Shown: positions 1 through 64,000 of the stretch, piece after piece
Position numbering within the stretch: the stretch's first letter is position 1
Layout of the letters: the number at the start of each line of letters is the position of its first letter
Assembly (NCBI GenBank): GCA_964344725.1
Contig: CAYFOI010000003.1
Coordinates: 1,520 to 65,519 of the forward strand
Direction of reading: 5' to 3'
Length of the DNA stretch: 64,000 nt
From: an uncultured Candidatus Peribacteria bacterium
GTDB lineage: Bacteria > Patescibacteriota > Gracilibacteria > UBA1369 > UBA12470
The notes under the pieces: model-generated
What the model saw: the letters and a program-made list of their open reading frames with translations, nothing else
Told to the model about the DNA's origin: nothing
Databases searched by the model: none
Program-made: the position numbers and the translations under genes

Positions 1-3000
1 ACTTGAGGTTCCTCCAGCTGTCGACGGTGTAGTAGTGGTTGTTGTTGTGCTGTCGCTTGAGGTTGTTGCGGATTTTTCTGTTGAGCTTGATTCGTTTCCG
101 GATGTGTCGACGGCTGTGACGGCGTAGTAGTAAGTTGTGTCTGCTGAAACAGTTGTGTCTGTGAATGTGCTGCTTGTTACCGCACTTGAGTTGACTTGGT
201 TTTCATCAGTAAGGCCGACAGGAGAAGAGGTGCTTCTGTAGATTTCGTACTCAAGCAGATCGCCTTCTGAGTTGTCTGTCCAGTCTAGAACAACTTGGGA
301 GGTTGTTGCTGATGCAGTAAGGTCAGCAGGTGCGCTTGGAGGTGTCGAATCACTACCTGTTAATGGTGAGAAGATTGTGGTGTGGTCTGGAGAAGCTTTT
401 AATACAACTTTCCAATCGTAATAGTAGCTTGAGTTTGTCTTCAAATTGTCTACCATCGTTTGTAATTCGATTGCTGTCCAGCTTGAGCCTGAGTTGGCTT
501 TTACGTATGCGCTTCTTGTTGTGATTTCGCTGACCCAGGAGCTTGTTGAGCTATCCCAATAGCCGAGTGCTATGGTTAATAGGTCGTCGTATGAGTCGTA
601 AATGCCGTCAGTTTTTGCGGCTTCCATCATATCTTTTGTGATTGTGATCTCTAGGTCGAAAGTTCCTGTGATGTCTGTGATTACGTCGCCGTCAGCATCT
701 AAGAATTTAACTTGTTTACCTATAATTGGAGTGTAATCAAGGCCGCTTCTTGCTGTGTTGGCTACTGTTTGGACTTGAGCTGAGAAGCTTGAGCTTGAAA
801 CATTGCCGGCTGTAACGGTGATGTTAACGTTGTTGTTGCTGTCTTTCATGGCAAGTCCGTTTGCTGTGCTCGCTTGTGTTTTCGGAGCAGCAGATGTAGC
901 GGTTTGTACCCAGCTTGATGGTGATTCAAATGTAGAGTAGGACATTACGACAGAGTCACCTGGATCTACACCAGTTTTTTCTCTATAAGATCCGTCTGAA
1001 GAGTTTATCCGTAGAATCAAATCAGAAAGGTCGTCAGGAACATTTAGGGTTGCTGTTCCATCACCTCCGACAGGTGTACCGTTCCAGAATTCGCCATCTT
1101 CATCTGTGATTTCTGCGAATAAGTCAGGGAAAGTACCTGTTATTGTGACGCTTACGGTGCTGTTTTTCTGTGATCCTAATTGAATTTCGACGTTGTTGTC
1201 GGCTTCTAATTCGGCAGCTGTCTTACTTGTTTTTTTAGAAGAATAGTCTGGATGGTCTGCGCGGAAATTTAGGTTTGAGGAAACTTTTGCGTAAAGCGTG
1301 ACGTCACCGTTTGAATCGGTTTCTCCTCCGACGTAAGTTCCAGTTGCAAATTCGAAAGCTTCGACATATGCGTGTTCTAGTGGGTCGCCGTTAGGGTCGA
1401 GTACTTTTACGTTTATTGTTTCAAGGTCTTGGCTTATAGAGCTTAAGTCGAATGTCATTGTCATGTCCGAGTCTATTCTGACTGGTGATCCTACTTCTGG
1501 GTTTACTCCGCCAAATCCAGGGATCCATAGCCATGAGTCATAATCGCCGTCTGGAAGGTAGACGGTTGTTGATTTAGTTGTAGTTGTGAACGTTAGTGGC
1601 TTGTCTCTTCCTTGGTACGATGAAGGGTCGTAAATGTCGAGATACCCTTCAGTTACACCTATAGGGATGTTGTTGATTTGTACTTTGACTTCGTGCAAGT
1701 CTCCGGCTGTTAGTACTATGCCGCTTGCGTCTGATGATGAAATATCAACGCCTTCGTAAGAGATGTCTACGTATGACGAACTCCATGCGAATAGGTTGTA
1801 TCTTGAGCTTGTGTCAGGGTCGCTTCCACCTGCGTTTCTTGCGACGCTGATGGAAAAATTGCCTTCACTGTCTGTACCTGTACAGTTGGAGTTGTGTGCG
1901 TAATTTCCGTTTAGATAAACCTCTTCGGCACATACTGTCATATCTGCGACTGCAGGGCTTACACTACCCGAGATTGTTCCAAAGGCGGCTGTGTCGTAGG
2001 CGAAGTTGATTCCTGTGACATTTGAGCCGTCTACGTCAATTACGTGTTGGCCGTTTGTTGCGTAGGCGCTGTCTGCGTCTAGCATCCCTTTGTAAGAATG
2101 TGCTTCGACAAAAATTGTTATGCCATCAGGCACTGATATTGCCCATGCACCTGTGTCTGGGTCTGATTGATCCCATGCGAAGAATCCGTAATCGCCGTAT
2201 ATATTGATGTTTGCATCTTTGTCTGCGCCGGTTACGTTACCGCTTATAATGATGTCGTAGCTTCTTGCGGAGAAATCCACGTCTGTTTTTTTCTCGTTGT
2301 CATCTACGAAGACGCTTTTTTCTTGCATGTTTCCGTTTCTTTCAAATACGACTGTATATTGTTCGCCGCCTTTTAGGCTGATTGAATATCCTCCGTTTGA
2401 GTCGATGTCGCTGTCGCCTCCGTAATATCCGCCGCTAGGCTGGTATGCGTATACGTGGCCGTTTGTTATGGCATCTCCGTTGTCGTCAGTTACTGTTCCG
2501 CTAATGGAAGCATCTGCTTTTGTAATAGATAAAGTGACGTCATATGCGTCTGTTCCATCTACTACTTCAAGCGTTTCACATGGCAATAGGATGTCTGTGT
2601 ATTCGTTGTCTACTTTCATTGTTTCCATCTTCATGTCTGGGAATGCGCAGATTTCCCATTCGCCTGTGATTAATCCGAGAGTGAATGATGCGGAAGTTTT
2701 TGTGTGGTCTGCTGTAAACGTTGTTTCTGTGAACATGGGGCTACTTAGGCCGTAAGCTTCTCCTATGAAATCGATATCTTCGTCTAGGATAGCACCGTAG
2801 TCAAAAGTCACGTTTACGGTTGCGGTTGCACTGTTTACGAGGAATGTTTTTTCGTCTGTTGGGTATGAGTCGTCCAAATAAGATGATGTGTCTGTTCCTG
2901 ATGCTACGTATCCGTCTCCAGGTTCAACACCAACAAAATAATCAACTCCCCATTCTGATCCGACTCCTTCCGATGTTGGGAGTCCTGTAAAGCTAGCTTT

Positions 3001-3606
3001 ACCTTGTGCGTCAGTTGTTGCGAATATTAATCCAGATTTATAACTATCGATAAATACTTCCACGCCTTCGATAGGCGTTTGATTGTCGGCTGCGTCGAGT
3101 ACGATTACGTCAATTTGTCCGCTTCCTCCAGCTTCGACGTTGAAAGGAGCCGTTTGACCGATTGTTTCGATCGGGCTCTTGTCGGCAGCTTGCGTGCTGT
3201 AAGTAGCGTATACGCCACCGTTTCCTGTTTGATAATCATAGCTTGATGCTTCTGAAGGAAGTGTGAAGTGGCTAAATGCGAACTCAGCTTGGAAATTGGA
3301 TGCTGTTGCAGCAGCGTCTTCGGTGCCGTCTCCGTCCTCGTCAATTGAGAATGTGAACTTTAGTTTGTTTGTTGTTGCTGAGTATTCTGGTGATTTTAGA
3401 GAGATTTTTGGTGTGCCAGGGCCGTCGATATCGTTGATGAATATTTCCATGCTTGATGCGTCGGCGCTTGATCCGCTAGGTAGTTCGATTACGAATTTAT
3501 CACCTGTTTTTACTGTTTGTGTGACTGGTGCTGTGCCCCAAACTTCTTCTGCGGTTTGGCCTGCCAGCATGGTGCTTGGCATGAATTCAATTCCTCCTCC
3601 TGACAT
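1..3606 (-). CDS. Giant secreted/surface protein, C-terminal part cut off by the left window edge (at least 1202 codons)
   Basis: Absent from the supplied ORF track because no stop codon lies inside the window. My reverse-strand translation from the ATG at 3606 (MSGGGIEFMPSTMLAGQ...) stays open down to base 1; I spot-checked the frame at about 2040 and about 360. It contains repeated carboxypeptidase-regulatory/Cna-B-like strands (ISGTVTDDNGDAITNGHVYAY; VKVLDPNGDPLEHAYVEAF). It also has a clear fibronectin-III-like module near the edge (PSAPADLTASATTSQVVLDWTDNSEGDLLEYEIYRS...TTYYYAVTAVDTSGNES). The ATG lies 10 nt after the stop of the upstream 1287-aa gene. Confidence 0.8.
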   Translation of the reverse strand, partial: MSGGGIEFMPSTMLAGQTAEEVWGTAPVTQTVKTGDKFVIELPSGSSADASSMEIFINDIDGPGTPKISLKSPEYSATTNKLKFTFSIDEDGDGTEDAAATASNFQAEFAFSHFTLPSEASSYDYQTGNGGVYATYSTQAADKSPIETIGQTAPFNVEAGGSGQIDVIVLDAADNQTPIEGVEVFIDSYKSGLIFATTDAQGKASFTGLPTSEGVGSEWGVDYFVGVEPGDGYVASGTDTSSYLDDSYPTDEKTFLVNSATATVNVTFDYGAILDEDIDFIGEAYGLSSPMFTETTFTADHTKTSASFTLGLITGEWEICAFPDMKMETMKVDNEYTDILLPCETLEVVDGTDAYDVTLSITKADASISGTVTDDNGDAITNGHVYAYQPSGGYYGGDSDIDSNGGYSISLKGGEQYTVVFERNGNMQEKSVFVDDNEKKTDVDFSARSYDIIISGNVTGADKDANINIYGDYGFFAWDQSDPDTGAWAISVPDGITIFVEAHSYKGMLDADSAYATNGQHVIDVDGSNVTGINFAYDTAAFGTISGSVSPAVADMTVCAEEVYLNGNYAHNSNCTGTDSEGNFSISVARNAGGSDPDTSSRYNLFAWSSSYVDISYEGVDISSSDASGIVLTAGDLHEVKVQINNIPIGVTEGYLDIYDPSSYQGRDKPLTFTTTTKSTTVYLPDGDYDSWLWIPGFGGVNPEVGSPVRIDSDMTMTFDLSSISQDLETINVKVLDPNGDPLEHAYVEAFEFATGTYVGGETDSNGDVTLYAKVSSNLNFRADHPDYSSKKTSKTAAELEADNNVEIQLGSQKNSTVSVTITGTFPDLFAEITDEDGEFWNGTPVGGDGTATLNVPDDLSDLILRINSSDGSYREKTGVDPGDSVVMSYSTFESPSSWVQTATSAAPKTQASTANGLAMKDSNNNVNITVTAGNVSSSSFSAQVQTVANTARSGLDYTPIIGKQVKFLDADGDVITDITGTFDLEITITKDMMEAAKTDGIYDSYDDLLTIALGYWDSSTSSWVSEITTRSAYVKANSGSSWTAIELQTMVDNLKTNSSYYYDWKVVLKASPDHTTIFSPLTGSDSTPPSAPADLTASATTSQVVLDWTDNSEGDLLEYEIYRSTSSPVGLTDENQVNSSAVTSSTFTDTTVSADTTYYYAVTAVDTSGNESSSTEKSATTSSDSTTTTTTTPSTAGGTSS

Positions 3607-3616
3607 GACTCCGTAG

Positions 3617-6600
3617 TCATTCCACAATGCATCCACCAAATGCCCAGTCTTCGCCGTCGCTGTAATAGGAGCTTTCTGAGTATGCTTGTGCTGTGATTTC
3701 ATTATCTGTGCCGTCAAAAGCTACTCCGTTTAGACCTTTGACTGGGGTGTCATTGTCAGTTACTGCTTGAAGTGTACAGCTGTTTGCTGTTGGTGGAATT
3801 GGTGCGTTTATGATTTCTAAGAAATAGTCTTCAGAATAGTATTCAACGCCAAGTCCTTTTAGTGATACTGGTGATCCGTCACAGGTAAGCATCCAGTTGT
3901 CACTGTCTTTTGCGTTTGAATTTAGTCTAATGTTAAATCCAACTCTTGCGATTCCGCCTACAACTGTTCCGTCTTGTTCATAACCTACTACTGGATCAAA
4001 CCATGTTAATATTGGCGAATCGCTGCTTGCAGTTCCAGTTGTGAATACTAGGTCGTAGTCGGCAACATTGAATCCATATACATCTGTGATCGCAGCTCCG
4101 TAGATGCTTAATGTGTACTCAGTGTCTTCTAAAAGCGGTTCTTGTAGAAGCACTCTGTAAGCGTCGAATTCTGGGTCGAATTCGTAAGAGAATGCAGATA
4201 CAGCAGGTGATATAGCCATTGCTCCAGATCCTGTAGATCCGATAGCGTCGTCATATGCTATCATTATTTCCCAAATCATTGGGTCTACGTCTGTTTCTCC
4301 GTTTTCAACACTTGTGTATTCGATTTGTGTTGCTTCGGATGGGTTTAATGACGAATCGGCGTAATACTCGAAATATTCGGCTGGTAAGTCGGTGCCGTTT
4401 CCGTCTTTCAATCCTTCTATTGATAAGGTGTATATCTCGCTGTTGGTTAAGCCTCCTGCGAAGTTAACGTTAATAACGTCGCGGCCATCTTCTAGGCTGT
4501 TTTTCTTAAAAGTGAGTGAGACGGCGTTGCTTTGAGAATCTTTTAACGTGATGTTGTTTGATGTGACTGTTGCTCCGTTAACAGGTCCTGAATAAACCAA
4601 TTGGATTGTTTGTAGATTAGTAGCTACTTGTGAATACCAAGGTGGTTGGACCATCTGTAGCCAAACATCTTCGCCTGAGCTGATCATCATCGGTTCGTAA
4701 GTATCGCTGCCTGTCCATGTCCAAGTGTTTACTGTCATTGCATTTTCTCCAGATCCAACTGTCACTGATAGGTTGTTTGTGTCGTATGCTACTTCTGGTT
4801 GATTGAATATAATCGCCAGTTTTTTATCTGATCCTTCTCCAGCTTCAAAAGTGTCCATTCGAATGAGTGCCCATATGTCCGAAGTTGTTATATAAGGCTT
4901 TAAATCGCTACCAGACAGGTCTGTTATTAGAGTCGGATCGGTACATACAACTGTGCCTAAGGAGAATGGCTCAATCATGCTTTCTACATCTGCGTCACAT
5001 GTGATTGTGGATATTGTTCCTTGGTATGATGGCAAAATCATTACAGATGTCCCTGCTATCCCTTCGTGCATTGGGACGTATTCACCGGTTGCTGGTGGTT
5101 GACCTGTTGTAATATTGCTACATACTCTTTCGCCGCTAAGTCCGCCGATTGTGTTGGCTATTGTAATTTCTACTTGTGATGTGTCGTTGATTGCGTCGGC
5201 TGTGTCGTAAATTACGATTAGTTGGCTCGCATTCTGGTCGTCTTGCATAATCATCAGGATGTTTGAGTCTGTGATGCCGGATTCAAGGCCTGTGTCGTCT
5301 GAATGAGTTACGGCTGCTTTCGCGTAACATGTTCTGCTTTCGTACCCTGTTTCACAAGGTGTTGTGTTGGTAGCTCCGTCTAATTCCTCGTCTAGTGTTA
5401 TTATGACTATTCCATTGCCGTCCATTCCGCTATCGGCTCCTGGCCAGTAGGTTCCGTTTAGTTGTGGTGCTGGTGGCTCTGATTCTTCGAATGTGTCAAA
5501 TAATTTTTCTGATACATTGTTGAATGTGGAAATTGTAAGTTCGAGTTGAGTGTCATCACTTATGGCGTTTTCTGTGTCCATTATGACTACTATCGCTGAG
5601 TTTTCGCTTGGATTTATTGCAATTGCTTCTATTGTGGCTCCGCCTGCTAGTCCTCCTCCTGCGTCAGCAAGGGTCCCGAGTGTTTCGTCGATACATGTTG
5701 CGCTCCCGAATTCTGGTCTGTCAGGGCAGGCTACTTCTTGACCGCTTGAGTTAATTGCTTCTCCATCTGTCAAAGGTCCTTGTAATGTTGTTCTGTTCCC
5801 CCAAGACGCATCAGATTGCATGTATGTCATTGTGCCTCCAGGAGGTGGTGTTGATCCGGCGTTTGTTATATTTGTGTAAGATCCTGTGATGCCTCCTGTG
5901 TTTGCGAGTGAGACTTGTATATCAAGCGGAGTTGCTCCTGTTACTTGATCTGCGCCGTCGAAGACCAGGAAGAGATCGTTTTGAGTAAGGCTTACTCCTG
6001 TTACGAAATCACCTCTTACAGCGCCTAGTAAAGTTGCTCCTGGTGCGAACCCTGAATCGAGAGTTATCGTTGCTGTGTCGTAACATTCTGGGCTTGCTTC
6101 GAGATATCCTGTGATTGCTCCGTCACAAGCTACTACATTTGTTACTCCGTCCGGTTGCTGAGGAAGTTGTATTGTAACAGTTGTGTTGTTTCCTGCAACG
6201 CTGTTGGTGTTGTTGTAGCTGTGGCTTAGTACAGGTGGTTCTTGTTCTTCGGCCCAGTTGGATATTAGTACTTCGGCTACGTTATTATTTGCTTCTGCTT
6301 GTATTTCTATTGCTCCGGGATTCGTTACTGCATCTGCGGCGTCTAGGATTACGGTATACGTATTATCGAGGTCGCCATCTATAATGACAGCTTGTATTGT
6401 GCTTGTTGATAACCCTGTAGCGTTTGCGATTGTGACTACGTTTGTGTTTAGACAAGTCTCGCTGTCATATGCAGGGTCTGCTGGACATGCCGTTGTTAAT
6501 CCGTCTGTTGTGATTGATCCACTTCCAACTAATGGTGGAAATGTTAGGGTTGTTACGGCGAACTTGCTGTTGTCTTGGAAGTATGAACCTGTTCCGGTCG

Positions 6601-7480
6601 GTGGCGGTGGATCTCCGCCTGCACTTGGATCTAATGTAAAAGTATCGGAGACCCAATCCGAAACATTGTTAAATGCGTGGATTGTTAATTCTAAATCTTG
6701 GTCATCGGTGATTTTGTCTGCGCCGTTCATTACTACTGTGATCTCGTTGTCACCAGGACCATCTATGATAGCTGCTTCAATTGATGCATCTCCTGCTAGT
6801 CCTGCAGCATTTGTAAATTCTACGTTGGCTAGTGCGATACATGTTTGTCCGTCATAAATTGGATCTACTGGGCATGTGACAGTTTGATCGGTTGTTGTTA
6901 TAGGATCAGACTCTATTAGTGGTCCGGTTCTGAAAGTTGTCTTGTTTCCCATGTTTGGGTTTGACTGAAAATACTCTACTGCAGGACCTCCTACTTTTGG
7001 GATTATGTTGTTGAAAGTTGCTGTTCTCCCGCCGAGGTTCGTTACTGTTAACGTTGTTTGTGTTGAATCTGTCAGTGCGTTTTCTTGATCAAAAATCAGG
7101 GTCACTACGGTGTCAGAACCTCCTATTGTGTCGGTTCTTGCTATGGCCGAAATATTTGCCACAGTAATTCCAGTGTTTAAGCCTCCGGCCAGTTCTGTTA
7201 CTACGGTTTCAGCAGGGCCATAACAGATCGTTTCTGCTGGGAAGCCAAGTCCTCCAGGACATGCGATGACATTATCGATGTCATTAGCGGCGCTTGCGAA
7301 TTCTATGTTGATTTGTGAAGCTCCTTGTCCATCTGATGGGACGTAGCTTGCATCGCCTGCCGCTGCTTCGGAAAATTCGTTATAAATTATCCATGTTCCA
7401 GCGAATAGTACTGCTGTAAAAGCAGTAATAATCATGCCTGTCAGCAGATTTCTGCTAGACAAAATTACCTTTGGGTTCAT
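3617..7480 (-). CDS. Giant membrane-anchored surface protein (1287 aa) with seven ~125-aa Cys-pair repeats and C-terminal Ig-like domains
   Basis: Long ORF with an N-terminal hydrophobic anchor (LLTGMIITAFTAVLFAGTWIIY). It has seven tandem modules, each opening with C-x(7-17)-C (ACPGGLGFPAETIC, TCPVDPIYDGQTC, ACPADPAYDSETC, ACDGAITGYLEASPEC, ACPDRPEFGSATC, PCETGYESRTC, TCDADVES...VVC). The C-terminal part resembles SbsA/Big-type Ig-like domains (TIQLVYSGPVNGATVTSNNITL...). Confidence 0.85.
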   Translation of the reverse strand: MNPKVILSSRNLLTGMIITAFTAVLFAGTWIIYNEFSEAAAGDASYVPSDGQGASQINIEFASAANDIDNVIACPGGLGFPAETICYGPAETVVTELAGGLNTGITVANISAIARTDTIGGSDTVVTLIFDQENALTDSTQTTLTVTNLGGRTATFNNIIPKVGGPAVEYFQSNPNMGNKTTFRTGPLIESDPITTTDQTVTCPVDPIYDGQTCIALANVEFTNAAGLAGDASIEAAIIDGPGDNEITVVMNGADKITDDQDLELTIHAFNNVSDWVSDTFTLDPSAGGDPPPPTGTGSYFQDNSKFAVTTLTFPPLVGSGSITTDGLTTACPADPAYDSETCLNTNVVTIANATGLSTSTIQAVIIDGDLDNTYTVILDAADAVTNPGAIEIQAEANNNVAEVLISNWAEEQEPPVLSHSYNNTNSVAGNNTTVTIQLPQQPDGVTNVVACDGAITGYLEASPECYDTATITLDSGFAPGATLLGAVRGDFVTGVSLTQNDLFLVFDGADQVTGATPLDIQVSLANTGGITGSYTNITNAGSTPPPGGTMTYMQSDASWGNRTTLQGPLTDGEAINSSGQEVACPDRPEFGSATCIDETLGTLADAGGGLAGGATIEAIAINPSENSAIVVIMDTENAISDDTQLELTISTFNNVSEKLFDTFEESEPPAPQLNGTYWPGADSGMDGNGIVIITLDEELDGATNTTPCETGYESRTCYAKAAVTHSDDTGLESGITDSNILMIMQDDQNASQLIVIYDTADAINDTSQVEITIANTIGGLSGERVCSNITTGQPPATGEYVPMHEGIAGTSVMILPSYQGTISTITCDADVESMIEPFSLGTVVCTDPTLITDLSGSDLKPYITTSDIWALIRMDTFEAGEGSDKKLAIIFNQPEVAYDTNNLSVTVGSGENAMTVNTWTWTGSDTYEPMMISSGEDVWLQMVQPPWYSQVATNLQTIQLVYSGPVNGATVTSNNITLKDSQSNAVSLTFKKNSLEDGRDVINVNFAGGLTNSEIYTLSIEGLKDGNGTDLPAEYFEYYADSSLNPSEATQIEYTSVENGETDVDPMIWEIMIAYDDAIGSTGSGAMAISPAVSAFSYEFDPEFDAYRVLLQEPLLEDTEYTLSIYGAAITDVYGFNVADYDLVFTTGTASSDSPILTWFDPVVGYEQDGTVVGGIARVGFNIRLNSNAKDSDNWMLTCDGSPVSLKGLGVEYYSEDYFLEIINAPIPPTANSCTLQAVTDNDTPVKGLNGVAFDGTDNEITAQAYSESSYYSDGEDWAFGGCIVE

Positions 7481-7588
7481 TCTTTGCGGGTTATTTTTTG
7501 TTTTTTATTATTTTATATATATTTAAGTTTGTTCATTATATAATTATACCTTATTTACAGGAGTGATGAAAGTTTTTTTTTGCAGCAA

Positions 7589-7617
7589 TTTACACGTACG
7601 TACTTTTGTGCTAGAAT
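7589..7617 (+). promoter_or_regulatory. Sigma70-like promoter upstream of folK (TTTACA-17-TAGAAT with a TG extension)
   Basis: TTTACA at 7589-7594, a 17-nt spacer ending in TGC, and TAGAAT at 7612-7617. It lies 29 nt upstream of the folK ATG. Confidence 0.5.
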
Positions 7618-7645
7618 TCGAGTCTCAAATGATTAGTACAAAATT

Positions 7646-8134
7646 ATGGCGATATCCTTCTTGTCATTAGGTTCAAACATGGGGGATAGATGCGTTAACC
7701 TTGCGAGTGCGTATGATATTTTGGAAAATCTTGGTGTAAAAGTTTTACAAAAAAGCAGCGTATATGAATCTGATCCTTGGGGTTATGAGGAGCAGGCTAG
7801 TTTTCTTAATCAGGTTATTAAGGTTGAGACGGAGTTAAGTCCGGAGTCTTTGGTCCAGATATGCAAGGAGGCAGAAAAGCAAATTGGGCGTGTTGATAGC
7901 TTTAAATGGGGACCTCGTGTCTTGGATGTTGATGTGATTTTTTATGGGGATGAAGTTGTCGAGAAACCTGAATGTACGATCCCTCATCATCTTATGCATA
8001 ATAGGCTTTTTGTTTTGATCCCTCTGAATGAAATTGCTGGTGATTTTGTTCATCCTGTGTTTCGGAAAAATGTTTCTGAGTTGCTTAAAGCTTGTGAGGA
8101 TAAACATGGTGTTACGAAAGTCCCCTCTGTATAA
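7646..8134 (+). CDS. folK: 2-amino-4-hydroxy-6-hydroxymethyldihydropteridine pyrophosphokinase (HPPK)
   Basis: Carries the HPPK motifs LGSNMGDR, SSVYESDPWG, QASFLNQV, GPRVLDVDVIFYG and IPHHLMHNRLFVLIPLNEI. Confidence 0.85.
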   Translation: MAISFLSLGSNMGDRCVNLASAYDILENLGVKVLQKSSVYESDPWGYEEQASFLNQVIKVETELSPESLVQICKEAEKQIGRVDSFKWGPRVLDVDVIFYGDEVVEKPECTIPHHLMHNRLFVLIPLNEIAGDFVHPVFRKNVSELLKACEDKHGVTKVPSV

Positions 8135-8191
8135 AGGCTTTGTTGCTGGCTTGATCTAGGGTATATTGGCGTTTGCTAAACGTTTTATTTT

Positions 8192-9013
8192 ATGGATTTT
8201 TCGGCTCTAGAAAAAAAAGCGGCACAACTTCGTATCGATGCTTTGACAGCGATTCACAAGGCTAATTCTGGTCATACAGGAGGTTCAATGTCTTGTATGG
8301 ATATTTTGGTGGCGCTTTATTATGGGGGTGTTCTTAAGTTTGATCCAAATATGCCACAGCTTCCTGAGCGAGATTATTTTGTTCTTTCGAAAGGTCATGC
8401 GGCTCCGGCGTTGTATGCTGTTTTGGCTGATCTTGGGTTTTTTGATAAGTCTGAGCTTGATCATTTGAGACAGGCGGGAGCGCTTCTCCAGGGACATCCA
8501 GTTGTGAAAATCCCAGGGGTGGAGGCGACTACTGGATCTTTGGGACAGGGGATTTCTGCTGCTGTTGGTCTCGCGCTTGCTATTAAGGCGGATCGTGAGG
8601 ATCGAGATGTTTTTGTTTTGTTGGGTGATGGTGAATTGCAGGAAGGTCAGGTTTGGGAGGCTGTGATGTCTGCGGCACATTATCGTTTGGATAATCTGGT
8701 GGCGATTGTTGATCGAAATAAGTTGCAAATTGATGGGCCGTGTAGTGGAGTGATGAATGTTGAACCAATTGCAGATAAATTCGAGTCTTTTGGATGGAAA
8801 GTTATTCCACTCGTTTCTGGGCATAATATTGAAGAGATTGTTTTGGCTTTAAATAAGGCGAAAAATATAGCTCGGCAGCCTACTGTAATTGTGGCTCCGA
8901 CGGTCAAAGGCAAGGGGGTGCCTTTTGCAGAGAACAAGGCTTCGTATCATGGAGTGCCTCTTTCTGAGGCGGAGATGGAGGAGGTTGTACCTTTGTTAGA
9001 GAGTAAACTGTAA
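8192..9013 (+). CDS. tkt: Transketolase, N-terminal (TPP-binding) subunit of a split enzyme
   Basis: Motifs ANSGHTGGSMSCMDILVALYY, LSKGHAAPALYA and GSLGQGISAAVG...LGDGELQEG; 273 aa, followed directly by the C-terminal subunit gene. Confidence 0.9.
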   Translation: MDFSALEKKAAQLRIDALTAIHKANSGHTGGSMSCMDILVALYYGGVLKFDPNMPQLPERDYFVLSKGHAAPALYAVLADLGFFDKSELDHLRQAGALLQGHPVVKIPGVEATTGSLGQGISAAVGLALAIKADREDRDVFVLLGDGELQEGQVWEAVMSAAHYRLDNLVAIVDRNKLQIDGPCSGVMNVEPIADKFESFGWKVIPLVSGHNIEEIVLALNKAKNIARQPTVIVAPTVKGKGVPFAENKASYHGVPLSEAEMEEVVPLLESKL

Positions 9014-9089
9014 ACTGTAGAGAGCATCCGTGGAGCGCTCCGCGCGAATTATTGCTTGCTGACTACTGACTAAATCCTACTGACTAAAC

Positions 9090-10010
9090 ATGGAAAAAAT
9101 TGCTACAAGAGCGGCGTTTGGAGAAGCACTAGCAGAGCTAGGTGCGAAGTATCGTAATATTATGGTGCTTGATGCTGATTTGGCTTGTAGTACTAAGACT
9201 CTCAAGTTTGCTCAGGCGTTTTCTGAAAGGCATTTCAATATGGGGATTGCTGAGCAGAATATGGTTGGGGTAGCTGCGGGGATGGCGCTTAAAGGTAAGA
9301 TTCCTTTTGCTTGTACTTTTGCAGTTTTTGCTGCGGGGCGTGCATGGGAGCAGATTCGAAATAGCGTTGCTTATCCTAATTTGAATGTGAAAATTATTGG
9401 TTCGCATGGCGGGATTATGACCGGGGAAGATGGGGCGACTCATCAGGCTTTGGAGGATCTTTCTGCGATGCGTGTTATACCGAATATGAAGGTTTATTGT
9501 CCGGCTGATTATTGGGAAACCAAGTCTGTTATGGCGAGTATGTGTGAGGATTTTGGGCCTGTATACTTAAGGCTTTCAAGGAGCGGTGTGCCGGTTATTT
9601 ATGACGAAAATTATCGTTTTGAGCCGGGGAAGGGAAGTGTTGTTCGCGAAGGATCGGATATTACGATTTTCGCTGTCGGGTCCATGGTGACGCAAGCTCT
9701 TGAAGCTGCGGAGAGGCTTGAGGCTGATGGTGTTAGTGCGCGGGTTTGCAATATGTGTAGTATTAAGCCGATTGATAAGGATCTTATCCTTGAATCTGCT
9801 CGAAAGACTAAGAAGCTGTTCTCTGTGGAAGATCATCAAATTAATGGTGGGCTTGGAGGTGCGGTTGCGGAGGTGCTTGCTGAGGTCGGCGTAGGGGTTT
9901 CTTTGAAGAGAATTGGTATGGAGAGGTTCGGAGAGAGTGGAAAAGGAGCGGATTTATATAAGAAGTATGGGCTTGATGGGGATGGGATCGTTAACGCGAT
10001 TTCAAGGTAG
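9090..10010 (+). CDS. tkt: Transketolase, C-terminal (pyrimidine-binding) subunit
   Basis: Motifs MGIAEQNMVGVAAGMAL, FAVFAAGRAWEQIRNS and IIGSHGGIMTGEDGATHQALEDL; 306 aa. Confidence 0.9.
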   Translation: MEKIATRAAFGEALAELGAKYRNIMVLDADLACSTKTLKFAQAFSERHFNMGIAEQNMVGVAAGMALKGKIPFACTFAVFAAGRAWEQIRNSVAYPNLNVKIIGSHGGIMTGEDGATHQALEDLSAMRVIPNMKVYCPADYWETKSVMASMCEDFGPVYLRLSRSGVPVIYDENYRFEPGKGSVVREGSDITIFAVGSMVTQALEAAERLEADGVSARVCNMCSIKPIDKDLILESARKTKKLFSVEDHQINGGLGGAVAEVLAEVGVGVSLKRIGMERFGESGKGADLYKKYGLDGDGIVNAISR

Positions 10011-10082
10011 TCGCGTTTTAATCAAGTAAAACTTGCAAATGTGTTTTAGGTGTGATACAAGCTTGTCTTATTTTTAATTTAT

Positions 10083-11114
10083 GTGTTTATGGTGAGAAGG
10101 TATGATGATCCAGATGCTAGAGGTGAAGGTGCTCAAATATTAGAGTTACAACAACCTCTTAGAGAAAGACGAACTTCAAGACCTTTATCATCTTTCTCGG
10201 AAGAGCGTTTGCGTACTCGTGTTAGGGCGATTGGTGCTGCTGTTAGTACTGATCCTTACGAGGCACATCCTTATTACATGTTGTATGAGGCAACTGGGGC
10301 TGCTCCGTCGGAAGATTCTTCCAGGTATGATGGGCCCGTGGGTCATTTTTACAGTCTTGATTTTACAGAACCTAGAGGGAAAGCGCAGAGGTTTGGAGGT
10401 AAAAGTGTTAGTCGATTAGAGCCTTTTATGGCTAGCCATTTGGGTGATTTACTAGGGGAAGATAGGTTGGTGTGGCTTAGGGCACAAGCTAGAGCTGGTT
10501 CTGAAGCCAACCTTCGCGAGGAAGTGATTATGGATGACGAGTTGAATCCTCTTGTCGTAGCATGTGTTGGGGAAGAGGTTTTCTGTTGGATGAGGGGGTC
10601 GGTTCAATTTGGGCTCGATTTTGGGAGGGATGTGCGTGGTTGGCGGGAGAGCATGAAAAGTTATCCAGTATTAGATAGTTGGGTGGAAAGGTTGATGAGC
10701 GAAGATGAAACCAGGTTGTTTAGAGAGAGAAGTGGTTATCAAGAAGATACTTTCCCGTGCAGAATGGTTCCAGGCGTAGCGGCTGCTGCAAATGATTTGC
10801 AACTCAGTAATAATGTAGGTTGGAGACTTTGGGCGGCTATTATGAAAAAAGTTGTTATGAAGGACAGAGCTGTTATAGATCATGTTACCAATGCGCCAAA
10901 GTGGAGGGGTGCTCAGCAGAGTGTTGTGTATGGGGTCCTTGATGATTATCCTCAGCTAGTTGGGGTTTTTGTTTCTCCGGTTGAAGTTCTTGGGTCGTCT
11001 AGGCGGATTGTTCACTCAAATCCTGAGGCGGTTGAAGCTATTGCTGAAAGAGAGGTTGGTAGAAGAGGTATAACTCCGCAATTGAATTACAACCTGATTC
11101 CGCAGGCCGCTTAA
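10083..11114 (+). CDS. Hypothetical cytoplasmic protein (343 aa; Arg/Trp-rich orphan)
   Basis: A long ORF (GTG start; alternative ATG at 10089) occupying an otherwise empty interval. No motif I recognise, and no signal peptide or TM segment. Confidence 0.55.
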   Translation: MFMVRRYDDPDARGEGAQILELQQPLRERRTSRPLSSFSEERLRTRVRAIGAAVSTDPYEAHPYYMLYEATGAAPSEDSSRYDGPVGHFYSLDFTEPRGKAQRFGGKSVSRLEPFMASHLGDLLGEDRLVWLRAQARAGSEANLREEVIMDDELNPLVVACVGEEVFCWMRGSVQFGLDFGRDVRGWRESMKSYPVLDSWVERLMSEDETRLFRERSGYQEDTFPCRMVPGVAAAANDLQLSNNVGWRLWAAIMKKVVMKDRAVIDHVTNAPKWRGAQQSVVYGVLDDYPQLVGVFVSPVEVLGSSRRIVHSNPEAVEAIAEREVGRRGITPQLNYNLIPQAA

Positions 11115-11211
11115 GGCCGATTATGCAATCAAAGTGATTTTTTAGCCTTAGGAATTTGTTGTCGTTTAATGTGTTCTTGTGTTATCAAGTTGTCCTATTA
11201 ACAGAGGGGAT

Positions 11212-12147
11212 ATGAAGAAAATACTTGTGGCATTTCTGGTCTTTCTGTTTGTGCCTGTTGCATATGGTTTTTCCGATGTTAACGAGGATAGTGAACATTA
11301 TGATGCTATTACTTTTCTGGAAGAGAGGGGAATTGTAAGTGGATATCCGGATGGGAGTTTTGGGGTAGATGATGAGGTCAATCGCGTGGAGGCTCTTTAT
11401 ATGATTCTGCAAAGTAGTGTTTCTTATCGTACGGCTAGTATTGAATTTCCTTATGCTGATTTTTGGGATATCGATACGGATGCTTGGTATTATGATAGTT
11501 TGGCGGAAGCTGTTTCTTATGGGATTGCTGCTGGCAATCCGGATGGGAGTTTTGACCCTGGCAGGTTTGTTAACAAAGTTGAGTTTTTGAAAATGCTTCT
11601 TCTTGCTTTTGAAATAGATGTGTCTGCGCATGAAGGGGATGAGTGGTATAGTGGATATTTAGGATATGCTAGAACTGTTGGGCTTGTTTATCCGAATATG
11701 GAGAATGACTTGGAGCCTTCAGTGTATTTGACTCGTGGGGATTGCGCGGAGATTCTTTATAAGATGATTGTGATTGATGAGGGTGGGGATTTGCAGAAGT
11801 TGCTTTCGATGGTTGAGGCTTATTTGGTGCAGGTGCTTGTTGATTTAAATTTGGATGATATTAATAGTGCATTAGAAGATTCTGCTAATGCTGTGTTCTA
11901 TTCTGAAATGGCTTTGGATATTGATTCTGATGAGGGCTTGGTCAATGCTGTAAATAAAATTGCTCTTGGTTTTCAGGAGCTTTGTTTAGCTTATCAGGCT
12001 GGTCTTGATGGGGATCCGGATTCTGCTGCGGAGCATGTTGAAAATGCGAAGCAATATGCTACGGATGCGTATTATGATGATACATCGACTCAGTCTTTGG
12101 GTGCTCAAATCAAAGAGTTTGGGGATGAGTTACTGGACAATTTGTAG
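11212..12147 (+). CDS. Secreted S-layer-homology (SLH) domain protein
   Basis: I moved the start to the ATG at 11212, which gives a signal peptide (MKKILVAFLVFLFVPVAYG) and is preceded by a GAGGGG Shine-Dalgarno sequence. Two SLH repeats are present (FSDVNEDSEHYDAITFLEERGIVSGYPDGSFGVDDEVNRVEAL; FWDIDTDAWYYDSLAEAVSYGIAAGNPDGSFDPGRFVNKVEFL). Confidence 0.8.
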   Translation: MKKILVAFLVFLFVPVAYGFSDVNEDSEHYDAITFLEERGIVSGYPDGSFGVDDEVNRVEALYMILQSSVSYRTASIEFPYADFWDIDTDAWYYDSLAEAVSYGIAAGNPDGSFDPGRFVNKVEFLKMLLLAFEIDVSAHEGDEWYSGYLGYARTVGLVYPNMENDLEPSVYLTRGDCAEILYKMIVIDEGGDLQKLLSMVEAYLVQVLVDLNLDDINSALEDSANAVFYSEMALDIDSDEGLVNAVNKIALGFQELCLAYQAGLDGDPDSAAEHVENAKQYATDAYYDDTSTQSLGAQIKEFGDELLDNL

Positions 12148-12268
12148 AGATCGTTGCCTAGTCTTGTTTTGGTTTGGTGTTTTACGTCGGTATTGGGGAA
12201 TAGTCAATTCTTGCTGGTGGAACAGGATGTTTTTTTAAGGTATAATCTTTGGATTTAAAAAAATAAAA

Positions 12269-15200
12269 ATGAAAAGATTTATCTTCGTTATATTGGGACT
12301 TATCTTTGTCAGTACTCAAGCGTTGGCATTAAGCAGTAGTGATGATTATACGATCGAGACTAAGATGCGGGCTAGTAGCAGTGATTTTATAGTTTTGCAG
12401 ACTGATGATGATCAAGATTACTCTGATACTGATGAGACTATTGATACAACAACAACTACAACAACTACTATCTATGGTGGGGGAGCTGCATCTTCTGTCG
12501 AATCGGACGACGTTGATTATGATGAGGTTTTTGCGACGACGGATAGCACTCCTATTGTCTCTGATATTTTGGAGCCATCGCAAACATATACGGTTTCAAT
12601 TTCTAATGAGTATGGCGAAGAGATTGAATCTTATCAGTTTGAGACAGATGTTAGTGGTCAGTTTATTTATGAGCTTATTACAAAGCTTGAAGATGGTGTT
12701 TATACGGCTTTGGTTTTGGATGCGAATGATAATCGTATTAAGGAATATCAGTTTGATATAAGTACGGATGTTATTGAACCTTCGTTGGAAGTTATGGCTT
12801 TTGGCGAAAAAGAGATTGTTACTTTAGATTTTGATGGGGTGATGGATTTGGGGAGAATCCTGATGGAAGAAGATTCTAAGTTGTATGGATATGCTGTTCC
12901 TTTTGCAGAAGTGATAGTTTATTTCCACAGTGATATCTGGGTTGAGGAAACTGTTGCTGATGAATTTGGTTATTTCGAAGTTCCTATACCTGGTCATCTT
13001 GGTGAAGGGGCTCATACAGCTTATATAACTCAAATTTATCCTGATTCGACAATATCTGAGGATCTTACTTATACTTTTGAACTGGTGGTTCCATCTGAGG
13101 GAAATGTTGAACTGTGGGCTGTTGTTGGATCGATTTTGTTTCTGGTGTTTTTGATGTTGTTTGCTAGAGGCGGTATGAAGAGGTGGTTTGCTAGGTTTGC
13201 TGTGATTGTTTTGTTGGTTTCGGTAGTGCAAGTTGGGCATCCTTTTGCTGATAGTGTGCCGGAGTTTATTGTCTATGATGGGCGGCTTCTTTCTAGTTCG
13301 GGAGAGGTTGTTAGTTCGGAGTATGATTTTAGGTTCTCGTTTTGGTCGGATGCTGATTTTGATGGAGATGTGATTGAAGATGCGGCTTGGTATGAAGAGC
13401 AGACCGTGACTCTTGATAGTGATGGTGGATTCTCTGTACATATTGGAGAGGTTACCCCTTTGCCTGTTTTTGACTCTGAAGTCTACAAGTTTTTACAAGT
13501 AGAAATAAAGGCTCATGGCCAGGCTGATACCGAATATCAATTAATGGATCCGACTGGCGACAATGGTGCCGATGAAATTGATCGTGAGGCTCTGGGGTTA
13601 ACATATTATGCTTATCAATCTCATAGTGCTGAAGGTAGTTTGCAAGATGTTTTTGTAATAGATATTGATGATACTGCGACGTCAGAAATTGGTCTTCAGT
13701 TTGGTTCTGCGATTGAGAAGATACTGTCTTACGATATTGAGAAGCAGTATTTTAATTTTAATGATGATGTGAATATCGAAGGCGATCTTACTATTAGTGG
13801 GCTTGTGGATGGCTACGATATTTCTGGTTATAGTGGGTATGCTACTTTGGCTGACTCCGAGAGTTTGATTGTCGATCATGCGTCTAGAGAGAGTTATGAC
13901 TATCAAGTGACAGCGCTTCTGAGTGTTAACAATACGGGTCTTACCGATGAAAGCTTGGATTTTTCTGATGAAAGTTTGTATGAGGTTGAAGATTCGGAAG
14001 TGGGTACAGATTTTATTTATGGTGGTGTGAGGCTACATAATTCTGGAGGTTCTTTGCAGAGTTATGAGTATGATGTTTCTAGTTATGATGAGGAAAAGAT
14101 TGATTTTGAAGGTGGGGTTGCGAGCTTAAAGAAAGTTTCGGTCGGGGATGATTTTAGTAATGGTAGTCATGATGGTATTGCGATTTCTGGTGATAGTTCG
14201 TTGGTTCTCTCGGGTGCTACTGAGGGTGCTTTTGTTTCTGAAATTTTTGATTTTGGAGAAAGTGTTTCTTTTGAGGAGTTTTCTTATGAAGTTAATTATG
14301 AAACGTTTGATGTTGGGGATGATCCGTATGAGTTTTCGGGGGATTCTTATGAAGATGTGGCCGGTGTTAGTGGGCCTATGAGTGTTGAATTTTGGTTTAA
14401 AACTGAAGAGGCTGGAGGTCTTTTTGATGGAGTTTATGTTGGGCAAGATGGAAAAATCCATTATGAGGGATATGCAACATCTTCTGAGGTTGTTGATGGG
14501 GAGTGGCATCATTTGGTTGTGTCTGACGATATTTATTTGGATGGTGTTTCGCAGAGTTTTGATATTTCGAATGTTGGCGATGGTAGTAACTTGGAATTGG
14601 GGTATGCCGAAGTGCCCGTAGGCGAGGCTTTATCAGTTTCTAATGTCTCTGATGATTGGCAGGCAGTCTCTTTGGATAATTCGTATGCTAATCCTGTGAT
14701 TGTTTGTACTTATAATTTGCCAAGTTTGTCTTCCAACCCTGCTGTTACTAGAATTAATAATATTGGTACTTCGAGTTTTGATTTAAAATTACAAAGTCCT
14801 AGTGGATCTTCTGTTACTTCTGGTGACGTGTATTGTGTTGTCATTGATGAAGGGGATTGGACGCTTACTAATGGTGTTTCTCTTGAGGCTTTTGCTTATC
14901 AGTCTACGAGTCTTGATTATTCTTCTAATTGGGTTGGTGAAGAGATTGATTTAGTAAAGTCGTATACAACTCCTGTGATTTTTGGACAGGTTATGAGTTA
15001 TAACGACGAGCGTTGGTCTGTTTTCTGGGACAGGGGTTCTTCTTCTCGCGGTGTTGTACCATCTGCTGGTGATGTTTATATTGGTATGCATATTGGTCAG
15101 GATCCTGATATTTCGAGAGATAGCGAAATACTTGGATATATAGTTGTGGAAGAGGGGATGGGTACGGTTAATGGCATCGATTACGAGGTTTATTATGGGG

Positions 15201-16513
15201 CTGACTCTGTTGGAGGTATGAGCACTGCTGTTCCTTTTCAATATAGTGTTAGTGGGGATTATGATATGGGTATTTTGACTCAAGCAGCTATGGATGGAAG
15301 CGATGGTGGTTGGGCTGTTTTTTATGGCGAAGATCCAATTCGCGATGCTGAAATAGATTTAGCTATTGATGAGGATAAGGTTGGTGATTCTGAGAGATAC
15401 CATACTACTGAGCAAGCTGCTTATTGGTTATTTAGTGAGGAAGGAACTCTCACTGTTGATGGTTATTTTGTTGGGTCTATTGATGACGTGGTGGTTCATG
15501 ATGGTTATTTGACTCAAGAAGAGGTTCTTAATGATTATCTGGGTGGAGTTTTGGATGCTACGGTGATGTCTAGGACTTGTTATATTTCCGATTGTTCGGA
15601 TCAAAGCTTTGGAGAGTTTAGTCCGGGGACAGAAGGTCAATACTTTCAGTATCAAGTTGTTATGGGTACGGATGATATTTCTTATTCCCCTGAGATTAGT
15701 GATATTTATATTGGGACTGATGTTTATTATGATGATAGTCCGGCTGCCATGGGTGGGGGTGATGAATTTACAGTTCTTGTGAGTTTTGGTGACGAATCTA
15801 CGGGTGATATTCGTTATCAGGTATCTAATGATGGGATGAATTATTACTATTGGGATGGCTCTGCTTGGGTTTATGCTAGTGCTTCTTCGCAGTCAAATAC
15901 GGCTGCGGATATTAATGCTAATGCTGCTTCGTTTGAAGGTGGCGAATTTTATTGGAAAGCTTTCTTTGTCTCTGATGGGTCTGCCGAGGCTTCGCTTGAT
16001 TCTGTGAGCGTTGAGCTTTCAACAGCTTCTTATCCTGTGGGGGAAAGCTATTATGTTGTTACGACTGCTGAAAGTCAGCTCACTGGTGTTTGGGGTGAGG
16101 TGCATGGTGTTACTGTTGAAGATGCCGTGCCAGATGGTACAGTACTTAAATATTTGGTGTCTTTTGATGGCCGCTCAAGTTGGTATTATTGGGATGGGGA
16201 TGCTTGGGTTTTGGCTGGTAGTGATTTGGATGCCGAGGGCGTCTTTACTAATGCGAATAATAGCAGTGAGCTTGAGGCTGTTTCTGATTGGAGTTTGGTT
16301 GATGGTGTTTTGGATTTTTCTGCTGTTTTTTGGAGTAGTGAGATTGGTTATACTTCTTCTTTGGATCAAATTACGCTTAATTACGATGAGCCGGAGATTT
16401 GGCGTGTGATTGATGGAGATAGTCAATATCCGATAGATTTTATTAGCGATACTCAAACTAGGATTACTAATAATTCTGGCCAGACTCAGACGGTCAGGTT
16501 GTATATTAGGTAG
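12269..16513 (+). CDS. Giant envelope protein (1414 aa) with a LamG/concanavalin-like module; possibly two fused or nested cistrons
   Basis: Signal peptide MKRFIFVILGLIFVSTQALA and a poly-Thr tract. An internal TM anchor (LWAVVGSILFLVFLMLFARGG) is immediately followed by a second signal-peptide-like segment that begins at the in-frame ATG at 13175 (MKRWFARFAVIVLLVSVVQVGHPFA). There is a LamG-like stretch (SVEFWFKTEEAGGLFDG...VVDGEWHHLVVSDDIYLDGVS). Confidence 0.8.
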   Translation: MKRFIFVILGLIFVSTQALALSSSDDYTIETKMRASSSDFIVLQTDDDQDYSDTDETIDTTTTTTTTIYGGGAASSVESDDVDYDEVFATTDSTPIVSDILEPSQTYTVSISNEYGEEIESYQFETDVSGQFIYELITKLEDGVYTALVLDANDNRIKEYQFDISTDVIEPSLEVMAFGEKEIVTLDFDGVMDLGRILMEEDSKLYGYAVPFAEVIVYFHSDIWVEETVADEFGYFEVPIPGHLGEGAHTAYITQIYPDSTISEDLTYTFELVVPSEGNVELWAVVGSILFLVFLMLFARGGMKRWFARFAVIVLLVSVVQVGHPFADSVPEFIVYDGRLLSSSGEVVSSEYDFRFSFWSDADFDGDVIEDAAWYEEQTVTLDSDGGFSVHIGEVTPLPVFDSEVYKFLQVEIKAHGQADTEYQLMDPTGDNGADEIDREALGLTYYAYQSHSAEGSLQDVFVIDIDDTATSEIGLQFGSAIEKILSYDIEKQYFNFNDDVNIEGDLTISGLVDGYDISGYSGYATLADSESLIVDHASRESYDYQVTALLSVNNTGLTDESLDFSDESLYEVEDSEVGTDFIYGGVRLHNSGGSLQSYEYDVSSYDEEKIDFEGGVASLKKVSVGDDFSNGSHDGIAISGDSSLVLSGATEGAFVSEIFDFGESVSFEEFSYEVNYETFDVGDDPYEFSGDSYEDVAGVSGPMSVEFWFKTEEAGGLFDGVYVGQDGKIHYEGYATSSEVVDGEWHHLVVSDDIYLDGVSQSFDISNVGDGSNLELGYAEVPVGEALSVSNVSDDWQAVSLDNSYANPVIVCTYNLPSLSSNPAVTRINNIGTSSFDLKLQSPSGSSVTSGDVYCVVIDEGDWTLTNGVSLEAFAYQSTSLDYSSNWVGEEIDLVKSYTTPVIFGQVMSYNDERWSVFWDRGSSSRGVVPSAGDVYIGMHIGQDPDISRDSEILGYIVVEEGMGTVNGIDYEVYYGADSVGGMSTAVPFQYSVSGDYDMGILTQAAMDGSDGGWAVFYGEDPIRDAEIDLAIDEDKVGDSERYHTTEQAAYWLFSEEGTLTVDGYFVGSIDDVVVHDGYLTQEEVLNDYLGGVLDATVMSRTCYISDCSDQSFGEFSPGTEGQYFQYQVVMGTDDISYSPEISDIYIGTDVYYDDSPAAMGGGDEFTVLVSFGDESTGDIRYQVSNDGMNYYYWDGSAWVYASASSQSNTAADINANAASFEGGEFYWKAFFVSDGSAEASLDSVSVELSTASYPVGESYYVVTTAESQLTGVWGEVHGVTVEDAVPDGTVLKYLVSFDGRSSWYYWDGDAWVLAGSDLDAEGVFTNANNSSELEAVSDWSLVDGVLDFSAVFWSSEIGYTSSLDQITLNYDEPEIWRVIDGDSQYPIDFISDTQTRITNNSGQTQTVRLYIR

Positions 16514-16861
16514 TTTAATTATCCGAATTGTCTTCTTTCTGATTCCATGATTCCTAGGACTATTGTCATAGCTAGCTGTATTGCATTATCGGGGGGTATG
16601 CCATCTTGTTCGAATGCTAATCTTATTCTTATTACGTCTGAGTCAAATGCCATCATACGTTGAGCTGGATCTTCAATTGGGTTATTCAATCTTTCGCGTG
16701 TAGCTACGGCTCCTTATGGAGTTTCTAATCCTCTCAGCCAGGATTCGAATTCTGCAGAATCTTCTAATTGAGCACCTTTTCTTAGTGGCATCGTTTTTTT
16801 TCTGGCTAAATCTTACAGTTTGAGTTACATTTGAGGCTCGGAGGATTAAACTACCATAAAT

Positions 16862-17797
16862 ATGGCATCAAACATAAGAATTTTCGCTGGAACGTCTCAT
16901 CCTGAGCTGGCGAAAGCTATTTGTAAAAAACTTGGGACAAAGCTTTCTGAGCTAGAGACTTCCAGGTTTGCTTGTGGAGAAATCTATGCAAAGCCTGCAT
17001 CCACTGTACGGGGTGATGATGTGTTCATTATTCAGACAGCAACATCGAATGTTAACGAAGAGCTTATGGAGCTCTTTATTATTATCGATGCGATGAAGAG
17101 GTCTTTTGCGAAAAATGTTCATGTTGTGATCCCACATTTTCCTTATGCGCGTCAGGATCGTGTTGCGTCTCCGCGCGAGCCGATTTCTGCGAAGGTTGTT
17201 GCGAATTTGATTGGTGCGGCTGGGGCTGATCACGTGATGGTTGTTCAGATTCACTCTGAACAACAGCAAGGTTTCTTTCCTTTCCCAATTGATCATTTGA
17301 ATGCGAGGAAGCTTTTTGCGAAATATTTTAAGAAGAAAAAAATCAAAGATCTTGTTGTAGTAGCTCCAGATGCTGGGGCTGCGAAAGATGCTGATCGTTT
17401 AGCGCGGCACTTGGATACAACGATAGCGGTAATGAGTAAGGTTCGGCCTGAGCATAACAAGGCGGAGATTACGTCTCTTGTCGGTGATGTTGAAGGGAAG
17501 AACTGCATCATTTTTGATGATATGATCGATACGGCGGGAAGTATTTGTGCGGCGCATGATTATTTAAAGAAGCATGGGGCGAAAGATGTTTATGTCGCAG
17601 CGACTCATGCGATTTTCTCAGGTCCGGCTGTGGAAAGGCTGAATAAAACTGGCTTCAAAGGAGTGCTTGTAACAGATACGATTCCTGTGAAGGATAAGGT
17701 GAAAGGGCTTGAGGTTATTTCGGTAGCTCCTATGCTTGCGGCGGTGATTAAGAATGTTCATGAGGGGAAGAGTGTGACGTCGGTGTATAGAGGTTAG
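16862..17797 (+). CDS. prs: Ribose-phosphate pyrophosphokinase (PRPP synthetase)
   Basis: Motifs IFAGTSHPELAKAIC, FPYARQDR, VVAPDAGAAK and IIFDDMIDTAGS. Confidence 0.92.
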   Translation: MASNIRIFAGTSHPELAKAICKKLGTKLSELETSRFACGEIYAKPASTVRGDDVFIIQTATSNVNEELMELFIIIDAMKRSFAKNVHVVIPHFPYARQDRVASPREPISAKVVANLIGAAGADHVMVVQIHSEQQQGFFPFPIDHLNARKLFAKYFKKKKIKDLVVVAPDAGAAKDADRLARHLDTTIAVMSKVRPEHNKAEITSLVGDVEGKNCIIFDDMIDTAGSICAAHDYLKKHGAKDVYVAATHAIFSGPAVERLNKTGFKGVLVTDTIPVKDKVKGLEVISVAPMLAAVIKNVHEGKSVTSVYRG

Positions 17798-17863
17798 CTA
17801 TTTAGCTTTTTAGCTAGTTAGCTATTTAGGAACTAATAACTAATAGTTAATAACTTGAATGAC

Positions 17864-17989
17864 ATGCACGTTTATATTGGTTCAGATCACGGTGGTTGCG
17901 GTTTGACGGAGATATCTCTCGCTGGGTTCTCGCTTCGCTGTGAAGTCGCTCGTGATATCTGTCAAACCTTTAATATTTTATTTAAATAA
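17864..17989 (+). pseudogene. Diverged fragment of the rpiB 5' end (41-codon decoy ORF)
   Basis: ATGCACGTTTATATTGGTTCAGATCACGGTGGTT aligns with the rpiB start ATGAGAGTCTATATTGGTTCAGATCACGGTGGTT; 25 nt are identical (17873-17897 vs 18010-18034). The encoded peptide is MHVYIGSDHGGCGLTEI...EVARDICQTF, compared with RpiB MRVYIGSDHGGYKLKEA...DIAREVCEKV. That corresponds to an RpiB N-terminus with an internal deletion. Confidence 0.7.
17900..17968. repeat. Hairpin element, family 2, copy 1 (variable stem, conserved loop ends)
   Basis: The arms GGTTTGAC(GG)AGATATC and GATATCTGTCAAACC form 15 bp with a 2-nt bulge. The 37-nt loop starts TCTCGCTGGG and ends AAGTCGCTCGT. The other copies are at 46315-46383 and 51939-52033. 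Confidence 0.7.
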
Positions 17990-18000
17990 TTGTTTTATTC

Positions 18001-18438
18001 ATGAGAGTCTATATTGGTTCAGATCACGGTGGTTATAAATTGAAAGAAGCTCTGAAGGAAATGCTTGAGGTCCAGGGTACCGAGTTTACGGATTTGGGAT
18101 GTTTTAATGAGGAGAGTTGTGACTATCCGGATATTGCTAGAGAGGTTTGTGAGAAAGTTGCTGCTGATCCTGCGTCGCGGGGTGTTTTGGTTTGTGGGAC
18201 TGGGCTTGGAATGTCGATGGCGGCTAACAAATATCCTGGGATTCGTGCTGCTATGTGTACGACTGAATATATGGCGCAAATGGCGCGGGAGCACAATGAT
18301 GCTCAGGTGATTTGCATGGGTGGTCGTGTAATTGATGTTGAGATTGGGAAGAAAATGCTTGCGATGTTTTTGAAAACAGATTTTTCAGGGGAGGAGAGAC
18401 ATAAGAGAAGGATAGATGGGGTGATGAATATAGTATGA
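18001..18438 (+). CDS. rpiB: Ribose-5-phosphate isomerase B
   Basis: Motifs IGSDHGGYKLKE, CGTGLGMSMAANK and NDAQVICMGGRV; 145 aa. Confidence 0.9.
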   Translation: MRVYIGSDHGGYKLKEALKEMLEVQGTEFTDLGCFNEESCDYPDIAREVCEKVAADPASRGVLVCGTGLGMSMAANKYPGIRAAMCTTEYMAQMAREHNDAQVICMGGRVIDVEIGKKMLAMFLKTDFSGEERHKRRIDGVMNIV

Positions 18439-18500
18439 TTTTTGGTCGATAGGCTCTTTCACTTACGTACAGTACGTTCTTTCGCCTATCGCCAAAAATC
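18437..18500. repeat. Short palindromic element with GATTTTTG...CAAAAATC termini, immediately after rpiB
   Basis: GATTTTTGG(T)CGATAGGC pairs with GCCTATCGCCAAAAATC (17 bp, 1 bulge) around a 29-nt loop. The element overlaps the rpiB TGA stop. Its termini are the same as the outer arms of the family-1 elements at 19405 and 22048. Confidence 0.65.
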
Positions 18501-18580
18501 TTAATGTTCTTTATTAGCTATTTCTCTATGTGAGAAATTCTATTACTATGGTTGCAGAATTAGTTCATTATCAAGTCACC

Positions 18581-19210
18581 ATGAACGTGAAAATTGCACC
18601 ATCAATATTGTCGGCAGATTTCGGGAGACTCAACGAGGAGATCGCTGATGTTGCTGCTAAGGGGGCAGATTGGGTGCATGTTGATGTGATGGATGGGCAT
18701 TTTGTTCCGAATCTGACTTTTGGGGCGCCGGTTGTTAGGTGCATCAAGACAGATTTGCCTTTGGATGTGCATTTGATGATTGAGAACCCCGAGAAATATG
18801 TTTCGGATTTTGTTGATGCCGGGGCGGACTGGATTACAGTTCACTTCGAGACGTGTGACGATCTTAAAGGGGTGCTTGAAGATATTAAGATTGCTGGAGT
18901 TAAATGCGGTGTTTCTGTGAAGCCTGGGACTGCGATTTCGGAATTAAAACCGTATCTCGGTGATTTGGATCTTATCCTTATTATGAGTGTTGAGCCTGGT
19001 TTTGGAGGGCAGGAATTTATGGAGTCAGCAATTGATAAAATTAAGTGGCTTCGTGAGCAAGGCTTCGAAGGAGAGGTTAGTGTTGATGGTGGAATAAATG
19101 CGGATACGGGGAAGTTGTGCCGCGATGCTGGTGCGAATGTGCTTGTTGCGGGGAGTTATATTTTTGGAGCGGAGGATAGAAGTGAAGCGATAGCTTCGCT
19201 TAGGGAGTAG
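18581..19210 (+). CDS. rpe: Ribulose-phosphate 3-epimerase
   Basis: Motifs IAPSILSADF, HVDVMDGHFVPNLTFG, SVEPGFGGQ and VDGGIN. I trimmed the track ORF (GTG at 18530) to the ATG at 18581, which gives the usual N-terminus MNVKIAPS. Confidence 0.9.
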   Translation: MNVKIAPSILSADFGRLNEEIADVAAKGADWVHVDVMDGHFVPNLTFGAPVVRCIKTDLPLDVHLMIENPEKYVSDFVDAGADWITVHFETCDDLKGVLEDIKIAGVKCGVSVKPGTAISELKPYLGDLDLILIMSVEPGFGGQEFMESAIDKIKWLREQGFEGEVSVDGGINADTGKLCRDAGANVLVAGSYIFGAEDRSEAIASLRE

Positions 19211-19277
19211 AGTTAGGTTTAATTCCGTCCTAGGACAGAATTTCTAGGTTGATTTGGCTAACTGGGGTTGTTCTGTA

Positions 19278-19306
19278 TTGAAAAAAAGCAAGTTTTCCCT
19301 TAAAAT
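19278..19306 (+). promoter_or_regulatory. Sigma70-like promoter for tRNA-Arg (TTGAAA-17-TAAAAT)
   Basis: TTGAAA at 19278-19283, a 17-nt spacer, and TAAAAT at 19301-19306. It lies 22 nt upstream of the tRNA 5' end. Confidence 0.5.
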
Positions 19307-19327
19307 TCGCTCTGCTTTGCACAAAAT

Positions 19328-19403
19328 GCGCCCGTAGTTCAGTGGATAGAACGCCAGATTGCGGATCTGGAAGTCGTAGGTTCAAATCCTGCCGGGCGCG
19401 CCA
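19328..19403 (+). tRNA. tRNA-Arg, anticodon GCG, with encoded CCA
   Basis: Manual cloverleaf: acceptor GCGCCCG/CGGGCGC, D arm GTTC-AGTGGATA-GAAC, anticodon arm CCAGA-TTGCGGA-TCTGG (U33, G34 C35 G36, G37), variable loop AAGTC, T arm GTAGG-TTCAAAT-CCTGC, discriminator G, then CCA. Confidence 0.9.
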
Positions 19404-19404
19404 G

Positions 19405-19517
19405 AGATGTTTGTTATTGTCTCGCTTATGGTTTCCTTTCTGTAATTTGGACTCCAGTTTCACCGAAGCCCAAATTACAGAAGCGTGCAAATATAAGCTC
19501 AACAATAACAAAAATCT
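19405..19517. repeat. Nested-hairpin element, family 1, copy A (immediately 3' of tRNA-Arg)
   Basis: Outer arms AGATGTTTGTTATTGTCTCGC and GCTCAACAATAACAAAAATCT pair at 17 of 21 positions. The conserved internal segments are TTATGGTTTCCTTTCTG and CAGAAGCGTGCAAATAT. The inner stem is CTGTAATTTGG/CCAAATTACAG, and the apical loop is ACTCCAGTTTCACCGAAGC. Confidence 0.75.
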
Positions 19518-19665
19518 TATCTATGGCAGTGTCTCGCATTATCTGGCGAGACGTTTCCAAGCTCGCTCTAAACATTCAAAAAATCTTTTGAAGCACTGCT
19601 GATGTTTTGTCGCAACTTTTTCTCTTTAATGGGTTATTGTATCTCAGTAAATAATATCAAACTTC

Positions 19666-19851
19666 ATGAAGATTCTTAAACCTGTAGCTACGATTGGCTT
19701 GTCGACGATGTTTGCATTGGGGCTTTCGCATGCTTGTCGTTCTGATGATGTTGTTAGCCAGCCTATTCCTGAACAGACTCAGCAGCGTAGTAACTTGCAG
19801 ATGTTTTTGGATTTTTTGGATGAATATAATGATTCGGATTCCGAGCAGTAA
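19666..19851 (+). CDS. Small secreted protein or possible lipoprotein (61 aa)
   Basis: Signal-peptide-like N-terminus MKILKPVATIGLSTMFALGLSHAC followed by an acidic tail. It sits between family-1 copies A and B. Confidence 0.45.
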   Translation: MKILKPVATIGLSTMFALGLSHACRSDDVVSQPIPEQTQQRSNLQMFLDFLDEYNDSDSEQ

Positions 19852-19902
19852 CTTCCAAAATTACTCCTGATGTGGTAAAATTTCCCGGCTAATCTTTTTT
19901 TG

Positions 19903-20004
19903 ATGAAGGACCAGAAATTCAAACTTGTATCAGCTTTTATGAAATATTGCTCAAATGGTTTCCTTTCTGTTATTTGTAGCCCAATTACATCGGATTACAA
20001 ATAA
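19903..20004 (+). pseudogene. Diverged fragment of the uvrB 5' end (33-codon decoy ORF running into element B)
   Basis: 19915-19938 (AAATTCAAACTTGTATCAGCTTTT) matches uvrB 20074-20097 (AAATTCAAACTTGTTTCAGATTTT) at 22 of 24 positions. The decoy encodes MKDQKFKLVSAF..., compared with UvrB MSKFKLVSDF. The decoy ATG is in frame with the uvrB ATG, 165 nt upstream. Confidence 0.65.
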
Positions 20005-20043
20005 CAGAAGCGTGCAAATATTTTCGCAATATTCCTAAAATCT
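19932..20043. repeat. Nested-hairpin element, family 1, copy B (25 nt upstream of the uvrB ATG)
   Basis: The outer arms are AGCTTTTATGAAATATTGC and GCAATATTCCTAAAATCT. The conserved internal segments are TCAAATGGTTTCCTTTCTG and CAGAAGCGTGCAAATATTTTC. The inner stem is CTGTTATTTGTA/TACAAATAACAG, and the loop is GCCCAATTACATCGGAT. Confidence 0.75.
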
Positions 20044-20067
20044 TTATGGATTAATAATTGTTAGCTT

Positions 20068-22047
20068 ATGTCTAAATTCAAACTTGTTTCAGATTTTCAA
20101 CCAATGGGAGACCAGCCGACTGCGATTGCACAGCTCGTCAAAGGTCTTGAGGCGAATAAGAGGTTTCAGACGCTTCTTGGTGCGACGGGGACGGGTAAGA
20201 CTTATGTGATGGCGCAGATTGTTGAGCAGCTGCAGCGGCCTACTATTGTTTTGGCGCATAATAAGACGCTGGCGGCGCAGCTTTTTTCGGAGTTTAAGAG
20301 TTTTTTTCCGGATAACGCGATTTCGTATTTTGTATCTTATTATGATTATTATCAGCCGGAAGCTTATATTGCGCATACGGATACCTATATCGAGAAAGAT
20401 GCGCAGATTAATGAGGAGATTGAGAAGTATCGGCATAAGGCAACGATGAATCTTTTGACGAGGCCGGATACGCTTATTGTTTCTTCGGTTTCTTGTATTT
20501 ATGGTCTTGGGAATCCGGGTGATTATGAGGATCTTAAGATTACTTTAAAAGTAGGGGAGACTCGGCAGAGAGACAAGTTGCTTCGTCATTTGACGGATTT
20601 GCAGTATACGAGGTCGAATATTGAGTTTAAGAACGGGATGTTTCATGTGCTTGGGGATGTCGTGGAGATTTTTCCTCCAGGTATGGATAGCGTTTATCGT
20701 ATTGATTTCTTTGGAGATGAAATTGAAGCGATTCAAGAGGTTGAGCACTTCACTGGAGAGCTTATTGAGGAGCTCTCTGAGGTTACGATTTTCCCGGCCA
20801 AGCATGATGTGACTACTGAAGAGAAGATTAAGCATGCTGTTGAATTAATTCGTCCTGATCTTGAAGCTCGTGTAAAGCAGCTTACTGATATTGGGAAGGG
20901 TCTTGAGGCGCAGAGGCTTCGGACGAGAACGGAGTATGATATTGAGATTTTGCTGGAAACTGGTTATTGCACAGGTATTGAAAACTATGTTCGTTATCTT
21001 AATTTGCGTGAGCCGGGTGAGCAGCCTGCTACACTTTTGGACTACTTCCCGGATGATTTTCTTATGATTATTGACGAGTCGCATATGACTGTGCCGCAGA
21101 TTGGCGCGATGCATAATGGGAATCTTTCACGCAAGAAAAATCTTGTTGAGCATGGGTTCCGTTTGCCTTCGGCTTATGACAATCGTCCGCTTAAGTTTGA
21201 GGAGTTTGAGGATCATGTTAAGAGGTGTGTTTTTGTTTCTGCTACTCCTGGGAAATATGAAATGGCACATACTAAAAAAGCGGATATCGCGGAGCAAATT
21301 ATTCGTCCGACAGGGCTGCTTGATCCGCAGGTTGAGGTTCGCTCCTCAGAAGGGCAGATGAAAGATTTGCGTAAGGAGATTGATAAAGTGCTTGAGCGCA
21401 ATGAGAGGGTTTTGGTGACGACTTTGACTAAGAAAATGGCTGAGGCTCTGACGAAATTCTTGGCTGAGCAAGGACTGAGCGTGAGGTATTTGCATTCGGA
21501 TATTGATACGATGGAGCGTATTGAGATTTTGCGTGATTTACGGCTTGGAAGGTTCGATATTTTGGTTGGAATTAACCTTCTGCGCGAGGGGCTTGATCTG
21601 CCAGAGGTGTCCTTGATTGGAATTCTGGATGCGGATAAGCAAGGGTTCTTAAGGTCTGAGAGTGCACTTATTCAAACCATTGGTCGTGCGGCTCGTAATG
21701 TGAATGGGAAGGTGATTATGTATGCTGACAATATGACTCCTGCTATGGAGGCGGCGATAGGAGAGACTGAGCGTCGTCGTGCTAAACAAGAGGCTTATAA
21801 CAAGGAGCATGGTATTACGCCGCAGACGATTATTAAGAAGATTCACGATATGGAAGAGATGAAGAAAGAGGAAGCTAAGAAGCAAGTTAAGCATTACGAT
21901 GGCAAGAAAGTTCCTCGTGAGGAACGCGAGCGTCTCATTGAAGGTATGGAGGCCGAGATGGATATCGCAGCTCAAAATATGGAGTTTGAAAAAGCTGCTG
22001 AGATTCGAGATGAGATTGAGAGGCTGCAATCTGAGTGGAATATGTAG
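20068..22047 (+). CDS. uvrB: Excinuclease ABC subunit B
   Basis: Motifs GDQPTAI, LLGATGTGKT, DESHMTVPQ, GINLLREGLDLPEV and QTIGRAARN, plus the C-terminal UVR motif (FEKAAEIRDEI). Confidence 0.95.
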   Translation: MSKFKLVSDFQPMGDQPTAIAQLVKGLEANKRFQTLLGATGTGKTYVMAQIVEQLQRPTIVLAHNKTLAAQLFSEFKSFFPDNAISYFVSYYDYYQPEAYIAHTDTYIEKDAQINEEIEKYRHKATMNLLTRPDTLIVSSVSCIYGLGNPGDYEDLKITLKVGETRQRDKLLRHLTDLQYTRSNIEFKNGMFHVLGDVVEIFPPGMDSVYRIDFFGDEIEAIQEVEHFTGELIEELSEVTIFPAKHDVTTEEKIKHAVELIRPDLEARVKQLTDIGKGLEAQRLRTRTEYDIEILLETGYCTGIENYVRYLNLREPGEQPATLLDYFPDDFLMIIDESHMTVPQIGAMHNGNLSRKKNLVEHGFRLPSAYDNRPLKFEEFEDHVKRCVFVSATPGKYEMAHTKKADIAEQIIRPTGLLDPQVEVRSSEGQMKDLRKEIDKVLERNERVLVTTLTKKMAEALTKFLAEQGLSVRYLHSDIDTMERIEILRDLRLGRFDILVGINLLREGLDLPEVSLIGILDADKQGFLRSESALIQTIGRAARNVNGKVIMYADNMTPAMEAAIGETERRRAKQEAYNKEHGITPQTIIKKIHDMEEMKKEEAKKQVKHYDGKKVPREERERLIEGMEAEMDIAAQNMEFEKAAEIRDEIERLQSEWNM

Positions 22048-22158
22048 GATTTTTGTTTATCTTGCTCAAATGGTTTCGTTTCTGTTATTACGAACCCAAT
22101 TTCATCGAGCTCGTAATAACAGAAGCCTGCAAATATTTTCGCAAGACAAACAAAAATC
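22048..22158. repeat. Nested-hairpin element, family 1, copy C (starts 1 nt after the uvrB stop)
   Basis: Outer arms GATTTTTGTTTATCTTGC and GCAAGACAAACAAAAATC pair at 17 of 18 positions. The conserved segments are TCAAATGGTTTCGTTTCTG and CAGAAGCCTGCAAATATTTTC. The inner stem is CTGTTATTACGA/TCGTAATAACAG, and the loop is ACCCAATTTCATCGAGC. Confidence 0.75.
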
Positions 22159-22245
22159 TAATGAGGGTGCTGCTGATGCTCTCTCGACAATAACAAAAAT
22201 CTTTTGAGGAGTGGTTTGTTTTGGTGGCATTTGTTGTTGATATAA

Positions 22246-22255
22246 GGGGGGGGGG
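22246..22255 (+). repeat. Homopolymeric G10 tract in the intergenic region upstream of the 22353 gene
   Basis: TATAAGGGGGGGGGGTGTTT; ten consecutive G, about 100 nt upstream of the start codon at 22353. Confidence 0.9.
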
Positions 22256-22352
22256 TGTTTTGCAGGTTGGCGTATGTGTTCGTTCCGCGAGGTCGTTGCT
22301 AACAAGGCTTTTTGTTGTATAATTTTAGCTTAAATTTCAAATAATTTTTGTT

Positions 22353-23498
22353 ATGGAGTTAATTCACCCAAAAGACTTGGATCTTTCGCCACAGGGCGTA
22401 GCGAGATGTGTAGATTTATGGGAAGGTCTTGATTTTGATGATCCAGCTTCGGTTGAGGAGATGAATCGGTTTTTTACCTCTGATGTATTCCAAGCTCGTG
22501 ACGAGTCTTCTGGTGAGCTAACTCGTCCTACTGAGGTTGTAGAGGGAAGTTTTGTAGCTTTTTTGAGGAATGTTCGGAGTATTGCTGACAGTGGAAGAAG
22601 ACATGATACGATGCGGGCTTTTATAGGTCTGCGTGATGATATTGTGAATGGTCGTCCTTTGACTCAAGAGGATCTTGCATTGTGTAGGAAGTTTGGACTT
22701 AAAAACTTGGCGGGTGCGAATTTGAGTGGTATGCATGTTCCGCATAGCCTTGAAGCGGATTTGGGTAATGCTGATGCGAGGGATTTAAGTGTTGATGGTA
22801 ATCTTAGTATGCCGCGTGTTCGAAATGCGTTAAGGTTAAGGGTTATGGGTAATCTTATGGTTGATCAAGCGAGGAATGTTGCAGCAAAAGAAGTCGGTGG
22901 TGATGTCGATCTTGAGAAGGTTGATCTTAGGGTTCAGCTTGGCAAAGTTGTTGGTGGTGTTCATGTTGGAGATGTTGATACTATTACTATGGCTGAAGTT
23001 AGTGGTGATGTAGTACTTGGAAAAATTCATAACAATGCAACTATTGAACAAGTTGCCGGTAGTGTTAGAGCTCGAGAAATTGAGAATGTTCTGACAATAG
23101 AAGAATCTACTGGTTCTATTGTTAAAATTATTTGTGCTAGTATTGTTCGAGTTTTTAAATCTCGGCAAGTTGAGATTGATCATGCTCAATCTAATGTTGA
23201 TATTTCGGATACTGCTATTGCTACAGTTAACAAAGCTGATGCGAGTGTTGTAATGCATGATGTTTCAAATGTTAGGGTTGATAGGGCCAGGGATGTTTAT
23301 ATCTCTGGGGTTTCTGCTACTTGTTTTATCGATGAAGTAGAACACAATGTTTCTATTTACGAGGCGAATCCTGGGGCGTCTATTGGTATTACAAAAGCTG
23401 GTGGTGAAACGAGTATCAATCGTTTGCCAGACTGGTTGTATAAACGTATGCCATATTTAGTGTTAGAGATTTGGAGTCGGGTTAGTAGGATTTATTAA
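22353..23498 (+). CDS. Hypothetical protein with a pentapeptide-like stretch and a long beta-helix-type repeat region (381 aa)
   Basis: The stretch LKNLAGANLSGMHVPHSLEADLGNADARDLSVDGNLS is pentapeptide-like. It is followed by about 200 aa of ~20-residue V/I-x-G-x-V periodic repeats (VGGDVDLEKVDLRV, VVGGVHVGDVDTITMAEVSGDVVLGKI...), reminiscent of bactofilin or polymer-forming beta-helices. Confidence 0.55.
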   Translation: MELIHPKDLDLSPQGVARCVDLWEGLDFDDPASVEEMNRFFTSDVFQARDESSGELTRPTEVVEGSFVAFLRNVRSIADSGRRHDTMRAFIGLRDDIVNGRPLTQEDLALCRKFGLKNLAGANLSGMHVPHSLEADLGNADARDLSVDGNLSMPRVRNALRLRVMGNLMVDQARNVAAKEVGGDVDLEKVDLRVQLGKVVGGVHVGDVDTITMAEVSGDVVLGKIHNNATIEQVAGSVRAREIENVLTIEESTGSIVKIICASIVRVFKSRQVEIDHAQSNVDISDTAIATVNKADASVVMHDVSNVRVDRARDVYISGVSATCFIDEVEHNVSIYEANPGASIGITKAGGETSINRLPDWLYKRMPYLVLEIWSRVSRIY

Positions 23499-23570
23499 AC
23501 TTAAGCTAAAGCTTTTTGTATAGATCTTAGCTCGTGCTATAAATAGGGCAGGTTCTTAAAATACAAAAAC

Positions 23571-24722
23571 ATGAAACCAAAAATCTTCACTGTTGTTATC
23601 GGCATAGCTGTTTTAGGCGCTGGGTCTTTTTATTTTTTGTCTGGGGAAGACGCTTTGGAGCAGGAACAGGAGTCTGTTATTGATTCGGGTTTTGAGGTTG
23701 AATTTGTTGAGACGGTCAATGTTATTCCGGATGATGATTATAGTTTTGGGGCTTTTTGTAGGGTGAATTATGTTGAGGCGACCGATAGTTTTGTTGTGAC
23801 TTTTGGGGGGTCGAATCAGGGGCATCCTGATGATACGACTGATGATGCTGATGCTGATGATGTTGATGAGGGGAATGCTGGTGGTTTAGAAGGGGCTGGG
23901 GGTTATGCCTACAAGGTTTATTCTACTGATTTTGAATATACTGGTGAGAATGGAATATACATTTATGGCGGGGGGGATGCTGCGAATGTGATGGTAGATG
24001 ATGTTTATTATCATTTGACTGGGCATCCTGATGGGTGGCGAGTTGGAGCTTATGATGCTGTGACTTGGGAAGAGCTTGATATGGTTTATATTGAGCTTGA
24101 TGAGAATGAGCAGCCGAATGATCAAATGTTAGTTTATGTTAATGGTCAGTTCTTTTTGAGCAGCATGCTTTCTTCCGAGATACAGCCTGAGACTGATCCA
24201 GAGGTTGGTTATAAGACTCATCATCATGTTCTTAATTCTGAGCTTGAGCTTGTTGATGAATTTGTGCTTGGGGATGTGCCTCATATTAATGGATCTTCTC
24301 TAGTTTTGGTTGATGGTGTGTATAATTTCGTGACTTCTACGGCTTATTTTGGAGATTTGATTGTTATGCAGTATGACGAGGATTGGAATTTTTTGGATAG
24401 CAAGATCCTTTATGAAAATGCTCAATGGGCGCAAGGTACTGTTTATGATGAAGAGCGGGAGCTTTTTTATGTTGCTTATTTGGAAAATGTTCAAGGTGAA
24501 CGAGGCCGAGAAAGTAATACCAAGCTGGGGGTTTTTGATAAGAATTGGGAGACTGTTGAGATTGTTGACGTGACGGATCTTCCTGGTGAAGAGGACTTGA
24601 TGGCGGGAAGGCCTTCTGTAATGCAGCATGGAGATAAAATCTATGTTTCTTACGATGTTTCTCATTTTGAGGGGCTTGATTGGGCTTGCGTTGTGGATGT
24701 TTTCGAAATAGCATTTCCTTGA
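23571..24722 (+). CDS. Hypothetical membrane-anchored or secreted protein (383 aa)
   Basis: N-terminal hydrophobic segment MKPKIFTVVIGIAVLGAGSFYFL, then an acidic low-complexity stretch (DDTTDDADADDVDEG) and an aromatic-rich globular region. I see no recognisable motif. Confidence 0.55.
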   Translation: MKPKIFTVVIGIAVLGAGSFYFLSGEDALEQEQESVIDSGFEVEFVETVNVIPDDDYSFGAFCRVNYVEATDSFVVTFGGSNQGHPDDTTDDADADDVDEGNAGGLEGAGGYAYKVYSTDFEYTGENGIYIYGGGDAANVMVDDVYYHLTGHPDGWRVGAYDAVTWEELDMVYIELDENEQPNDQMLVYVNGQFFLSSMLSSEIQPETDPEVGYKTHHHVLNSELELVDEFVLGDVPHINGSSLVLVDGVYNFVTSTAYFGDLIVMQYDEDWNFLDSKILYENAQWAQGTVYDEERELFYVAYLENVQGERGRESNTKLGVFDKNWETVEIVDVTDLPGEEDLMAGRPSVMQHGDKIYVSYDVSHFEGLDWACVVDVFEIAFP

Positions 24723-24773
24723 TTTAAAAGCCATTTTTCGGTACTATTGCTTCCTTTTATTTAAGGTGCGTTT

Positions 24774-25565
24774 ATGGCTTCTTCGCCGATTGATAGAATT
24801 GAAGTGCAGCTTAAGGATGCTTCTGGAGTTGAAACTCTGGTGTCTGCTGATGGTCAGGATTTTGATAGACAGCTTTTTGCGGCACGTGTTGAGCTTGCGA
24901 TGCAGGATCCAGGTTTGTGGGTTTATCAAGAAGCTTTGTTTGATAACAGCCATACTTTAACTTCTCAAACGCCGTATGAGCTTGATCCAGATTTTGTGGA
25001 ATTGATACGTAGATATCCTCAAGGAGTAAGAAGTGTTCGTATTGATATGGGGGCTTTTAGGAAGGTTGAAGTTGAACTGCCTTTTGATGAGGATATTTTT
25101 GATAGAATTCAGACTTATTTACTTGGGTTGGAAGTTCCGGGATATAAGCTTGCTGAGGTATATTTTTATCAAGATCCTCTTGATGAAGATAATTATGCTG
25201 GAGTTGTTGGGAGGAGTGACAGTCCTGTTAGTATTGCGAGGATTAGGAAGAGGTTTCGAGATCTACAATTTGTCGAAGATGATCCTGTTCAATTGAGTTT
25301 TACGTTGATTGCTGACAGGGTTGATCCACTGTATATGTATAATTCGGGGCCGACTTTTTTGGCAGGTATTGACGATGAAATATCACCTTCTTTAGAGTGT
25401 TTGCAGTCAATTGATCCTAATGGAGAGGTTCCTGAGCGTTTTAATGTTTCGGTTAAGCTTGTTGATAGAGATGAGCCTCTGATTTTACCTGTGATTGCAA
25501 GGAACCTTACAGAGTTTGCTGCGTTTGTTTGCGGGGAATGGGATAGGTGTTCGACTTATGAATAG
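24774..25565 (+). CDS. Hypothetical cytoplasmic protein (263 aa)
   Basis: A long ORF in an otherwise empty interval, with no signal peptide or TM segment and no motif I recognise. Confidence 0.5.
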   Translation: MASSPIDRIEVQLKDASGVETLVSADGQDFDRQLFAARVELAMQDPGLWVYQEALFDNSHTLTSQTPYELDPDFVELIRRYPQGVRSVRIDMGAFRKVEVELPFDEDIFDRIQTYLLGLEVPGYKLAEVYFYQDPLDEDNYAGVVGRSDSPVSIARIRKRFRDLQFVEDDPVQLSFTLIADRVDPLYMYNSGPTFLAGIDDEISPSLECLQSIDPNGEVPERFNVSVKLVDRDEPLILPVIARNLTEFAAFVCGEWDRCSTYE

Positions 25566-25609
25566 GTTTTTCTACCAACTTGCGATAGGGAAATCCTCAC
25601 CTCATTAGA

Positions 25610-25647
25610 AAATTTGACTTCTGGCATACGCCAGATTTGTCAGATTT
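25610..25647. terminator. Long hairpin between convergent genes (candidate bidirectional terminator)
   Basis: AAATTTGAC-T-TCTGGC-ATAC-GCCAGA-TTT-GTCAGATTT forms 15 bp, including one G-U pair. It lies between the 3' ends of the 24774 gene and the DUF2207 gene. Confidence 0.4.
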
Positions 25648-25720
25648 CCTACTCGGTGTCCTCCGCTCTCGGAGCACTCGACGGAGCTCGTACTCCTATC
25701 GCTTCGGAACGGATTTCTCG

Positions 25721-27442
25721 CTACCACGCACCACCACCGCCGCCGCCACCACCGCCGCCGACTGAGCCTCCTGAAAATCCGCTACCTCCTCCGCCTGGGC
25801 TTGAGCTCATTGTGCTACTAATTGAAGACGAGGCGTTTTCAATGCTACTTATGAGATGTGTCATTGAGAATGCGGTTCCGGTGTCCCATGATGTAGATGA
25901 GTACCAGTCTGGAGGAGTTTTATATATGTCTTCGAACTGTTTTGCCCAGTGGTTTGTTTGTTTGAAAATCATTGCGTACGGGAGGAGCTTTTCGAAATGC
26001 TTTCTCTTTTCATGGAATTTGATGCGGTCTTTTTCTGCGGTTTCGATATACATGCGGAGACCTAGAATTTTTTCGTATAGCTTTTGTCCGTACTGTGTCT
26101 TTTTTGGCATATAATATCCGAAAACGATAGTCAAAATGCCCGATACTAGTACTGACATGCCTAAGGTGAAGCCCCATGTGATATCGGCTAAGATTGTTAG
26201 CATTGCTACTCCTATGACAGATGAGCATGATCCTGTGACAGTGTGGGTTGTTTTTGCTTTGTCGGGTCTTTTTTCGAATAGTTTTTGCTCCATTGCGGAG
26301 TCTGACATTTGTTCGAGAAGCTTTGGGATGTGTTTGTAGAATTTGTTTTTTAGGTCGGATAGTTCTTTGGTTTTTCTTTGGCCGAAAATCTTTTCCAAGA
26401 GGTCTTGTTCGAATTTTTTTAAGCTGTTTTCGTCAGATTTGTTGAGTCTGTGGAATTTGTAGTCTTTGGATTTGAAAAATGCGAGCTTTTGTTTTTCTAT
26501 TTCCTCTATTTTTATAAATCCTCTGATTGCTAAGTCGATGATTATTGCCGATATGTCGCGTATATCCGCTTTTTCATCTATGAGGATCGCGGCTTCTATT
26601 GGTGATATTTGTTGAGGTGGTTTATATTCCGGGACTACTGTGTGAACTTTTTTGTCACGTCCGTGATTTTTCCATTTTATAAAAAGAATTGTGAAGACTA
26701 TTGGTACGATTATTGCTGGCCAATGGTCTTGAATGATCCATATAATGTCTGATGGGGGGGTGGTATGTCCTAGTGGGAAGCTTACTGCGATTGTGAAGCC
26801 TTCGTATGGGCTTAACGAACCGGTTGTTTGGAAATCTACTTGGTTAGTATTTGTTTGGTTGAATGTGCAGTCTTGGTTTGTGCTCCCTGTGCTTCCTGCA
26901 TAGCATATTGCTCCTATTTCATCTTCTATTGTGAGTGAATCAGGCAAAGTTACTGTTGCTGTGGCGTTTAGGATATTGGCTTCCCAAGCTGTGCCGATTG
27001 CGTTCCAGTAGACCTCGTTGTGGTCTTCGAAATACAAGAGGCCGTTAGCTACCTCGTAGGTTATAATATAAGTTTCTGGTGCTTGAATTAGGATGTCTGC
27101 GTTACCGATTTGGTATTGTATCTCGTCTGTGGTTGTTGATTTGTAATAGTTGTGTGCGTTTCCGTCTTCATCTGTTATTGAGACGAGGCTTAGTCGAAGT
27201 TTTTCACGGTGTCCGTCTTCTTTTTCTATGTATTTTGGTATTACTCGGTAAATGCCGTGATGAGGTTCTTCAGAGAAATTTGCTGTTATAGTCTCTGTTA
27301 TGAGTAAAGTGCTGTCTTCTTGAACTTGAATGGTGGTGTCATATGAGTCGATCCACCAGCTTGCTGCCGCAATGTGGGCAGAGAGTAGAAAGTAGACTGT
27401 AAACTGTAGAATTGTTAGGAGTTTTTTCATAAGAGGGGCCAA
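25721..27442 (-). CDS. DUF2207-family membrane protein
   Basis: The architecture is typical of DUF2207. It has a signal/TM segment, a ~220-aa extracellular domain, TM segments (WPAIIVPIVFTILFI; central TM pair) and a C-terminal Ser/Gly tail ending GGGGGGGGGGAW. Its start overlaps the upstream 94-aa gene by 16 nt. Confidence 0.7.
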   Translation of the reverse strand: MAPLMKKLLTILQFTVYFLLSAHIAAASWWIDSYDTTIQVQEDSTLLITETITANFSEEPHHGIYRVIPKYIEKEDGHREKLRLSLVSITDEDGNAHNYYKSTTTDEIQYQIGNADILIQAPETYIITYEVANGLLYFEDHNEVYWNAIGTAWEANILNATATVTLPDSLTIEDEIGAICYAGSTGSTNQDCTFNQTNTNQVDFQTTGSLSPYEGFTIAVSFPLGHTTPPSDIIWIIQDHWPAIIVPIVFTILFIKWKNHGRDKKVHTVVPEYKPPQQISPIEAAILIDEKADIRDISAIIIDLAIRGFIKIEEIEKQKLAFFKSKDYKFHRLNKSDENSLKKFEQDLLEKIFGQRKTKELSDLKNKFYKHIPKLLEQMSDSAMEQKLFEKRPDKAKTTHTVTGSCSSVIGVAMLTILADITWGFTLGMSVLVSGILTIVFGYYMPKKTQYGQKLYEKILGLRMYIETAEKDRIKFHEKRKHFEKLLPYAMIFKQTNHWAKQFEDIYKTPPDWYSSTSWDTGTAFSMTHLISSIENASSSISSTMSSSPGGGGSGFSGGSVGGGGGGGGGGAW

Positions 27443-27711
27443 ACTATTTCATAAAAAACAAAGAGTATTGGTATCGTCGCAACAGCTCCAATTAGTGCTA
27501 CTATTAGCGAGTATTTATGTTCAATACTAATCAGTCCTATGACGCTGAAACACAATGCTGGTATCCAAATGTAAGACATGTTTACCAGATCGGTTTCTGA
27601 ATAACTGTCGAAGTCTTTGGTATATGTGAGGATTAGGAATAATCCTGTTGCTATAAATATTAGCGTGTATAGCGGTTTTAGTAGGGGATTTTCTTCATTA
27701 TGTTGGTCCAT
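27427..27711 (-). CDS. Small integral membrane protein (94 aa, about 3 TM segments)
   Basis: Hydrophobic segments LYTLIFIATGLFLILTY, IWIPALCFSVIGLISI and LIVALIGAVATIPILFVFY. It lies downstream of the V-ATPase operon. Confidence 0.5.
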   Translation of the reverse strand: MDQHNEENPLLKPLYTLIFIATGLFLILTYTKDFDSYSETDLVNMSYIWIPALCFSVIGLISIEHKYSLIVALIGAVATIPILFVFYEIVWPLL

Positions 27712-27780
27712 TTTTTGTTTTGTGGAAATAAGCAGTTATAAGGATACTGCTTATTAGAGGATTTGTGAAATATTCACTTT

Positions 27781-28398
27781 TTATGCGACTTTGCTCTTGA
27801 TCATCATGACGCCTACGATTGCGCTTCTTTCGCCTTCTTCGAGCTTCATTGAGATAAATTTGATTGTCTCTTTGAGGCTTGGGATTCGGTTGTGTTCTAG
27901 AGCGTTTACACGGCGGCGTGTTTTCTCGGTCTCTTCTGCGAGTCTTTCAGCTTGTTTCTCGATTTGTGCGAGTTTGATTAGGTCTGGAAGGACTTCTTGA
28001 AAAGCTTTCAGCGAACTGTCTAATTCGCTTGATGTTTGGTTGAATCCGTATGAGAGGATATTCCCGTCTAATTTCTGTTTAAAGAAAGGAATATGGACGC
28101 TCATCACGTTCTTTGTAGCGACATCGAGACTTAGGTTGGCTGAATTGAATGTCAAAGCGCTTTCGAGCATCTTTGGCATTGTTTTCGCAGAGCCAAAAAG
28201 GAAGCTTTTGAAAGCTTTTTCGAGTTTTTCTTCAATATCTCGGCGTAGCGTCTTTGCTTCACGGATAATCTCCATGAATTGTTGCATAAGGCCGTCTTGT
28301 TTGTCTTTTAGGAGCTTGTGACCGCGTACAGCCGCCTTGAGCTGTATCTTCAGCTTCAGGAGCTCCATTCTAGTTGGTTTGACGTCTAGTTTTGCCAT
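27781..28398 (-). CDS. ntpD: V-type ATPase subunit D
   Basis: N-terminus KPTRMELLKLKIQLKAAVRGHKLLKDKQD and the C-terminal ETEKTRRRVNALE motif. It is the last gene of the operon. Confidence 0.85.
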   Translation of the reverse strand: MAKLDVKPTRMELLKLKIQLKAAVRGHKLLKDKQDGLMQQFMEIIREAKTLRRDIEEKLEKAFKSFLFGSAKTMPKMLESALTFNSANLSLDVATKNVMSVHIPFFKQKLDGNILSYGFNQTSSELDSSLKAFQEVLPDLIKLAQIEKQAERLAEETEKTRRRVNALEHNRIPSLKETIKFISMKLEEGERSAIVGVMMIKSKVA

Positions 28399-28436
28399 AA
28401 TTTTTTAGAGTTTTAGAATTCTAGAATTCTAGATCT

Positions 28437-29843
28437 TTATTCTTGTTCTGCTTCTTTTTCTTCAGTATCACCACCTTTGCCGTCCATGTATTTCGCGATA
28501 TGTTCTTCTTTGACACGTTTCAACTCTGTCTTAGGTAGGACCTTTAGGAGTTCCCATCCGATTGAAAGAGTATCTTCGATGCTTCTATCTTCATATTCAC
28601 CTTGTGCGATGAATTTTGCTTCGAAGTTGTTAGCAAATTCCAAGAATTTCTTATCGACTTCTTGAAGAGCGGCTTCACCTAGGATAATAGCAAGGTCACG
28701 GACCTCAACTCCACGGGCATACGCTGCATAAAGTTGTGCAAACATACCTTCGTGGTCCTCACGTGTGACTTTACGAGCTGTAGGAGCAAGACGTGAAAGT
28801 GAAGGAAGTACGTTGATACAAGGATAGATACCTTTCCTGTGGTGTTCACGAGAAAGTACGATCTGTCCCTCTGTAATATAACCTGTAAGATCAGGAATTG
28901 GGTGAGTAATATCGTCTTCCGGCATAGTTAGGATAGGGATCTGCGTGATAGATCCTTTACGTCCTTTAATTCGACCAGCTCTTTCGTAAAGTGTAGCAAG
29001 GTCTGTATACAGATAACCTGGATAACCACGTCGTCCCGGAACCTCTTTACGAGCTGCAGATACCTCACGTAGAGCCTCACAATAGTTTGTAAGATCGGTA
29101 AGCACCACGAGTACGTGCATATCTTTCTCGTAAGCTAGGTACTCAGCTGTTGTAAGTGCCATACGTGGTGTCGCGATACGTTCTACTACAGGATTGTCAG
29201 CTGTATTGATAAAAAGAACAGCTCTTTCAATAGCTCCAGTCTTTTTGAACTCGTTTGTAAAGTATTCAGCTTCTTCAAATGTAACACCCATCGCTGCGAA
29301 CACTACCGCAAAGTCTCCACTTCCTTCTGAGCGTACTTTTGCCTGACGAGCGATTTGTGCAGCAATTTGAGCGTGTGGAAGACCTGCTCCTGAGAACACA
29401 GGAAGTTTTTGTCCACGTACAAGCGTGTTTAGACAGTCAATTGTTGAAATTCCTGTTTGGATGAAGTCGTTTGGATAGTCACGAGAATAAGGATTCAAAG
29501 GAGCACCGTTGATATCTAACTTTTTTTCTGGGATGATGTCGGCTCCACCGTCAATTGGGTTGCCTTTACCATCGAAGACGCGTCCTAGCATCTCTTCTGA
29601 GACTGGAAGTTCTAGAGTTTTGCCTAGGAATCTAGCTTTTGCTCCCTCTGTTCCGACACCTTGTGTGTTCTCGAACATCTGGACCATAGCCATTCCCTTG
29701 TTGGCTTCAAGAACTTTACCGAGACGAGTTTCTCCTGACGGGAGCGTGATCTCACAAAGCTCTTCGTACTTGATGTCATCAACTCCTTCTACCATGACCA
29801 GCGGTCCGGCGATGGAGGTAATGGTTTGATATTCTTTTTGCAT
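28437..29843 (-). CDS. ntpB: V-type ATPase subunit B
   Basis: Motifs [59 protein letters not shown] and [31 protein letters not shown]. Confidence 0.95.
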
Positions 29844-29893
29844 TATTTATAGGATTATAGGATTTTAGGATTGGAGGATTATAGCGATGGAGC

Positions 29894-31678
29894 TTATGCT
29901 TCTGTCTCCATCTTCGCAGCTAGGGTGCTGATGTCTTTCTTGATTTTATCTATGAGTTTTTCGTACTCTTCTAGTTTGTCGGCTGAGATCTCTTTACATT
30001 TTGTTACCTCTTGCAAGACAGGCAAATTCAGAAGTTTTTCGATTTCGAATCCTTCTTGGCTAACAAGCGGCAATGCCTCTTGGTAGACCGCTAGGATTGT
30101 TTTTAGCATCCAGTACTGTTTTTGCAGAGAAGTGTAAGCATCTTCTGGGTCGAAAGCGTTTTGGAATAGGAAGTCTTCACGGATTGATTTTGCAGACTCT
30201 AGGATTAATCTTTCTTTAGCTGAAAGCGCATCCATACCCACAAGTTTTACGATCTCTTCGAGCTTGGATTCTTCTTGTAGAAGGCTCATTCCAAGACCAC
30301 GTACCTCCATGTAATCTTCTGCAATCTCTTTCTTTGCGTATCCTCCGATGTTATCTAGGTAAAGTGAGTAACTGTTTAGCCAGTTGATAGCTGGGAAGTG
30401 ACGTCTATAAGCAAGTTTTGCGTCTAGTCCCCAGAATACTTTTGTAACACGTAGAGTGTTTTGAGTAACAGGCTCAGAAAGGTCTCCACCAGGAGGCGAA
30501 ACCGCTCCGATAGCTGTAAGAGATCCGATCCTGTCATCAGATCCGAGACAGTCAACGATACCAGCTCTTTCATAGAACTCAGCTGTACGAGAACCTAAGT
30601 AAGCTGGATAACCTTCCTCACCAGGCATCTCTTCAAGACGTCCTGACATCTCACGAAGAGCCTCAGCCCAACGTGATGTTGAATCCGCCATAAGAGCTAC
30701 GTTGTAACCCATATCACGGTAATACTCAGCGATTGTGATACCTGTGTAGATAGAAGCTTCACGAGCCGCTACCGGCATGTTAGATGTGTTTGCGATAAGA
30801 ATTGTACGTTTCATGAGTGGCTCACCCGTGTTTGGATCTTCTAGGTGAGGAAACTCCATAAGTACGTCTGTCATCTCGTTACCACGTTCTCCGCAACCGA
30901 TATATACGATGATTTGTGCGTCACAGTATTTCGCAAGTGATTGCTGTGTAACTGTTTTTCCAGCTCCGAAAGGTCCAGGAATACATCCTGCTCCACCTTT
31001 CATGATAGGGAAGAGTGTATCCAAGATTCTTGTACCTGTGATAAGTGGAACGTTAGGAACTCTTTTGCTAGCTGAAGGTCTTGGTTTACGAATAGACCAT
31101 TTTTGGACCATTGTTAACTCGTGTTTTTCCCCTTTCTCATCTTCAACAACTGCGATTACTTCTTCTACAGTGTGATCTCCAGATTTAATATCGGTGACTT
31201 TGCCGCTAGCGATAGTAGGTGGAACCATGATTTTGTGGCGGATCAAGTTTGTTTCTTGAACTTCACCCAAGACGTCTCCTGCGACTACGTTTTCTCCGTT
31301 TCCTACTGTTGGTTCAAAATTCCATTTCTTTTTGCGATCTAGTGCTGGTACCTCGATTCCACGTGCGATGAAAGCTCCTGATTCTCCTTCGATCAATGGA
31401 AGTGGTCTTTGTATACCGTCATAAATAGATTCTAGAAGTCCAGGGCCGAGTTCAACCGACATAGTTGTTCCAGTTTGGGATACAGGTTCTCCTGGTCCAA
31501 CGCCTGAAGTTTCTTCGTAAACCTGGATAGAAACGTTATCTCCATTGATTTCGATAACCTCTCCAATCAGACCTTTGTCCGATACACGCATAACCTCGTA
31601 CATTTTTGCTTCAGGGAGTCCTTTGGCTACTACGAGAGGTCCTGCGACCTTAACGATTGTTCCTTTTTGTTCTGACAT
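29894..31678 (-). CDS. ntpA: V-type ATPase catalytic subunit A
   Basis: Walker A motif GPFGAGKTV, plus [34 protein letters not shown] and the non-homologous insert typical of A subunits. Confidence 0.95.
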
Positions 31679-31746
31679 AGTGTTTAGTGATTAGTATGTT
31701 AGTAGATTAGTTGATTAGAATTTTAGAGTTTTAGAATTCTAGAACT

Positions 31747-32100
31747 CTACTTGTCTCCGAGGATGTCTGATCCGACCGCTTGTTCTACGATTTTACTTAT
31801 TCTCTTAAGTCCGAATCCTGTTGTGCCTTTTGGTCCAGGGATTGGGATTATTGCTGGCAAAGCTGCTGCTGAAAGTTTTTTATAGTCATCTGCAGGTATG
31901 TCCATCGCTAGGTCTTCTATGATGAATATGATTGCGTACATCGGTTTTTCATTTCCCTCTTCTCCGATGGTTTTTTTTGCGAGTGATTGTAAAGCTTCTA
32001 ATGCTTGTTCTTTGTTTAGGGCGCTGTGAGCTTCTAATCCTAGAGCTTTGAAACCTAGGACTGCGTCTTTTGGGCCGATGATTGCTATTTTATGTTGCAT
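31747..32100 (-). CDS. V-type ATPase subunit F
   Basis: 117 aa with the motif KIAIIGPKDAVLGFKALGLEA. Its position between the C and A subunit genes fits. Confidence 0.75.
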   Translation of the reverse strand: MQHKIAIIGPKDAVLGFKALGLEAHSALNKEQALEALQSLAKKTIGEEGNEKPMYAIIFIIEDLAMDIPADDYKKLSAAALPAIIPIPGPKGTTGFGLKRISKIVEQAVGSDILGDK

Positions 32101-32193
32101 ATAGGGTATAGGTTTGTAGGGTGTAGGGTAGTAGTGATGGAGCGCTTCGCGCGGATAGTATTTTTGGCCTGTGTACCTTTCAGGTGCGGCCTG

Positions 32194-33231
32194 TTAATTT
32201 ACGTATGAATGTGGGAGTTCTTTTCTGATCATTTCTTCGTCTAAGGTGTTGAGTTTGCCGACCATTATCATTCTTATGATTTGTGCATTTAGTTCTTTTA
32301 GCCACCAGTAATTGAGAAGTGGTTCGATTCCGAATGGCAAAAATCGCGAGTCGTTAATCATTTTTACTAGGTCGTTTTGAAGGAGTCTTTCGAGCTTGCG
32401 GAAAGATCCGGTCTCTTTGTAATGTTCTAGCCCTTTGGCGATTGATTTTGAATATGGGCAGAAGCTGAATACGTTTATGATTGTATCCCAGTCTTCTTTC
32501 AGATTGTCTCGGTATTTGTCGTGTCTGATTGTGCCTCCGATTGTTAGGGCTCTTTTTAGAACGGTTTCTGGATCCAAATCTTGTGCTTTGCTCCTTACGA
32601 AAGCCATAATGTTATGGATATCTGTCTTAGCCTTCATAAATTGTTTCAGAAATTTTGATCCTATTTCTTTTGCTATTTTTTGACGTACTTTTAGGAAAGC
32701 ACGATCGATGTGTAAATCTACTAATGTTAGGTTCTCAGTTTCTTCATAAAGCTCTTTGCCGCGGCGAACAGCTCTTTGTAGGCGAGGTTTCTCGTCACCT
32801 TTCATTCGGAGTTGGATGACCTCATCTGAGAAAATAAATTCAGCTAATGCCGAAGGTTTGATTTTCCCCCAAGGTATAATTAGATCTTTTACGTCTTCGT
32901 AAGTTTGTCCTGTTAATTTTGCTTTCAGAAGGGTTTTGGTGTTGTGTGCGTCGTATTTGTACCATGCCATGTTCAGGACCCATCTTTCCGGGGTGATGCT
33001 TCGCAATAATTCTCTTGTATCTGAAAGTCCGGCATCAATTACCTCTTGGAAATCTTCTACTTTGTCGATATCTCCTATGTGGGTTGAGTACTCGGTGTCG
33101 TTGAGAATCCTGTACGCTTCTTTTGCATCCTTTGCGCCGAGCATTCTTTCGATGTCGTTGTGATCCAAGAGTTGGTTGGAAAGGACTTGGATCAATGTGA
33201 CTGCGTATATGTAATCGTCGTTTTTTATCAT
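32194..33231 (-). CDS. ntpC: V-type ATPase subunit C (homolog of eukaryotic subunit d)
   Basis: 345 aa and helical, with N-terminus DDYIYAVTLIQVLSNQLL...AYRILNDTEY. Its operon position between E and F fits. Confidence 0.75.
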   Translation of the reverse strand: MIKNDDYIYAVTLIQVLSNQLLDHNDIERMLGAKDAKEAYRILNDTEYSTHIGDIDKVEDFQEVIDAGLSDTRELLRSITPERWVLNMAWYKYDAHNTKTLLKAKLTGQTYEDVKDLIIPWGKIKPSALAEFIFSDEVIQLRMKGDEKPRLQRAVRRGKELYEETENLTLVDLHIDRAFLKVRQKIAKEIGSKFLKQFMKAKTDIHNIMAFVRSKAQDLDPETVLKRALTIGGTIRHDKYRDNLKEDWDTIINVFSFCPYSKSIAKGLEHYKETGSFRKLERLLQNDLVKMINDSRFLPFGIEPLLNYWWLKELNAQIIRMIMVGKLNTLDEEMIRKELPHSYVN

Positions 33232-33274
33232 GATGTTTTAGCTTGTTGGCTTTTTAGCTAGTTAGCTTGTTAGG

Positions 33275-33829
33275 TTAAAATAAGATGTTTGCGACCTTTG
33301 TTTCTAGTTCATCGCGAAGTTGTTTTTCGATTATTGAGTCAAAAGTGAAGTCGTATTCAACTTTACCAGCTTTTAGCACGAATCCTCCTTGGAAGGCCCC
33401 TTCGCTACCTAGAGTGTATTCAGTACCTTTTATTACTTCTTCTGTTTCGGATTTTTTGCCTTTTGCTGGGATTATCTCACCTGTTTTCGAGTGCTTCTCG
33501 GCTTTTTCTAAGGAAGTTTTTAGGTATTTTTTATAATCTGGGGATGAAGTCAGTTCTGCCAAAGTGTCGACGAATACGCTGTTTAGGATTTCACGTTTTT
33601 TTGCTAGGACGCGTTTTCTTTTCTCTGTGTTTGCTAGCATTTCTGCACGAGCTTCGACTCGATCTATTGCTTCGCCTGCTTTTTTCTCGATATTGGTTAC
33701 AGCTTCTTCGCGTTTCTCTTTGTATTCGGCTTTAATGCGTTTTAGTTCTTCTGCGAGTTTTTTCTCGAGTTCTTTGATTTTCTTATCACCTATTTGTTCG
33801 ATTTCTTTGATTAAGTCTTTTAGGGACAT
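33275..33829 (-). CDS. ntpE: V-type ATPase subunit E (peripheral stalk)
   Basis: 184 aa with a long N-terminal charged coiled coil (KELEKKLAEELKRIKAEYKEKREEA) and a globular C-terminus (GGFVLKAGKVEYDFTFDSI). Confidence 0.75.
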   Translation of the reverse strand: MSLKDLIKEIEQIGDKKIKELEKKLAEELKRIKAEYKEKREEAVTNIEKKAGEAIDRVEARAEMLANTEKRKRVLAKKREILNSVFVDTLAELTSSPDYKKYLKTSLEKAEKHSKTGEIIPAKGKKSETEEVIKGTEYTLGSEGAFQGGFVLKAGKVEYDFTFDSIIEKQLRDELETKVANILF

Positions 33830-33919
33830 CTTTTTAGTAGGTTAGTAGGTTAGTAGGTTAGCTTGTTGCTGATTTGTAACCTCGCTCGAGCTTGGCTTAA
33901 GCGAGGATGAAATCAATAA

Positions 33920-34393
33920 CTATACTTGAATTCCGAAGATAAGAAGTACGCTGACTAGAAGACCTAGAACGGCGTATGTTTCTACCATCGCTGACATGAT
34001 TACCGCTTTACCTGCGTTAGCTGGGTTTTTAGCAATAACTTTCAGACCTGTAGCTGATACTTTTCCCTGGTGAATTCCCGAGAAAAGAGAAGCTAATCCA
34101 ACTGGGATACTTGCTCCAAGGAATTGAAGACCAGTTGTTGTTGAAAGCTCAGCAACTTCTCCACCAAGTAGACCGATTTGCATCAGAATAAGAAGTGCTC
34201 CAAGGAATCCGTAGATACCCTGTGTACCTGGAAGAGCTTGCATAAGTAGTATTTTACCGAATAGCTCTGGCTTTTCAGTAGTTACTCCTGCTCCAGCTTG
34301 TCCTGCGAGACCTACACCGATGCTTGATCCGATGCCTCCGCAGACAGCTGCTACTGCAGCTCCGAAGACTGCTAGTGCTAGACCTGTTTCCAT
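33920..34393 (-). CDS. ntpK: V-type ATPase proteolipid subunit K (double-hairpin c subunit, 4 TM segments)
   Basis: 157 aa, closely resembling Enterococcus hirae NtpK as I recall it. The shared motifs are ALPGTQGIYGF, FSGIHQGKVSATG and SAMVETYAVLGL. Confidence 0.9.
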   Translation of the reverse strand: METGLALAVFGAAVAAVCGGIGSSIGVGLAGQAGAGVTTEKPELFGKILLMQALPGTQGIYGFLGALLILMQIGLLGGEVAELSTTTGLQFLGASIPVGLASLFSGIHQGKVSATGLKVIAKNPANAGKAVIMSAMVETYAVLGLLVSVLLIFGIQV

Positions 34394-34475
34394 GTGTATT
34401 GGGTTAATTATTTATATATTAGTGTGTAGTACGTAATCCGTAGTCCGTAGTGGTAATCCGTAGTGTTGGTATGTC

Positions 34476-36449
34476 CTAGTCCTTCAAATGAGTATATTTG
34501 CACTCTCTCTTGAATGGTTCGAAGTCTTTTCCTCCACCTTCCATAAATTTACCGAAGAACTCTACGTATTGTAGACGAGCCGAGTGGATGAAAGCTCCAA
34601 GTGTCGATAAAGCTATGTTAAGTGTGTGACCTAGTATAATTACGATAATTCCTACGATGAAACCTACGTATGGAATTAAATCTGTCATAATTCCTGCGAT
34701 TGTATTCATGGCAAATGCGATGATGCCTGTTCCAAGCCCTAGAGCCATGATACGAGAGTAGGATAGTACGTCTGAGAAATAACCTACAACGTTGTATAGT
34801 GATAGTATGCCGAGTCCCAGCTTTCCGACAATGCTTTTTGACTTGCGTCCTTGTGTTAGTACGAGGGCTGCTGTTAGCCCAAGTGCAAGGTTCTTGGATA
34901 GTGGCGCAAATTCTTTCAGTGGCTCAAGGAATGCTGTAGCTCCTAGTCCTAGCAGGGAAATAAGGAATACAATCCATAGTAAACTATCTAATAGTGCGTC
35001 CATTACTTTTCCGTCTTTCAGTTTCCAGAGGCCGTCAACAGCGATACCAAATATTACCTGTATGATTCCAAATGCAAATGCTAATCCTAAGAATGTTAAT
35101 GCTCCAGCTCCAACAGGGTTGATCAATTGGCCTTTGAATTGAAGTACGCCATCTTTCATTTCTGTTAAGAATGCTGGTGCTTGCTCAGCAGTTAATCCGA
35201 ACCAACCACCTAGGAGTACACCTGCTATAAATGTGACAAGTCCACCCCACATCAGTACTCTTAGTAGTCCTTTGCTTTCTTCAGGGATCTTCAAGAATTT
35301 AAGCGCCACAAATGTAAGTGCGAACAGCAAGAATCCATATCCTGAATCCGATAAACATAGTCCGAAGAATATAATAAAAAATCCTGCGAGTAACGGGGTT
35401 GGATCTACCTCTGTTGGTAGAGGAAGTCCATAGATTCTTGTTACAGATTCGAACATGTTCATAAAGCCCTTGTTTCTCAGTTCGACTGGTGCTGCTTCAT
35501 CTTCTGCTGGCTCAACTTCTACGATTGCTACGCTTGGGGCTTTTTCTTTCATTTCTTCTTTTAGCTCGGCAAGTTGCTCTGCTTTTGCCCAGCCTGTTAG
35601 GACGAATGTGTATTCGGTTTCTCCTGTTAAGTCTTTTCTTTCTTCTCGTACAAATTGCCACAAGTAGTAGTCGTGGACGATCTTTAGACTGTCTATGTTT
35701 TTTGCTAGGTTTGTGAGTTCTTTTTCGATCTTCTCGAGTTCGTGAGTTAGTTTAGTTGCTTCTTTTTTGATGTCATGTAGGTATTGCTTCACGCTTCCTG
35801 GTGCTGCTTTGAGTTCGCATTCTTGTACTCTGTATTCGGAAAGCAGACCGTTAATTTGGTCTGCATCTGATAGTAAGTATATGAGTGAAAAGTAAGCTTT
35901 TGATTGATCTTCTGAGATTGTGTGAAAATCTGTCTTTAGATTTAGGTCTGACAGGGCTTTTTTGAAAGCGTCGTAATCTAGCTTACCAATAACCCCTAGA
36001 GTTAATTCAGTATGTTTGGTTGTGTGTGGAGTATCTAGGTGAACTGCTAACCCTTTCCAAGGTTCTAGCTCTTTTTCTTCCTGGTCGATTTCTGTTAGGC
36101 GGTTTTTTGTTGCTACCATCTCTTCCTCTAATTTTTGAGCTTGCTTAATGGCTTCTTCGTAGTTGAAAGTTTTTGCAATAGACTCGATGTTGTGAGCATT
36201 CAGTATAATAGGGGAAGGCAAAAGACCGTTTTTCTCGTAGTCTGATAGTAATTTGATTGCGAAATCTAGGTTTGCTAGTTTGAGTTCTAGGTCGTGGTCG
36301 TGTTTTGTTGCAGGCTTGACTCGTTCTGACATCTCGTCGCTTAACTCCTTGATCTCCATGATGTTCTTCTCTTGCAGAAACGCCATAGCTTTTTCGAGCT
36401 TCTCTCTGAGTCCTATAACCTGGATTTTTTGCATTGGTATGACTGCCAC
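34476..36449 (-). CDS. ntpI: V-type ATPase subunit I (a-subunit, stator/ion channel)
   Basis: 657 aa with an N-terminal cytoplasmic coiled-coil half and a C-terminal polytopic half containing the motif YSRIMALGLGTGIIA...HTLNIALSTLGAFIHSARLQYVEFFGKF. It has a GTG start at 36449, with an alternative ATG at 36434. Confidence 0.9.
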   Translation of the reverse strand: MAVIPMQKIQVIGLREKLEKAMAFLQEKNIMEIKELSDEMSERVKPATKHDHDLELKLANLDFAIKLLSDYEKNGLLPSPIILNAHNIESIAKTFNYEEAIKQAQKLEEEMVATKNRLTEIDQEEKELEPWKGLAVHLDTPHTTKHTELTLGVIGKLDYDAFKKALSDLNLKTDFHTISEDQSKAYFSLIYLLSDADQINGLLSEYRVQECELKAAPGSVKQYLHDIKKEATKLTHELEKIEKELTNLAKNIDSLKIVHDYYLWQFVREERKDLTGETEYTFVLTGWAKAEQLAELKEEMKEKAPSVAIVEVEPAEDEAAPVELRNKGFMNMFESVTRIYGLPLPTEVDPTPLLAGFFIIFFGLCLSDSGYGFLLFALTFVALKFLKIPEESKGLLRVLMWGGLVTFIAGVLLGGWFGLTAEQAPAFLTEMKDGVLQFKGQLINPVGAGALTFLGLAFAFGIIQVIFGIAVDGLWKLKDGKVMDALLDSLLWIVFLISLLGLGATAFLEPLKEFAPLSKNLALGLTAALVLTQGRKSKSIVGKLGLGILSLYNVVGYFSDVLSYSRIMALGLGTGIIAFAMNTIAGIMTDLIPYVGFIVGIIVIILGHTLNIALSTLGAFIHSARLQYVEFFGKFMEGGGKDFEPFKRECKYTHLKD

Positions 36450-36513
36450 GGGAGTTTAGTTAGTAGTTGGTAGTTGTAGTTTGTAGTTACGGAGCGCTTT
36501 CGGCGCGGTTTAT

Positions 36514-36858
36514 TTATTTTTTAAGTTCTGATTCGAAAGCTTTGACGACTAAGTCGATAGCCTCTTTCTTTGAAGTTTCTGCTTTATCAGCCAAAGAACC
36601 AACCTCGCGTTCTACAGTTGCTAGCTTGGTTTTGAGGTCTTCACTGGCTTTTGATTTTGCTTCTTCGATTTTTTTATTGCCTGCTGAGCGGGCTTCTTCT
36701 TCAGATTGTTTTAGCTGCGTATTTTCCTTCTCGATTGTTTTTTCGATTTCTTTTCGGTTTTCTTCCTCTTTTTTAACTGTTTTTTGTCGTACTTTTTCTT
36801 CTGTTTGTTGAATTTGCATCAAAGGGTCGTCGTGTGTTGATGTGTCTTTTGTAGCCAT
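36514..36858 (-). CDS. Charged coiled-coil protein, probable V-type ATPase subunit G/H-like stalk component
   Basis: 114 aa, Lys/Glu-rich and helical. It is the first gene of the operon, directly upstream of subunit I, which is where the small stalk subunit sits in E. hirae and Thermus type operons. Confidence 0.45.
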   Translation of the reverse strand: MATKDTSTHDDPLMQIQQTEEKVRQKTVKKEEENRKEIEKTIEKENTQLKQSEEEARSAGNKKIEEAKSKASEDLKTKLATVEREVGSLADKAETSKKEAIDLVVKAFESELKK

Positions 36859-36935
36859 TAATAGATTTAGTTATTGGTTCTAATTTTAGAAAAAGGCTAC
36901 AGTATAGCCTTATATGCTTAATTTTAGCTTGAAGG

Positions 36936-36964
36936 ATTCTAAAATTGCCTTGAGAAAAAGTCAA
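36936..36964 (-). promoter_or_regulatory. Sigma70-like promoter of the V-ATPase operon (TTGACT-17-TAGAAT)
   Basis: On the minus strand, TTGACT is the reverse complement of 36959-36964, the spacer is 17 nt, and TAGAAT is the reverse complement of 36936-36941. It lies about 75 nt upstream of the first operon ATG. Confidence 0.6.
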
Positions 36965-37034
36965 TGCTAAAAGATTTTGAATTTCCTTGTGTGGAAGCCA
37001 GTTTTGTGGGGTTTTGTCATTGCATTGACACAAG

Positions 37035-37058
37035 ACAGGGGGGCTGAAGCCCCCCTGT
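37035..37058 (-). terminator. Strong GC hairpin after the 787-aa SLH gene (candidate terminator)
   Basis: ACAGGGGGGC-TGAA-GCCCCCCTGT forms a 10-bp stem. It starts 7 nt after the stop codon, but the U tract is weak (CTTGTGTC on the minus strand). Confidence 0.55.
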
Positions 37059-37064
37059 TGCACT

Positions 37065-39428
37065 TTAATTTGCCTGAATAATGTCCATCATTTTCTTGAT
37101 GAGCTTGGAGCTCTCTGCCCTGTTAATTGGCCTAGTAGGATCGAATGTTTCCATGTCTCCATCTTCGTTTATGAGCTTGTAGTAGTTAGCGGTCCATACT
37201 GCGTCGTAGTACCAACTATCTGCTTCTACGTCTGTGTATGCTAATTCACTTGTGCTTGTTTCTGTGCTTTCGTCAATTTCTATTAGAGCTATTGCTCGTG
37301 AAACCATTGTTATAGCTTCTGCTCTTGTTATGGATTCGTTTGGTTTGAAAAGAGTTCCATCTTCGTATCCTTCTGCTATACCAAGTTCTCTAGCTGTATA
37401 TACGTACTCTGCTGACCAGTCCCATGTGTTGACGTCTTCGAAATATCCTGAATTCCATGCGCAGTAGTATGCGTATTCACATGTGTCTGCGAAATAACCT
37501 TTTTCGTATAAAGTTTTCATGAGTATTGTGACGAATTCGGCTCTGGTTATCTCGTTTCCTGGCATGAATGTGCCGTCTGGGTATCCGTTGATTACTCCTT
37601 CTGTTGTTAGGTAATAAATATCGTCTCCGTACCATTCTTCTGCGTCTACGTCGTCGAATTCTTTGTGTGAATTTGCAATTACTTCGTAGCTTGCTGTTGT
37701 TTCTTCGTTTGTTTCTGTAAAGTAGTCGCCGATGTTCAGAAGCCCATCAAGATCGAGTCTTATTTCCATCTCGTTTTCTGAATAGTCGTTTGTTGAAAGT
37801 GATTTTGTAAAGAAAGCATCAAATAATGACACGAAGTCGTCTATTGATTCTTGTGCACTTTCAAATTCCGAGAATTCTTCTCCTGCTGCGTCTTCAATCT
37901 CGCTTAGAAGATCTTTAATATAGATTCCTGTATTTCCGAAGTCGAAATAGCCTATGCTTGTTGTGTTTTCGTTCTTTTGCAAAAACATTTCGTCGAATGT
38001 GTCATAGTTTGATAAGTCTTCGCCGTAGCTATCTTCTATGTTGGAGCTAGTTGAAAACAGCAGGATGTCATCGCCGGTTACCCCTATAGTTATCTCCATG
38101 TCGAAATAGCCTTCTGGCATGTGGATTGAGTATGGGTTTTCGGATTCGTTTTCACTGATGTCGATCTGGAAAGTTGTCATTGTCCCGCCTAGCATTTCTT
38201 CTTCGGCCTTTGTTATTGCGATTGTAAGGTCTTCCTCTGTTATTGTGTATGTGTTGTTTTCTTCCTCTGTGAATGACCATATGTAATCAACTAGTTTGCT
38301 TACTAGGGCTTCTGCTGCGGTTTCGTTTTCGTCTACGTCTGCCATTATTGTGAGTGTTGGAAGAGTTTCTTCACTATCTTGAATTAAAAACCCGAATCCT
38401 TGTTCTAGGGCTGTGAGAATTTCTGATTCTAGGTCGATTGAGGTCTCGTCGAATATTTCAGTTTCAATTTCGCTTACGTCTGATTCAGACAGGAATGACG
38501 AATTTTGTAATGTTTCCCAGCTTTCGCTTAAATTGAACATTTCAAAATACATCATTGGTCTTTCTGATGGCATGAATTCATATATAGAAGGAACTGCATT
38601 AGTGTCAGAATAGTCTATGCCAAGAGTTTCTAGTATGTCTTCGTTGTTTGAAGTGTAATTTTGCATTTTGAACCCTGTCGATGTCTTCTTCACGGACATT
38701 CCATAAGCCCACATAGATCCCATTATGCTCAAATCTTCATCGGCTGAGAAATATGTGTTGTAAACATAATCCATGTCGACATATAGGTCCCAAAAATTGT
38801 TTACTAGAAATTCATTTTCAGCTTCTTGGTAGTATTCGTTGCTTGAGAGAGAGTCGCTTTCGATCGCTAATATTTCTTCTAACCCTTCTTGGTAATCTTC
38901 TACGATTATGAGATGGCCATCCTTGTAGGAGAAGTATGCTGGTATTGATGAGTAGTATATAAGAGAGTCTCCATAGTCTATTTCGACGTAGTTTATTTCG
39001 TATTCGGAATCTGTTTCTGCTACTACTAAGTATTCCTGGAGGAGTGTTTCTAGCGTAGTGTAATCTTCTTCATCCATTTCGAGCATTATACACATGGCTT
39101 CGGTACTGTCGTCTAAAGGGAAGCTGCTTATCGATAGTTCGTTATCTGCGACATTTTCTTCTAAGAGCGTCATAATATCGTCGTAGTTTTCATACATGTA
39201 GCTTTCGAATTCGTCGCCTATCATGTCGGCGATCGATTCTACGAGGTATGTTTCGTATACCTCTTTAAGGGAGCTCCCTGCTGGTGTAGGGTTTAGTGTT
39301 GTGAGGAATATTGTGTCCTCTGGGAGCATGTTTGCTGCTTCGTTTGTTTCGGAGTTTGCAAAAGACGCTGCTGTTGATAGCCCAATTATGAGCAATATAC
39401 CCGCAGCTATGGTTGCCAGTTTTTTCAT
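37065..39428 (-). CDS. Secreted acidic protein with three C-terminal SLH domains (787 aa)
   Basis: Signal peptide MKKLATIAAGILLIIGLSTAASFA. Three SLH repeats are present (FDDVDAEEWYGDDIYYLTTEGVINGYPDGTFMPGNEITRAEF; FEDVNTWDWSAEYVYTARELGIAEGYEDGTLFKPNESITRAEA; YTDVEADSWYYDAVWTANYYKLI...). Confidence 0.85.
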   Translation of the reverse strand: MKKLATIAAGILLIIGLSTAASFANSETNEAANMLPEDTIFLTTLNPTPAGSSLKEVYETYLVESIADMIGDEFESYMYENYDDIMTLLEENVADNELSISSFPLDDSTEAMCIMLEMDEEDYTTLETLLQEYLVVAETDSEYEINYVEIDYGDSLIYYSSIPAYFSYKDGHLIIVEDYQEGLEEILAIESDSLSSNEYYQEAENEFLVNNFWDLYVDMDYVYNTYFSADEDLSIMGSMWAYGMSVKKTSTGFKMQNYTSNNEDILETLGIDYSDTNAVPSIYEFMPSERPMMYFEMFNLSESWETLQNSSFLSESDVSEIETEIFDETSIDLESEILTALEQGFGFLIQDSEETLPTLTIMADVDENETAAEALVSKLVDYIWSFTEEENNTYTITEEDLTIAITKAEEEMLGGTMTTFQIDISENESENPYSIHMPEGYFDMEITIGVTGDDILLFSTSSNIEDSYGEDLSNYDTFDEMFLQKNENTTSIGYFDFGNTGIYIKDLLSEIEDAAGEEFSEFESAQESIDDFVSLFDAFFTKSLSTNDYSENEMEIRLDLDGLLNIGDYFTETNEETTASYEVIANSHKEFDDVDAEEWYGDDIYYLTTEGVINGYPDGTFMPGNEITRAEFVTILMKTLYEKGYFADTCEYAYYCAWNSGYFEDVNTWDWSAEYVYTARELGIAEGYEDGTLFKPNESITRAEAITMVSRAIALIEIDESTETSTSELAYTDVEADSWYYDAVWTANYYKLINEDGDMETFDPTRPINRAESSKLIKKMMDIIQAN

Positions 39429-39443
39429 GTTGTGTATGAGTTA

Positions 39444-41531
39444 TTAATTTATGCGGCTGTCCAATGATATTACCTTTTTGGCGGTTTTGGCAATTTTCTT
39501 TGTTTTTAGGCGTGCTTCAGGTAGTGCGTATTCGGTGAAGCTGTTGAATCCGTCAGGTTCTTGGAATGGTGTTGTGCCTGGAGGTGGAAATGGGATTTTA
39601 TAAATTATCAATGTTTCTAGTGGACCAGGTGATAGCATTTGCCAGAATTTGTAGGTTCCGATAATTATTGTTGTGCTGGGTTTGTTTTCGCTTTTTAGTT
39701 TGATCTTGCCTATTCCGCCTGATGATCCTTGGGTTAAGACTGTGATGCCTTGGTCTTTTAATGGCAGGGCTAATTTGCTATGTAATATTGATGCTGTTCT
39801 TTGTGAATTTACGAGTATGAATGCGGGTTTTTCTAGCTCTTCTAAATTGCTTGAGAGGTAGTTGTCGGCGTTTTCTGTGAAAGCAGGGTCTTTTGGAGGT
39901 GGCAAGTCGATGGTTTCTATTTCCAGATTGTTTGATTCTGCTTCTACTGCGAAGTTTTTCGGCAGATTGAGGAGTCTTTTTATATAAAGTCCTTTAGGGG
40001 ATTCTTGAGCGTATGTTATTGATGTCCCGACGAGTGATAGCTTATCTGGCTTGTTCCAGATTTTTTCTGCTAAAAGTTCACCAATGTTTAATGGTGTGAT
40101 TTTTAGCAGCGGTGAGCCATTTTGCATAAGCATTATCTCTATTCGGAGGTTGAGTGAGCCGTTTTTGCTTTTATCCAAGAATTTCAGAAGTTTTTCTTCT
40201 TCGAATTCGGTACCTAAATCTGCTGCAATTTTTCCTGTGAGGTCTGCGATCTTTTGCCATTCGATTGTCGAGTAATGATACTGATTTAATTCAAGTGCAA
40301 ATTTGTCTCCATGTTTTTCGTACATTATTCCGATGTAGCCGAATAGAATGGTTAATTTCTCTTTTGTTTCTTGTGGGAGTTTTGAGTTTGCAAAGCGTTC
40401 TTCGAAGTAGCTTGCTGTGAAAGCTTGTTGTACGCTTCCATAAAACTCCTCGATGTTGTCTATGATTAGGTGTGTTTCTGTTAAATCTATTTGTTCTGAT
40501 TTTGCTAGTCGTCCGAGTGTGTGGTGGGAAAGGATTGTAGGATCGGAGGATTGGAGGATTTTTAGGGTTTCTGGTGGATAATTGGTGTGGCAGTAGTCGA
40601 ACCAAAGATTTTTGATGTTTTGGGGGAGGGTGATTTGAGTAGCTTGTAGCTGGTAGCTTGTAGGTTGTAGGGGGAGGATTTTTAGGGCGAAGACTGTTTC
40701 TTCTGCGGATAGTGAATCTTTTTTGAGTAGTTCTTTGAATAAATCTGAGTTTAGGTATTGGTTTGGATTTAAGATTGTCAGATTCTCTTGTTCTGTGGTT
40801 GCGATGATTATCTTTTGTTCTGGCTTCTCTGGTGTTATTTCTGCGGTTGTGTGTGGAGGGAGTTCTTGGAGGGTGTTAGCTTGTAGGTTGTAGGTTGTAG
40901 CTTGTAGGTTGTAGGTTGTAGCTTGTTGGGTTTGAGTATTTGGTATTTGGTGGTTTCGCAAGGAGTAAAGGAGGATGTCTTTCCAAGGGGACAGGGATTT
41001 TTCTAGGATTCCTCGGGTTTCTTCTGAATTGTTTTTTGAGAAATACATATCAAGAAGGAGGAATATGATTTCTATATTGTCGATTACGTCTTTTAGGGCG
41101 CGATGTTTTCCAGTTTCCTCAATTCCGAGTTTTTCTGCGATTATTTCTAGGCTGTATGATTTTTCTTTTGGGATAGCGATGTGGGCAATGTCCATTGAGT
41201 CGAGTCTTGTGTTGGGCAGATTGAAACCGTTTTCTTCGAGGAAAGTAATGTCGAAGCTGATGTTATGGCCCATGATTGGATAGTCTTTGATGAAATTCTG
41301 GAGCTCATCTTTGATTTCGTCTATTTGAGGTGCATCTTTGACGTCTTCGTTGGTGATTCCTGTTAGGTTTGTTACTAGGTTTGGGATTGTGACGCCTGGA
41401 TTTATAAAAGTTTCAAATTTGTCTTCTACTTGGCGTGTTTCTAGGTTTACCAAGGCTGCTCCGATCTCAATGATCTTGTCGTGTTCAGGGCTCAGGCCTG
41501 TGGTTTCTATGTCGAGGCAGATGATGTACAT
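39444..41531 (-). CDS. DnaQ-type 3'-5' exonuclease fused to a DinG-like C-terminal region (695 aa)
   Basis: The N-terminus has DEDDh exonuclease motifs (LDIETTGLSPEHDKIIEIGA; GHNISFDITFL; HRALKDV). The C-terminus resembles DinG helicase domain 2 (PAFILVNSQR..., IIIGTYKFWQMLS, LIIYKIPFPPPG). I could not find a Walker A motif. Two spacer-like word-repeat segments are embedded in frame. Confidence 0.7.
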   Translation of the reverse strand: MYIICLDIETTGLSPEHDKIIEIGAALVNLETRQVEDKFETFINPGVTIPNLVTNLTGITNEDVKDAPQIDEIKDELQNFIKDYPIMGHNISFDITFLEENGFNLPNTRLDSMDIAHIAIPKEKSYSLEIIAEKLGIEETGKHRALKDVIDNIEIIFLLLDMYFSKNNSEETRGILEKSLSPWKDILLYSLRNHQIPNTQTQQATTYNLQATTYNLQANTLQELPPHTTAEITPEKPEQKIIIATTEQENLTILNPNQYLNSDLFKELLKKDSLSAEETVFALKILPLQPTSYQLQATQITLPQNIKNLWFDYCHTNYPPETLKILQSSDPTILSHHTLGRLAKSEQIDLTETHLIIDNIEEFYGSVQQAFTASYFEERFANSKLPQETKEKLTILFGYIGIMYEKHGDKFALELNQYHYSTIEWQKIADLTGKIAADLGTEFEEEKLLKFLDKSKNGSLNLRIEIMLMQNGSPLLKITPLNIGELLAEKIWNKPDKLSLVGTSITYAQESPKGLYIKRLLNLPKNFAVEAESNNLEIETIDLPPPKDPAFTENADNYLSSNLEELEKPAFILVNSQRTASILHSKLALPLKDQGITVLTQGSSGGIGKIKLKSENKPSTTIIIGTYKFWQMLSPGPLETLIIYKIPFPPPGTTPFQEPDGFNSFTEYALPEARLKTKKIAKTAKKVISLDSRIN
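40877..40927 (-). repeat. In-frame 21-nt tandem repeat (about 2.4 copies) inside the DnaQ/DinG-like CDS
   Basis: The plus-strand unit is GCTTGTAGGTTGTAGGTTGTA. It encodes QATTYNL-QATTYNL-QA on the minus strand, using the same word vocabulary as the intergenic spacers. Confidence 0.85.
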
Positions 41532-41669
41532 GGGTAGGTAGTGTGTAGTATGTAATCCATAGTACGTAGTATATAGGGTGTAGGGTGTAGGGTGTAGGCT
41601 TTTTTGCTTTCGTATGCAAAAACAGCTTGGTTTTACAAGTTGGATTTTGTTCTAGGATATAATTCGTGA

Positions 41670-42986
41670 CTAAATAGTCGGTGTCGACTGTATTTCTTCG
41701 ATAAGGTCCATTAATTCGACTGTTATTCGGCATACGGCAGCTCTTGTTATGTTGTCTCCGCCTCCGAAGTCGCCGTTATCATATCCAGATAGTACTCCTC
41801 CTGTATATAGAGGCATGACGAATTCGTAATACCAATCGTCTTCTGTCATGTCTGAGAATGGGTTTTCCCAGCTGTCTTCGTCTCCAATGTAAAGTTCTGC
41901 GCTTGTTAGATCATCTACTCCTGAAGCTTTCATTAAGATTGTTGCAGCTTCAGCTCTGTTCACGTAATCTCCTGGGCCAAACGTGCCGTCTGGATATCCG
42001 TTGATGATGCCATAGTGATATGCTGAAACGACATAATCTTCGTACCATGATCCTGCTTCAATATCTGTTAAAACACCGTCTTCTACTTCGACTGATTCTG
42101 CGTCTAGTAGTTCGTATTCAAATGCTTCGACAGCAATTTTTGTTATAGCTGCTCTGGTGATGTAGTCGCCTGGTCCGAATAGGTCTGTTCCGTCATAGCC
42201 GCTTACTACGCCGCTTTCGGCTAATGTGGTGACGTATTCTTCGTACCAGCTTCCTTCCTCAACGTCGGAGAAGCTTATGTCTGTTGTATCTGTATCATCA
42301 TCGGTATCGTCATCATCCGTTGTCTCATCTTCTGGGCTAACTTCTTCTATGGTTATGGTTGTGTATCCGCTCATGTTTCCTGAGCTGTCTTCTGCTGATA
42401 ACTTAAATGTGTTTGAGTCGTTTTGTTGGAGGGTTACTTCGACTGAGAATGTCCCTTCTGAGTCTACAGTTGTTTCAACGCTGTCATCTCCGGTTACGAC
42501 TATTGTTGCGTTAGCTTCTGCTGTTCCTGTGATTGTTACTGTGTCTGCGTCTATAGGTGATTCGGTTTCGTCTACTTCTGGTGCGTCTGGAGCTGTTCGA
42601 TCAACTCCGTATGTTGATTCGTAAGTTTGAGCTTCTTCGGTGCTTTCGACTACTGTTACTACTACAGCTTCTGATGCGATGCCGTCGTCTCCTGTTGCAG
42701 TTATGCTAAAGCTATTGGTTGACTCCTGAGCTAGGCTAACAGTCTTCTCCCAATATCCATCTTCGTCTGCGTATGTTGGAGCGACCATAACGGATCCTCC
42801 TACGACTGAGACCATTGCTTCAGGTTCTGCGGTTCCTGTTAGTGTGATTTTTTCAGCGTCTACTGGTGATGGCGGGTCGTCGACTGTAGGTGTGTCAGTT
42901 GCACCTGCAATGAGGGTCATTGTTGTTACTACAATGATGCTTGCTGCTAGCACTGTTGCCATGATGTAGAGAGTGGTTTTTTTCAT
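41670..42986 (-). CDS. Secreted protein with two Ig-like domains and three C-terminal SLH domains (438 aa)
   Basis: Hydrophobic N-terminus MKKTTLYIMATVLAASIIVVTTMTLIAG. Two Ig-like repeats are present (ITLTGTAEPEAMVSVVGG...; VTITGTAEANATIVVTGDD...), separated from the SLH region by an acidic linker. The three SLH repeats include FSDVEEGSWYEEYVTTLAESGVVSGYDG..., LTDIEAGSWYEDYVVSAYHYGIINGYPDGTF... and FSDMTEDDWYYEFVMPLYTGGVLSGYDNG.... Confidence 0.85.
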   Translation of the reverse strand: MKKTTLYIMATVLAASIIVVTTMTLIAGATDTPTVDDPPSPVDAEKITLTGTAEPEAMVSVVGGSVMVAPTYADEDGYWEKTVSLAQESTNSFSITATGDDGIASEAVVVTVVESTEEAQTYESTYGVDRTAPDAPEVDETESPIDADTVTITGTAEANATIVVTGDDSVETTVDSEGTFSVEVTLQQNDSNTFKLSAEDSSGNMSGYTTITIEEVSPEDETTDDDDTDDDTDTTDISFSDVEEGSWYEEYVTTLAESGVVSGYDGTDLFGPGDYITRAAITKIAVEAFEYELLDAESVEVEDGVLTDIEAGSWYEDYVVSAYHYGIINGYPDGTFGPGDYVNRAEAATILMKASGVDDLTSAELYIGDEDSWENPFSDMTEDDWYYEFVMPLYTGGVLSGYDNGDFGGGDNITRAAVCRITVELMDLIEEIQSTPTI

Positions 42987-43059
42987 TTTTGTTTTTTGTT
43001 AGTGGGTAGTACGTAATTCGTAGTGTGTAGTGGCGGAGTCGCGCTTTTTGCGCGACGGT

Positions 43060-44127
43060 TTATAGTAGCTCAACGAACTGGTCGAACACAAATGATGTAT
43101 CTGTTGGGCCGGGAGTTGCCTCTGGGTGAAATTGGACCGAAAAGAAAGGTTTTTTCTTGTGCTTGATGCCTTCGACGGTGTTGTCGTTTTGATTTTTGAA
43201 CCATACTGACCACTCTTTTGGCATAGTTTTTTCATCGATGGCGAAGCCGTGATTTTGGCTAGTTATATAGCAGCGGCCTGTCTCTATGTCTGTGCATGGT
43301 TGATTTTGGGCGCGGTGTCCGTATTTGAGTTTGTAAGTTTTTGCTCCTGCTGCAATTCCCATGATTTGGCTGCCGAGGCAGATTCCGCATGTTGGGATTT
43401 CTCTTTCAAAGCATTTCTTCATTGTGTTGTGAGTTTCTTTCGGGAGCATGGGGTCGCCAGGTCCGTTTGAGAAAAAAACTCCATCAAATTTCATGTCTAG
43501 TTCGAATGGATCTTGGTCCCAAGGAATTCTTGTTACTGTGATATCGCGTTTCAAGAAGTCGCGGATTATATTTGCTTTGCAGCCTGTGTCGATGATCGCG
43601 ATGTGTTTTGGGCCGCGTTTGTAAGTTATCACTTCTTTTGTTGCGACTTCGTCTGCGATGTTTGTTGTGTCCGGGGAGATTACGGTTGTGTATTTTGGCG
43701 CTTTTGTCATTATTCGTCCTAGCATTGTCCCTTTCTCGCGTATTTTTTGGGTTAAAGCTCTTGTGTCGATGCCTGTTATTGCTGGGATTTTGTGCTTTTT
43801 TAGCCAGTCGCCGAGACTTTTCTCTGCATTCCAGTGGCTGAAATTTTCTGAGTACTCTGAGACTATCAGTGCGCGGATTTGAGGTCTTTCGCTCTCGAAC
43901 CATTTTGGCAATTTGTCTTCGTCGAAATCTTCTTTTGGAACCCCATAATTACCAACTAGAGGGTAGGTGAGTACAAGAATTTGTCCTCTATAAGAAGGAT
44001 CCGTGAGGCTCTCTGGGTATCCCATCATGCCTGTGTTGAATACGACTTCGCCTTCTGTGTCCAAATGCGCACCAAAAGATTGGCCGGTTAGTATGCGTCC
44101 GTCCTCTAATGCGAGTGAGATATCCAT
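43060..44127 (-). CDS. carA: Carbamoyl-phosphate synthase small (glutaminase) subunit
   Basis: Motifs VFNTGMMGYPESLTDPSYRGQILV, GICLGSQ (catalytic Cys), SQNHGFAIDE and VQFHPEA. No carB gene lies next to it in this window. Confidence 0.92.
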   Translation of the reverse strand: MDISLALEDGRILTGQSFGAHLDTEGEVVFNTGMMGYPESLTDPSYRGQILVLTYPLVGNYGVPKEDFDEDKLPKWFESERPQIRALIVSEYSENFSHWNAEKSLGDWLKKHKIPAITGIDTRALTQKIREKGTMLGRIMTKAPKYTTVISPDTTNIADEVATKEVITYKRGPKHIAIIDTGCKANIIRDFLKRDITVTRIPWDQDPFELDMKFDGVFFSNGPGDPMLPKETHNTMKKCFEREIPTCGICLGSQIMGIAAGAKTYKLKYGHRAQNQPCTDIETGRCYITSQNHGFAIDEKTMPKEWSVWFKNQNDNTVEGIKHKKKPFFSVQFHPEATPGPTDTSFVFDQFVELL

Positions 44128-44260
44128 AGGGTGTAGGGTATAGTAGTGGTAGTACGTAATCCGTAGTGTGTAGGGGGTAGGGAGCTTGTAGCTGGTAGCT
44201 TGTAGGTCCTAGTTCCCGATCATGTTTCAGTCTTTCGTATTGTAGCTAAAGTTTCCGAGA

Positions 44261-44289
44261 TTGCAATTTGTATTGAGATGTTTTATAAT
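44261..44289 (+). promoter_or_regulatory. Sigma70-like promoter (TTGCAA-17-TATAAT) upstream of the small ORF and pyrB
   Basis: TTGCAA at 44261-44266, a 17-nt spacer, and TATAAT at 44284-44289. It lies 22 nt upstream of the ATG at 44312. Confidence 0.55.
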
Positions 44290-44311
44290 TTTTTCTCTTT
44301 AAATTGTTCTT

Positions 44312-44518
44312 ATGAGCAGAGAAGTTCCAGACGTTTCTGAAAGGCCGGGTTGTCTAACGGTTTTAAAGAATTTAACTGATCCTAGATTTTGGGTTGAATT
44401 GTATCTTGATTTGTTTGCGTCTGATCTTGTTGAGAGACATGGTTATGAGGGGGCTTTGCGTATTATTGAAGAGCACCAGGTACAGCATCCGGGATGGTGG
44501 AATGATCGTTCTTTTTAG
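44312..44518 (+). CDS. Small hypothetical protein (68 aa) upstream of pyrB
   Basis: This ORF sits directly downstream of a good promoter and 49 nt upstream of pyrB. I see no recognisable motif. Confidence 0.4.
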   Translation: MSREVPDVSERPGCLTVLKNLTDPRFWVELYLDLFASDLVERHGYEGALRIIEEHQVQHPGWWNDRSF

Positions 44519-44567
44519 TTTTTTTGATTTTCTGTGGTAAATTTCTCTTAGTAAATAACCATAGATT

Positions 44568-45500
44568 ATGTTTTCCAAAGGTTCACACTTGCTTTCTTCA
44601 AAAGATCTGACTCGCGAAGATCTTCTGAAGATTTTTGAGGAGGCTGACAAAATGCTTCCTATTGCTCGTAAGGAGCAAAGTTCAGATATTATGAAAGGCA
44701 AAGTTATTGCAGCGCTTTTTTATGAGCCGTCGACTAGGACGAGGTTTAGTTTTGAGACTGCGATGCTTAGGCTCGGGGGGTCTATTATTAGTAATTTCCA
44801 GATGATGCAGACTTCTTCTGCGAAGAAGGGAGAGACGCTGTTTGATACTGGTCGTGTTGTAGGGAAATTTGCGGATGTGATTGCTATTAGGCATCCGGAG
44901 TCTGGGGCTGCAGCTCGACTTGCTGAGGGGGCTGAGGTGCCAGTTATTAATGCTGGAGATGGCCCTAGCGATCATCCGACGCAGGGGCTTTTGGATGTTT
45001 TTACTATTTGGAAGGAATTCGGTGGGATTGAGGGGCTTACGATTGGAATGGTTGGCGATCTTAAGTATGGGCGTGTGCCGCATGCTCAGTGTGAGTTTTT
45101 GAAGAATTTTACAGGTTTGAAATTCGTTTTTGTTGCGCCTGATGCGCTCAAGATGCCTCGTAAGATTGTTGAGGATCTTGAATCTGCTGGGCATGAAGTT
45201 GTTGAAACTGATGATCTCGACTCTGTGATTTGTGAATTGCAAGTTATTGGTCATACGCGAATTCAGCAAGAAAGGTTTGAATCAGAAGAGGAGTATCAGA
45301 AATACAAGGGTGTGTATGTGATTGATGAGGAAACGATGGAGAAGGCTCGGGAAGACATGATCTTGATGCATCCGCTGCCGCGTGTTGATGAGTTGGCTGT
45401 TACGGTTGACGAAGATGATCGTGCGAAGTATTTCGAGCAGGTTACGAATGGTGTTGCGGTGAGGATGGCGTTGATTAAGTCAGTAGTTAGTAGTCAGTAG
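44568..45500 (+). CDS. pyrB: Aspartate carbamoyltransferase catalytic subunit
   Basis: Motifs EPSTRTRFSFE, HPTQGLLD and HPLPRVDEL. Confidence 0.93.
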   Translation: MFSKGSHLLSSKDLTREDLLKIFEEADKMLPIARKEQSSDIMKGKVIAALFYEPSTRTRFSFETAMLRLGGSIISNFQMMQTSSAKKGETLFDTGRVVGKFADVIAIRHPESGAAARLAEGAEVPVINAGDGPSDHPTQGLLDVFTIWKEFGGIEGLTIGMVGDLKYGRVPHAQCEFLKNFTGLKFVFVAPDALKMPRKIVEDLESAGHEVVETDDLDSVICELQVIGHTRIQQERFESEEEYQKYKGVYVIDEETMEKAREDMILMHPLPRVDELAVTVDEDDRAKYFEQVTNGVAVRMALIKSVVSSQ

Positions 45501-45576
45501 GAATAAGCTCGTTGCGGTGTTGATATTTATTTTTTTGTGGTATAATTAAGTGATATTTATTTAAAAACAAATTATT

Positions 45577-46239
45577 ATGGGATTCGGAGAAAATCCAAGG
45601 GCTGCTATGGCAGCGGCGTTGTTAGCACTTACTACATTGGCTGGAAGTTGTGATAAGCCAGCTGCTGATGTAGATGCTAGTGCTGTCCCGACAGCTAGAG
45701 GGGCTGAACTGGTTGAAGATTTGCGTGTTGAGGGACAGGAGTTGGTTGATGAGGCTAATGGGCCTGGTGAGGGCAGGATGTATGGGTTTGGTGGTGTTGC
45801 GGCGCATCAGGTTGGAGAGTTTTATGGAGCTTACGGAGATGCGGCTCAAGAACTGCAAGCAATGGGGGATTATGCTGGGTTGGCTGCGTTAGATACCGAA
45901 GTGCAAGCTGTTTATGCTCAGCTTGTTGATTATCCTGAGGGTCAGGAGAGTATGGTTAATCTTGATTTGGCTATGGCTGCTGGACAGGCTTTTCTTGATG
46001 AATTGGCGGGAATTGAGAAAAAGGATGTGACTTATGGAATTCCTCAACTTACTACTGCTGCTAAGCAGAAGTATATTGAATTTGAAGTTGCGTGTTTGCG
46101 TGCTGGCGAGTCAGTGGATCCTATTCGTGACGATATTTATTCTCGGGTTCCTGAGCACCTTAGAGGCGAGGTTGAATCGGGTAGATCAGCAGCTATGGAC
46201 GAAGCTCGAAAAGTATTGTTTGGGGGAGGAGCTGAATAG
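45577..46239 (+). CDS. Hypothetical secreted protein or possible lipoprotein (220 aa), inserted between pyrB and pyrC
   Basis: N-terminus AAMAAALLALTTLAGSCDKP, which is lipobox-like. The rest is an Ala/Glu-rich helical region. TGGTATAAT at 45538-45546 is an extended -10 candidate upstream. Confidence 0.5.
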   Translation: MGFGENPRAAMAAALLALTTLAGSCDKPAADVDASAVPTARGAELVEDLRVEGQELVDEANGPGEGRMYGFGGVAAHQVGEFYGAYGDAAQELQAMGDYAGLAALDTEVQAVYAQLVDYPEGQESMVNLDLAMAAGQAFLDELAGIEKKDVTYGIPQLTTAAKQKYIEFEVACLRAGESVDPIRDDIYSRVPEHLRGEVESGRSAAMDEARKVLFGGGAE

Positions 46240-46286
46240 ATTAAAAACTTGCTCTTATCTCGTAGTGCTTATATTTTGTAAGTACT

Positions 46287-46316
46287 ATGAAAAAGTTACT
46301 TCTCAGAAATGGTTAG
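46287..46316 (+). pseudogene. Diverged copy of the first 9 codons of pyrC (decoy mini-ORF MKKLLLRNG-stop)
   Basis: ATGAAAAAGTTACTTCTCAGAAATGGT aligns with pyrC ATGACAAAACTACTCCTAAGAAACGGT. There are 6 differences and 5 are synonymous. A TAG follows immediately. The copy is in frame with pyrC, 132 nt upstream. Confidence 0.65.
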
Positions 46317-46383
46317 AAATTCAGTAATCTCTCTTGCTCCCGTGCCTAGTCGGACAAGGTCGCTCGATAGATTCTGAATTTCT
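46315..46383. repeat. Hairpin element, family 2, copy 2
   Basis: The arms AGAAATTCAG(T)AATCT and AGATTCTGAATTTCT form 15 bp with 1 bulge. The 38-nt loop starts CTCTTGCTCCCG and ends AAGGTCGCTCGAT. Confidence 0.7.
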
Positions 46384-46418
46384 TAATTAGTTTTTATAAT
46401 ATAATTCTTCTTACTGTT

Positions 46419-47717
46419 ATGACAAAACTACTCCTAAGAAACGGTACAGTTGTAAGCTCTCAGGGGAAACAGCGGGCTGATGTTCTTTGTGAAAACGGAA
46501 AAATCCTGAAGGTTGAGGAGGATATTACGGTTGTTGATGATATGGAAATTATTGATTGTGAGGGCCAGTTCATTATCCCTGGTGTGATCGATACGCATGT
46601 GCATTTGCGTGAGCCGGGTGGTGAGTATAAGGAAGATTTTATTACTGGGTCGAAAGCTGCGGCTCGAGGTGGAGTTACGACAGTTCTTGATATGCCGAAT
46701 AATAGTCCTGTTACAGATTCGGTTGAGACCCTTGAGGCTAAATATGAGATGGCGAAGGGGCGGATGCTTGTTAACTATGGGTTTTATATTGCGGCGACTG
46801 GTTCGAATATTGAGGAATTAAAAAAAGCTGATCGTGCGTGTGGAGTTAAGCTCTTTATGGGTAAGTCGACTGGAGATATTGTTGTAGAGGATGGTCTTGA
46901 TGAAATTTTTGAATTTTGCAAAGAAAGAACGCTTGTTGTTCATGCTGAGGATGAGGAGCGGATTGAGGCTCGAAAGAAGGAATTTGCAGATGTGGATGAT
47001 CCGTCTGTGCATTCTTTGATTCGCGATGAAGAAGCTGCGTATTTAGCGGTTAAGACGGCACTGCATTTGGCGAAAAAGTATGACACTAAGCTTCATATTG
47101 CTCATTTAAGTACTGCTCGTGAGGTTGAGTCTTTGCGGAAATTCCATGGAGATTACGTGACTGCTGAGGCTGCAACTCATCACCTATTTTTAACTACTGA
47201 TGCTTATTCTGAAAAGGGAACTCTTGTTCAAATGAACCCTCCGCTTCGAGAAGTTGGTGATAAGGATGCTCTTTGGGATGCTCTTCGTGAAGGTGTTATT
47301 GATACGGTTATTACAGATCATGCGCCTCATACTCTTGATGAAAAAGGGAAGCGCTATGGGGAGGCTCCTTCTGGTGTACCAGGGCTTGAGACGCTTTTGC
47401 CTCTGATGCTCGATTGTGTTAACCATGGAGATCTTACTTTTGAGAAAATGGTTGAGGTGCTATGCGAAAAGCCTGCCGAGATTTTTGAGCTAGATCGCAA
47501 GGGGCAGATTGCAGAGGGGTATGATGCGGATTTGACGGTTGTGGATATGAGTCGTGAGGAAGTTGTTGGCGAAAAAGGCTACCATTCAAAGTGTGGTTGG
47601 TCTCCTTATGATGGTTGGAAGCTTATTGGATGGCCAGTTGTGACGGTTGTGAATGGCGAGGTTGTGATGCGAGGTGGGGCGGTAGAGGAGAAATTTGTGG
47701 GGGGGGCGGTTTTTTAA
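46419..47717 (+). CDS. pyrC: Dihydroorotase
   Basis: Motifs GVIDTHVHLREPG, VHAED and TDHAPH; 432 aa. Confidence 0.92.
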   Translation: MTKLLLRNGTVVSSQGKQRADVLCENGKILKVEEDITVVDDMEIIDCEGQFIIPGVIDTHVHLREPGGEYKEDFITGSKAAARGGVTTVLDMPNNSPVTDSVETLEAKYEMAKGRMLVNYGFYIAATGSNIEELKKADRACGVKLFMGKSTGDIVVEDGLDEIFEFCKERTLVVHAEDEERIEARKKEFADVDDPSVHSLIRDEEAAYLAVKTALHLAKKYDTKLHIAHLSTAREVESLRKFHGDYVTAEAATHHLFLTTDAYSEKGTLVQMNPPLREVGDKDALWDALREGVIDTVITDHAPHTLDEKGKRYGEAPSGVPGLETLLPLMLDCVNHGDLTFEKMVEVLCEKPAEIFELDRKGQIAEGYDADLTVVDMSREEVVGEKGYHSKCGWSPYDGWKLIGWPVVTVVNGEVVMRGGAVEEKFVGGAVF

Positions 47718-48490
47718 TTCGTAGCTTCTGGTTCTGGAGTTGTTTCAACCAATATATCCTGTATGGCCTCCATAGCCGCCTGAAATCCTTTTTTCCATAT
47801 GCGTCTTTCTGTATGTGGGAATTTGCCTTGTCGTTTAGTTCTTTTTCTTATTGCATCTCTAGACATTCCTGGGTGCGTTGTACACTTGCTTCTAGCTTTT
47901 TTTCTTCTGCGACGAGTGTGTTTCATTTGCTGATATGCTGCGCCATGTATCCTATGAAGAAGTTCTTCTAGCCCATATATTGTTAGGTCCGCTCTTTTGA
48001 GAGACTCTAATGCTCTTGGGTCATGAAAGTTGTCTCCGGCTCTTTCTACATCTTCTAAAATATTGTCACGTTTTTTTCTTGCCGCGTTTAGTTTTTTTAC
48101 TATGTGCTCAGGATCTCTGGCGCCATCTCTAAATATTGCAATAAGCGCTGCTTGGTATTTTAATGTTTGTCTTTTTGTTTGAGGCAATTTTGTATCGTCT
48201 TGAGTTTCGGCTTGCAATGGCAGCAATGTATCATCGGAAGCTTCAACTGATTGAGGTATATCCAAGCCATCTAGCAATGCTTCTCTTGCCGCTAATCTTG
48301 TTCTTCTGATCTTAGTCCTTTGAGATCGTTTCCACTCACTACTTCTTGCGGTAGCTTCCCTTTGCAATCTATGAGCTCCTGGTTCTTCGAAATGTCTATG
48401 TGATAGCTCTAGTCGGTTAGTCCCTTGAGGAACTCTTCCGGTGTTTATGTTTGGTCTTTCGAAGTGTTCTATTCCTTGATTGTTTTGCAT
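47714..48490 (-). CDS. Hypothetical highly basic protein (258 aa), antisense-oriented inside the pyr cluster
   Basis: This is the only long ORF in the 887-nt gap between pyrC and pyrD. It is Arg/Lys/Glu/Gln-rich (RRRRKKARSK; KRTKRQGK) with no hydrophobic segments. Its stop overlaps the pyrC stop within TTTTAATT. Confidence 0.5.
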   Translation of the reverse strand: MQNNQGIEHFERPNINTGRVPQGTNRLELSHRHFEEPGAHRLQREATARSSEWKRSQRTKIRRTRLAAREALLDGLDIPQSVEASDDTLLPLQAETQDDTKLPQTKRQTLKYQAALIAIFRDGARDPEHIVKKLNAARKKRDNILEDVERAGDNFHDPRALESLKRADLTIYGLEELLHRIHGAAYQQMKHTRRRRKKARSKCTTHPGMSRDAIRKRTKRQGKFPHTERRIWKKGFQAAMEAIQDILVETTPEPEATN

Positions 48491-48551
48491 GTGTGTTCGA
48501 ATTATTAATAGCGGCGGCTTATTGTACCTAATTCCTGTTCTCTGTCAACTT

Positions 48552-48580
48552 TTGACTTGGACCATTTTTTCGATTAAAGT
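48552..48580 (+). promoter_or_regulatory. Candidate promoter for pyrD (TTGACT-17-TAAAGT)
   Basis: TTGACT at 48552-48557, a 17-nt spacer, and TAAAGT at 48575-48580. The -35 box is part of the palindrome GTCAACTTTTGAC. Confidence 0.4.
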
Positions 48581-48604
48581 CCTAGCGTCCTATAACCTCC
48601 ACCC

Positions 48605-49555
48605 ATGAACACATCAATTGATTTTTGCGGCGTTAAATTCCCGAACCCTACTGTATTAGCGTCAGGGATTTTGGGTGTAATAGGTGACTCTCTTAAGAAT
48701 GTGGCCGAGATTGGGGCTGGAGGTGTAACCTCCAAGTCTGTTTGGCTTGAGCGTCATGAGGGGCATCCGAATCCGACGATGATGGGGACGGAGCATTACT
48801 ATATCAATGCTGTTGGATTACCTGACGGAGGCATTGAAAAAGCACGTGAAGAGCTTGGGAAGTATATGAATTGGAAAGGTTCTAAGCGCGAAGAGGAGCA
48901 GGTGCCTTTGATAGCAAACATTGTTGCTGGGAAAATTTCTGATTTTGAGCAGATTGCTGCTGAGATTATAAAAATCGAACCCGATATTGTTGAGGTCAAT
49001 ATTAGTTGTCCTAATGTTGAGAATGAATTTGGTCGGCCTTTTGCGGTTAATCCGGATGATGCTGCTGAAGTTACTCGTACTGTGAAACAAGTTATTCAAG
49101 ATATACCTGTTGCAATTAAGTTGTCTCCGAATGTTGCTGATATAAGGGAAATTGCTGTTGCTTGTGAAATGGCTGGTGCCGATGCGATTACTGCTGTTAA
49201 TACTTTTGGCCCAGGGATGGTCATTGATATTGATACTGCTGAGCCGATTTTGGCTAACAAAGTTGGTGGAGTGAGCGGTCCTGGGATTAAGCCTCTGGCT
49301 GTGAAGCGTGTTTGGGATGTTGCTAGCGCAGTTTCTATACCTGTTATTGGTATGGGGGGTGTGACTACTGGTCGAGATATTATTGAGTTTATGATGGCTG
49401 GTGCGAGTCTTGTTGGGATTGGCGCTGGTGTTTATTATCGAGGAGCTGAGATTTTTGCAGAGGCAATGAAGGAGGTTGAAGAGTGGATGAAAGAAGAGGG
49501 TGTGACTGATTTGTCTGAGATTATTGGAAAATCTGTTAAGAAATATAGTCAGTAG
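48605..49555 (+). CDS. pyrD: Dihydroorotate dehydrogenase, class 1B catalytic subunit
   Basis: Motifs FPNPTVLASG, NAVGLPDGG, NISCPNV (active-site Cys) and GGVSGPGIKP. The pyrK gene follows. Confidence 0.9.
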   Translation: MNTSIDFCGVKFPNPTVLASGILGVIGDSLKNVAEIGAGGVTSKSVWLERHEGHPNPTMMGTEHYYINAVGLPDGGIEKAREELGKYMNWKGSKREEEQVPLIANIVAGKISDFEQIAAEIIKIEPDIVEVNISCPNVENEFGRPFAVNPDDAAEVTRTVKQVIQDIPVAIKLSPNVADIREIAVACEMAGADAITAVNTFGPGMVIDIDTAEPILANKVGGVSGPGIKPLAVKRVWDVASAVSIPVIGMGGVTTGRDIIEFMMAGASLVGIGAGVYYRGAEIFAEAMKEVEEWMKEEGVTDLSEIIGKSVKKYSQ

Positions 49556-49631
49556 GATTTAGTCAGTAGTCAGTAGAGAGTAGAATGGAGCGCTTCGCGC
49601 AGGTTAGTAATTAATAAAAAACTTTAAAAAA

Positions 49632-50432
49632 ATGAAAAACGATATACCAAAAATCTTGAAAATTGCAGAGGTTAGAGATGAAAACCCTACTGTTAAGACG
49701 TTTGTTTTCAAGGGTTATGATCTTGGGGCTAAGCCGGGGCAGTTTGTTAACTTATGGATGCCACGGGTTAATGAGAAGCCTTTTTCAGTATCTTATTGTG
49801 ATGAGAACGAATTTTGGTTAACAATTGCTGCGGTTGGAGATTTTACGAAAAAATTGCATGCTGAGTTCAAGGCAGGGGATAAGGTTGGGATTCGTGGGCC
49901 TTATGGAAATGGCTACACGATCCCTGAGAATAAGAAAATCGCTCTTCTTGCTGGTGGATATGGTGCAGCGCCGCTTTATTTTACTGCTCAGGAAGCTGTA
50001 AAGAAGGGTTGTACTGTAGAGTTCGTCGTTGGAGCGCGGAATAAGGATTTACTTCTGTATTTGGATCGAATTGAGCAGGCTGAGGGTATGAATTTGCATG
50101 TTGCTACCGATGATGGATCGAGCGGTGAGCAAGGTTATAATACGCAGATTCTCGAGAAATTGATTGGTGATGTCGATATGGTTATGACTTGTGGCCCGGA
50201 GGTTATGATGAGAGCTGCTATGAATATTTGCGAAAAAGCTGGTAAGCCTATTGAGGTCTCGATTGAAAGGTATATGAAATGCGGATCTGGTGTATGTGGT
50301 AATTGTTGTGTGGATGGATTAGGGGTCCCGGTTTGCCAGAAAGGGCCTGTTATGTCTGGTGAAATGGCTCGAAAAATAAAAGGTTTGGCAGAATTTCATA
50401 GGGATAATGTTGGATTCAAGATAGTTTATTAG
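49632..50432 (+). CDS. pyrK: Dihydroorotate dehydrogenase electron-transfer subunit (FAD/2Fe-2S)
   Basis: Ferredoxin-reductase-like fold motifs (RPFS-like KPFSVS; GGYGAAPL) and a C-terminal Cys cluster (CGSGVCGNCC...PVC). Confidence 0.85.
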   Translation: MKNDIPKILKIAEVRDENPTVKTFVFKGYDLGAKPGQFVNLWMPRVNEKPFSVSYCDENEFWLTIAAVGDFTKKLHAEFKAGDKVGIRGPYGNGYTIPENKKIALLAGGYGAAPLYFTAQEAVKKGCTVEFVVGARNKDLLLYLDRIEQAEGMNLHVATDDGSSGEQGYNTQILEKLIGDVDMVMTCGPEVMMRAAMNICEKAGKPIEVSIERYMKCGSGVCGNCCVDGLGVPVCQKGPVMSGEMARKIKGLAEFHRDNVGFKIVY

Positions 50433-50442
50433 CGGAAGAGGG

Positions 50443-50471
50443 TTGACAGATTGCCCGGAATGAGTTATGAT
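50443..50471 (+). promoter_or_regulatory. Near-consensus sigma70 promoter (TTGACA-17-TATGAT) for the vWA gene
   Basis: TTGACA at 50443-50448, a 17-nt spacer, and TATGAT at 50466-50471. It lies 28 nt upstream of the ATG at 50500. Confidence 0.6.
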
Positions 50472-50499
50472 TATGGTCTAGGAAGTAATATCTTCAATT

Positions 50500-51240
50500 A
50501 TGAATCAGCAGCGTAAAGGTTTAGTGCCAGAAGGGCTTAGCAGGCTTGCTAGTAGGGCTTCTACTGGTTTAATGCTGGTTGCTTCTATCGTTTTGATTGG
50601 GGCTTGTGGTGGTAATCGTTATCTTGATGCATATGATGATGATGATAACGTGGGCCGTGTTTCTGCCGGTTGTGGTGATCAGGTTAGACGTCTTCATCAT
50701 TCTACGGAAGATGGTGACCGTCTTACTGATGTTGGTCGTACTATTGAAGAAGGTCTTGAGAGATATCCTGCTGATTTTTATTTGATAGATTTGAGTGGTT
50801 CTATGGGACAGGATGTTGAAGTAATCAGAGCTCATGATTTTCCTGAAGGTGCTGAGGTTTGGGCCTTTAATGCAGGAATGCTTTTCAAGCTTTTTGAACC
50901 GTCTATATCGTATTCTTCGGGAGATACTCCATTGTGGCAATGTTTAGATCGTCTTATCGATCATTATTTGCAAGATCCTGATGGCAAGGAGCTTACTGTG
51001 ATGACTGATGGTGTTGATAATGATTTTAATAATGCTAGTGCTACTCAGACTATGGTTGATGGTATAATTAAGGATGCTAAAGGCAAGAATTTGGTTATTA
51101 ATATGGTTGCTGCTGGTGATTATACCTATGCTCCACAGGGAGTTGTTGATACTATGATGAAGATTCCTAATGAGACTGGTGGTGGACATTTTATTAGAGG
51201 TTTTGAGGAGGATGATAAAGATAAAAGGGAGAGTATATAG
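50500..51240 (+). CDS. von Willebrand factor A-like lipoprotein (246 aa), inserted between pyrK and pyrE
   Basis: Signal peptide plus lipobox (LVASIVLIGAC) and a MIDAS-type motif (YLIDLSGSMG). The later TDG motif (LTVMTDGVDN) is typical of vWA domains. Confidence 0.6.
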   Translation: MNQQRKGLVPEGLSRLASRASTGLMLVASIVLIGACGGNRYLDAYDDDDNVGRVSAGCGDQVRRLHHSTEDGDRLTDVGRTIEEGLERYPADFYLIDLSGSMGQDVEVIRAHDFPEGAEVWAFNAGMLFKLFEPSISYSSGDTPLWQCLDRLIDHYLQDPDGKELTVMTDGVDNDFNNASATQTMVDGIIKDAKGKNLVINMVAAGDYTYAPQGVVDTMMKIPNETGGGHFIRGFEEDDKDKRESI

Positions 51241-51303
51241 TTTTCTCTTTTTTTGAAGATGTGGCATAATGCGCAGCGTCTCTATTCGCTTAATCTTCAA
51301 AAA

Positions 51304-51951
51304 ATGGAAAATGTATCAAAGGAAGTTGCTGGTGCTTTGCTTGGTATTGGCGCTGTGAAAGTTAGTATGGATCCGCCGTTTCAGTGGGTTTCTGGAATAA
51401 AATCTCCTGTTTATTGTGATAATCGCATGATGATTTCGCATGTTGCTGAGAGACAAATCGTTGTTGATGCTTTTAAGAAAATGGTTGCAGATCTTGATTA
51501 TGATCCTGATTACATTGGTGGAACTGCTACTGCAGCTATACCTTGGGCTGGATTTTTGGCTCAGGAACTAGGCAAGCCAATGATTTATATTCGTCCTAAA
51601 AAGAAGGAGCATGGTGCTGGTAAGCAGATTGAAGGTGATCTTGAAGCTGGCAAAAAGGTTCTTATAATTGAAGATCTTATTTCTACTGGCGGAAGTAGTG
51701 TTCGTGCTGCGCAGGCTGTTCGTGAAGAAGGCCAGTGTGAAGTGAGCGACATTTTCGCAATTGTTACTTGGGAAATGGGTAAATCTAAAACTGCTTTCGA
51801 AGAGGCTGGTATCAATTTAACAACACTTACTGGTTTTACTGACCTAATTGGCCTTGCTGAGGAGAGATCTGATATTACTTCTGAACAAGCTGGGATGATT
51901 CATAAGTTCAAGGAAGATCCTGCTGGATGGTGGGATGTAGTATCGTCTTAA
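51304..51951 (+). CDS. pyrE: Orotate phosphoribosyltransferase
   Basis: PRPP-binding motif VLIIEDLISTGGS, plus FQWVSGIKSPVYCDNR. I trimmed the track ORF (51253) to the ATG at 51304 (MENVSKEVAG...), which matches the usual OPRTase N-terminus. Confidence 0.88.
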   Translation: MENVSKEVAGALLGIGAVKVSMDPPFQWVSGIKSPVYCDNRMMISHVAERQIVVDAFKKMVADLDYDPDYIGGTATAAIPWAGFLAQELGKPMIYIRPKKKEHGAGKQIEGDLEAGKKVLIIEDLISTGGSSVRAAQAVREEGQCEVSDIFAIVTWEMGKSKTAFEEAGINLTTLTGFTDLIGLAEERSDITSEQAGMIHKFKEDPAGWWDVVSS

Positions 51952-52033
51952 TGATTCTCGCTCCCGAGAAAGGCCTAATCCCGCTTTGCGGGATTGGTGT
52001 TTCTAAGATCGCTCTAATCATTAAGACGATACT
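51939..52033. repeat. Hairpin element, family 2, copy 3 (stem built from the pyrE 3' end)
   Basis: A perfect 18-bp stem: AGTATCGTCTTAATGATT, which includes the pyrE TAA stop, pairs with AATCATTAAGACGATACT. The 59-nt loop starts CTCGCTCCCG and ends AAGATCGCTCT. The loop contains its own hairpin AATCCCGC-TTT-GCGGGATT (51977-51995). Confidence 0.75.
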
Positions 52034-52125
52034 TGATGTTGATTAGAGCTTATGATTTAGGGTGTAGGATTATTGTGCGACTTGATATATACTCCTCCAT
52101 GCCTAATTTACTAACCTACTAATCA

Positions 52126-53082
52126 ATGAACTTCGCTGACAAACTTATCAAAGCTGTCCAAGAGAAAGGGAACCCAATCTGTGTCGGTCTAGATCCTCGT
52201 TTAGGGCAGATCCCTGGTCAAATAATTTCCAAGATTACCAAAGAAAAAGGGCAGACTAAGGAGGCTGCGGCTGAATGTTTTCTTGAGTTTAATAAGGGAA
52301 TTATAGATGCGGTCTGCGATATCGTACCTGCCTGCAAGCCTCAGATTGCCTTTTATGAGCAGTATGGATTCGCGGGATATTGGGCTTATGAGGAGACTTG
52401 TAAATATGCTCAGGAAAAAGGTTTGATTGTAATTGCTGATGCCAAGCGTAATGATATTGGCTCAACTGCACAGGGGTATGCTGGTGCTTTTCTTGGTGAA
52501 GTTGATCTTTTTGGAGCGAAAGAGTCTGGTTTGGGGGCAGATTCCTTGACCGTGAACGCATATCTTGGTTGGGATGGTATTAAGCCTTTTGTTGAGGCTT
52601 GTAGAGAGCATGGTCGAGGTATTTTCGCTCTTGTTAAGACTTCAAATCCGTCTTCTGGAGAGCTTCAGGATCAAGATTTGGTTGGAGATGGTGTTTCTGA
52701 CGACTTTGCAGAAGGGGATAGAATGAAAGTTTATGAACTTATGGCTCACTATATTGATTCTTGGGGGGCTGATGTTGTTGGAGAGAGTGGATACTCGAGT
52801 GTGGGTGCTGTAGTTGGGGCTACTTATCCTGAGCAGGCGAAAGTTCTTAGGAAAATGATGCCGAAATCTATATTTTTGGTCCCTGGTTATGGTGCTCAAG
52901 GTGGAGGGGCTGCTGATGTTAAGCCTTGTTTTAATGAAGATGGCCTGGGTGCTGTTGTTAATTCGAGTCGGGGGATTATCTTTGCTTATGAAAAAATGGA
53001 TAAGTTCGATGCCGAAAGTTATGCTGATGCAGCGAGGGCTGCATGTGAGACGATGAAGGAAGATTTGGCATCTATTTTTTAG
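52126..53082 (+). CDS. pyrF: Orotidine-5'-phosphate decarboxylase (long, type 2)
   Basis: Motifs ICVGLDP, DAKRNDIGSTA and VPGYGAQGG; 318 aa. Confidence 0.88.
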   Translation: MNFADKLIKAVQEKGNPICVGLDPRLGQIPGQIISKITKEKGQTKEAAAECFLEFNKGIIDAVCDIVPACKPQIAFYEQYGFAGYWAYEETCKYAQEKGLIVIADAKRNDIGSTAQGYAGAFLGEVDLFGAKESGLGADSLTVNAYLGWDGIKPFVEACREHGRGIFALVKTSNPSSGELQDQDLVGDGVSDDFAEGDRMKVYELMAHYIDSWGADVVGESGYSSVGAVVGATYPEQAKVLRKMMPKSIFLVPGYGAQGGGAADVKPCFNEDGLGAVVNSSRGIIFAYEKMDKFDAESYADAARAACETMKEDLASIF

Positions 53083-53103
53083 TTTTCTCTTCTGGACAAC
53101 GGG

Positions 53104-53131
53104 TTGACAAATAGACATGAGGGCGTAAAAT
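53104..53131 (+). promoter_or_regulatory. Sigma70-like promoter (TTGACA-16-TAAAAT) for the 53158 orphan gene
   Basis: TTGACA at 53104-53109, a 16-nt spacer, and TAAAAT at 53126-53131. Confidence 0.55.
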
Positions 53132-53157
53132 GTTTCCTTGCCTTTTAATGAATATGT

Positions 53158-54174
53158 ATGTCCCGAGAATCTGGTTTTACGGTTGTTCCGGAGGGTGCGG
53201 AGCGTGTAAAAGTTTTTATTATTACGGGGACGGAATGTTGTGATGAAGGCTTGTGTTTGTATCGAGAACTATATACAAGGTTATTCCAGAGTGCTGGTAT
53301 TTCTCCTGAGAATATTGTTATTTGTAGTACTTGTTTCAATTGGCTAGATATTATGAAGTCTGAGTGGGAAGGAGAGGATTCTCCGAAAATTGTGTTGGTT
53401 GAATACGGTTCTAGTCGTGGTATGTTTATTAATTTTAATGATTTTTGTTGTTTGCCAGAGGGTAGGGTTGCGACTATTTCTTTTGAAGAGGCTGTCAAAG
53501 TTGGTTCAAGTTTTACTTCTCATGAAAAAATGTTTGTGGTGGCAGGTAAACCTTTTAAGATTGCGGGCTTTGTTGCTTTGATTGGGTCTTGTATTAAGTT
53601 TGTTGTTGATGGCAGAGGTATTGCGGATGACGAATTGTCTTCTATCGAGGGTAATTATGGTGTTGATGAAGTTGAGCCGGGGTCTATGCTTGATCTTAAG
53701 CGTGGTAGGCATTTAGTTGTGCCTAGTGAGTTACCGGCGCGAGTTATGACGAGTAGTGACTTTTTTAAATCTACAAATAGGCATCTTGGTGATGGTCTCG
53801 TTTCTGTTGAATTGGATGAAGAACAGGATTCTCGTGTTTGGCGAGAAATTTTATATGGGTATTTAACTTCGAGTATTTTCCGAGAATATTTGCAAAGCGC
53901 TCCTCATTTATTTGCTCGCGACTTTTTGAGCACGACTAATTTGGTTTTTTGGAGAATGATTTTTGCGGAAGATCCTGGTTTATATGCTGATTACGAAGAT
54001 TTGTTTTTTGAAATTGAAGAGCTTTATAATTGGGCTACGCGTGGGGGCGAGGGAGATGAAAGGTGGTCGCGTTTTTGTGCTGCTATGAGAGATTTGTTTT
54101 TTGATCCTTCTTGTAAGGGTGTGTTTCGAGGATTTTTGAGTACTCTCGAAGCTTCATTTAGGGATTCTGCGTGA
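53158..54174 (+). CDS. Hypothetical cytoplasmic protein (338 aa, Cys- and Phe-rich orphan)
   Basis: A long ORF with its own promoter. It has no TM segment or signal peptide, and no motif I recognise. Confidence 0.5.
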   Translation: MSRESGFTVVPEGAERVKVFIITGTECCDEGLCLYRELYTRLFQSAGISPENIVICSTCFNWLDIMKSEWEGEDSPKIVLVEYGSSRGMFINFNDFCCLPEGRVATISFEEAVKVGSSFTSHEKMFVVAGKPFKIAGFVALIGSCIKFVVDGRGIADDELSSIEGNYGVDEVEPGSMLDLKRGRHLVVPSELPARVMTSSDFFKSTNRHLGDGLVSVELDEEQDSRVWREILYGYLTSSIFREYLQSAPHLFARDFLSTTNLVFWRMIFAEDPGLYADYEDLFFEIEELYNWATRGGEGDERWSRFCAAMRDLFFDPSCKGVFRGFLSTLEASFRDSA

Positions 54175-54175
54175 T

Positions 54176-54694
54176 TTAAGCCGCAGGTGGCATATATATT
54201 TCAATGCCAAAAATCATTTCTAAATGGGTTTTGATACGGTTGTAACCTTCTGATAGTTGGTGCGGTAAAACTACTAAATCTTTCGGTTCGACTCCTGTAA
54301 TAGCTGCCAATATTTGAAAAGCTTCTCTTTCGTCATCACTTTTGGTTAATTTTTCCATTGCTATAGTTATACATATATCTATTAATTCTCTTAGGGTTGT
54401 TGGTGTATCTCGTTCTTCTAAATTGATTTGTAAATATCTTTTAAGGAATCTTATTGCTCCAGATCTTGCCCCGGGGTCTCTGTTTACGGAATCCGAGAGG
54501 GCTAATGCTGCGTTCCATGCTAATCTTCTTCGTGCTTCGGTAATTTCTTCTTCCTCAATTTCAAATCCTCTTCCTAATGTTTCTATTCTTCTTTCTTCCT
54601 CGTCAAAATCTAGCGGTACTTGGCTAATAGGCAATCGTTTTATACGTGGCGGAGGAAAAGTTATGATAGTTCCTTCTTCTTGTGTTTTGCGCAT
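54176..54694 (-). CDS. Hypothetical acidic protein (172 aa) downstream of rsmA
   Basis: The ORF starts 25 nt after the rsmA stop on the same strand and converges with the 53158 gene, leaving a 1-nt gap between the two stops. Confidence 0.45.
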   Translation of the reverse strand: MRKTQEEGTIITFPPPRIKRLPISQVPLDFDEEERRIETLGRGFEIEEEEITEARRRLAWNAALALSDSVNRDPGARSGAIRFLKRYLQINLEERDTPTTLRELIDICITIAMEKLTKSDDEREAFQILAAITGVEPKDLVVLPHQLSEGYNRIKTHLEMIFGIEIYMPPAA

Positions 54695-54719
54695 GTTGTG
54701 TCAACTAAGGTTGTCGATT

Positions 54720-55466
54720 CTATAGCAACCTTTCCCAATCTGCAAGTGATAACTCTTGTGCGCGGGCGTTTTTGTTTAATTCGAGTTTTTCTAAGATTTC
54801 TTCGTCGATTCCGAGATTTTTTGCGAGTTTTTTTCTTTTGTGAGCAAACCCTTTATGGACGAGGGTGAAAAGTTTTTCTAGGTCTTTATCGTTTACCAGT
54901 GGCTTATCGATTTCTATATTTAGTATTGCTGAATTTACTTTTGGTGCTGGTTTGAAGTGTGAAGGGGGGACTTTGGAAATTATTTTTGGTTTACCAAAGG
55001 CTTGAATGTCAATTGCGAGGACATTCAAGTTTCCGGGTTTAGCACAAGCTTTTTGGGCTACTTCGCGTTGGACTAGGAGTGTCATTTGGGTTGGTCTGCG
55101 ATCTTGTGGTTGGTGACGCAGAAAATGATTAATGATAGGGGAGGTGATGTAGTATGGGATGTTTGCGACAAGTTTGTATGGACCCTTTGGTGGAGTGAAA
55201 TCGAGTGCATCTTGGTGTAATAAATTTAAATTAGGGAATTTTTTTTCAAGTTCAGGGATTAGATCTTTGTCGAGTTCGATTGCTGTGACTTTTTTGGTTT
55301 TTTTAAGTAGTTCTGCGGTTAGAATCCCGTGGCCTGGGCCAATCTCTATGACGTGGTCTTCTTCTGAAATATTTGCAGCTTTAAGAATCTTCGCGAGGGT
55401 ATTGCGATTTATTAAGAAGTTTTGTCCTAGATGTTTCTTTGGTTTGATGATTTGGAGTTTTAGAAT
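54720..55466 (-). CDS. rsmA: 16S rRNA (adenine1518/1519-N6)-dimethyltransferase; N-terminus needs a non-canonical start
   Basis: The track lists only the C-terminal 121 aa, from the ATG at 55085. My upstream translation in the same frame is open back to a TAA at 55482-55484. It encodes the missing N-terminal half (KKHLGQNFLINRNTL, HVIEIGPGHGILTAELL, LVANIPYYITSPII). That stretch contains no ATG, GTG or TTG. The 5' end given here (ATT at 55464-55466) is a guess. Confidence 0.75.
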   Translation of the reverse strand: MLKLQIIKPKKHLGQNFLINRNTLAKILKAANISEEDHVIEIGPGHGILTAELLKKTKKVTAIELDKDLIPELEKKFPNLNLLHQDALDFTPPKGPYKLVANIPYYITSPIINHFLRHQPQDRRPTQMTLLVQREVAQKACAKPGNLNVLAIDIQAFGKPKIISKVPPSHFKPAPKVNSAILNIEIDKPLVNDKDLEKLFTLVHKGFAHKRKKLAKNLGIDEEILEKLELNKNARAQELSLADWERLL

Positions 55467-55687
55467 TCTATTTTGATAAGTTTAAGTGGGTCCGATTTGC
55501 CGCTTACGATTGTTATTGCGCTTTTGTCGACTTCGAAATGCTTTGCTAGGAATTTAATGAGCTCTTTGTTGGCTTTGCCTTTTTCAGGTGGTGCTGCTAC
55601 GCGGATTTTGATTGTTCCGTCGTCGAGAGTGTCAACGATTTCTGTTTTTGGGCTTTTTGGCAAAACTTTTACTCGAATATACTTCAC
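55460..55687 (-). CDS. YggU/DUF167-family protein
   Basis: 75 aa with the motifs IRVAAPPEKGKANKELIKFLAKHF and ITIVSGKSDPLK. Its GTG start overlaps the TGA stop of the upstream ATPase gene (GTGA). Confidence 0.7.
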   Translation of the reverse strand: MKYIRVKVLPKSPKTEIVDTLDDGTIKIRVAAPPEKGKANKELIKFLAKHFEVDKSAITIVSGKSDPLKLIKIEF

Positions 55688-58452
55688 GCTTTTTTGAGTT
55701 TAAAAATCAGTTTCCTAATTTCTTCCAAAACAAACACACTAGACGATGCTACGATGATCGTGAGCCATTCGGTTCCAGACAAATGTGTGGTGCCGAGTAG
55801 AGTTTGAATAAAAGGTATCTCAACCATTGCGAATACCGTGAGAATTGAAATTGCGATAGCTCCTAAGAGATATGGATTGCTGAAAAACCCAAGGTTGAAA
55901 ATTGAATGCCGCATGCTGCGTGAATTGATTGCGTTCCACATTTGAACAAATACGAGAAGTGCGAATGCGGAGGTAGAAGCTTTGAGGTAAGAGGAGTTGT
56001 CGCCATTCAGTACGAAATAGAAATATATCGTTACGAGACCTCCTATGAAGAGGCCGAGGTATACGAAGTGAATTATGAAGTTTTTCTGTAGGATATTTTC
56101 TTTAGGGTTTCTAGGTGGTGTTTTCATCGTGTCGGGATCTTCTTTGTCTATCCCTAGTGCGAGAGCTGGTAAGACATCAGTCCCTAGGTCTACACAGAGT
56201 ATTAATATAGCTGTCAGAGGGGCGGGCATTTTTAGCAATATTGCGGCAAATACGGTTGTAAGTTCGCCAATGTTACATGAGAAGATGTAGAAGATGAATT
56301 TGCGTAAGTTTTGGTAGATTTTGCGGCCTTCTTCGATGGCTGTGACGATTGTTCCATAGCTGTCGTCGGTCAGGACCATATTGCTGGCCTCTTTGCTTAC
56401 ATCTGTACCTGCGATGCCCATAGCTACTCCTATGTCGGCGCGTTTTAGTGCTGGTGCATCGTTAACGCCGTCTCCCGTCATTGCGACTATTTCACCGTGT
56501 TTTTTGAGGACTGCGACGATCTTGAGTTTGTGCTGTGGGCTTACGCGTGAGAAGACGATTTCTTCGTTGTCTTTGATTATTTTTGAAAGTCTTGGTTCTG
56601 AGAGAGTTTGCAGTTCGGCTCCTCTGACGATGCGTGGATTTTTGGTTGTTACAATGCCGACTTGTCTTGCTATCGCTTCTGCTGTAACGCCGTAATCTCC
56701 GGTGATTACGTAAGTTTTTATTCCTGCTTGATGGGTTAGTTTTACAGCTTCGGCTACCTCTGGGCGTGGTGGGTCGATCATTCCCATTAATCCTATGAAT
56801 ATCAGTTCTTCTTCGGCTTCTTTACGTCTGTATGTTTTTTCTTTAGGAACCTCTTTGTATGCGAAAGCAAGAACTCTGAGGGCATTTTTTGCCATTCGTT
56901 CATTGTTGTCTTTGATCTGTTTGCGTAGCTTTGGAGTGAGCTCTTCTTTTTGGCCGTGGATTAAGATGTGAGTACAGTCTTTGAGGACTTCGGTTGTTGC
57001 TCCTTTTGTGAATACATGGGCTGTTTTGTTTAGTTTTTTTTCAGAAATTACACTCATCATTTTTCTCTCGGAGTTGAATGGCACTTCGAGTTTTCGTTTC
57101 CATTTTTGGGTGAGTTTTGCAGTTTCAAAACCCATTTTTTCGCTAGCTGTAAGTAGTGCTCCTTCGGTTGGATCGCCTATGATTTTCCACTTGCCTTTGT
57201 CCTCGACGAGACTTGCATTGTTACATAGAGCTGATGCTGTTCCGAGTAGTTCCAGAGCGTTATGTAGTTCTATATTGTTGTTTGCCAGTGATTCTAAATT
57301 GTGATCGTCGAAATCGTCTTCTTCGTTGTCTGGTGTTGTGGCTAAAGATATTTTTACATTTGTCCCTGTGATGTGGAGAGCTCCTTTTGGGTTGTATCCG
57401 ACACCGTGAACTCGAATGTTGTACTGCGGTATAAAAATCTCTTTTACAGTCATCTCGTTCTTGGTGAGAGTCCCTGTTTTATCTGTACAGATAACCGTTG
57501 TAGATCCGAGAGTTTCGACAGATGAGAGTTGTTTTACTATCGCATTTTTCTTGGCGAGTCTCTGTACTCCAAGGGCCAAAGCTATTGTAATAGTTGCCGG
57601 CAAACCTTCTGGTACGGCGGCTACGGCTACTGATGTTGCGAAAAGGATTGTGTCTATGAGTTTCTCGCCTTGGATGAAGTATCCTGTGAGAAATAAAACA
57701 ATTGAGATTACTAATGTGATTTTTCCCACAAATACACCTATTCGCAGTAGCTCTTTCTCTAGTGGGCTTATGTCTTTTTTTGTGGCTGTTGTTAGATGTG
57801 CTATTTGGCCAAACATTGTTTCCATTCCTGTTCTTATAACTATTGCGCGTCCATGTCCTTTTGTGACTGTGGTCCCCATGAATACTATGTTCTGATGTTC
57901 GTCTAAGTTGATGTGTTTTTTGTCTATGGCCTCGGTTGTTTTTTTAACAGGTGTAGATTCGCCTGTGAGGGTTGATTCGTTCGCTTCTAAATCAATTTCT
58001 TCGATTAGTCTGGCGTCTGCGCTTATTTGGTCTCCTTCTTCTATTATCAAAATGTCTCCAGGTACCAAGTCTCTTGCGTCTATAATTTTTTCACGTCCGT
58101 CTCGTATGACTTTTGCGTGTGGCTGAATCATGTTTTTTAGCGCTTCAAGCGCTTTTTCTGCTTTGAATTTTTGGACGAAACCTATGATGGCGTTTAATCC
58201 AACTATAAAAAGTATCACAGATGCGTCGATGGTTTCTCCTGCTATCCAGGCTAAAGTTGCAGCCAAGATAAGGATGATGACCATCAAGTCTTTGAATTCC
58301 TCTAAGAACTGGATGACTAGGGGTTTGCGTTTTTTGACTTTAAGTTGATTGCGTCCGTATTCTTTTTGACGCGACCTGATCTCTGTTGCTTTTAGTCCGT
58401 TGAGGCTTGTTTTGAAAAGTTTTAGGAGCTCTGTTTGTGTTTTTCGGTGCAT
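55684..58452 (-). CDS. P-type cation-transporting ATPase, type II (Ca2+ or Na+/K+-like)
   Basis: Motifs TGES, CTDKTGTLT, MTGDGVNDAPALK, TM4 AVPEGLPA and TM6 ILCVDLGTDVLPALALG. The N-terminus is a cation-ATPase N domain (LNGLKATEIRSRQKEYGRNQL). Confidence 0.9.
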   Translation of the reverse strand: MHRKTQTELLKLFKTSLNGLKATEIRSRQKEYGRNQLKVKKRKPLVIQFLEEFKDLMVIILILAATLAWIAGETIDASVILFIVGLNAIIGFVQKFKAEKALEALKNMIQPHAKVIRDGREKIIDARDLVPGDILIIEEGDQISADARLIEEIDLEANESTLTGESTPVKKTTEAIDKKHINLDEHQNIVFMGTTVTKGHGRAIVIRTGMETMFGQIAHLTTATKKDISPLEKELLRIGVFVGKITLVISIVLFLTGYFIQGEKLIDTILFATSVAVAAVPEGLPATITIALALGVQRLAKKNAIVKQLSSVETLGSTTVICTDKTGTLTKNEMTVKEIFIPQYNIRVHGVGYNPKGALHITGTNVKISLATTPDNEEDDFDDHNLESLANNNIELHNALELLGTASALCNNASLVEDKGKWKIIGDPTEGALLTASEKMGFETAKLTQKWKRKLEVPFNSERKMMSVISEKKLNKTAHVFTKGATTEVLKDCTHILIHGQKEELTPKLRKQIKDNNERMAKNALRVLAFAYKEVPKEKTYRRKEAEEELIFIGLMGMIDPPRPEVAEAVKLTHQAGIKTYVITGDYGVTAEAIARQVGIVTTKNPRIVRGAELQTLSEPRLSKIIKDNEEIVFSRVSPQHKLKIVAVLKKHGEIVAMTGDGVNDAPALKRADIGVAMGIAGTDVSKEASNMVLTDDSYGTIVTAIEEGRKIYQNLRKFIFYIFSCNIGELTTVFAAILLKMPAPLTAILILCVDLGTDVLPALALGIDKEDPDTMKTPPRNPKENILQKNFIIHFVYLGLFIGGLVTIYFYFVLNGDNSSYLKASTSAFALLVFVQMWNAINSRSMRHSIFNLGFFSNPYLLGAIAISILTVFAMVEIPFIQTLLGTTHLSGTEWLTIIVASSSVFVLEEIRKLIFKLKKA

Positions 58453-58518
58453 TTTTTTGTTAACTAGGAACTTGGAGTTAGGAACTAGTAGTGTTGGAGC
58501 GCTTTGCGCGGTTTAATT

Positions 58519-59169
58519 TTATTTTAGGTGGTCGTGGCGCCATTTCTCGATTTTTGCATGGTTGCCGCTGAGTAGGACTTTTGGGACTTCCAGCCCTTTG
58601 AATTTTGGTGGGCGAGTGTAGTGTGGGTACTCTTTTTTGCCACTTAATCTTCTTGAAAAAGAGTCTTCTAAGGCTGATTCGTTATCGTGGAGTGAACCTG
58701 GTAGTTGTCTTGTTATTGTGTCTACAAGAACCATTGCAGGGAGTTCACCTCCTGTTAGTACATAATCTCCGATTGAAATTTCTTCATCTACGAGCTCGTC
58801 TCGGATTCTTTGATCTATTCCTTCGTATCTTCCACAAAGGATGATCATTGAGTCTAATTTTGCGAGCTTTCTTGTGCGTGTGTGGGTAAGTTGCTTGCCT
58901 TGCGGTGTCATGAAGACAACAGGGCCTTTATTTTGTTTTTTCACGGCTTTTATTGTGTCGAAGATTGGTTGGCAAGTCATTAGCATGCCTGCGCCGCCTC
59001 CGTAAGGTATATCGTCGACTTTTTTGTGTTTGTCCTTTGAATATGTGCGAATATCGTGCGTATGAACCTCTATGATGCCTTGTTCAATGGAACGTCCTAT
59101 TATTGAGTGTTTGAAATAAGGGTTGTCCTCTATGAAGCTTGGGAAAATTGTAAGTATGTCGAACCGCAT
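58519..59169 (-). CDS. trmD: tRNA (guanine37-N1)-methyltransferase
   Basis: Motifs MRFDILTIFPSF, DDIPYGGGAGMLM, ILCGRYEGIDQR, ISIGDYVLTGGELPAMVL and GNHAKIEKWR. I trimmed the start from the GTG at 59196 to the ATG at 59169. Confidence 0.9.
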   Translation of the reverse strand: MRFDILTIFPSFIEDNPYFKHSIIGRSIEQGIIEVHTHDIRTYSKDKHKKVDDIPYGGGAGMLMTCQPIFDTIKAVKKQNKGPVVFMTPQGKQLTHTRTRKLAKLDSMIILCGRYEGIDQRIRDELVDEEISIGDYVLTGGELPAMVLVDTITRQLPGSLHDNESALEDSFSRRLSGKKEYPHYTRPPKFKGLEVPKVLLSGNHAKIEKWRHDHLK

Positions 59170-59206
59170 ATGTTTTCGGGTATTAATTCGAGTCACATTC
59201 TATAAC

Positions 59207-59234
59207 AAAAAACCCCCCGCCGGAAGGCGAGGGG
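59207..59234 (-). terminator. Rho-independent terminator after rpsI
   Basis: On the minus strand, CCCCTCGCC-TTCC-GGCGGGGGG is followed by TTTTTTG. Confidence 0.75.
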
Positions 59235-59330
59235 TAGGGAAGGTGGTGATAATGTGTTTTGCTTTGCAAAACGAATAATAGTATTGCGCTCTTTGAGCGC
59301 TAGGGGGCTGTGCGCCTTCGGCGTGTCCTT

Positions 59331-59762
59331 TTATCTCTTAGACCACTGCGGTGCTCTTCTCGCTTTCTTGAGTCCGTATTTCTTTCTTTCTTTTGTTCTT
59401 GAGTCTCTGGTGAGGTATCCAGCTTTTTTCAATGTTGTCCTTAGTTCGGCATCATATTCTAGTAGAGCTTTTGCGATACCGTGTCTAATAGCCTCTGCTT
59501 GTCCTGTAGGACCGCCGCCTAAAACTTTAGCTGATATATCAAAGTCTTTAACTTTTTTAACTAGTTTCAAAGGAGCTAGCATAGCTCCGATTAGTTCATT
59601 TACTTTTAGATATTCTCTGCCCTCTTGGTTATTTATAACTATTTTCCCTGTGCCTTTGTATAGTCTTACACGTGCGACAGAAGTTTTTCTTTTACCGCAA
59701 GCGTAGTAGTATTTACCGCTTAGTTTGATTGGTGAAGTTGTTGTTTCGTCTTTTTTTGGCAT
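59331..59762 (-). CDS. rpsI: 30S ribosomal protein S9
   Basis: [19 protein letters not shown] and the C-terminal [12 protein letters not shown]. Confidence 0.93.
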
Positions 59763-59808
59763 ATTGATTAGCTTTTTAGGTATTTAGCTAGTTGGCTATT
59801 TAGATTTA

Positions 59809-60243
59809 TTATAGTTCGATTGGTTCTGGATTCTGAGCTGTGTGCTTATGTTCTTCTCCAGCGTAGATTTTTAATTTTGATAAAACATGTGTTCTTAATC
59901 TGTTTCTTGGGACCATCCCTTTTACAGCTTCTGCAAGGATGTTTTCAGGCTTTTTTTCTCTCATTTCACGAGCTGTAGTCTCTTTTAGAGCTCCTGGGTA
60001 TCCGCTGTGTCTGTAGTATTTCTTTTGATCCCATTTTTGACCTGAAAGCTTGATCTTGTCTGCGTTGATAACAACGACATGATCTCCGCAGTCGATGTGT
60101 GGCGAGAAGGTTGGCTTGTTTTTTCCTCTTAAGATTACTGCGATTTTTGTTGCTAGTCTTCCAAGAGTTTTACCTTTTGCGTCTACTAAGTACCATTTTC
60201 GGTTCTTATCGATGTCTTCTAGTTTTGGTGAGAATGTCTTCAT
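59809..60243 (-). CDS. rplM: 50S ribosomal protein L13
   Basis: [45 protein letters not shown]. Confidence 0.93.
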
Positions 60244-60246
60244 TTC

Positions 60247-60597
60247 TTAAGTGAGTTTTACGATTACCATTGGTGCTGCGTCTCCTGCTCTTTCGCCAGC
60301 CCTTATAGTCTTTGTGTATCCAGAGTTCTTGTCTGTATATCTTGGTGCGATTACTTCCATAAGTTTTTTGGCAGCGTTCTTGTCGTGCAAGTGTCTATTT
60401 ACTTCTCTTATCGCGCTTACCTTATTCTCTTTTTTTGCTTGGTTTATTAGTTTGTCTATGAAACTTTTTAAGATCTTTGCGCGAGCTTCTGTAGTTTTAA
60501 TTTGTTCGTGTAATACTAATGACTCAGCTAGCCCTCTGATGAGTGCTTCTCTGCGTCCTTTCGGCAATATTAATCTTCTTTTTTTCTGGTGTCGCAT
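60247..60597 (-). CDS. rplQ: 50S ribosomal protein L17
   Basis: MRHQKKRRLILPKGRREALIRGLA...IKTTEARAK. It lies downstream of rpoA. Confidence 0.9.
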   Translation of the reverse strand: MRHQKKRRLILPKGRREALIRGLAESLVLHEQIKTTEARAKILKSFIDKLINQAKKENKVSAIREVNRHLHDKNAAKKLMEVIAPRYTDKNSGYTKTIRAGERAGDAAPMVIVKLT

Positions 60598-60655
60598 TGT
60601 TAGTCAGTAGTTAGTGGGAATTAGTCAGTAGAGTGTGGATGAGAATTTATATGAT

Positions 60656-61633
60656 TTATTCTTCTTCTGCAAGAGTTAAATCGCGTTCTTTTAGTGCGTC
60701 TGCTACCTCTGTTAGAGCTTTTTTACCGAATCCTCTTAAGTTGTTAAGTTTAGACTCTGTACATTTTGTAAGTTGTTCAATAGATCCGATTCCCCCATTG
60801 ATTAGAGAGTTAAGAGTCCTTGGAGAAAGTCCCAGGATCTCTATTGGTGTGTACATCTCTTGTGCTGGTTTCTTCGAGTCTTCCTCTGCTGATTTTTGTG
60901 CAATCTGATCAAAATCACTCATGAACTCTGCTTCGACAGGAGTCTCTGATTTGTCGAAAATGCTGAAGTAAGATTCTAGAACGTTTGCAGCAAATTTTAT
61001 TGCGTCTTCTGGCGAAATAGATCCGTTTGTTTGGATCTCCATGATTAGTTTGTCGAGGTTTGTCATTTTACCGACACGAGTTGCTTCGACATCGTATTTG
61101 ATCTTCTCGATTGGGGTGAATACTCTGTCTATTTCGATTACTTCTGGGTCTTGTCCTTCTTTTTTGTCTAAAGTTGAAGGTGTGTAGCCAACTCCTTTCT
61201 CAATATATACTTCCATCTCAATTTTTCCTCCTTTGTCTAAAGTTGTGATGTACAGATCTTTGTTTAGCACTTCTACATCACTTGGTGCTTTGAGTTCTTT
61301 TGCGGTTACTTCTCCTGCTTTATTTGCCGTTAGCGTTATAGTTGATTTCTCTTTGGTATCTTTCTTTACGTTTAGCTGTTTTAGGTTTAGAACTATGTCC
61401 AAAACACTTTCTTTTACTCCTTTAAGAGTAGTGTATTCGTGGGATACCCCTTTGATTTTTACGCCTGAGACAGCTGCTCCTGGCAATGATGATAATAAGA
61501 CCCTTCGTAGTGCGTTACCCAAAGTCATTCCGTACCCTGATGGTAATGGACTTATTGTGATAATTGCACTATTGTCATCTTTCTCTTCGATGACTATTTT
61601 TGGGAGTCCGATTTCTTCTTGTATGATATGCAT
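60656..61633 (-). CDS. rpoA: DNA-directed RNA polymerase alpha subunit
   Basis: Motifs GYGMTLGNALRRVLLSSLPGAAV and VYIEKGVGY, plus the C-terminal domain IEILGLSPRTLNSL...L. Confidence 0.93.
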   Translation of the reverse strand: MHIIQEEIGLPKIVIEEKDDNSAIITISPLPSGYGMTLGNALRRVLLSSLPGAAVSGVKIKGVSHEYTTLKGVKESVLDIVLNLKQLNVKKDTKEKSTITLTANKAGEVTAKELKAPSDVEVLNKDLYITTLDKGGKIEMEVYIEKGVGYTPSTLDKKEGQDPEVIEIDRVFTPIEKIKYDVEATRVGKMTNLDKLIMEIQTNGSISPEDAIKFAANVLESYFSIFDKSETPVEAEFMSDFDQIAQKSAEEDSKKPAQEMYTPIEILGLSPRTLNSLINGGIGSIEQLTKCTESKLNNLRGFGKKALTEVADALKERDLTLAEEE

Positions 61634-61683
61634 GTGTAAGAAGATAGGTTAGGGGATGTGAAATTTATATGCGAATTTTTGTT

Positions 61684-62310
61684 TTATTTAGAGTAGAACT
61701 CAACGATAAGCTGAGTATCTATGTTTGATTCTGCATCATCCTTTTCTGGCATAGCGATTACTTCGCCTTTCAGATTGCCAAGGTCCACGTTTAGCCACTT
61801 TGGGCTTTTGAATTTCTTGTTCTTTTTTGCTGCTTCGAATAGAGGGCTTCCTTTTTTTCCTTCCTTTACTTCAAATGAGTCTCCAACTTTTACTGTGATT
61901 GATGGTACGTCTACTGTTCGTCCGTTTAATTTAATAAGACCATGGCTTACTATCTGTCTTGCCTGGTCTCTAGATTCAGCGAGACCTGCTCTGTAGATAA
62001 CATTGTCTAATCTTGTTTCCAGTAGTTTTAATAGAGCTGTACCTGTGACTTCCGATTGTTTGTCAGCTTTTTTGTAATATTCAGCAAATTGACTTTCGCT
62101 TATTCCGTAAATTCGTCTAGCTTTCTGTTTTGCTCTTAAATGTCTTCCGTACTCGGTCTGTTTGCCAAACCGATTTTTCCCTAGTTGTCCTGGAGCGTAA
62201 TTTCTTCTAGTAATTGCACATTTTTGCCCTTCGCAACGTGATCCTTTCAGGAAGAGTTTTTCTCCTTCGCGTCTACATAATTTGCATTTTGATCCTGTGT
62301 ATCGAGCCAT
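61684..62310 (-). CDS. rpsD: 30S ribosomal protein S4
   Basis: MARYTGSKCKLCRREGEKLFLKG and RLDNVIYRAGLAESRDQARQIVSHG. Confidence 0.93.
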   Translation of the reverse strand: MARYTGSKCKLCRREGEKLFLKGSRCEGQKCAITRRNYAPGQLGKNRFGKQTEYGRHLRAKQKARRIYGISESQFAEYYKKADKQSEVTGTALLKLLETRLDNVIYRAGLAESRDQARQIVSHGLIKLNGRTVDVPSITVKVGDSFEVKEGKKGSPLFEAAKKNKKFKSPKWLNVDLGNLKGEVIAMPEKDDAESNIDTQLIVEFYSK

Positions 62311-62342
62311 GGTTAGTAGTTTAGTAGGTTAGTAAGTTAGAT

Positions 62343-62717
62343 CTAGACCTTTCGTGGTCTAGGTCTGCGGCATCCGTTATGCGGGATAGGTGTTTTATCG
62401 TAAATAGATTCAATGTCTAAACCATTAGCGATTAGAGCTCTTATTGCTTGTTCTCTTCCGGTGCCGACTCCCTTCACGAATACATCTACTTTTTCTAGTC
62501 CGTATACCTTAGCTTTCTCAACAGCCCCCTCTGTTGCTACTTGCGCTGCATATGGAGTTGATTTTTTAGTTCCTTTAAAACCGCTTGCTCCTGCGCTGTG
62601 CCATGCTATTACATCTCCTGATTCGTCTGTTATTGTGACGATGGTGTTGTTGTAACTTGCGTTAATATAAACTTTACCTTTTTGGATGCTGCGTCTTTTT
62701 TTGCTTGTTGTTGCCAT
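62343..62717 (-). CDS. rpsK: 30S ribosomal protein S11
   Basis: [37 protein letters not shown] and [16 protein letters not shown]. Confidence 0.93.
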
Positions 62718-62757
62718 TTTTAGTAGCTTAGTAGGTTAGTAAGTTAGTAGGTTAGCG

Positions 62758-63138
62758 TTATTTCTTTTGGTCTTTAATTTTTCCGCTTCCCATTGTGACT
62801 TTTTTTCCTCGCTTTGTTCTTGCGTTTGTCTTTGTTCGCTGACCTCTTGCAGGAAGTTTCCTGCGATGCCTATATCCTCTATATGAACCTACGTCTTGTA
62901 GTCTTTTTATGTCTAAACCAACTTTTCTTCTAAGGTCTCCTTCTGTAGGCAGTTTGTCTATCTTTCCTCTTAATTTTGCGATATCTGCTTCCGAAAGCTC
63001 GTGGACTTTCGTGTTTTTGTTGATATTTAGTTCGTCTAAGATCTCGTTACTTAAACTTCTACCTATACCGTTAATGTATGTCAGAGCTACTTCGATCCTC
63101 TTATCTTTTGGGAGGTTAACACCACAAATTCTAGCCAT
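62758..63138 (-). CDS. rpsM: 30S ribosomal protein S13
   Basis: [26 protein letters not shown] and [24 protein letters not shown]. Confidence 0.93.
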
Positions 63139-63159
63139 ATTATTTTTAAGTTAAAAAGT

Positions 63160-63285
63160 TTACCCTTGTCTTTGTTTATGCTTAGGGTTGTTGCAAATTA
63201 CACGAATTACCTTCCCTTTTTTGCTTCCTCGTATGATGATTCGGCATTTGTCACAAATTTTCTTTACTGATGATCTTACTTTCAT
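63160..63285 (-). CDS. rpmJ: 50S ribosomal protein L36 (41 aa; too short for the ORF track)
   Basis: My reverse-strand translation gives [41 protein letters not shown]-stop. It has the Zn-ribbon pattern CxxC...C-x4-H and sits in the conserved position between infA and rpsM. Confidence 0.88.
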
Positions 63286-63318
63286 AGGGTATAGGGTGTA
63301 GGGTTGCAGGGTATGTAT

Positions 63319-63543
63319 TTAAGATTTGTGTCTAAATACAATGCGGCCTTTTGTCGGGTCATAAGGAGTAAGCTCTACTGTGACCTTGTCTCCTGGCAAT
63401 ATGCGTATATAGTTCTTACGCATTCTTCCTGATAGATGAGCTGTTATTGTGTGCTGCGTTTCGTCCAGTTTTACTTCGAATGTTGTGCTTGGCAGACATG
63501 TTACTACGACTCCTTCGGCTTGAATTGCGTCGTCTTTGCTCAT
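63319..63543 (-). CDS. infA: Translation initiation factor IF-1
   Basis: [60 protein letters not shown]. Confidence 0.93.
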
Positions 63544-63649
63544 CGGTAAATGGTAATTAAACCTGTAAAAAGGCTTGTTGATATAAAAAGCTCTTGGAGT
63601 TTACAGGAAGGATACCCCTATTGCAAGCCTTTTTAGACGGATTCCTAAA

Positions 63650-64000
63650 TCAGCTTGACAGGGTTAATAATTCGTTGCCTAAAGGCGTGATTAGCACGGT
63701 ATGTTCGACTTGGATGGCTAAGGAGTTGTCCGTTGTTACGACCGTCCATTTGTCTTCTAGCGTTCGTGTGTGTCTGGTACCTACTGCAATTATAGGTTCG
63801 ATGGCTATTGTCATACCTGGTTTTAGGGTAGGGCCTGTGCCTCTTTTACCAAAATTATTAATGATTGGTGGTTCGTGTAGTTTTTTCCCGACTCCATGGC
63901 CTGTTAATTCTTTGATTATATGGTATCCGGCGTTGTGCACTACTGTTTGTATGGCGTTGCCAATATCTCCTATTGTGTTCCCTGGTTTAGCTTGGTTTAT
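63650..64000 (-). CDS. map: Methionine aminopeptidase type I, N-terminus beyond the right window edge
   Basis: Motifs GHGVGKKLHEPPII, TIAIEPII and VQVEHTVLIT. The frame stays open upstream of the track's ATG through to base 64000 (INQAKPGNTIGDIGNAIQTVVHNAG). Confidence 0.88.
   Translation of the reverse strand: MNQAKPGNTIGDIGNAIQTVVHNAGYHIIKELTGHGVGKKLHEPPIINNFGKRGTGPTLKPGMTIAIEPIIAVGTRHTRTLEDKWTVVTTDNSLAIQVEHTVLITPLGNELLTLSS

Follow-up and report, generated by a model that had tools for sequence, protein, structure and literature searches.

Hairpin elements between duplicated gene starts at rpiB, uvrB and pyrC in a CPR bacterium

Results

In the 64-kb stretch of DNA that was analysed (the window), which derives from an uncultivated bacterium of the Peregrinibacteria type, the genes rpiB, uvrB and pyrC were each preceded, 130–165 nt upstream, by a second copy of their own start, with a stable hairpin between the two copies. 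A first-pass annotation of the same sequence had described this succession of start copy, hairpin and real start for all three genes, and its coordinates and anatomy were recovered here. All features discussed below lie on the forward strand.

The real rpiB gene (18001–18438) is located downstream of prs (16862–17797; Pfam assignments). Between the two genes lie a first repeat copy or "decoy" (17844–17897), composed of the native leader, the ancestral ATG at 17864 and the first 11 codons; a palindromic element of the hairpin family termed family 2 (17900–17968); and a segment (17969–18034) consisting of an element tail of approximately 10–12 nt and a second repeat copy, which includes a duplicated leader with a TAATAAT box and the working start at 18001. 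The decoy sequence tgacATGCACGTTTA equalled the real rpiB start context of the relatives L003 and L007, and the first 14 nt of the first copy were identical to both decoys of another relative, L117. Positions 17863–17897 and 18000–18034 were identical at 31 of 35 nt. This repeat is a mosaic of an identical core (25/25, 17873–17897 and 18010–18034), as already noted in the first-pass annotation, and a diverged ATG side (4/9 positions differ); decoy and real copy encode MHV and MRV, respectively. The native leader of L117 (TTTTAATAACTGTTT) and the window sequence TTTAAATAATTGTTT shared 13 of 15 positions. An AT-rich stretch that had been regarded as a separate third part of the layout turned out, for rpiB, to consist of the short tail of the element and the duplicated native leader. 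Since the stretch includes this leader copy, the rpiB repeat measures approximately 45–55 nt rather than 25.

The hairpin at 17900–17968 combines locus-specific stems with the conserved boxes CTCGCT and CGCTCG. It had a predicted folding energy of -25.5 kcal/mol (z -3.0), matched the covariance model of the family with 60.6 bits and was orthologous to copies in L117 and L002. The decoy opens a reading frame of 41 codons (17864–17989), the length reported earlier, which runs through the hairpin and ends with TAA 11 nt before the real ATG. This frame was also open in both L117 units, with length differences between window and L117 (21 and 6 nt) that were both in frame; openness of the decoy ORFs through the hairpin is weak evidence by itself (p = 0.11–0.22). 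Based on a resemblance between EVARDICQTF and DIAREVCEKV, the end of this ORF had been interpreted as part of a diverged rpiB allele with an internal deletion. BLASTP of the decoy ORF did not detect this resemblance: it found nothing beyond residue 16 and no second match. The interpretation was not supported either by the origin of the tail, whose coding sequence is the right box conserved in the hairpin family (GTCGCTCG) and is present at non-rpiB loci too.

A more general possibility, that the left arm of the hairpin continues the gene as a deleted allele or an inverted target duplication, was rejected after collinear local alignments yielded p values of 0.23, 0.51, 0.03 and 0.57, the first of these for the rpiB left arm, which did not resemble the gene beyond the repeat. 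Tandem gene duplication with deletion in the first copy was also rejected, because the hairpins located between the copies and behind rpiB in these genomes are not related to each other and because deletion ends would not cluster at codons 5–12. Directly 3' of the rpiB stop codon, a small hairpin of "family 1" (18439–18499) was recognized by its fold and had no detectable flanking repeat. A near-identical copy of this hairpin is nested inside an element in L014.

At uvrB (20068–22047), the decoy (19903–19938) is the ancestral start, encoding MKDQKFKLVS and still surrounded by its native context. Within the strict repeat (19915–19938 versus 20074–20097), 22 of 24 positions were identical. Comparison of the decoy with the real uvrB start of L002 showed 28/31 identity, and the upstream context was conserved as well. 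The decoy ORF (19903–20004, 33 codons) has its stop inside the hairpin that separates the copies (19933–20047; -29.8 kcal/mol, z -4.7). This hairpin has an outer stem of the family-2 type and a different apical module, "D1", which indicates that one scaffold is present in all three cases. It is followed by a segment (20048–20097) containing filler, a TAATAAT box, the working ATG at 20068 and the second repeat copy at 20074–20097.

The N-termini of decoy and real uvrB differ (MKDQKF versus MSKF), and UvrB proteins starting with MS are common elsewhere. In L014 a block shared with the window, consisting of a stem remnant, filler and ATGTCG, was found, but the decoy was absent, which requires a later deletion or a different history. 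In L014, ATGTCG is followed by ancestral codons 2–4, from which a loss of 9 nt in the uvrB of the window was deduced. The idea that the new ATG and one or two codons were brought in by the element was rejected, as MS is normal for UvrB and as the leader and ATG of rpiB are wholly duplicates. Two more D1 copies in this region had no flanking repeat: one directly 3' of the uvrB stop codon (22048–22209), with a partial second right arm, and one directly 3' of tRNA-Arg (19404–19520), at a site that is empty in L002.

At pyrC (46419–47717), the first repeat copy (46270–46316) comprises a leader and the ancestral ATG at 46287, which opens 9 codons followed by TAG; the stop thus lies before the hairpin. 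Beyond the ATG, the sequences starting at 46287 and 46419 were identical at 18 of 27 positions, the differences being nearly all synonymous, and the encoded peptides are MKKLLLRNG* (decoy) and MTKLLLRNGT (real). The context of the decoy resembled the pyrB-pyrC spacer in L094 and L115. The family-2 element (46316–46380), whose hairpin folds over 46313–46380 (-25.0 kcal/mol, z -3.3), matched the covariance model with 50.6 bits and is followed by filler and the duplicated leader (46381–46445), with a TATAAT-like box and the working ATG at 46419. In the window lineage, extra ORFs are inserted around pyrC. Neither the extra ORF at 45577–46239 nor the tRNA-Arg insertion showed significant flanking repeats in the AT-rich spacers.

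Chance controls were used to assess the repeats. For each of 52 genes, the initial 60 nt were set against the upstream 250 nt of every other gene; the 99.9th percentile score was 12, and rpiB and uvrB scored 25 and 18, respectively. In an ATG-anchored comparison, pyrC scored 18 against a null maximum of 17 in 2550 pairs, one score of 27 aside, which probably reflects a gene whose start lies inside the upstream region of its neighbour. When the 60-nt sequences on both sides of each hairpin were aligned locally, p was below 0.0005 at rpiB (a 50-nt alignment) and at uvrB, and 0.007 at pyrC (a 41-nt alignment). The six other hairpins in the window showed no flanking repeat (p = 0.18–0.98), from which it follows that long duplication either is not general to these elements or has decayed where it was not selected. 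These results confirmed that the repeats at rpiB, uvrB and pyrC are real and far beyond chance; all three similarities exceeded the null controls, and the chance origin that the first-pass annotation had wanted checked can be set aside.

The duplicated length was approximately 54 nt for rpiB and 44 nt for pyrC, and at least 24–33 nt could be demonstrated for uvrB. The rpiB and pyrC repeats extend approximately 20 nt upstream of the ATG, beyond what had previously been described. Duplication of the leader had no statistical support at uvrB, nor when only the window leaders were considered (p = 0.5–0.8). The leader box AATAATTGTT occurs exactly twice in the 64 kb, each time 5–6 nt before a new ATG. 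Among the observed cases, which amount to three loci and one orthologous lineage, the hairpin was located exactly at the junction of the two copies (3/3 in the window, and L117) and never inside a copy.

Family-2 elements share a scaffold of long, locus-specific stems in which the boxes CTCGCT and CGCTCG surround an exchangeable apical module. Compensatory changes were found in 9 of 11 pairs across eight family-2 copies and in 13 of 46 pairs among three D1 copies, which showed that the hairpin structure is under selection. The window contains three family-2 and three D1 copies, and further copies were found in L014, L117 and L011. Covariance-model matches occurred on the gene strand only; the majority lay directly behind stop codons, as did one copy in the more distant L011. 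A family-2 copy at 51939–52033, for example, begins within the stop codon of a PRTase gene and has no flanking repeat. D1 and family-2 elements were also seen at the 3' end of tRNA-Arg, and partial tandem duplication was observed in elements of L014 and at 22127/22170 in the window.

The elements share with miniature inverted-repeat transposable elements (MITEs) the occurrence of multiple related copies and presence or absence between relatives. A fixed short target duplication at every copy was not seen; repeats were approximately 24–54 nt at the three gene-start copies and not detectable at six others. The stems differ completely between loci and covary, and conserved terminal inverted repeats of the MITE type were absent. 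Conserved boxes inside the hairpin and positions after genes would fit the REP/REPIN type; a doublet organisation was not seen. No parent insertion sequence was found for the hairpin elements; no transposase, integrase, HUH gene or recombinase was present among the 27 window proteins scanned, and no RAYT gene was found in the 64 kb of genome that the window covers. In Rfam 15, only tRNA-Arg passed the gathering score. The hairpins yielded only sub-threshold matches to plant and animal miRNA precursor models, and a permissive threshold returned nothing relevant.

Comparison with related sequences provided independent copies of the arrangement. The ENA assembly L001, which is independent of the window, differed from it at only 2 of 6133 bases and contained the same rpiB and uvrB repeats; a related rpiB module was found in three more assemblies (L117, L118 and L119). 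The rpiB and uvrB arrangement is not an assembly artefact. In L117 (lineage B), the TAA of prs is followed by two tandem decoy-hairpin units, each composed of 36 nt of leader and ATGCACGTTTATATGG, a 74-nt hairpin and a 12-nt tail, and then by a leader copy and the real rpiB. This layout shows that the repeat includes the leader and, by its tandem units, that repeat-hairpin-repeat units amplify by unequal exchange. At rpiB, L002 (lineage C) has the hairpin right arm, filler and ATGAGAGTA, as in the window. The rpiB module predates the split of at least two, and probably three, lineages.

As the first-pass annotation had proposed, sister genomes were inspected for empty sites, and single-copy, hairpin-free sites were found for all three genes: in L003, L007, L011, L120 and L121 for rpiB, in L002 and L011 for uvrB, and in L094, L095, L115 and L116 for pyrC. 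The single start of the hairpin-free sisters matched the window decoy and its context, so the decoy represents the ancestral start, still in place. This established the polarity of the change: the decoy is ancestral, and the hairpin and working start were placed behind it. L003 is without the rpiB module although it is no farther from the window than L117, which requires precise loss or a particular tree. An allele with the duplication but without the hairpin was not seen in any relative examined.

Further examples outside the window lineage were found neither in a nucleotide-level scan of 1.66 Mb (115 sources) nor in a 30-nt window scan of 28 sources; the L117 case was found separately from these scans. 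Other apparent cases were rejected: a match in L024 is an A-rich chance match inside a gene; short RpiB calls starting at Met14 (P0015, P0017, P0019 and P0027) are gene-calling artefacts, as L011 shows a normal full-length start; and length differences among L011, L012 and L013, considered as insertion polymorphisms, stem from a scaffold gap of Ns.

The decoy start and stems of rpiB were identical at 51 of 53 positions between window and L117, as compared with 67 of 168 (40%) at four-fold sites (Fisher p = 1e-14). Purifying selection on both of these rpiB features was thereby shown. For uvrB, the 28/31 identity of the decoy to the functional start of L002 occurred at a four-fold identity of approximately 0.45. 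Decoy and real rpiB copy of the window both contain GGT GGT, codons specific to the window, which showed that these two copies evolved in concert. Together, the comparisons showed that the events are old.

Discussion

The arrangement at rpiB, uvrB and pyrC is a variant of known small-repeat biology. The interpretation we favour, with a probability of about 60%, is that insertion of a palindromic element of REP/MITE-like character caused a long target duplication, and that the product was subsequently kept, for rpiB at any rate, as a working leader. Of the origins suggested in the first-pass annotation, an insertion scar with an unusually long target duplication is thereby the best supported, by the empty sites and by the position of the hairpin exactly between the copies. 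In such a scenario, a small palindromic element would long ago have entered the first 5–12 codons of each gene, and the stretch from approximately 20 nt upstream of the ATG to codon 9–12 would have been duplicated. The upstream copy is the original leader and start in place, now opening a short ORF into or through the hairpin, and the downstream copy, with its own leader copy, is the working start. The duplication would be a product of the insertion itself, with breaks staggered by approximately 4–5 helical turns, and not of a separate step. A gene stays intact only if the duplication spans leader and ATG, which would explain why the survivors near gene starts look alike.

At the RNA level, the hairpin would end or insulate the upstream transcript; members of the family normally lie immediately behind stop codons, in the orientation of the genes. 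The duplicated leader may have gained a -10-like TAATAAT box 5–6 nt before the ATG and, with it, expression of the gene on its own. At rpiB, ribosomes would start at the old site, translate the hairpin and stop 11–15 nt before the real ATG, and a stop so near the real ATG would feed re-initiation in an organism without Shine-Dalgarno pairing. Peribacter riflensis, the representative of Peregrinibacteria in a survey, is listed as lacking the CCUCC anti-Shine-Dalgarno sequence (PMC10783764).

A further-reaching reading, to which we give a low probability, makes the rpiB decoy and hairpin a co-opted translational relay in a lineage without Shine-Dalgarno pairing. Ribosomes would load at the ancestral rpiB start, formerly coupled to prs, translation of the hairpin-encoded peptide would melt the element, and termination 11–15 nt before the duplicated start would be followed by re-initiation there. 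A selfish palindromic insertion in an essential gene would thus have been made harmless, then indispensable and, in lineage B, even doubled. In a related reading, the elements themselves would insert by staggered breaks of approximately 50 nt, made by a not-yet-known enzyme. The spacers between prs and rpiB in distant relatives (4 nt in L120, 11 nt in L121 and 24 nt in L007) and in L117 (22 nt) are consistent with ancestral translational coupling. The relay would fit rpiB only, since the uvrB decoy ORF ends inside the hairpin and the pyrC ORF before it. A point against the favoured insertion reading is that locus-specific stems are atypical for a transposase substrate.

Formation of the arrangement in two steps appears rather unlikely. 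In this scheme, replication slippage would duplicate leader, start and first codons, harmlessly because the second copy is complete, and a hairpin would later settle at the junction, or the order would be reversed. Unequal exchange and partial tandem duplication of repeat-hairpin-repeat units do occur (L117, L014 and 22127/22170 in the window), and the other hairpins are without flanking repeats, as expected if the elements make no long duplication. Against this stand the location of the hairpin exactly at the copy junction in each of the three window cases and L117, the absence of a hairpin-free duplication allele among the relatives examined and the similar repeat lengths of rpiB (approximately 54 nt) and pyrC (approximately 44 nt).

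We consider it unlikely that the structure is primarily a dedicated regulatory leader, in which a uORF and hairpin act as attenuator or relay to control rpiB, uvrB and pyrC and look like a mobile-element scar only secondarily. The 51/53 identity of the rpiB decoy start and stems against 40% at neutral sites, the in-frame length differences (21 and 6 nt) in a frame that stays open through the hairpin in window and L117, the uORF stop 11–15 nt before the real rpiB ATG and the conservation of the uvrB decoy (28/31) would all fit such a device. However, the hairpin family is found mostly after stop codons and without a decoy, close relatives run the same genes without any module, and the uORF layouts differ entirely among the three genes. 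Neither an alternative terminator/antiterminator pairing nor regulatory codons were identified, and regulation would explain maintenance but not how a gene came to have its own start copied. The device of leader peptide and hairpin envisaged in the first-pass annotation is supported in part: the conserved start and stems and the open frame in two lineages favour it at rpiB, while uvrB and pyrC do not. With leader-peptide attenuators and termination-reinitiation coupling in operons the module shares a short uORF, a stable hairpin and a conserved upstream start and, at rpiB, a stop a few bases before the main start. In contrast to these systems, the uORF starts out as a duplicate of the N-terminus of the protein to be regulated; neither alternative pairings nor sensing codons were found, and the uORF layout varies with the gene.

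An origin at recombination junctions is quite improbable. Here, a diverged segment of hairpin, promoter and gene would have replaced the resident gene and left the resident start stranded, one end being joined by homology and the other illegitimately within the resident 5' codons. Homology-facilitated illegitimate recombination is known from Acinetobacter and pneumococcus. Decoy and real starts do look like different alleles (MHV/MRV, MKDQKF/MSKF, MKK/MTK), with nearly only synonymous differences in pyrC, a UvrB N-terminus of the MS type that is common elsewhere and extra ORFs around pyrC in the window lineage. Nevertheless, the leader before the real start in L117 duplicates the native one beside prs and is thus of local and not of foreign origin, and the rpiB decoy is identical to the real copy over 25/25 nt, including the lineage-specific codons GGT GGT that both window copies share. 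These two observations also speak against a junction that kept the 5' end of a donor, as raised in the first-pass annotation. Moreover, nucleotide identity to L002, L014 and L003 did not change across the junctions, and the constant junction at the left base of the hairpin, at codons 5–12, would be left unexplained.

Integrative elements that restore the end of a target gene leave attL/attR duplications, as at tRNA genes. The window arrangement shares with these a direct repeat that includes a gene end, with a displaced gene fragment and an intact gene lying on opposite sides. Remnants of site-specific elements that targeted gene 5' ends with a replacement end, their interior deleted to approximately 100 nt, are nonetheless a highly improbable source. 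The rpiB mosaic of an identical 25-nt core and a diverged ATG side (4/9 differences) resembles an att core, and the hairpins also occur at the 3' end of tRNA-Arg. However, no integrase or other recombinase was present among the window proteins scanned, three unrelated targets would need three dedicated elements, and the hairpins form one abundant family that mostly lacks repeats. The elements measure only approximately 85–135 nt, and the second copy is native, as is the downstream leader in L117.

Programmed translational bypassing of the T4 gene 60 type, with initiation at the decoy, take-off at the last shared codon and landing on the same codon in the second copy, is barely credible: the GGT directly before TAG and hairpin in pyrC does recur at the same codon 132 nt downstream, but rpiB and uvrB have no stop after the shared stretch, every lineage has retained a separate ATG and leader on the downstream copies, which bypassing does not need, and the gaps are 2–3 times longer than the 50 nt of gene 60.

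Insertion with a long target duplication, our preferred reading, has precedents for several of its parts. The autonomous insertion sequences IS1630 and IS1634 of mycoplasmas generate unusually long and variable target duplications. They resemble the present case in duplicating tens of bases in small, AT-rich, reduced genomes, but carry transposase genes; here, neither such a gene nor IS-like ends were identified. Bacterial MITEs and REP-type palindromic repeats (Correia, RUP, BOX, Nezha, REP/REPIN) have been reviewed (PMC3184786). Like these, the elements described here are non-coding, multi-copy stem-loops with long stems and sizes of 60–120 nt, lie mostly in intergenic regions near gene ends, show filled and empty sites between relatives, are flanked by direct repeats of the target and can carry or create transcription signals (PMC3184786). 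They differ in that the rpiB and pyrC repeats measure approximately 45–55 nt instead of 2–10 bp (PMC3184786), and in that their stems are locus-specific and covary, unlike conserved terminal inverted repeats. Conservation is restricted to two short boxes that enclose the exchangeable apical module. Neither a partner transposase nor a RAYT was seen in the window, and the host belongs to the CPR.

Other repeats provide partial parallels. Neisseria REP2 lies directly upstream of genes and contributes a promoter, an initiation region and an ATG fused to the frame of the gene (PMC3184786). Whereas REP2 itself supplies promoter, RBS and ATG (PMC3184786), leader and ATG are here a duplicate of the target's own start, and the old start is kept upstream. 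Rickettsia palindromic elements, among other repeats known from coding regions, are likewise tolerated within housekeeping coding sequence, but are translated in frame within the protein (PMC3184786); in the present case the protein is untouched and a complete second start lies behind the element. The statement in the first-pass annotation that no described family shows this combination is a fair one.

A long duplication that spans leader and start codon rebuilds the gene behind the insertion and thereby offers small repeats a route into essential genes. At rpiB the insertion splits a tight operon with prs, whose spacer is 4–24 nt in relatives, and the structure has persisted through saturating sequence divergence, with the old start and hairpin staying under selection. 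If the relay or insulator role is true, the module would be a concrete case of a selfish repeat domesticated as a translation or transcription signal, and an example from a phylum whose gene expression signals are almost unknown. In practical terms, gene callers will annotate decoy ORFs as genes, and start-site prediction in genomes without Shine-Dalgarno pairing must allow for duplicated starts. The elements also interrupt CPR assemblies, as seen in L002, L014, L118 and L119, each of which terminates within one.

Duplicated Gene Starts Flank Hairpin Elements at rpiB, uvrB, and pyrC

Three ordinary housekeeping genes, rpiB, uvrB, and pyrC, were each preceded by a copy of their own start (the decoy: leader, ATG, and first codons), followed by a hairpin and the working start. 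At rpiB, positions 17863-17897 and 18000-18034 were identical at 31 of 35 nucleotides, including a 25/25 core; at uvrB, 19915-19938 and 20074-20097 shared 22 of 24. The pyrC copies, with ATGs at 46287 and 46419, showed 18/27 identity past the ATG and encoded N-terminal peptides MKKLLLRNG* (decoy) and MTKLLLRNGT (real). Gene starts scored against upstream regions of other genes served as chance null (99.9th percentile, 12), against which the rpiB and uvrB repeats scored 25 and 18. The ATG-anchored value for pyrC exceeded all real null pairs; a lone null score of 27 was excluded as a probable product of overlapping regions. Alignment of 60-nt hairpin flanks gave p < 0.0005 for rpiB, p < 0.0005 for uvrB, and p = 0.007 for pyrC; the six remaining hairpins in the window showed no flanking repeat (p = 0.18-0.98). 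Fold energies of the hairpins were well under those of shuffled controls. Since the independently assembled L001, which differed from the window at 2 of 6133 bases, contained both the rpiB and uvrB repeats, the architecture is not an assembly artefact. These results confirmed the three cases of a start copy with a hairpin listed in the first-pass annotation.

The best relatives of RpiB, PyrC, and Prs were found in Peregrinibacteria and Peribacteria MAGs, and the window stems from a Peregrinibacteria-type (CPR) genome. Gene order around rpiB was prs - rpiB - rpe - tRNA-Arg - small ORF - uvrB, and the pyr operon occupied 44.5-53 kb. In the window lineage only, this operon was split by two ORFs without Pfam match, one on each side of pyrC (45577-46239, + strand; 47714-48490, - strand); pyrB-pyrC-pyrD were contiguous in relatives. 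No repeats flanking the two extra ORFs could be demonstrated.

The Upstream Copy Is the Ancestral Start

Comparison with sister genomes, which had been proposed as a search for empty sites, yielded single-start, hairpin-free loci for all three genes. Most RpiB relatives had the N-terminus MHVYIGSDHGG; the window decoy likewise began with MHV and the working start with MRV. In relatives L003 and L007, rpiB lacked the hairpin, and its lone start (..tgacATGCACGTTTA..) matched the window decoy and its preceding bases. The rpiB sites of L011, L120, and L121 were also empty, and their prs-rpiB spacers measured 4-60 nt. At the empty uvrB site of L002, the functional start (ggctaatctttttcacaATGAAGGACCAAAAATTCAAACTTGT) matched the window decoy at 28 of 31 positions, plus upstream context. 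pyrC had a single start and no upstream hairpin in L094, L095, L115, and L116, with a pyrB-to-pyrC gap of 0-31 nt in L094, L115, and L116. The decoy is the original start, and at rpiB, uvrB, and pyrC the hairpin and working start sit behind it.

The extent of the repeat was clearest in L117, a relative of a second lineage (B) to which L118 and L119, both identical to it, and its continuation L014 also belong. After the prs stop, L117 carried TTTTAATAACTGTTTGTGAT ATGCACGTTTATATGG, a 74-nt family-2 hairpin (defined by CTCGCT and CGCTCG boxes), and a 12-nt tail; the same 36 nt were repeated with a second hairpin and tail, and the array ended in TTTTAATAATCGCTTTTGCCC ATGCATGTCTATATTGG.., the real rpiB. 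This array holds a 122-nt leader-decoy-hairpin unit twice in tandem (L117 3942-4223; also at the ends of L118 and L119); the two decoy repeats were identical at 36/36 and the two hairpins at 72/86 positions. In this layout, the repeat extends into the native leader by about 20 nt. The rpiB filler of the window, TTTAAATAATTGTTT, matched the L117 native leader at 13 of 15 positions, and flank alignments in the window reached about 20 nt before the ATG at rpiB (50-nt alignment) and pyrC (41-nt alignment); leader duplication at uvrB had no statistical support. With the native leader included, repeat length therefore came to about 54 nt at rpiB and about 44 nt at pyrC; for uvrB it was at least 24-33 nt, the figure of 33 drawing on L014. 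The AT-rich stretch previously regarded as a distinct part is, judging from the L117 layout and the filler match, duplicated leader. The idea that a new ATG and the one or two codons next to it are new material was also rejected, these being part of a diverged second copy. The UvrB N-terminus MS.. is normal, and the real uvrB start of the window had lost 9 nt relative to L014.

Conservation of the Decoy and a Possible Translation Route for rpiB

The rpiB module was common to the window (lineage A), L117, and L002 (lineage C), whose contig starts with the hairpin right arm, followed by filler and ATGAGAGTA. L014 had the uvrB block too, in the form of a stem remnant, filler, and ATGTCG with no decoy; L002 lacked this block. 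The pyrC module was missing in L116, a probable member of lineage C (its metagenome is that of L002). Four-fold-site identity between lineages was near saturation (0.39-0.49). Against this background, the stems together with the opening 14 nt of the decoy were identical at 51 of 53 positions between the window and L117 (Fisher p = 1e-14 versus four-fold sites); the tail (8/12) and, by eye, the leader and apical core had diverged. Because conserved and diverged parts form a fine-grained mosaic, the comparison points to purifying selection on the rpiB decoy start and stems rather than recent transfer. The codons GGT GGT, specific to the window, occurred in rpiB decoy and real copy alike, at a position where other lineages had GGA GGG, GGT GGG, or GGC GGA. 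Because of these shared codons, the 25/25 core reflects concerted evolution or secondary extension within the window lineage and is no evidence for a young rpiB event.

In the window and both L117 units, the decoy-ATG frame was the sole stop-free frame through the hairpin, and the length differences between window and L117 (21 and 6 nt) were both in frame. Taken by itself, an open frame is a weak argument (p = 0.11-0.22). Each rpiB uORF terminated at a TAA within the leader copy that follows, 11-15 nt short of the ATG there; the uvrB uORF ended within the hairpin and that of pyrC after 9 codons. The proposal that the decoy derives from a deleted rpiB allele did not hold, as the ORF tail is encoded by the conserved right box of the hairpin family, also present at unrelated loci, and BLASTP similarity was limited to residues 1-16. 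Peribacter riflensis, the Peregrinibacteria representative in a survey, is listed among organisms without a CCUCC anti-SD (PMC10783764). Together with the in-frame open uORFs, the stop near the ATG, and the spacing of only 4-24 nt between prs and rpiB in empty-site relatives, this suggests that rpiB may plausibly be translated by termination-reinitiation.

Hairpin Elements

All three decoy hairpins share one scaffold, in which long stems, varying by locus yet always paired, and CTCGCT (left) and CGCTCG (right) boxes enclose an apical module. Compensatory changes affected 9 of 11 predicted pairs across eight copies, and 13 of 46 pairs across three 115-nt copies of D1 (19404-19520, 19933-20047, 22048-22162; all within 3 kb). 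D1 is the same scaffold carrying a different apical module, and the family-2 model matched it only weakly (18.6 bits, E = 0.26). By eye, D1 outer stems at the tRNA-Arg and uvrB 3' sites looked orthologous to family-2 stems of L014. Since the L014 elements at these sites (2638-2711 at the tRNA-Arg 3' end, 4937-5017 at the uvrB 3' end) combine similar outer stems with a family-2 apex, apical modules seem to have been swapped between the conserved boxes. Covariance-model copies were found in the window, L014, L117, and, once, the more distant L011, 100% on the gene strand and most 0-5 nt past a stop codon or tRNA. These positions and the compensatory pairs indicated that the structure is selected and that its usual place is the transcript 3' end. 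Elements in L014 were nested in one another's loops, and no Rfam family matched the hairpins.

Partial tandem duplications of the right arm in the window (22127-22166 and 22170-22209) and of right arm plus left box units in L014 (2654-2819, 71-nt period) show frequent unequal exchange within elements. Contigs L002, L014, L118, and L119 terminate inside hairpin elements, which thus break assemblies. A 61-nt hairpin (18439-18499) abuts the rpiB stop, its first bases completing the TGA; it is probably mobile, since the loop of a family-2 element 3' of uvrB in L014 holds a nearly identical copy (about 93%; about 5269-5330). This hairpin and a further 82 nt separated rpiB from rpe in the window, whereas in L002 the rpiB stop and rpe start overlapped (ATGA). 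An 80-nt hairpin (51237-51316) begins at the stop codon of the gene before PRTase (pyrE-like), whose true start is uncertain because a candidate ATG (51305) lies in the right arm.

Origin and Proposed Function

Empty sites had one copy of the start, and in filled sites the element lay between two copies, as is classically expected when an insertion duplicates its target; in every case the element was located exactly at the copy junction. A palindromic element would thus insert with duplication of its target, whose two copies then flank it. Near a start, the gene would stay working only if the duplication included leader and ATG, and such survivorship would explain the uniform look of the three cases. 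At the repeat-less other copies, repeats may have decayed where unselected, or else the elements may not generally produce long duplications. No mobile-element enzyme was found among the window proteins scanned.

Duplication and hairpin may also have arisen in two separate steps. Recombination with a donor allele, leaving a junction at the gene start, is contradicted by the leader before the real start, a copy of the native one, and by the window decoy, which has the lineage-specific codons of its own real copy. Tandem gene duplication with deletion, an integrative-element remnant, and translational bypass failed specific tests. The pyrC decoy ends in GGT TAG (46311-46316), with the hairpin immediately next, and 132 nt further on the corresponding codon of the real copy is also GGT (46443-46445). 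In formal terms this pair is like the take-off and landing codons of T4 gene 60, but bypassing of that type is unlikely because the downstream copy retains its own ATG.

For the present arrangement, we infer a function from sequence features. The hairpin, normally at transcript 3' ends, would separate the upstream from the downstream gene. AATAATTGTT occurred exactly twice in 64 kb, both times 5-6 nt before a new ATG, and the pyrC leader counterpart of this -10-like box is TATAATATAAT. Because the duplicated leader bears such a box, it may give the gene its own, nearly leaderless transcript. The old start, being conserved, would go on loading ribosomes.

We know of no described system in which a duplicated start occurs with a conserved hairpin while the ancestral start is retained. 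The sample comprised three loci in 64 kb and one orthologous lineage with two units; a search of about 1.7 Mb from relatives gave no more cases. Mycoplasma IS elements with long duplications are close to the present elements. The closest known systems are MITE/REP-type palindromic repeats, Neisseria REP2, and Rickettsia palindromic elements (PMC3184786). The strict MITE definition did not apply, as conserved terminal repeats and a uniform short duplication were both absent.

Other Intergenic Repeats

About 15 intergenic arrays consisted of 7-8-nt tandem units each containing TAG (TTAGCTAT, TTAGTAGG, TAGGTTG, TAGAATTC, and others), among them those at 17794-17829, 28406-28433, 29847-29884, 31684-31744, 33238-33273, 33834-33861, 40877-40926, 41574-41598, 59768-59803, 62311-62340, and 62720-62755. 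Several lay immediately before start codons and others immediately past stop codons. In an organism that lacks Shine-Dalgarno pairing, such arrays could serve as initiation regions or as stop-codon traps. The prs-rpiB spacer of L003 also held a short-period tandem array, with units different from those of the window. A short GC hairpin motif, GGAGCGC-N2-6-GCGC, occurred in five copies in the window (0.03 expected), at 9032, 32139, 36491, 49587, and 58496, all five intergenic and on the + strand regardless of neighbouring gene direction.

Follow-up and report, generated by a model that had tools for sequence, protein, structure and literature searches.

Nested palindromic repeats around tRNA-Arg and uvrB in a Peregrinibacteria genome: structured RNA or rearranging DNA?

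What keeps the two arms of a hairpin complementary while the sequence of its stems changes from copy to copy? The question is raised by three nested hairpins that lie within 2.7 kb of the window, i.e. the whole 64-kb stretch of DNA analysed here (every feature for which a range is given is on the + strand). Copy A (19405..19517) begins 1 nt past the CCA end of tRNA-Arg(GCG) (19328..19403), the 3' end of which forms its left boundary. Copy B (19932..20043) is located within the leader of uvrB, its outermost 7 nt (AGCTTTT) being relic uvrB coding sequence, and copy C (22047/8-22158/9) begins one base past the uvrB stop codon TAG. The uvrB gene itself (20068..22047, 659 aa) is thus flanked by copies B and C. 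The preliminary description had reported the three copies as same-orientation repeats next to tRNA-Arg and uvrB, and our analysis agrees with it on their coordinates and on copy C abutting the stop codon.

The copies form a single direct-repeat family (Family 1) with 68-72 % identity and nested inverted repeats in each, bearing out the earlier statement that they are no recent identical copies. Each of them folds into one long hairpin (z-scores versus shuffles of -5.1 to -8.7 on the + strand and -6.1 to -10.5 on the - strand). The conserved segments ATGGTTTCCTTTCTGT and ACAGAAGCGTGCAAATAT are confined to copies A, B and C in the window, the chance expectation for ACAGAAGCGTGCAAATAT being 0.05 matches. 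The covariance model proposed in the preliminary description located no fourth copy in the 64-kb window, i.e. the other 61 kb are devoid of the family, and the clustering within 2.7 kb fits local copying. A candidate at 53792 was rejected, since it lies inside coding sequence and forms no hairpin. An 8-nt direct repeat, TGTCTCGC, is found on both sides of the copy A core and could be a target duplication; as it coincides with the CTCGC box of the next array unit, it was set aside as evidence.

Five more homologues were identified in related Peregrinibacteria genomes. Around 191 kb of DNA from a few genomes were sampled, and Family-1-type cores were present in every related genome of this sample (around 10 copies at around 7 independent sites). 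In the genome collection, scanning with exact patterns of the two conserved segments yielded a single genuine additional copy (L002, a Peribacteria MAG) and one chance match (a Lachnospiraceae MAG); the metagenome collection gave that chance match only and the viral collection nothing. Therefore, the family is either rare or too divergent for exact patterns, and further copies were reached through orthologous loci instead.

The covariation of the stems, which had been the main claim, holds for copies A-C alone (13 of 47 pairs compensated) and becomes strong in a set of eight members, i.e. A, B, C and the five homologues. In this set 86.3 % of the cells are paired versus 64.5 +/- 1.9 in shuffles, both sides have changed in 25 of 32 pairs, and the slid controls give 43-54 %; none of 500 shuffles reached the observed values. 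Hairpin complementarity is actively maintained while the stem sequence shifts. The kind of pairing is informative in this regard. Although the + strand is strongly G+T-rich, pairing is nearly exclusively of the Watson-Crick type, with 38-46 such pairs, 1-3 G.T and 0-4 A.C per element, the latter two counts being nearly equal. Across the eight members, double-sided changes outnumber one-sided ones by 50 to 5, and the differences between copies are mirrored across the arms and partly contiguous. A DNA palindrome accounts for the 50:5 ratio and the similar numbers of G.T and A.C no less well than a structured RNA does.

A more direct view of how the copies arise is given by the start of uvrB. Upstream of copy B lies a relic uvrB start (MKDQKFKLVSAF; 19903..19938) that agrees with the N-termini of the orthologues; the ancestral 'ggctaatcttttttt' leader, found in L006 too, lies before it. 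The last 24 nt of the relic (AAATTCAAACTTGTATCAGCTTTT; 19915..19938) recur with 92 % identity at 20074..20097, where they now form codons 3-10 of the functional gene; hence, 24 nt of uvrB coding sequence are duplicated around copy B. The 135 nt in between (19939..20073) are inserted DNA; they contain most of copy B and a tail of 30 nt, and they provide uvrB with a new start (ATG TCT). This insertion is absent in L011, L006, L007 and L012, and among the related loci compared copy B is present upstream of uvrB in the window only.

Copy D, from a related genome, is a 223-nt presence/absence polymorphism between strains that are 100 % identical over 14.6 kb. It has perfect 115-nt repeats on both sides, and its left outer arm is target DNA that is present in the empty allele, too. 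The polarity of the event is ambiguous, since a deletion between the 115-nt repeats would yield the same empty allele. In the DNA fetched, no donor copy was found for the insert tails of B and D. The preliminary description had held that these elements are not what a mobile repeat looks like, which is contradicted by the target duplications at B and D, the empty allele of D and the identity of its left arm with target DNA. By the same evidence, at least part of the outer-arm covariation stems from recombination or insertion rather than compensatory substitution.

Other sites tell a similar story. Immediately after the uvrB stop codon, a Family-1-type hairpin is found in the window, in L011 (a Family-1-like core) and in L012, a Family-2 hairpin in L005 and no hairpin in L006 and L007; the UvrB proteins of L005 and L011 are 99 % identical despite the different hairpin cores. 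At copy A, the outer arm AGATGTTTGTTATTGT and the CTCGCT box are common to the orthologous site in relatives (L005, L007), and the core is that of Family 1. A synteny break coincides with a hairpin between strains of 99.9 % identity, and assemblies are broken at hairpin sites. These comparisons show that events at the DNA level give rise to copies, remove them and swap them between closely related strains.

Family 1 does not stand alone. Hairpins of Families 2-4 occur beside it, with arms and boxes in common; in L005 a Family-3 element has a Family-4 hairpin nested within it, and tandem partial units are also present. The window harbours Family-2 hairpins at 17900..17968 (with CTCGCT..GTCGCTCG boxes), 46315..46383 and 51939..52033 (overlapping the stop codon of the upstream gene by 13 nt), as well as a Family-4 hairpin at 18437..18501 that overlaps the rpiB stop codon, carries the superfamily arm (GATTTTTGG..CCAAAAATC) and has as its orthologue the nested hairpin of L005. 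Downstream of copy A, degenerate Family-2/3-like units (GTCTCGC..AAGCTCGCTC..CAAAAAATCTT; CTGCTGATG..) at 19530..19615 are orthologous to the end of the L005 array. Next to copy C, the orphan 3' half of a Family-3-type hairpin (CTGCTGATG..CTCTCGACAATAACAAAAATCTT; 22170..22209) stands in tandem with the 3' half of C, comparable to L005. The 'vocabulary fragments' noted earlier downstream of A and C represent 3' halves of a related hairpin family, Family 3.

Without exception, the Family-1 copies point the same way as the adjacent + gene, and the start of 12 of 17 superfamily hairpins falls between -13 and +4 nt relative to a stop codon or the end of a tRNA. Such regular 3'-end placement and single orientation would also fit a selected role at the level of RNA or ssDNA. 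One may thus ask whether these are functional RNA hairpins at transcript 3' ends, i.e. terminators lacking a U-tract, barriers to 3' exonucleases or RNase III sites, with modules bound by an RNA-binding protein and mobility explaining their distribution only. Besides the placement a few nt from stop codons or the tRNA CCA end, the strong folding z-scores and the Family-1-type hairpins at the uvrB stop of three loci speak in favour of this, as does the fact that canonical terminators are not enriched in the region (6 found versus 5.0 expected), so that another 3'-end signal would be needed. Set against it, wobble pairs are nearly missing in spite of a G+U-rich transcript, close relatives have no hairpin or a different core at the same site, and a terminator at the position of copy B, which lies in the leader of uvrB past the likely promoter, would do harm. 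The orientation is confounded with the replication strand: the elements lie on the same leading strand at every locus and none is found beside minus-strand genes only, which makes a test of transcription versus replication uninformative.

No U-tract follows the hairpin, either; an A-run closes the 3' arm and TCTTA comes next, the T-run being located on the 5' side, and a consensus scan placed no + strand terminator-like site in A, B or C. Neither a promoter nor a terminator inside the elements has consensus support. The Rfam search suggested in the preliminary description returned no family for the elements: nothing but tRNA passes the thresholds in the window, and at E<=1 the elements match only generic long-hairpin miRNA precursors (MIR837 with 29 bits versus a threshold of 117, mir-548 with 24 versus 90). 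Moreover, the antisense strand of copies A and C folds more stably by 12-14 kcal/mol; this preference runs against the compositional trend and is less marked in B, D and E. An RNA read from the minus strand was considered and rejected, because F and H are not more stable on that strand, i.e. this is no family property, and because the lone promoter-like - strand site near A scores 9/12, and matches of this kind are fewer in the region than in its shuffles. Altogether, we regard a 3'-end RNA function as unlikely. Of the structured-RNA reading originally preferred, the covariation stands, while the specific support expected for an RNA falls away, i.e. G-U pairs are nearly absent, strand preference varies, Rfam offers no match and the sites are not conserved.

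A coding explanation fares far worse. The ATG in AAATGG opens similar ORFs of 27-35 codons in B and C (MVSFLL...), which could suggest a small protein as the cause of conservation. However, the frame stops after 5 codons in A, ACG replaces ATG in D, E and F, in-frame stops occur in F and I, and the translation of E is unrelated. The small ORF is not conserved and has no power to explain the conservation, just as the preliminary description had cautioned in arguing for structure over coding, and we give this possibility practically no credence.

What, then, is conserved? Each element is a near-perfect palindrome of around 100-115 bp forming a nested hairpin. The outer arm varies (often GATTTTTGTnATTGT / ACAATnACAAAAATC), as does the apical stem; the elements further contain short boxes (CTCGCT / GCTCG) and a conserved module, GGYTTCSYTTYCT / AGAAGCSCTGCARAT, which is asymmetric and has three one-base bulges. 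Arms of the type GATTTTTGT..ACAAAAATC are common to A, C and many Family 2-4 elements; copies B, E, F and H carry other arms. The segments that had been described as conserved internal loops are conserved, but mostly paired: they form an A-U helix whose 3' arm carries three one-base bulges, which are likewise conserved. Similarly, the supposed apical loop CCCAATTNCATCG is unpaired on the + strand only; on the - strand this region is closed by G-U pairs, giving a 21-bp stem with a 3-nt loop. When the window genome is compared with that of L002/L013, i.e. between different species, the asymmetric module (GGTTTCSTTTCTG / CAGAAGCSTGCAAAT) hardly differs, unlike the stems. To judge from this alignment, the module suggests a constraint beyond passive recombination alone, such as protein recognition or a function.

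For this reason, the alternative raised in the preliminary description, i.e. a site for a structure-specific protein or on ssDNA, keeps some weight. In its most explicit form, the folded strand would be recognized via its bulges and module by an enzyme encoded elsewhere, either an HUH Y1 transposase/RAYT-like protein or a tyrosine recombinase, and would be cut and joined during replication. An asymmetric module with bulges on one arm, set between stems that preserve only their complementarity, is what such a substrate might look like, and the same recognition logic has been reported for REP/TnpAREP (PMC8266576). The single orientation of all copies relative to the leading strand, the strand-asymmetric stability of the window copies and the presence/absence polymorphism point in the same direction. 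However, no transposase, integrase or RT was detected among the around 40 proteins of the window, and HUH, RAYT, integrase and TnpB genes were found neither there nor in the gene tables of the fetched loci. The elements also lack a GTAG/CGTC tag and a GTTRRRY core site, are three times as long as a REP, have a low copy number and are flanked by long variable duplications (24 and 115 nt) unlike the products of these enzymes. We therefore consider such a substrate distinctly improbable. An ISL3 fragment near copy I is the only IS trace encountered.

Considering all the data, Family 1 is, on balance, probably one core type within a superfamily of non-coding nested palindromic DNA repeats of a Peregrinibacteria (CPR) clade that turns over by DNA rearrangement. 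New DNA, i.e. core, right arm and short tail, is found beside pre-existing arm-like sequence, with the flanking target being duplicated over variable lengths, as seen from the 24 nt at B and the 115 nt at D. This may have occurred by replication template switching or by ectopic recombination between similar arms of different hairpins, and a classical transposase would not be required. Template switching is known to generate and mend hairpins, with compensatory changes that span several bases (PMC8794818). Templating within the hairpin would keep the arms Watson-Crick complementary and produce the apparent covariation. The elements may accumulate at gene 3' ends because they are tolerated there, or as a useful 3' hairpin transcribed with the upstream gene, and would have no specific relation to the function of uvrB or tRNA-Arg.

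It is tempting to speculate further, if with little confidence, that a new CPR-specific mobile element is involved, i.e. a nested palindrome of around 110 nt that copies its core and right arm beside arm-like sequences or into hairpins, the target being duplicated over long stretches of variable length. As it would bring along a stop codon on the left and, in some cases, a start codon within the tail, its landing on gene ends could be harmless, the bulged module might be recognized by a putative structure-specific protein, and the element could perhaps also serve as the lineage's transcript 3'-end signal where canonical terminators are absent.

Genomes of CPR/Patescibacteria are small. We found no description of an intergenic repeat family in this group, and full-text literature searches gave nothing for Peregrinibacteria. 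The locus presented here harbours diverse nested palindromic repeats that turn over between otherwise identical strains. They alter where a gene begins (uvrB), coincide with breaks in synteny and interrupt metagenome assemblies. The case also calls for caution in RNA discovery, as palindromes that are maintained at the level of DNA and recombine as modules can yield very strong 'covariation' statistics. The two origins can be distinguished by comparing the number of double-sided changes with that of wobble changes and by inspecting the orthologous sites. Should the bulged module be a protein site, or the hairpins a 3'-end signal, they would offer a handle on the mobile-DNA or transcript biology of an uncultured phylum.

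Among known systems, template-switch mutations (PMC8794818) resemble the pattern in their perfect Watson-Crick arms, multibase mirrored changes and lack of G-U intermediates in single events; however, they have been described as a mutational process in RNA genes and not as the propagation of a repeat family, and here such events are deduced from junctions. Integron attC sites share structure-based recognition, extrahelical bases on one strand, variable stems, strand-specific activity and a length of 57-141 nt. Nevertheless, the present elements have no R''/R' core sites (RYYYAAC/GTTRRRY), integrase or cassette array, and are flanked by syntenic housekeeping genes; the 3' ends of the copies show only GTTATTG, GTTTATC and GTTAATT in place of GTTRRRY. 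IS200/IS605-derived elements have distinct left and right subterminal hairpins and insert 3' of a fixed tetra- or pentanucleotide without duplication, whereas here each element is a single long hairpin, duplications are present and the window proteins include no TnpA/TnpB.

Bacterial MITEs (Correia, ERIC, RUP; PMC3184786, which also lists the Rickettsia palindromic elements, RPE) are comparable in size (around 100-150 bp) and build, with a core enclosed by inverted terminal arms; their transcripts form hairpins, they lie close to gene ends, and strains differ in having or lacking them. They are distinct in possessing defined TIRs that match an IS and a fixed short target duplication, e.g. TA. 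In our elements the arms vary by copy, target DNA may supply one of them, and the flanking repeats measure 24 nt at B and 115 nt at D, with no short direct repeat seen at C.

Closer parallels exist with REP/BIME/REPIN sequences, which are likewise intergenic palindromes often located right after genes and in mosaic arrays, and in which the hairpin is kept while stems vary by family, bulges and a short motif being important for recognition (PMC8266576, PMC3116915). REPs, on the other hand, measure 20-40 nt, carry a GTAG/CGTC tag, occur in hundreds of copies and are associated with a RAYT gene, while the elements studied here are nested hairpins of 98-117 nt with no tag at either end, long flanking duplications and a low copy number in the sampled DNA, and no cognate RAYT gene was found in the 64-kb window or the gene tables of the fetched loci. 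The RPEs of Ogata et al. (2000) are reportedly palindromic repeats of around 105-146 bp that form several families without a known transposase in a reduced genome, with insertions within coding sequence being tolerated. The likeness lies in size, palindromy, a reduced genome and the entry of copy B into the 5' coding end of uvrB without killing the gene, and is a functional resemblance only: no sequence relation is apparent, the phylum is another one, and RPEs are typically in-frame and translated with the host protein, in contrast to copy B, which made a new start codon and left a relic, and to most copies, which are intergenic at stop codons. The superfamily of nested palindromic repeats is thus best read as an undescribed one that would be analogous to REP/BIME and the Rickettsia palindromic elements.

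The evidence accords with Family 1 being one core type within an undescribed superfamily of intergenic repeats that form nested palindromes and are created, exchanged and deleted through DNA rearrangements; our literature search turned up no account of such repeats from Peregrinibacteria or other CPR bacteria. Within the window, copies A, B and C of Family 1 lie where the preliminary description had placed them (19406-19520, 19933-20047 and 22048-22162 by repeat search), around tRNA-Arg(GCG) (19328-19403) and the uvrB ORF (20068-22047), and form a single direct-repeat family of 68–72 % identity. Each contains an outer inverted repeat of 24–25 nt (84–88 % complementary) and an inner one of 21 nt with a 3-nt spacer, and folds as one long hairpin (z −5.1 to −8.7 on the + strand, −6.1 to −10.5 on the − strand). 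The two conserved segments of the family match at A, B and C only in the window (chance expectation for the 3' segment 0.05), and a covariance model of these three, run with filters off over all 64 kb, revealed no fourth. A candidate at 53792 proved to be coding sequence without a hairpin. Searching the elements against Rfam gave nothing at gathering thresholds and, at E<=1, nothing beyond generic long-hairpin miRNA models, which scored far below threshold.

Beyond the window, scanning genome, metagenome and viral collections for exact patterns yielded one true additional copy, D (locus L002 of a ‘Candidatus Peribacteria’ MAG; 89.5 bits), plus one chance match. The window UvrB has a 100 % identical counterpart on a 75.9-kb NCBI contig. 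Its homologues are annotated as Peregrinibacteria or Patescibacteria, and diverged Family-1 members were reached via UvrB and TrmB homologues in orthologous and neighbouring loci of relatives, i.e. E (L007:527-641), H (L007:6148-6245, after tRNA-Arg), I (L024:1369-1466), F (L012:2465-2579, at the uvrB stop), a partial copy at the uvrB stop of L011, and a core with the right arm only (L004:10731-10845). The consensus is AAAYGGYTTCSYTTYCT, a variable stem-loop and AGAAGCSCTGCARATRTTT, in identical orientation in all copies. Around 700 nt from the Family-1-like copy I, a DDE_Tnp_ISL3 transposase fragment was seen (L025/L026:1-652). Two further nested hairpins in the Peribacteria genome (L013:1454-1612 and L002:1966-2065) are unrelated; one of them, downstream of a minus-strand gene, carries a second outer inverted repeat, 15 bp long (AGCCAAACAACCATA / TATGGTTGTTTGGCT).

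Family-2 hairpins, found at 17900-17968, 46315-46383 and 51939-52033 of the window and at L002:3430-3525 and L005:2538-2621, have variable outer arms around CTCGCTCCCG ... (A)GATCGCTC(G) with a GC stem-loop inside, and their two boxes, read 5'-3', are the same on either arm, which makes the internal loop symmetric. A Family-4 hairpin (GATTTTTGGTCGATAGGCTCTTTCACTTACG...) overlaps the stop codon of rpiB (window 18437-18501), and its homologue L005:2868-2930 is nested at the apex of a Family-3 element that lies downstream of uvrB. Family 3 is represented in the window by orphan hairpin halves at 19530-19615 and 22170-22209. Since the arms GATTTTTGTnATTGT...ACAATnACAAAAATC and the boxes are common to Families 1, 2, 3 and 4, and Family 3 and E-type Family 1 have in common a 5' module (CTCGCTAKGGCWTCG) and a 3' module (CTGCWGA..GCTCG), the four families constitute one superfamily.

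Family-1 elements are not conserved at orthologous sites. At the 3' end of tRNA-Arg, where the window carries A, locus L007 (UvrB 79 %) has a diverged Family-1 core with similar outer arms and CTCGCT boxes, L005 (UvrB 91 %) has a Family-3 core (CTCGCTAGGGCATCG...CTGCTGAGCCGCTCG) followed by two partial tandem units, and in L006 Ns interrupt the assembly exactly there. Upstream of uvrB, a hairpin is present in the window only, with a coreless stub in L005 and none in L011, L006, L007 or L012. At the uvrB stop, the window has C, L012 (80 %) and L011 carry Family-1-type hairpins, L005 a Family-2 core (CTCGCTCCCG...GATCGCTC), L007 no hairpin and L006 something different. The UvrB proteins of L005 and L011 are 99 % identical (652/661 residues; 94.9 % at the nucleotide level), and their flanks are not alignable; between L004 and L005, identity is 99.9 % through uvrB and synteny ends directly past the hairpin at its stop. 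The downstream gene there is MurJ in L004 and an unannotated 367-aa gene in L005 (L004:2264-2275 versus L005:2621-3074). In L010, a near-identical strain from a different sample, A, B and C are all unchanged.

Runs of Ns at L006:2251-2350 and 4681-4780, as well as the contig ends of L011, L021 and L022, coincide exactly with expected hairpin arrays. Short-read assemblies break at the hairpin repeats, which MAGs probably under-represent.

Insertion and duplication of DNA are directly evident at two copies. The TrmB-like gene upstream of D was found on 18 contigs, and the arrangement is R-N-R in seven informative contigs and R alone in one (L018), where R is a perfect 115-nt repeat comprising a Family-2 hairpin, a linker and the left arm of D, and N is 108 nt comprising the Family-1 core, the right arm and CTTAGCGGGGGGAGG. 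The two alleles differ by 223 nt and are otherwise 100.000 % identical over 14.6 kb. Because the left outer arm of D is present in the allele without D, this arm is target DNA, and the right arm alone came with the core. As to polarity, the polymorphism is more simply read as a deletion between the two repeats.

At copy B, a relic of the uvrB start lies just upstream (19903-19938, ATG AAG GAC CAG AAA TTC AAA CTT GTA TCA GCT TTT; MKDQKFKLVSAF) and matches the N-termini of orthologues (MSKDHKFKLVSDF; MPDDQKFKLVSDF). It is preceded by a leader, ‘ggctaa..ttttttt’, that stands directly before uvrB in L006, and its last 24 nt recur (22/24) as codons 3–10 of the working gene. The two copies of these 24 nt of coding sequence therefore enclose 135 nt of new DNA, made up of most of B, a 30-nt tail and ATG TCT, and the outermost 7 nt of the left arm of B are uvrB sequence. 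The rebuilt start, ATG TCT, is found downstream of B (20068-20097). A likely promoter (TGgTAAAAT, ~19872-19885) precedes the relic and aligns with TGcTATATT in L005 and L011, so that the relic would be translated as a short upstream ORF that runs into hairpin B. Between A and B, a 61-aa ORF (19666-19851) has a signal/lipobox-like N-terminus (MKILKPVATIGLSTMFALGLSHAC...) and no Pfam match; it is called as a gene also in L010, and L005 lacks a counterpart between tRNA-Arg and uvrB.

The R-N-R architecture common to D and B, with coding sequence as R at B, is the footprint of insertion plus target duplication, and a fixed-stagger transposase does not account for duplications of 24 and 115 nt. A scan of about 40 window proteins found no transposase, integrase or reverse transcriptase; the housekeeping genes include those for HPPK, transketolase, PRPP synthase, RpiB, Rpe, UvrB, V-type ATPase, pyrimidine biosynthesis, RpoA and S4. 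The most economical route would be template switching during replication, or ectopic recombination, between the similar arms of different hairpins. Such a route would explain the variable-length R-N-R junctions, the partly target-derived arms, the core swaps between common arms, the tandem partial units, the local clustering (three copies in 2.7 kb) and the multibase, Watson-Crick-only ‘compensatory’ changes. Template switching has been documented as creating and repairing hairpins (PMC8794818).

These changes had been taken as the mark of a structured RNA, or of a structure-specific protein or ssDNA site. In the eight-member Family-1 alignment, the stem covariation itself is borne out: 86.3 % of cells are paired compared with 64.5±1.9 % after column shuffling (reached in 0/500 shuffles), pairing falls to 43–54 % when the partner is slid by 1–3 columns, 25/32 pairs show changes on both sides, and 50 cells are changed on both sides versus 5 on one side only. 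Comparing the left arm of each element with the reverse complement of the right gives 38–46 Watson-Crick pairs, 1–3 G.T (two at conserved positions) and 0–4 A.C, and where copies differ, the changes mirror each other and are in part contiguous, e.g. TTG->ACG on one arm and CAA->CGT on the other between B and C. For an RNA structure under selection on so G/T-rich a strand, many G-U pairs would be expected, and few are seen; the complementarity of the arms is symmetric, as in a DNA palindrome. Family 1 is a warning that covariation statistics by themselves do not establish a structured RNA. A small ORF as explanation of the elements was rejected. Overall, the observations of the preliminary description hold, and its interpretation is supported in part.

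Of the ‘conserved internal loops’, the conserved segments hold and the unpaired state does not, as they pair into an A-U-rich helix whose 3' arm has three conserved one-base bulges. The polarity of the Family-1 element comes from this asymmetric bulged module, and its near-invariance across species suggests, by analogy with TnpAREP, which reads the bulges of REP (PMC8266576), a protein that reads the module. Minus-strand folding is favoured by 12–14 kcal/mol in A and C, more weakly in B, D and E, and not at all in F and H, so that this preference is not a property of Family 1.

Across the entire window the + strand is strongly G+T-rich (GC skew 0 to +0.37; AT skew −0.10 to −0.34), including the stretches of minus-strand genes, which makes it the leading strand and lets nearly all intergenic regions fold better on +. 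This asymmetry (T over A, GC skew up to +0.37), seen also in every fetched locus, is replication-linked and exceeds the gene-strand effect. Two near-1-kb intergenic stretches without long ORFs (54695-55683 and 59707-60655) are folded far more stably on + than on −, and no member of the hairpin families lies in them. Short perfect palindromes, TAGAGTTTTAGAATTCTAGAA(C/T)TCTA, lie in two gaps of the minus-strand V-ATPase operon (28397-28440 and 31724-31749) and have no sequence relation to Families 1–4.

Family-1 copies are all co-oriented with the adjacent + gene. As + is also the leading strand in every locus and no copy lies beside minus-strand genes only, transcription- and replication-linked orientation are inseparable in these loci. 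Of 17 superfamily hairpins, 12 begin −13 to +4 nt from the upstream stop codon or tRNA CCA end, with typical junctions TAG|TTTTTTG, TGA|TTTTTTG or TAG|GATTTTTG. The T-run of the left arm directly follows the stop, and the full palindrome ends TAAG...CTTA; the element may supply the stop codon itself. Adjoining gene 3' ends so precisely would suit a role as a 3'-end RNA hairpin. Neither consensus promoters nor terminators were found within the elements, nor are canonical terminators enriched in the region. Both the 3'-end role and a protein reading the bulged module are compatible with a repeat family.

The closest analogues of this repeat family are REP/BIME/REPIN, Rickettsia palindromic elements and MITEs such as Correia (PMC3184786; PMC3116915). 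In contrast to MITEs, Family 1 lacks a fixed short target duplication, and it shows neither the GTAG/CGTC-tagged 20–40-nt palindrome of REPs, nor the core sites and integrase of attC sites, nor the U-tract of intrinsic terminators, nor the defining features of IS200/IS605-derived elements. The element works like the systems so compared and belongs to none of them. What makes Family 1 of moderate interest among bacterial palindromic repeat families is its unusual junctions and its phylum.

Follow-up and report, generated by a model that had tools for sequence, protein, structure and literature searches.

Correia elements in Neisseria, ERIC elements in enterobacteria, RUP elements in pneumococci and the REP/BIME sequences are non-coding, near-perfect long hairpins of about 100-130 nt, which are present in several copies and are usually intergenic and co-transcribed. 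The Rickettsia palindromic elements (RPE) are palindromes inside the coding sequence of conserved housekeeping genes that are still functional, the element being translated within the protein. Integration of e14 or phage 21 into icd, and of islands at the 3' ends of tRNA genes, leaves an insert that is flanked by a repeat of the target gene, one copy of which is intact and the other dead. In homology-facilitated illegitimate recombination, which has been described for the transformable bacteria Acinetobacter and Streptococcus pneumoniae, one junction is formed at a microhomology and the other side is colinear, with an insertion and a duplication as the outcome. In leader attenuation of the trp, erm and cat type, translation of a short ORF disrupts a hairpin. 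The 5' end of uvrB in the window, by which we mean the whole stretch of 64,000 nt that was analyzed, resembles each of these systems in some respect. The features of the locus are as follows.

19328-19403, forward strand: tRNA-Arg (GCG), also located upstream of uvrB in the relatives L001, L086 and L088, marking a common synteny
19871-19892, forward strand: conserved promoter-like block, TGTGGTAAAAT, with an extended -10 (TAAAAT, 19876-19881) followed by GGCTAA (19887-19892); from conservation
19903-20004, forward strand: putative relic of the ancestral uvrB start, at present an upstream ORF of 33 codons (MKDQKFKLVSAF MKYCSNGFLSVICSPITSDYK, then stop); from the ORF, the alignment of relatives and the start-region fold
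19915-19938, forward strand: upstream copy of a 24-nt direct repeat, AAATTCAAACTTGTATCAGCTTTT; from the repeat search
19931-20043, forward strand: element B, a palindromic repeat with inner stem at 19965-20009; from folding and the repeat search
20044-20067, forward strand: spacer of 24 nt and leader of the present uvrB start, TTATGGATTAATAATTGTTAGCTT, with TAA, TAA and TAG; from the sequence
20068-22047, forward strand: uvrB, the present gene, with a putatively secondary start (ATG-TCT, then the repeat copy); ORF of 659 aa, MSKFKLVSDF...
20074-20097, forward strand: downstream copy of the 24-nt repeat, AAATTCAAACTTGTTTCAGATTTT; from the repeat search

The two repeat copies are identical at 22 of 24 positions, and ATG 19903 is located 165 nt upstream of the uvrB ATG at 20068 and in phase with it, which confirms what had been observed in an earlier, sequence-only reading of this DNA. 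The downstream copy corresponds to codons 3-10 of the present uvrB gene and the upstream copy to codons 5-12 of the putative ancestral gene. The edges of the repeat are sharp, with 0 of 6 and 1 of 6 identities immediately outside it. No further matches with up to three mismatches were found in the window, and none in 100 dinucleotide shuffles; the binomial probability of at least 22 matches out of 24 is about 4e-10 per alignment at a background identity of 30%. The duplicated codons encode a conserved N-terminal segment that is aligned in all solved UvrB chains, the alignment of the present N-terminus to these chains beginning at residue 1-3, and only rearrangements that regenerate this segment would keep uvrB intact.

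We compared the locus to Peregrinibacteria lineages of the candidate phyla radiation and to 80 uvrB loci of other genomes. ATG 19903 and the sequence upstream of it are colinear with the true uvrB starts of L086, L094 and L001, in the pattern TGTG.TA..AT......GCTA, then ATG, then GAC CAG AAA TTC AAA CTT GTA TC. In total, the block, the ATG and the upstream copy align base by base to true starts in four related lineages. In the promoter-like block, TG.TA...T......GGCTA is invariant in the window, L088, L085 and L086, and the block is also present in L094 and L001, immediately before the true uvrB ATG. The true start of the outgroup L086 has the same layout as the upstream copy, GGCTAA(C/T)-TTTTTTT-ATG. 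Since third codon positions are only 55% identical between the window and L083/L085, this conservation of block and start is not neutral, and we infer from it that the block at 19871-19892 acts as a promoter. A scan for consensus promoters flagged nothing inside element B or before ATG 19903; the extended -10 was recognized by its conservation. A -10-like TAAAAT in the right arm of element B (20036-20041) was considered as a new uvrB promoter, which is weak, has a poor -35 and is unsupported.

In the closest relatives, UvrB begins with MSKDHKFKLVSDF (91% identical), MPDDQKF or MSDQKF. The residues D-Q-K (GAC CAG AAA) are kept in the upstream MKDQKFKLVS and missing from the present MSKFKLVS. 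In L088 and L085, AAG GAT CAC follows ATGTCN, and in the window these codons are present only in the upstream copy. Because the promoter block, the ATG and the D-Q-K codons all align with the true starts of the relatives, the upstream copy is the apparent ancestral start of uvrB, with the present start as the secondary one, and the term decoy, under which the upstream copy had been described, is wrong. The region around ATG 19903 has a minimum free energy (MFE) of -6.2; the corresponding values are -4.2 +/- 2.8 at gene starts and -10.1 +/- 3.6 over ATGs in general. Such an unstructured context is typical of real starts, and the relic ORF is therefore probably still translated, provided that the mRNA includes ATG 19903.

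Element B is predicted to fold into a nested hairpin, with an inner stem (19965-19985 paired to 19989-20009) enclosed by outer arms at about 19931-19956 and 20020-20043 (AGCTTTTATGAAATATTGC and GCAATATTCCTAAAATCT, with the conserved cores AAATGGTTTCCTTTCTGT and ACAGAAGCGTGCAAATAT); the MFE of the RNA is -29.9 kcal/mol (z = -3.8). The first 7-8 nt of the element overlap the upstream repeat copy. The upstream ORF ends with the TAA at 20002-20004, as had been reported, but this stop is located in the 3' strand of the inner stem and not in the loop. Likewise, the 3' arm does end close to the uvrB ATG, with a gap of 24 nt after position 20043 rather than 25 nt. Two in-frame stops (TAA 20002 and TAG 20062) separate ATG 19903 from ATG 20068, so that read-through of element B into uvrB was rejected. 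It had also been remarked that uvrB is not preceded by a Shine-Dalgarno sequence, which is true; however, a Shine-Dalgarno-like 4-mer precedes only 3 of the 40 long ORFs in the window, and its absence is the rule of this genome and no special signal.

Element B belongs to a family that has four copies plus fragments in the 64-kb window, of which three are located within 3 kb; the copies are 73-84% identical. The other members, by position, are as follows.

19405-19517, forward strand: element A, a long nested hairpin directly after the tRNA; MFE -40.3, z -7.2
22047-22159, forward strand: element C, which begins on the uvrB stop codon; MFE -41.9; closest to element B, 84% over 83 nt
22185-22202, forward strand: solitary right-arm fragment of the family, CGACAATAACAAAAATCT
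51936-52036, forward strand: element D, a member with different arms that overlaps the stop codon (51949-51951) of the gene at 51259-51951; MFE -49.1, z -9.1

Elements A, B and C have two 18-nt cores in common and 13 of 47 pairs change compensatorily; the hairpin of B is the weakest of the three. Hairpins were also found at the position of element A in L088 and L001 and on the uvrB stop in L083/L084/L088 and L093, with a cut-off copy in L085, and tandem partial units follow tRNA-Arg in both the window and L088. From the members located after tRNA-Arg, on the uvrB stop and on the gene end at 51936, the normal place of the family in this Peregrinibacteria clade appears to be the 3' ends of genes. 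A canonical terminator was not found where family members lie at the ends of transcription units, and an intrinsic terminator (hairpin plus U-run) was not found on the forward strand of the uvrB leader; element B itself has a U-run 5' and an A-run 3' of the hairpin and was rejected as a canonical intrinsic terminator.

In a search of Rfam 15, only the tRNA passed the gathering threshold, and at E-values up to 10 the only matches of the elements were to generic models of long-hairpin microRNA precursors, with scores far below threshold. None of the 80 uvrB loci from other genomes contained the core motifs, and a blastn search of the elements against all loci recovered the same species only, the copy from L083 being confined to the L083/L084 lineage. 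A metagenome scan with both cores (TTTCNTTTCTGT N23-45 ACAGAAGCNTGCAAA) gave 0 matches in a collection that does not include this species. The corresponding scan with the repeat, AAATTCAAACTTGTNTCAGNYTT, recovered the L084 lineage (L088, L090), L089, which is a distant relative with the uvrB start ATG AAA TTC, and two unrelated matches, but no intermediate forms. Exact-protein look-ups with the window UvrB and with the upstream ORF at 18530-19210 gave no match, whereas the near-identical protein P0002 led to L082. Seven copies from the wider family were aligned, but diverged too much to yield a reliable covariance model. Nothing relevant was found in the literature on such elements in Peregrinibacteria or Patescibacteria, or on MITE insertions that were rescued by new starts.

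As in other palindromic repeats and MITEs, the copies differ while the hairpin is kept; here, however, the arms vary strongly and the cores are conserved. Terminal inverted repeats are present (in A and C, arms of 24-25 nt that are 84-88% complementary; in B, arms of 21 nt that are 76% complementary), but no duplication was seen in the flanks of A (...GCGCCAG / TATCTATG...) or C (...AATATGT / AATGAGG...). Only element B has a repeat that might be compared to a MITE-type duplication, and this one, of 24 nt, shares sequence with the terminus of the element itself. Also in contrast to MITE-like elements, the family is recovered from the same syntenic positions across lineages with saturated synonymous sites. 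The 3'-end location and the clustering would fit REP/BIME, whose short imperfect palindromes are often clustered and occur behind genes and within operons, although the unit, a nested hairpin of about 113 nt, is much longer than REP (20-40 nt). An attC site was rejected, with termini AGATTTTTG ... CAAAAATCT and no RYYYAAC ... GTTRRRY core sites at the ends.

As in the RPE, a palindrome sits in what was, by the alignment above, coding sequence of a conserved housekeeping gene that is still functional. An in-frame insertion of the RPE type was rejected, since element B is closed by stops and the gene would owe its rescue to the duplication of its 5' end and to a new start codon. The resemblance to the integrated elements in icd and tRNA genes lies in the intact and dead copies that flank the insert; unlike those, the insert is only about 135 nt, carries no integrase, has its repeat at the 5' end of the gene and is joined on the left at a 7-nt microhomology with its own terminus. 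This heptamer, AGATTTT, is both the left terminus of element B and uvrB codons 9-10, where the 3' boundary of the repeat falls. In the downstream copy it makes up the last 7 nt (20091-20097), and it is there the exact complement of the right terminus of the element, AAAATCT (20037-20043). AGATTTT occurs at 22 of the 64,000 plus-strand positions.

Taken with the family distribution and the starts of the relatives, the junctions suggest that the upstream copy and element B are together a recombination or insertion scar of the ancestral uvrB start, a reading that we consider likely and that had already been put forward as one possibility from the sequence. The ancestral uvrB would have started at ATG 19903, about 21 nt behind the conserved extended -10 block. 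Element B, a palindromic repeat of about 113 nt, would have landed after codon 12, with its left end joined to uvrB at AGATTTT. To the right of B, an A/T-rich spacer of 24 nt would have been brought along or have followed, and with it a new ATG-TCT and codons 5-12 in a second copy. A full-length uvrB would thereby have been restored, complete with its conserved first segment, KFKLVSDF, while the former start would have been left as the 33-codon upstream ORF that closes inside the hairpin. The donor may have been a uvrB allele in which the element was already part of the leader, as in L088; it would have been joined illegitimately at the microhomology, the uvrB side being exchanged by ordinary homologous recombination. 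An event of this kind, homology-facilitated illegitimate recombination, which shares with the locus the single microhomology junction and the colinear other side, would be the most likely route; alternatively, the 24-nt repeat may be a target duplication from some other insertion mechanism.

The order of events required by the scar is a point against it, as at least one extra 9-nt indel is needed, or a donor allele without the AAG GAT CAC codons. Neither an allele of this species without element B nor the donor locus was found among the loci compared. Furthermore, if the arrangement predates the split between the window and L088, at least 22 of 24 matches would occur with a probability of about 0.02, given a neutral identity that is estimated at 0.72 for one branch. 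A neutral relic of that age should differ at more than two of the 24 positions, and the high identity thus hints at recent origin, gene conversion or constraint.

Constraint would be expected if the leader had been exapted, with transcripts from the old promoter and ribosomes that start at the relic ATG, pass the 5' arm, the loop and most of the inner stem of element B and either unwind this terminator-like or inhibitory hairpin or terminate and reinitiate, thereby setting uvrB output, such that the relic is kept by selection. We consider this unlikely. The weakly structured relic ATG, resembling real starts, would suit it, as would the upstream ORF that spans the 5' half of the B hairpin and a repeat identity somewhat above the expectation for an old neutral relic. 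L088, whose hairpin in the leader is decayed (MFE -10.8, z = +0.97), keeps no upstream repeat copy or ORF, and with the family located at the ends of transcription units that have no canonical terminator, element B could block read-through. However, the arrangement is confined to a single lineage and comparative support is absent: none of L001, L083-L086, L088, L093 and L094 has an upstream ORF and hairpin before uvrB, which were seen only in L082, an assembly of the same species. The region 19886-20120 was folded freely and also with the upstream ORF, or the footprints of ribosomes, constrained to be single-stranded. In none of these folds was the uvrB start sequestered, no alternative pairing was found, and the local structure at that start (mean unpaired probability 0.59 in the free ensemble) was unchanged with the whole upstream ORF single-stranded. 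The translational coupling or attenuation that had been proposed from the geometry is thus unsupported. Between the stop of the upstream ORF and the uvrB ATG lie 63 nt, a long distance for reinitiation, and the hairpin, with its U-run 5' and A-run 3', is no canonical intrinsic terminator. The relic copy has also changed D to A at a residue that is conserved in the close relatives, as expected without constraint on the peptide. Unlike the trp, erm and cat-type attenuators, the leader has no alternative pairing, U-tract terminator or regulatory codons, and its ORF is a remnant of uvrB itself.

A narrower version, in which the family consists of 3'-end hairpins for termination or processing in these bacteria without Shine-Dalgarno sequences and the relic start has been co-opted, element B being passed only when ribosomes from the old ATG translate its 5' half, is in our judgment quite unlikely. 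If it did hold, uvrB output would depend on the coupling of transcription and translation, and an attenuator would have been born from an insertion scar.

We also considered the reverse order, in which element B, the spacer and ATGTCN-uvrB are ancestral as in L088, and a 5' copy of uvrB was inserted later, the real gene having lost AAGGACCAG. In L088, an internally deleted copy of the element is located between the promoter block and ATGTCG. Its right end plus the 24-nt spacer and ATGTCN look orthologous to the window, with the same length and spacing (27 of 37 positions identical). This leader copy has the terminus AAAATCT like the copies in the window, whereas the other L088 copies have AAAAACT, and the N-terminal MS of the present UvrB is shared with L083 and L085. 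On the other hand, the spacers match at no more than 13 of 23 positions outside the element terminus. The promoter block and T-run lead directly into the upstream copy, as they do into the true start of L086; the copy is colinear with L094 and L001 as well, and it contains the GAC CAG AAA that is missing from its supposed source. This order of events would need copying, a later 9-nt deletion and the chance rebuilding of the ancestral spacing between promoter and ATG, which makes it very unlikely.

Chance similarity or an assembly artefact, such as a chimera of two strain variants, is highly improbable. The DNA does come from a metagenome assembly, and the contigs L081 and L082 of another assembly end at element C. 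Nevertheless, the shuffles and the binomial probability given above argue against chance, and a 24-nt repeat is far below assembler k-mers (L082 is named k127). The same arrangement is present in L082 (ENA ERZ930068), which differs from the window by 1 base in 3358, and an artefact is thus unlikely. Programmed translational bypass, with take-off in the upstream repeat and landing in the downstream repeat to give UvrB with its ancestral N-terminus, is hardly credible, as it has only the geometry in its favor (identical codon strings that flank a hairpin insert within a former coding region), while the gap would be 159 nt as compared to about 50 nt in T4 gene 60 and 27-55 nt in the yeast mitochondrial byps, ATG AAA TAT TGC after the upstream repeat contains no stop or stall codon, and an ordinary ATG in good context (20068) already precedes the downstream copy.

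If the locus is a recombination scar, uvrB provides a clear and datable case of a conserved housekeeping gene that has survived although a palindromic repeat disrupted its 5' end. Survival would have come through duplication of its first codons behind the insert and recruitment of a new start, with the old one turned into a start-like site of an upstream ORF. For annotators, it is a warning that a short ORF and a "missing" ribosome-binding site need not signal a special mechanism. The hairpin family, with co-varying arms and conserved positions and not in Rfam, is a candidate 3'-end element of little-known bacteria that deserves its own analysis. Within it, the core of element D resembles the L088 copy that is located behind uvrB.

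The uvrB gene of the window encodes 659 aa from an ATG at 20068 (N-terminus MSKFKLVSDF) and is preceded by a partial copy of its own start. As the sequence-only reading had described, positions 19915-19938 match 20074-20097 at 22 of 24 positions, and the upstream copy has its own ATG at 19903, in phase and 165 nt upstream of uvrB, which opens a frame of 33 codons (MKDQKFKLVSAF...) ending at a TAA at 20002-20004, with a nested hairpin, here called element B, between the repeat copies. The frame between the two ATGs is closed by this TAA and by a TAG at 20062. The chance of such a match is about 4e-10 per alignment (binomial); no further match to the 24-mer at three or fewer mismatches was found within the 64 kb, and none was found in 100 shuffles of the sequence. 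The repeat edges are sharp, with a flanking identity of 0/6 on the 5' side and 1/6 on the 3' side. A second assembly of the same species (L082, ENA ERZ930068) differs from the window by 1 base in 3358 and has the identical arrangement, which makes an assembly artefact unlikely.

The UvrB protein groups with the candidate phyla radiation, among Peregrinibacteria and Peribacteria MAGs. The following UvrB proteins and loci of relatives were compared, with identities to the window UvrB:

P0002, same species as the window, locus L082
P0003 and P0004, 91% identity, loci L083, L084 and L088 (P0003) and L085 (P0004)
P0005, 84% identity, locus L086
P0007, 80% identity, locus L093
P0008, 79% identity, locus L001
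P0010, 78% identity, locus L094

Third codon positions are just 55% identical between the window and L083/L085, so that unconstrained sequence should no longer align. Window positions 19862-19938 are colinear at the DNA level with the true uvrB starts of L086, L094 and L001, all with the order TGTG(G/A)TA..AT......(G/A)GCTA, ATG, GAC CAG AAA TTC AAA CTT GTA TC. The N-termini of UvrB in close relatives are MSKDHKFKLVSDF, MPDDQKFKLVSDF, MPDDQQFKLVSDF and MSDQKFKLVSDF, and the D-Q-K is kept in the upstream copy (MKDQKFKLVS) and absent from the present start (MSKFKLVS). A conserved block at 19871-19892, which is also located ahead of uvrB in L088 and L085, has the extended -10 form TGnTAnnAT; its retention across saturated divergence, together with this form, suggests that it is the uvrB promoter. 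The same T-run separates the block from the ATG in L086 and the window (GGCTAAC-TTTTTTTATT-ATG vs GGCTAAT-CTTTTTTTG-ATG). Based on the kept D-Q-K and the colinearity, the upstream copy, previously labelled a decoy, is best described as the original uvrB start, and 19871-19938 retains the putative promoter and the ancestral leader, start codon and first 12 codons, in order. In L001 and L094, the uvrB ATG is located just 9 nt past a -10-like hexamer, and the mRNAs may therefore be nearly leaderless. In the window, a 61-aa ORF (19666-19851) whose N-terminus resembles a signal peptide (MKILKPVATIGLSTMFALGLSHAC...) lies between tRNA-Arg and the promoter block; nothing equivalent is present in the L088 lineage, where the tRNA-uvrB gap is only about 320 nt.

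Element B belongs to a family of long hairpins (window coordinates, plus strand, unless a locus is named):

19405-19517, element A, directly 3' of tRNA-Arg(GCG), MFE -40.3 kcal/mol
19965-19985/19989-20009 (inner stem) and ~19931-19956/20020-20043 (outer arms), element B, nested hairpin between the repeat copies
22047-22159, element C, begins on the uvrB stop codon, MFE -41.9 kcal/mol
22185-22202, solitary right arm of the family
51936-52036, fourth member with different arms, overlaps the stop of gene 51259-51951
L088 2637-2712 and 4936-5019, L001 3213-3318, L093 ~2468-2585, long hairpins in relatives

Elements A, B and C have two 18-nt cores in common (AAATGGTTTCCTTTCTGT and ACAGAAGCGTGCAAATAT), while their inner and outer stems vary, with 13 of 47 pairs compensated; an Rfam search with the elements matched no family. 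Behind the same tRNA-Arg(GCG), L088 and L001 have hairpins whose termini are related to those of the window and whose cores are partly so. In L083/L084/L088 and L093, hairpins start on or at the uvrB stop codon, and L085 has a copy there that is cut off by the contig end. Since they are found after tRNA-Arg and on stop codons in both the window and its relatives, the family appears to represent old, position-stable 3'-end elements with co-varying arms. Element B is the exception, lying inside a transcription unit, and is the most degenerate of the three (MFE -29.9 kcal/mol, z -3.8). The long hairpins after tRNA-Arg(GCG) or on or at stops (of uvrB and one other gene) measure 84-113 nt, with MFEs of -28 to -49 kcal/mol. 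Their positions are syntenic across lineages with saturated synonymous sites, and internal motifs are partly conserved (e.g., GTTTC..T...AGAAGC..GCAA in the window and L001). For this Peregrinibacteria clade, they represent a candidate family of 3'-end elements, and a more promising lead than the uvrB scar.

Behind the tRNA-proximal element of the L084/L088 lineage, the inner part and right arm of this element are duplicated in tandem (71 nt; L088 2654-2795), and a comparable partial second unit is present at 19529-19590 in the window. The L082 contig ends inside element C, L081 starts just past it (window ~22165-22170), and L086 has about 100 N at the expected hairpin position directly after tRNA-Arg (2251-2350); such breaks at family members suggest that the elements are repeated in the L081/L082 and L086 genomes.

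The last 7 nt of the intact repeat copy, AGATTTT (20091-20097), are the exact complement of the right terminus of element B, AAAATCT (20037-20043), and thus equal the left terminus expected of the element; the left termini of A and C are AGATGTTT and GGATTTTT. The matching AGCTTTT of the upstream copy doubles as the start of the outer arm of B. AGATTTT is rare in the window (only 22 of 64000 plus-strand positions), and the junction lies on microhomology rather than at a random place. To the right of B, 24 nt (TTATGGATTAATAATTGTTAGCTT) lead to ATG TCT and the repeat. L088 has an internally deleted element copy between the promoter block and ATG TCG AAG GAT CAC AAA TTC..., which shares the terminus AAAATCTTTATGGA with the window, is exactly 24 nt from the ATG and has lost its folding (MFE -10.8, z +0.97); from the right end of the element to the ATG, identity to the window is 27/37 overall and 13/23 outside the terminus. 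The L085 leader is unalignable although L085 and L088 are 95% identical within uvrB, which indicates that the leader region turns over fast.

Most likely, an L088-like allele with an element in the uvrB leader recombined with an element-free allele with an L086-like leader. The left junction would have been illegitimate, at the AGATTTT microhomology, and the uvrB-side junction would have formed by ordinary homology, a single step yielding promoter, ATG, 12 codons, element, spacer, ATGTCT and uvrB. An illegitimate junction with a homologous side is the pattern called homology-facilitated illegitimate recombination, which we propose as the route here. The duplicated codons specify a conserved part of the N-terminus, alignable with every solved UvrB chain from residue 1-3 onward, and the gene stays intact only in products that regenerate this segment. 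AAG GAT CAC follows ATGTCN in L083/L085, and the relic is the only place in the window that has these codons, which requires either one additional 9-nt indel or a donor lacking AAG GAT CAC. If the event were older than the L088 split, 22/24 would exceed the neutral-relic expectation (P ~0.02), which would favour a more recent event, gene conversion or some form of constraint. It is possible that an unknown insertion mechanism instead made a 24-nt target duplication; copies A and C have no flanking duplication. As judged from the ancestral start in the relic, the family distribution and the junction microhomology, the locus is a well-documented insertion or recombination scar, an alternative that the sequence-only reading had already offered.

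That reading had also considered translational coupling or attenuation of uvrB by the relic frame and hairpin B, which we find unsupported but which keeps a small probability, mainly because the hairpin family occupies positions where one would look for terminators. B carries its U-run on the 5' side and its A-run on the 3' side and is therefore not a canonical intrinsic terminator, and none was flagged in the terminator scan. When 19886-20120 was folded as free RNA, with the frame open or with a ribosome footprint at its stop, no structure sequestering the uvrB start and no alternative pairing was found; the mean unpaired probability of the start region was 0.59 in the free ensemble. A distance of 63 nt separates the stop of the upstream frame from the ATG of uvrB, and a comparable leader ORF is absent in the relatives compared. 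The absence of a Shine-Dalgarno sequence at uvrB is real and not special, as only 3 of 40 long ORFs in the window have an SD-like 4-mer at -22..-4. Gene starts in the window lie in A/T-rich, weakly folded regions, and predicted MFEs for -30..+30 (genes -4.2 +/- 2.8 vs all ATGs -10.1 +/- 3.6) indicate that weak local structure marks real starts. With values of -6.2 for the relic ATG and -4.3 for the present one, both agree with real starts. Provided that the old promoter is still where transcription begins, ribosomes probably translate the relic as a uORF of 33 codons that terminates within the hairpin.

The element B family resembles bacterial palindromic repeats (Correia, ERIC, RUP, REP/BIME), but its units are too long for REP and it lacks the regular target duplication of a MITE. 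The picture of uvrB as a gene in two pieces is similar to Rickettsia RPE insertions and to integrated elements carrying a replacement gene end; in contrast to these, stops close the uvrB insert, which is tiny and located at the 5' end.

Two further uvrB genes have unusual structures. In L092 (1-170; P0011, a close relative of L001), homology starts only at codon ~21 (...AIAQLVKG) and the sequence 5' of it is unrelated, which reflects either a 5'-truncated or chimeric gene, another rearrangement, or a misassembly at the 5' end. UvrB of a Peribacteria MAG (L023 ~4300-6000) has a large in-frame insertion just past the Walker A motif (...GVTGSGKS/VVSDTP...HNTFTMA), apparently an intein.

Many intergenic spaces are filled by short tandem arrays of 7-8-nt units, each with a stop codon, which lie immediately ahead of start codons or behind stops:

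17786-17847, 28390-28447, 31700-31757, 33238-33283, 33819-33869, 40523-40944, 49546-49584, 59760-59813 and 62306-62755, tandem arrays in the window
L001 7970-8000, tandem array in a relative

The units include TTAGCTNN, TAGAATTC, GTAGGTT and TAGTCAG, with CTACTAAC on the coding strand before ATGs, and with a period of 8 nt every reading frame receives stops. The leader of the present uvrB (ATTAATAATTGTTAGCTT) resembles a degenerate array of this kind. A homopolymer of 10 G at 22246-22255, located between element C and the promoter-like site (22296-22323) of the next gene, has 9 G in the L081 assembly; either the tract is variable or the difference is a sequencing or assembly error.
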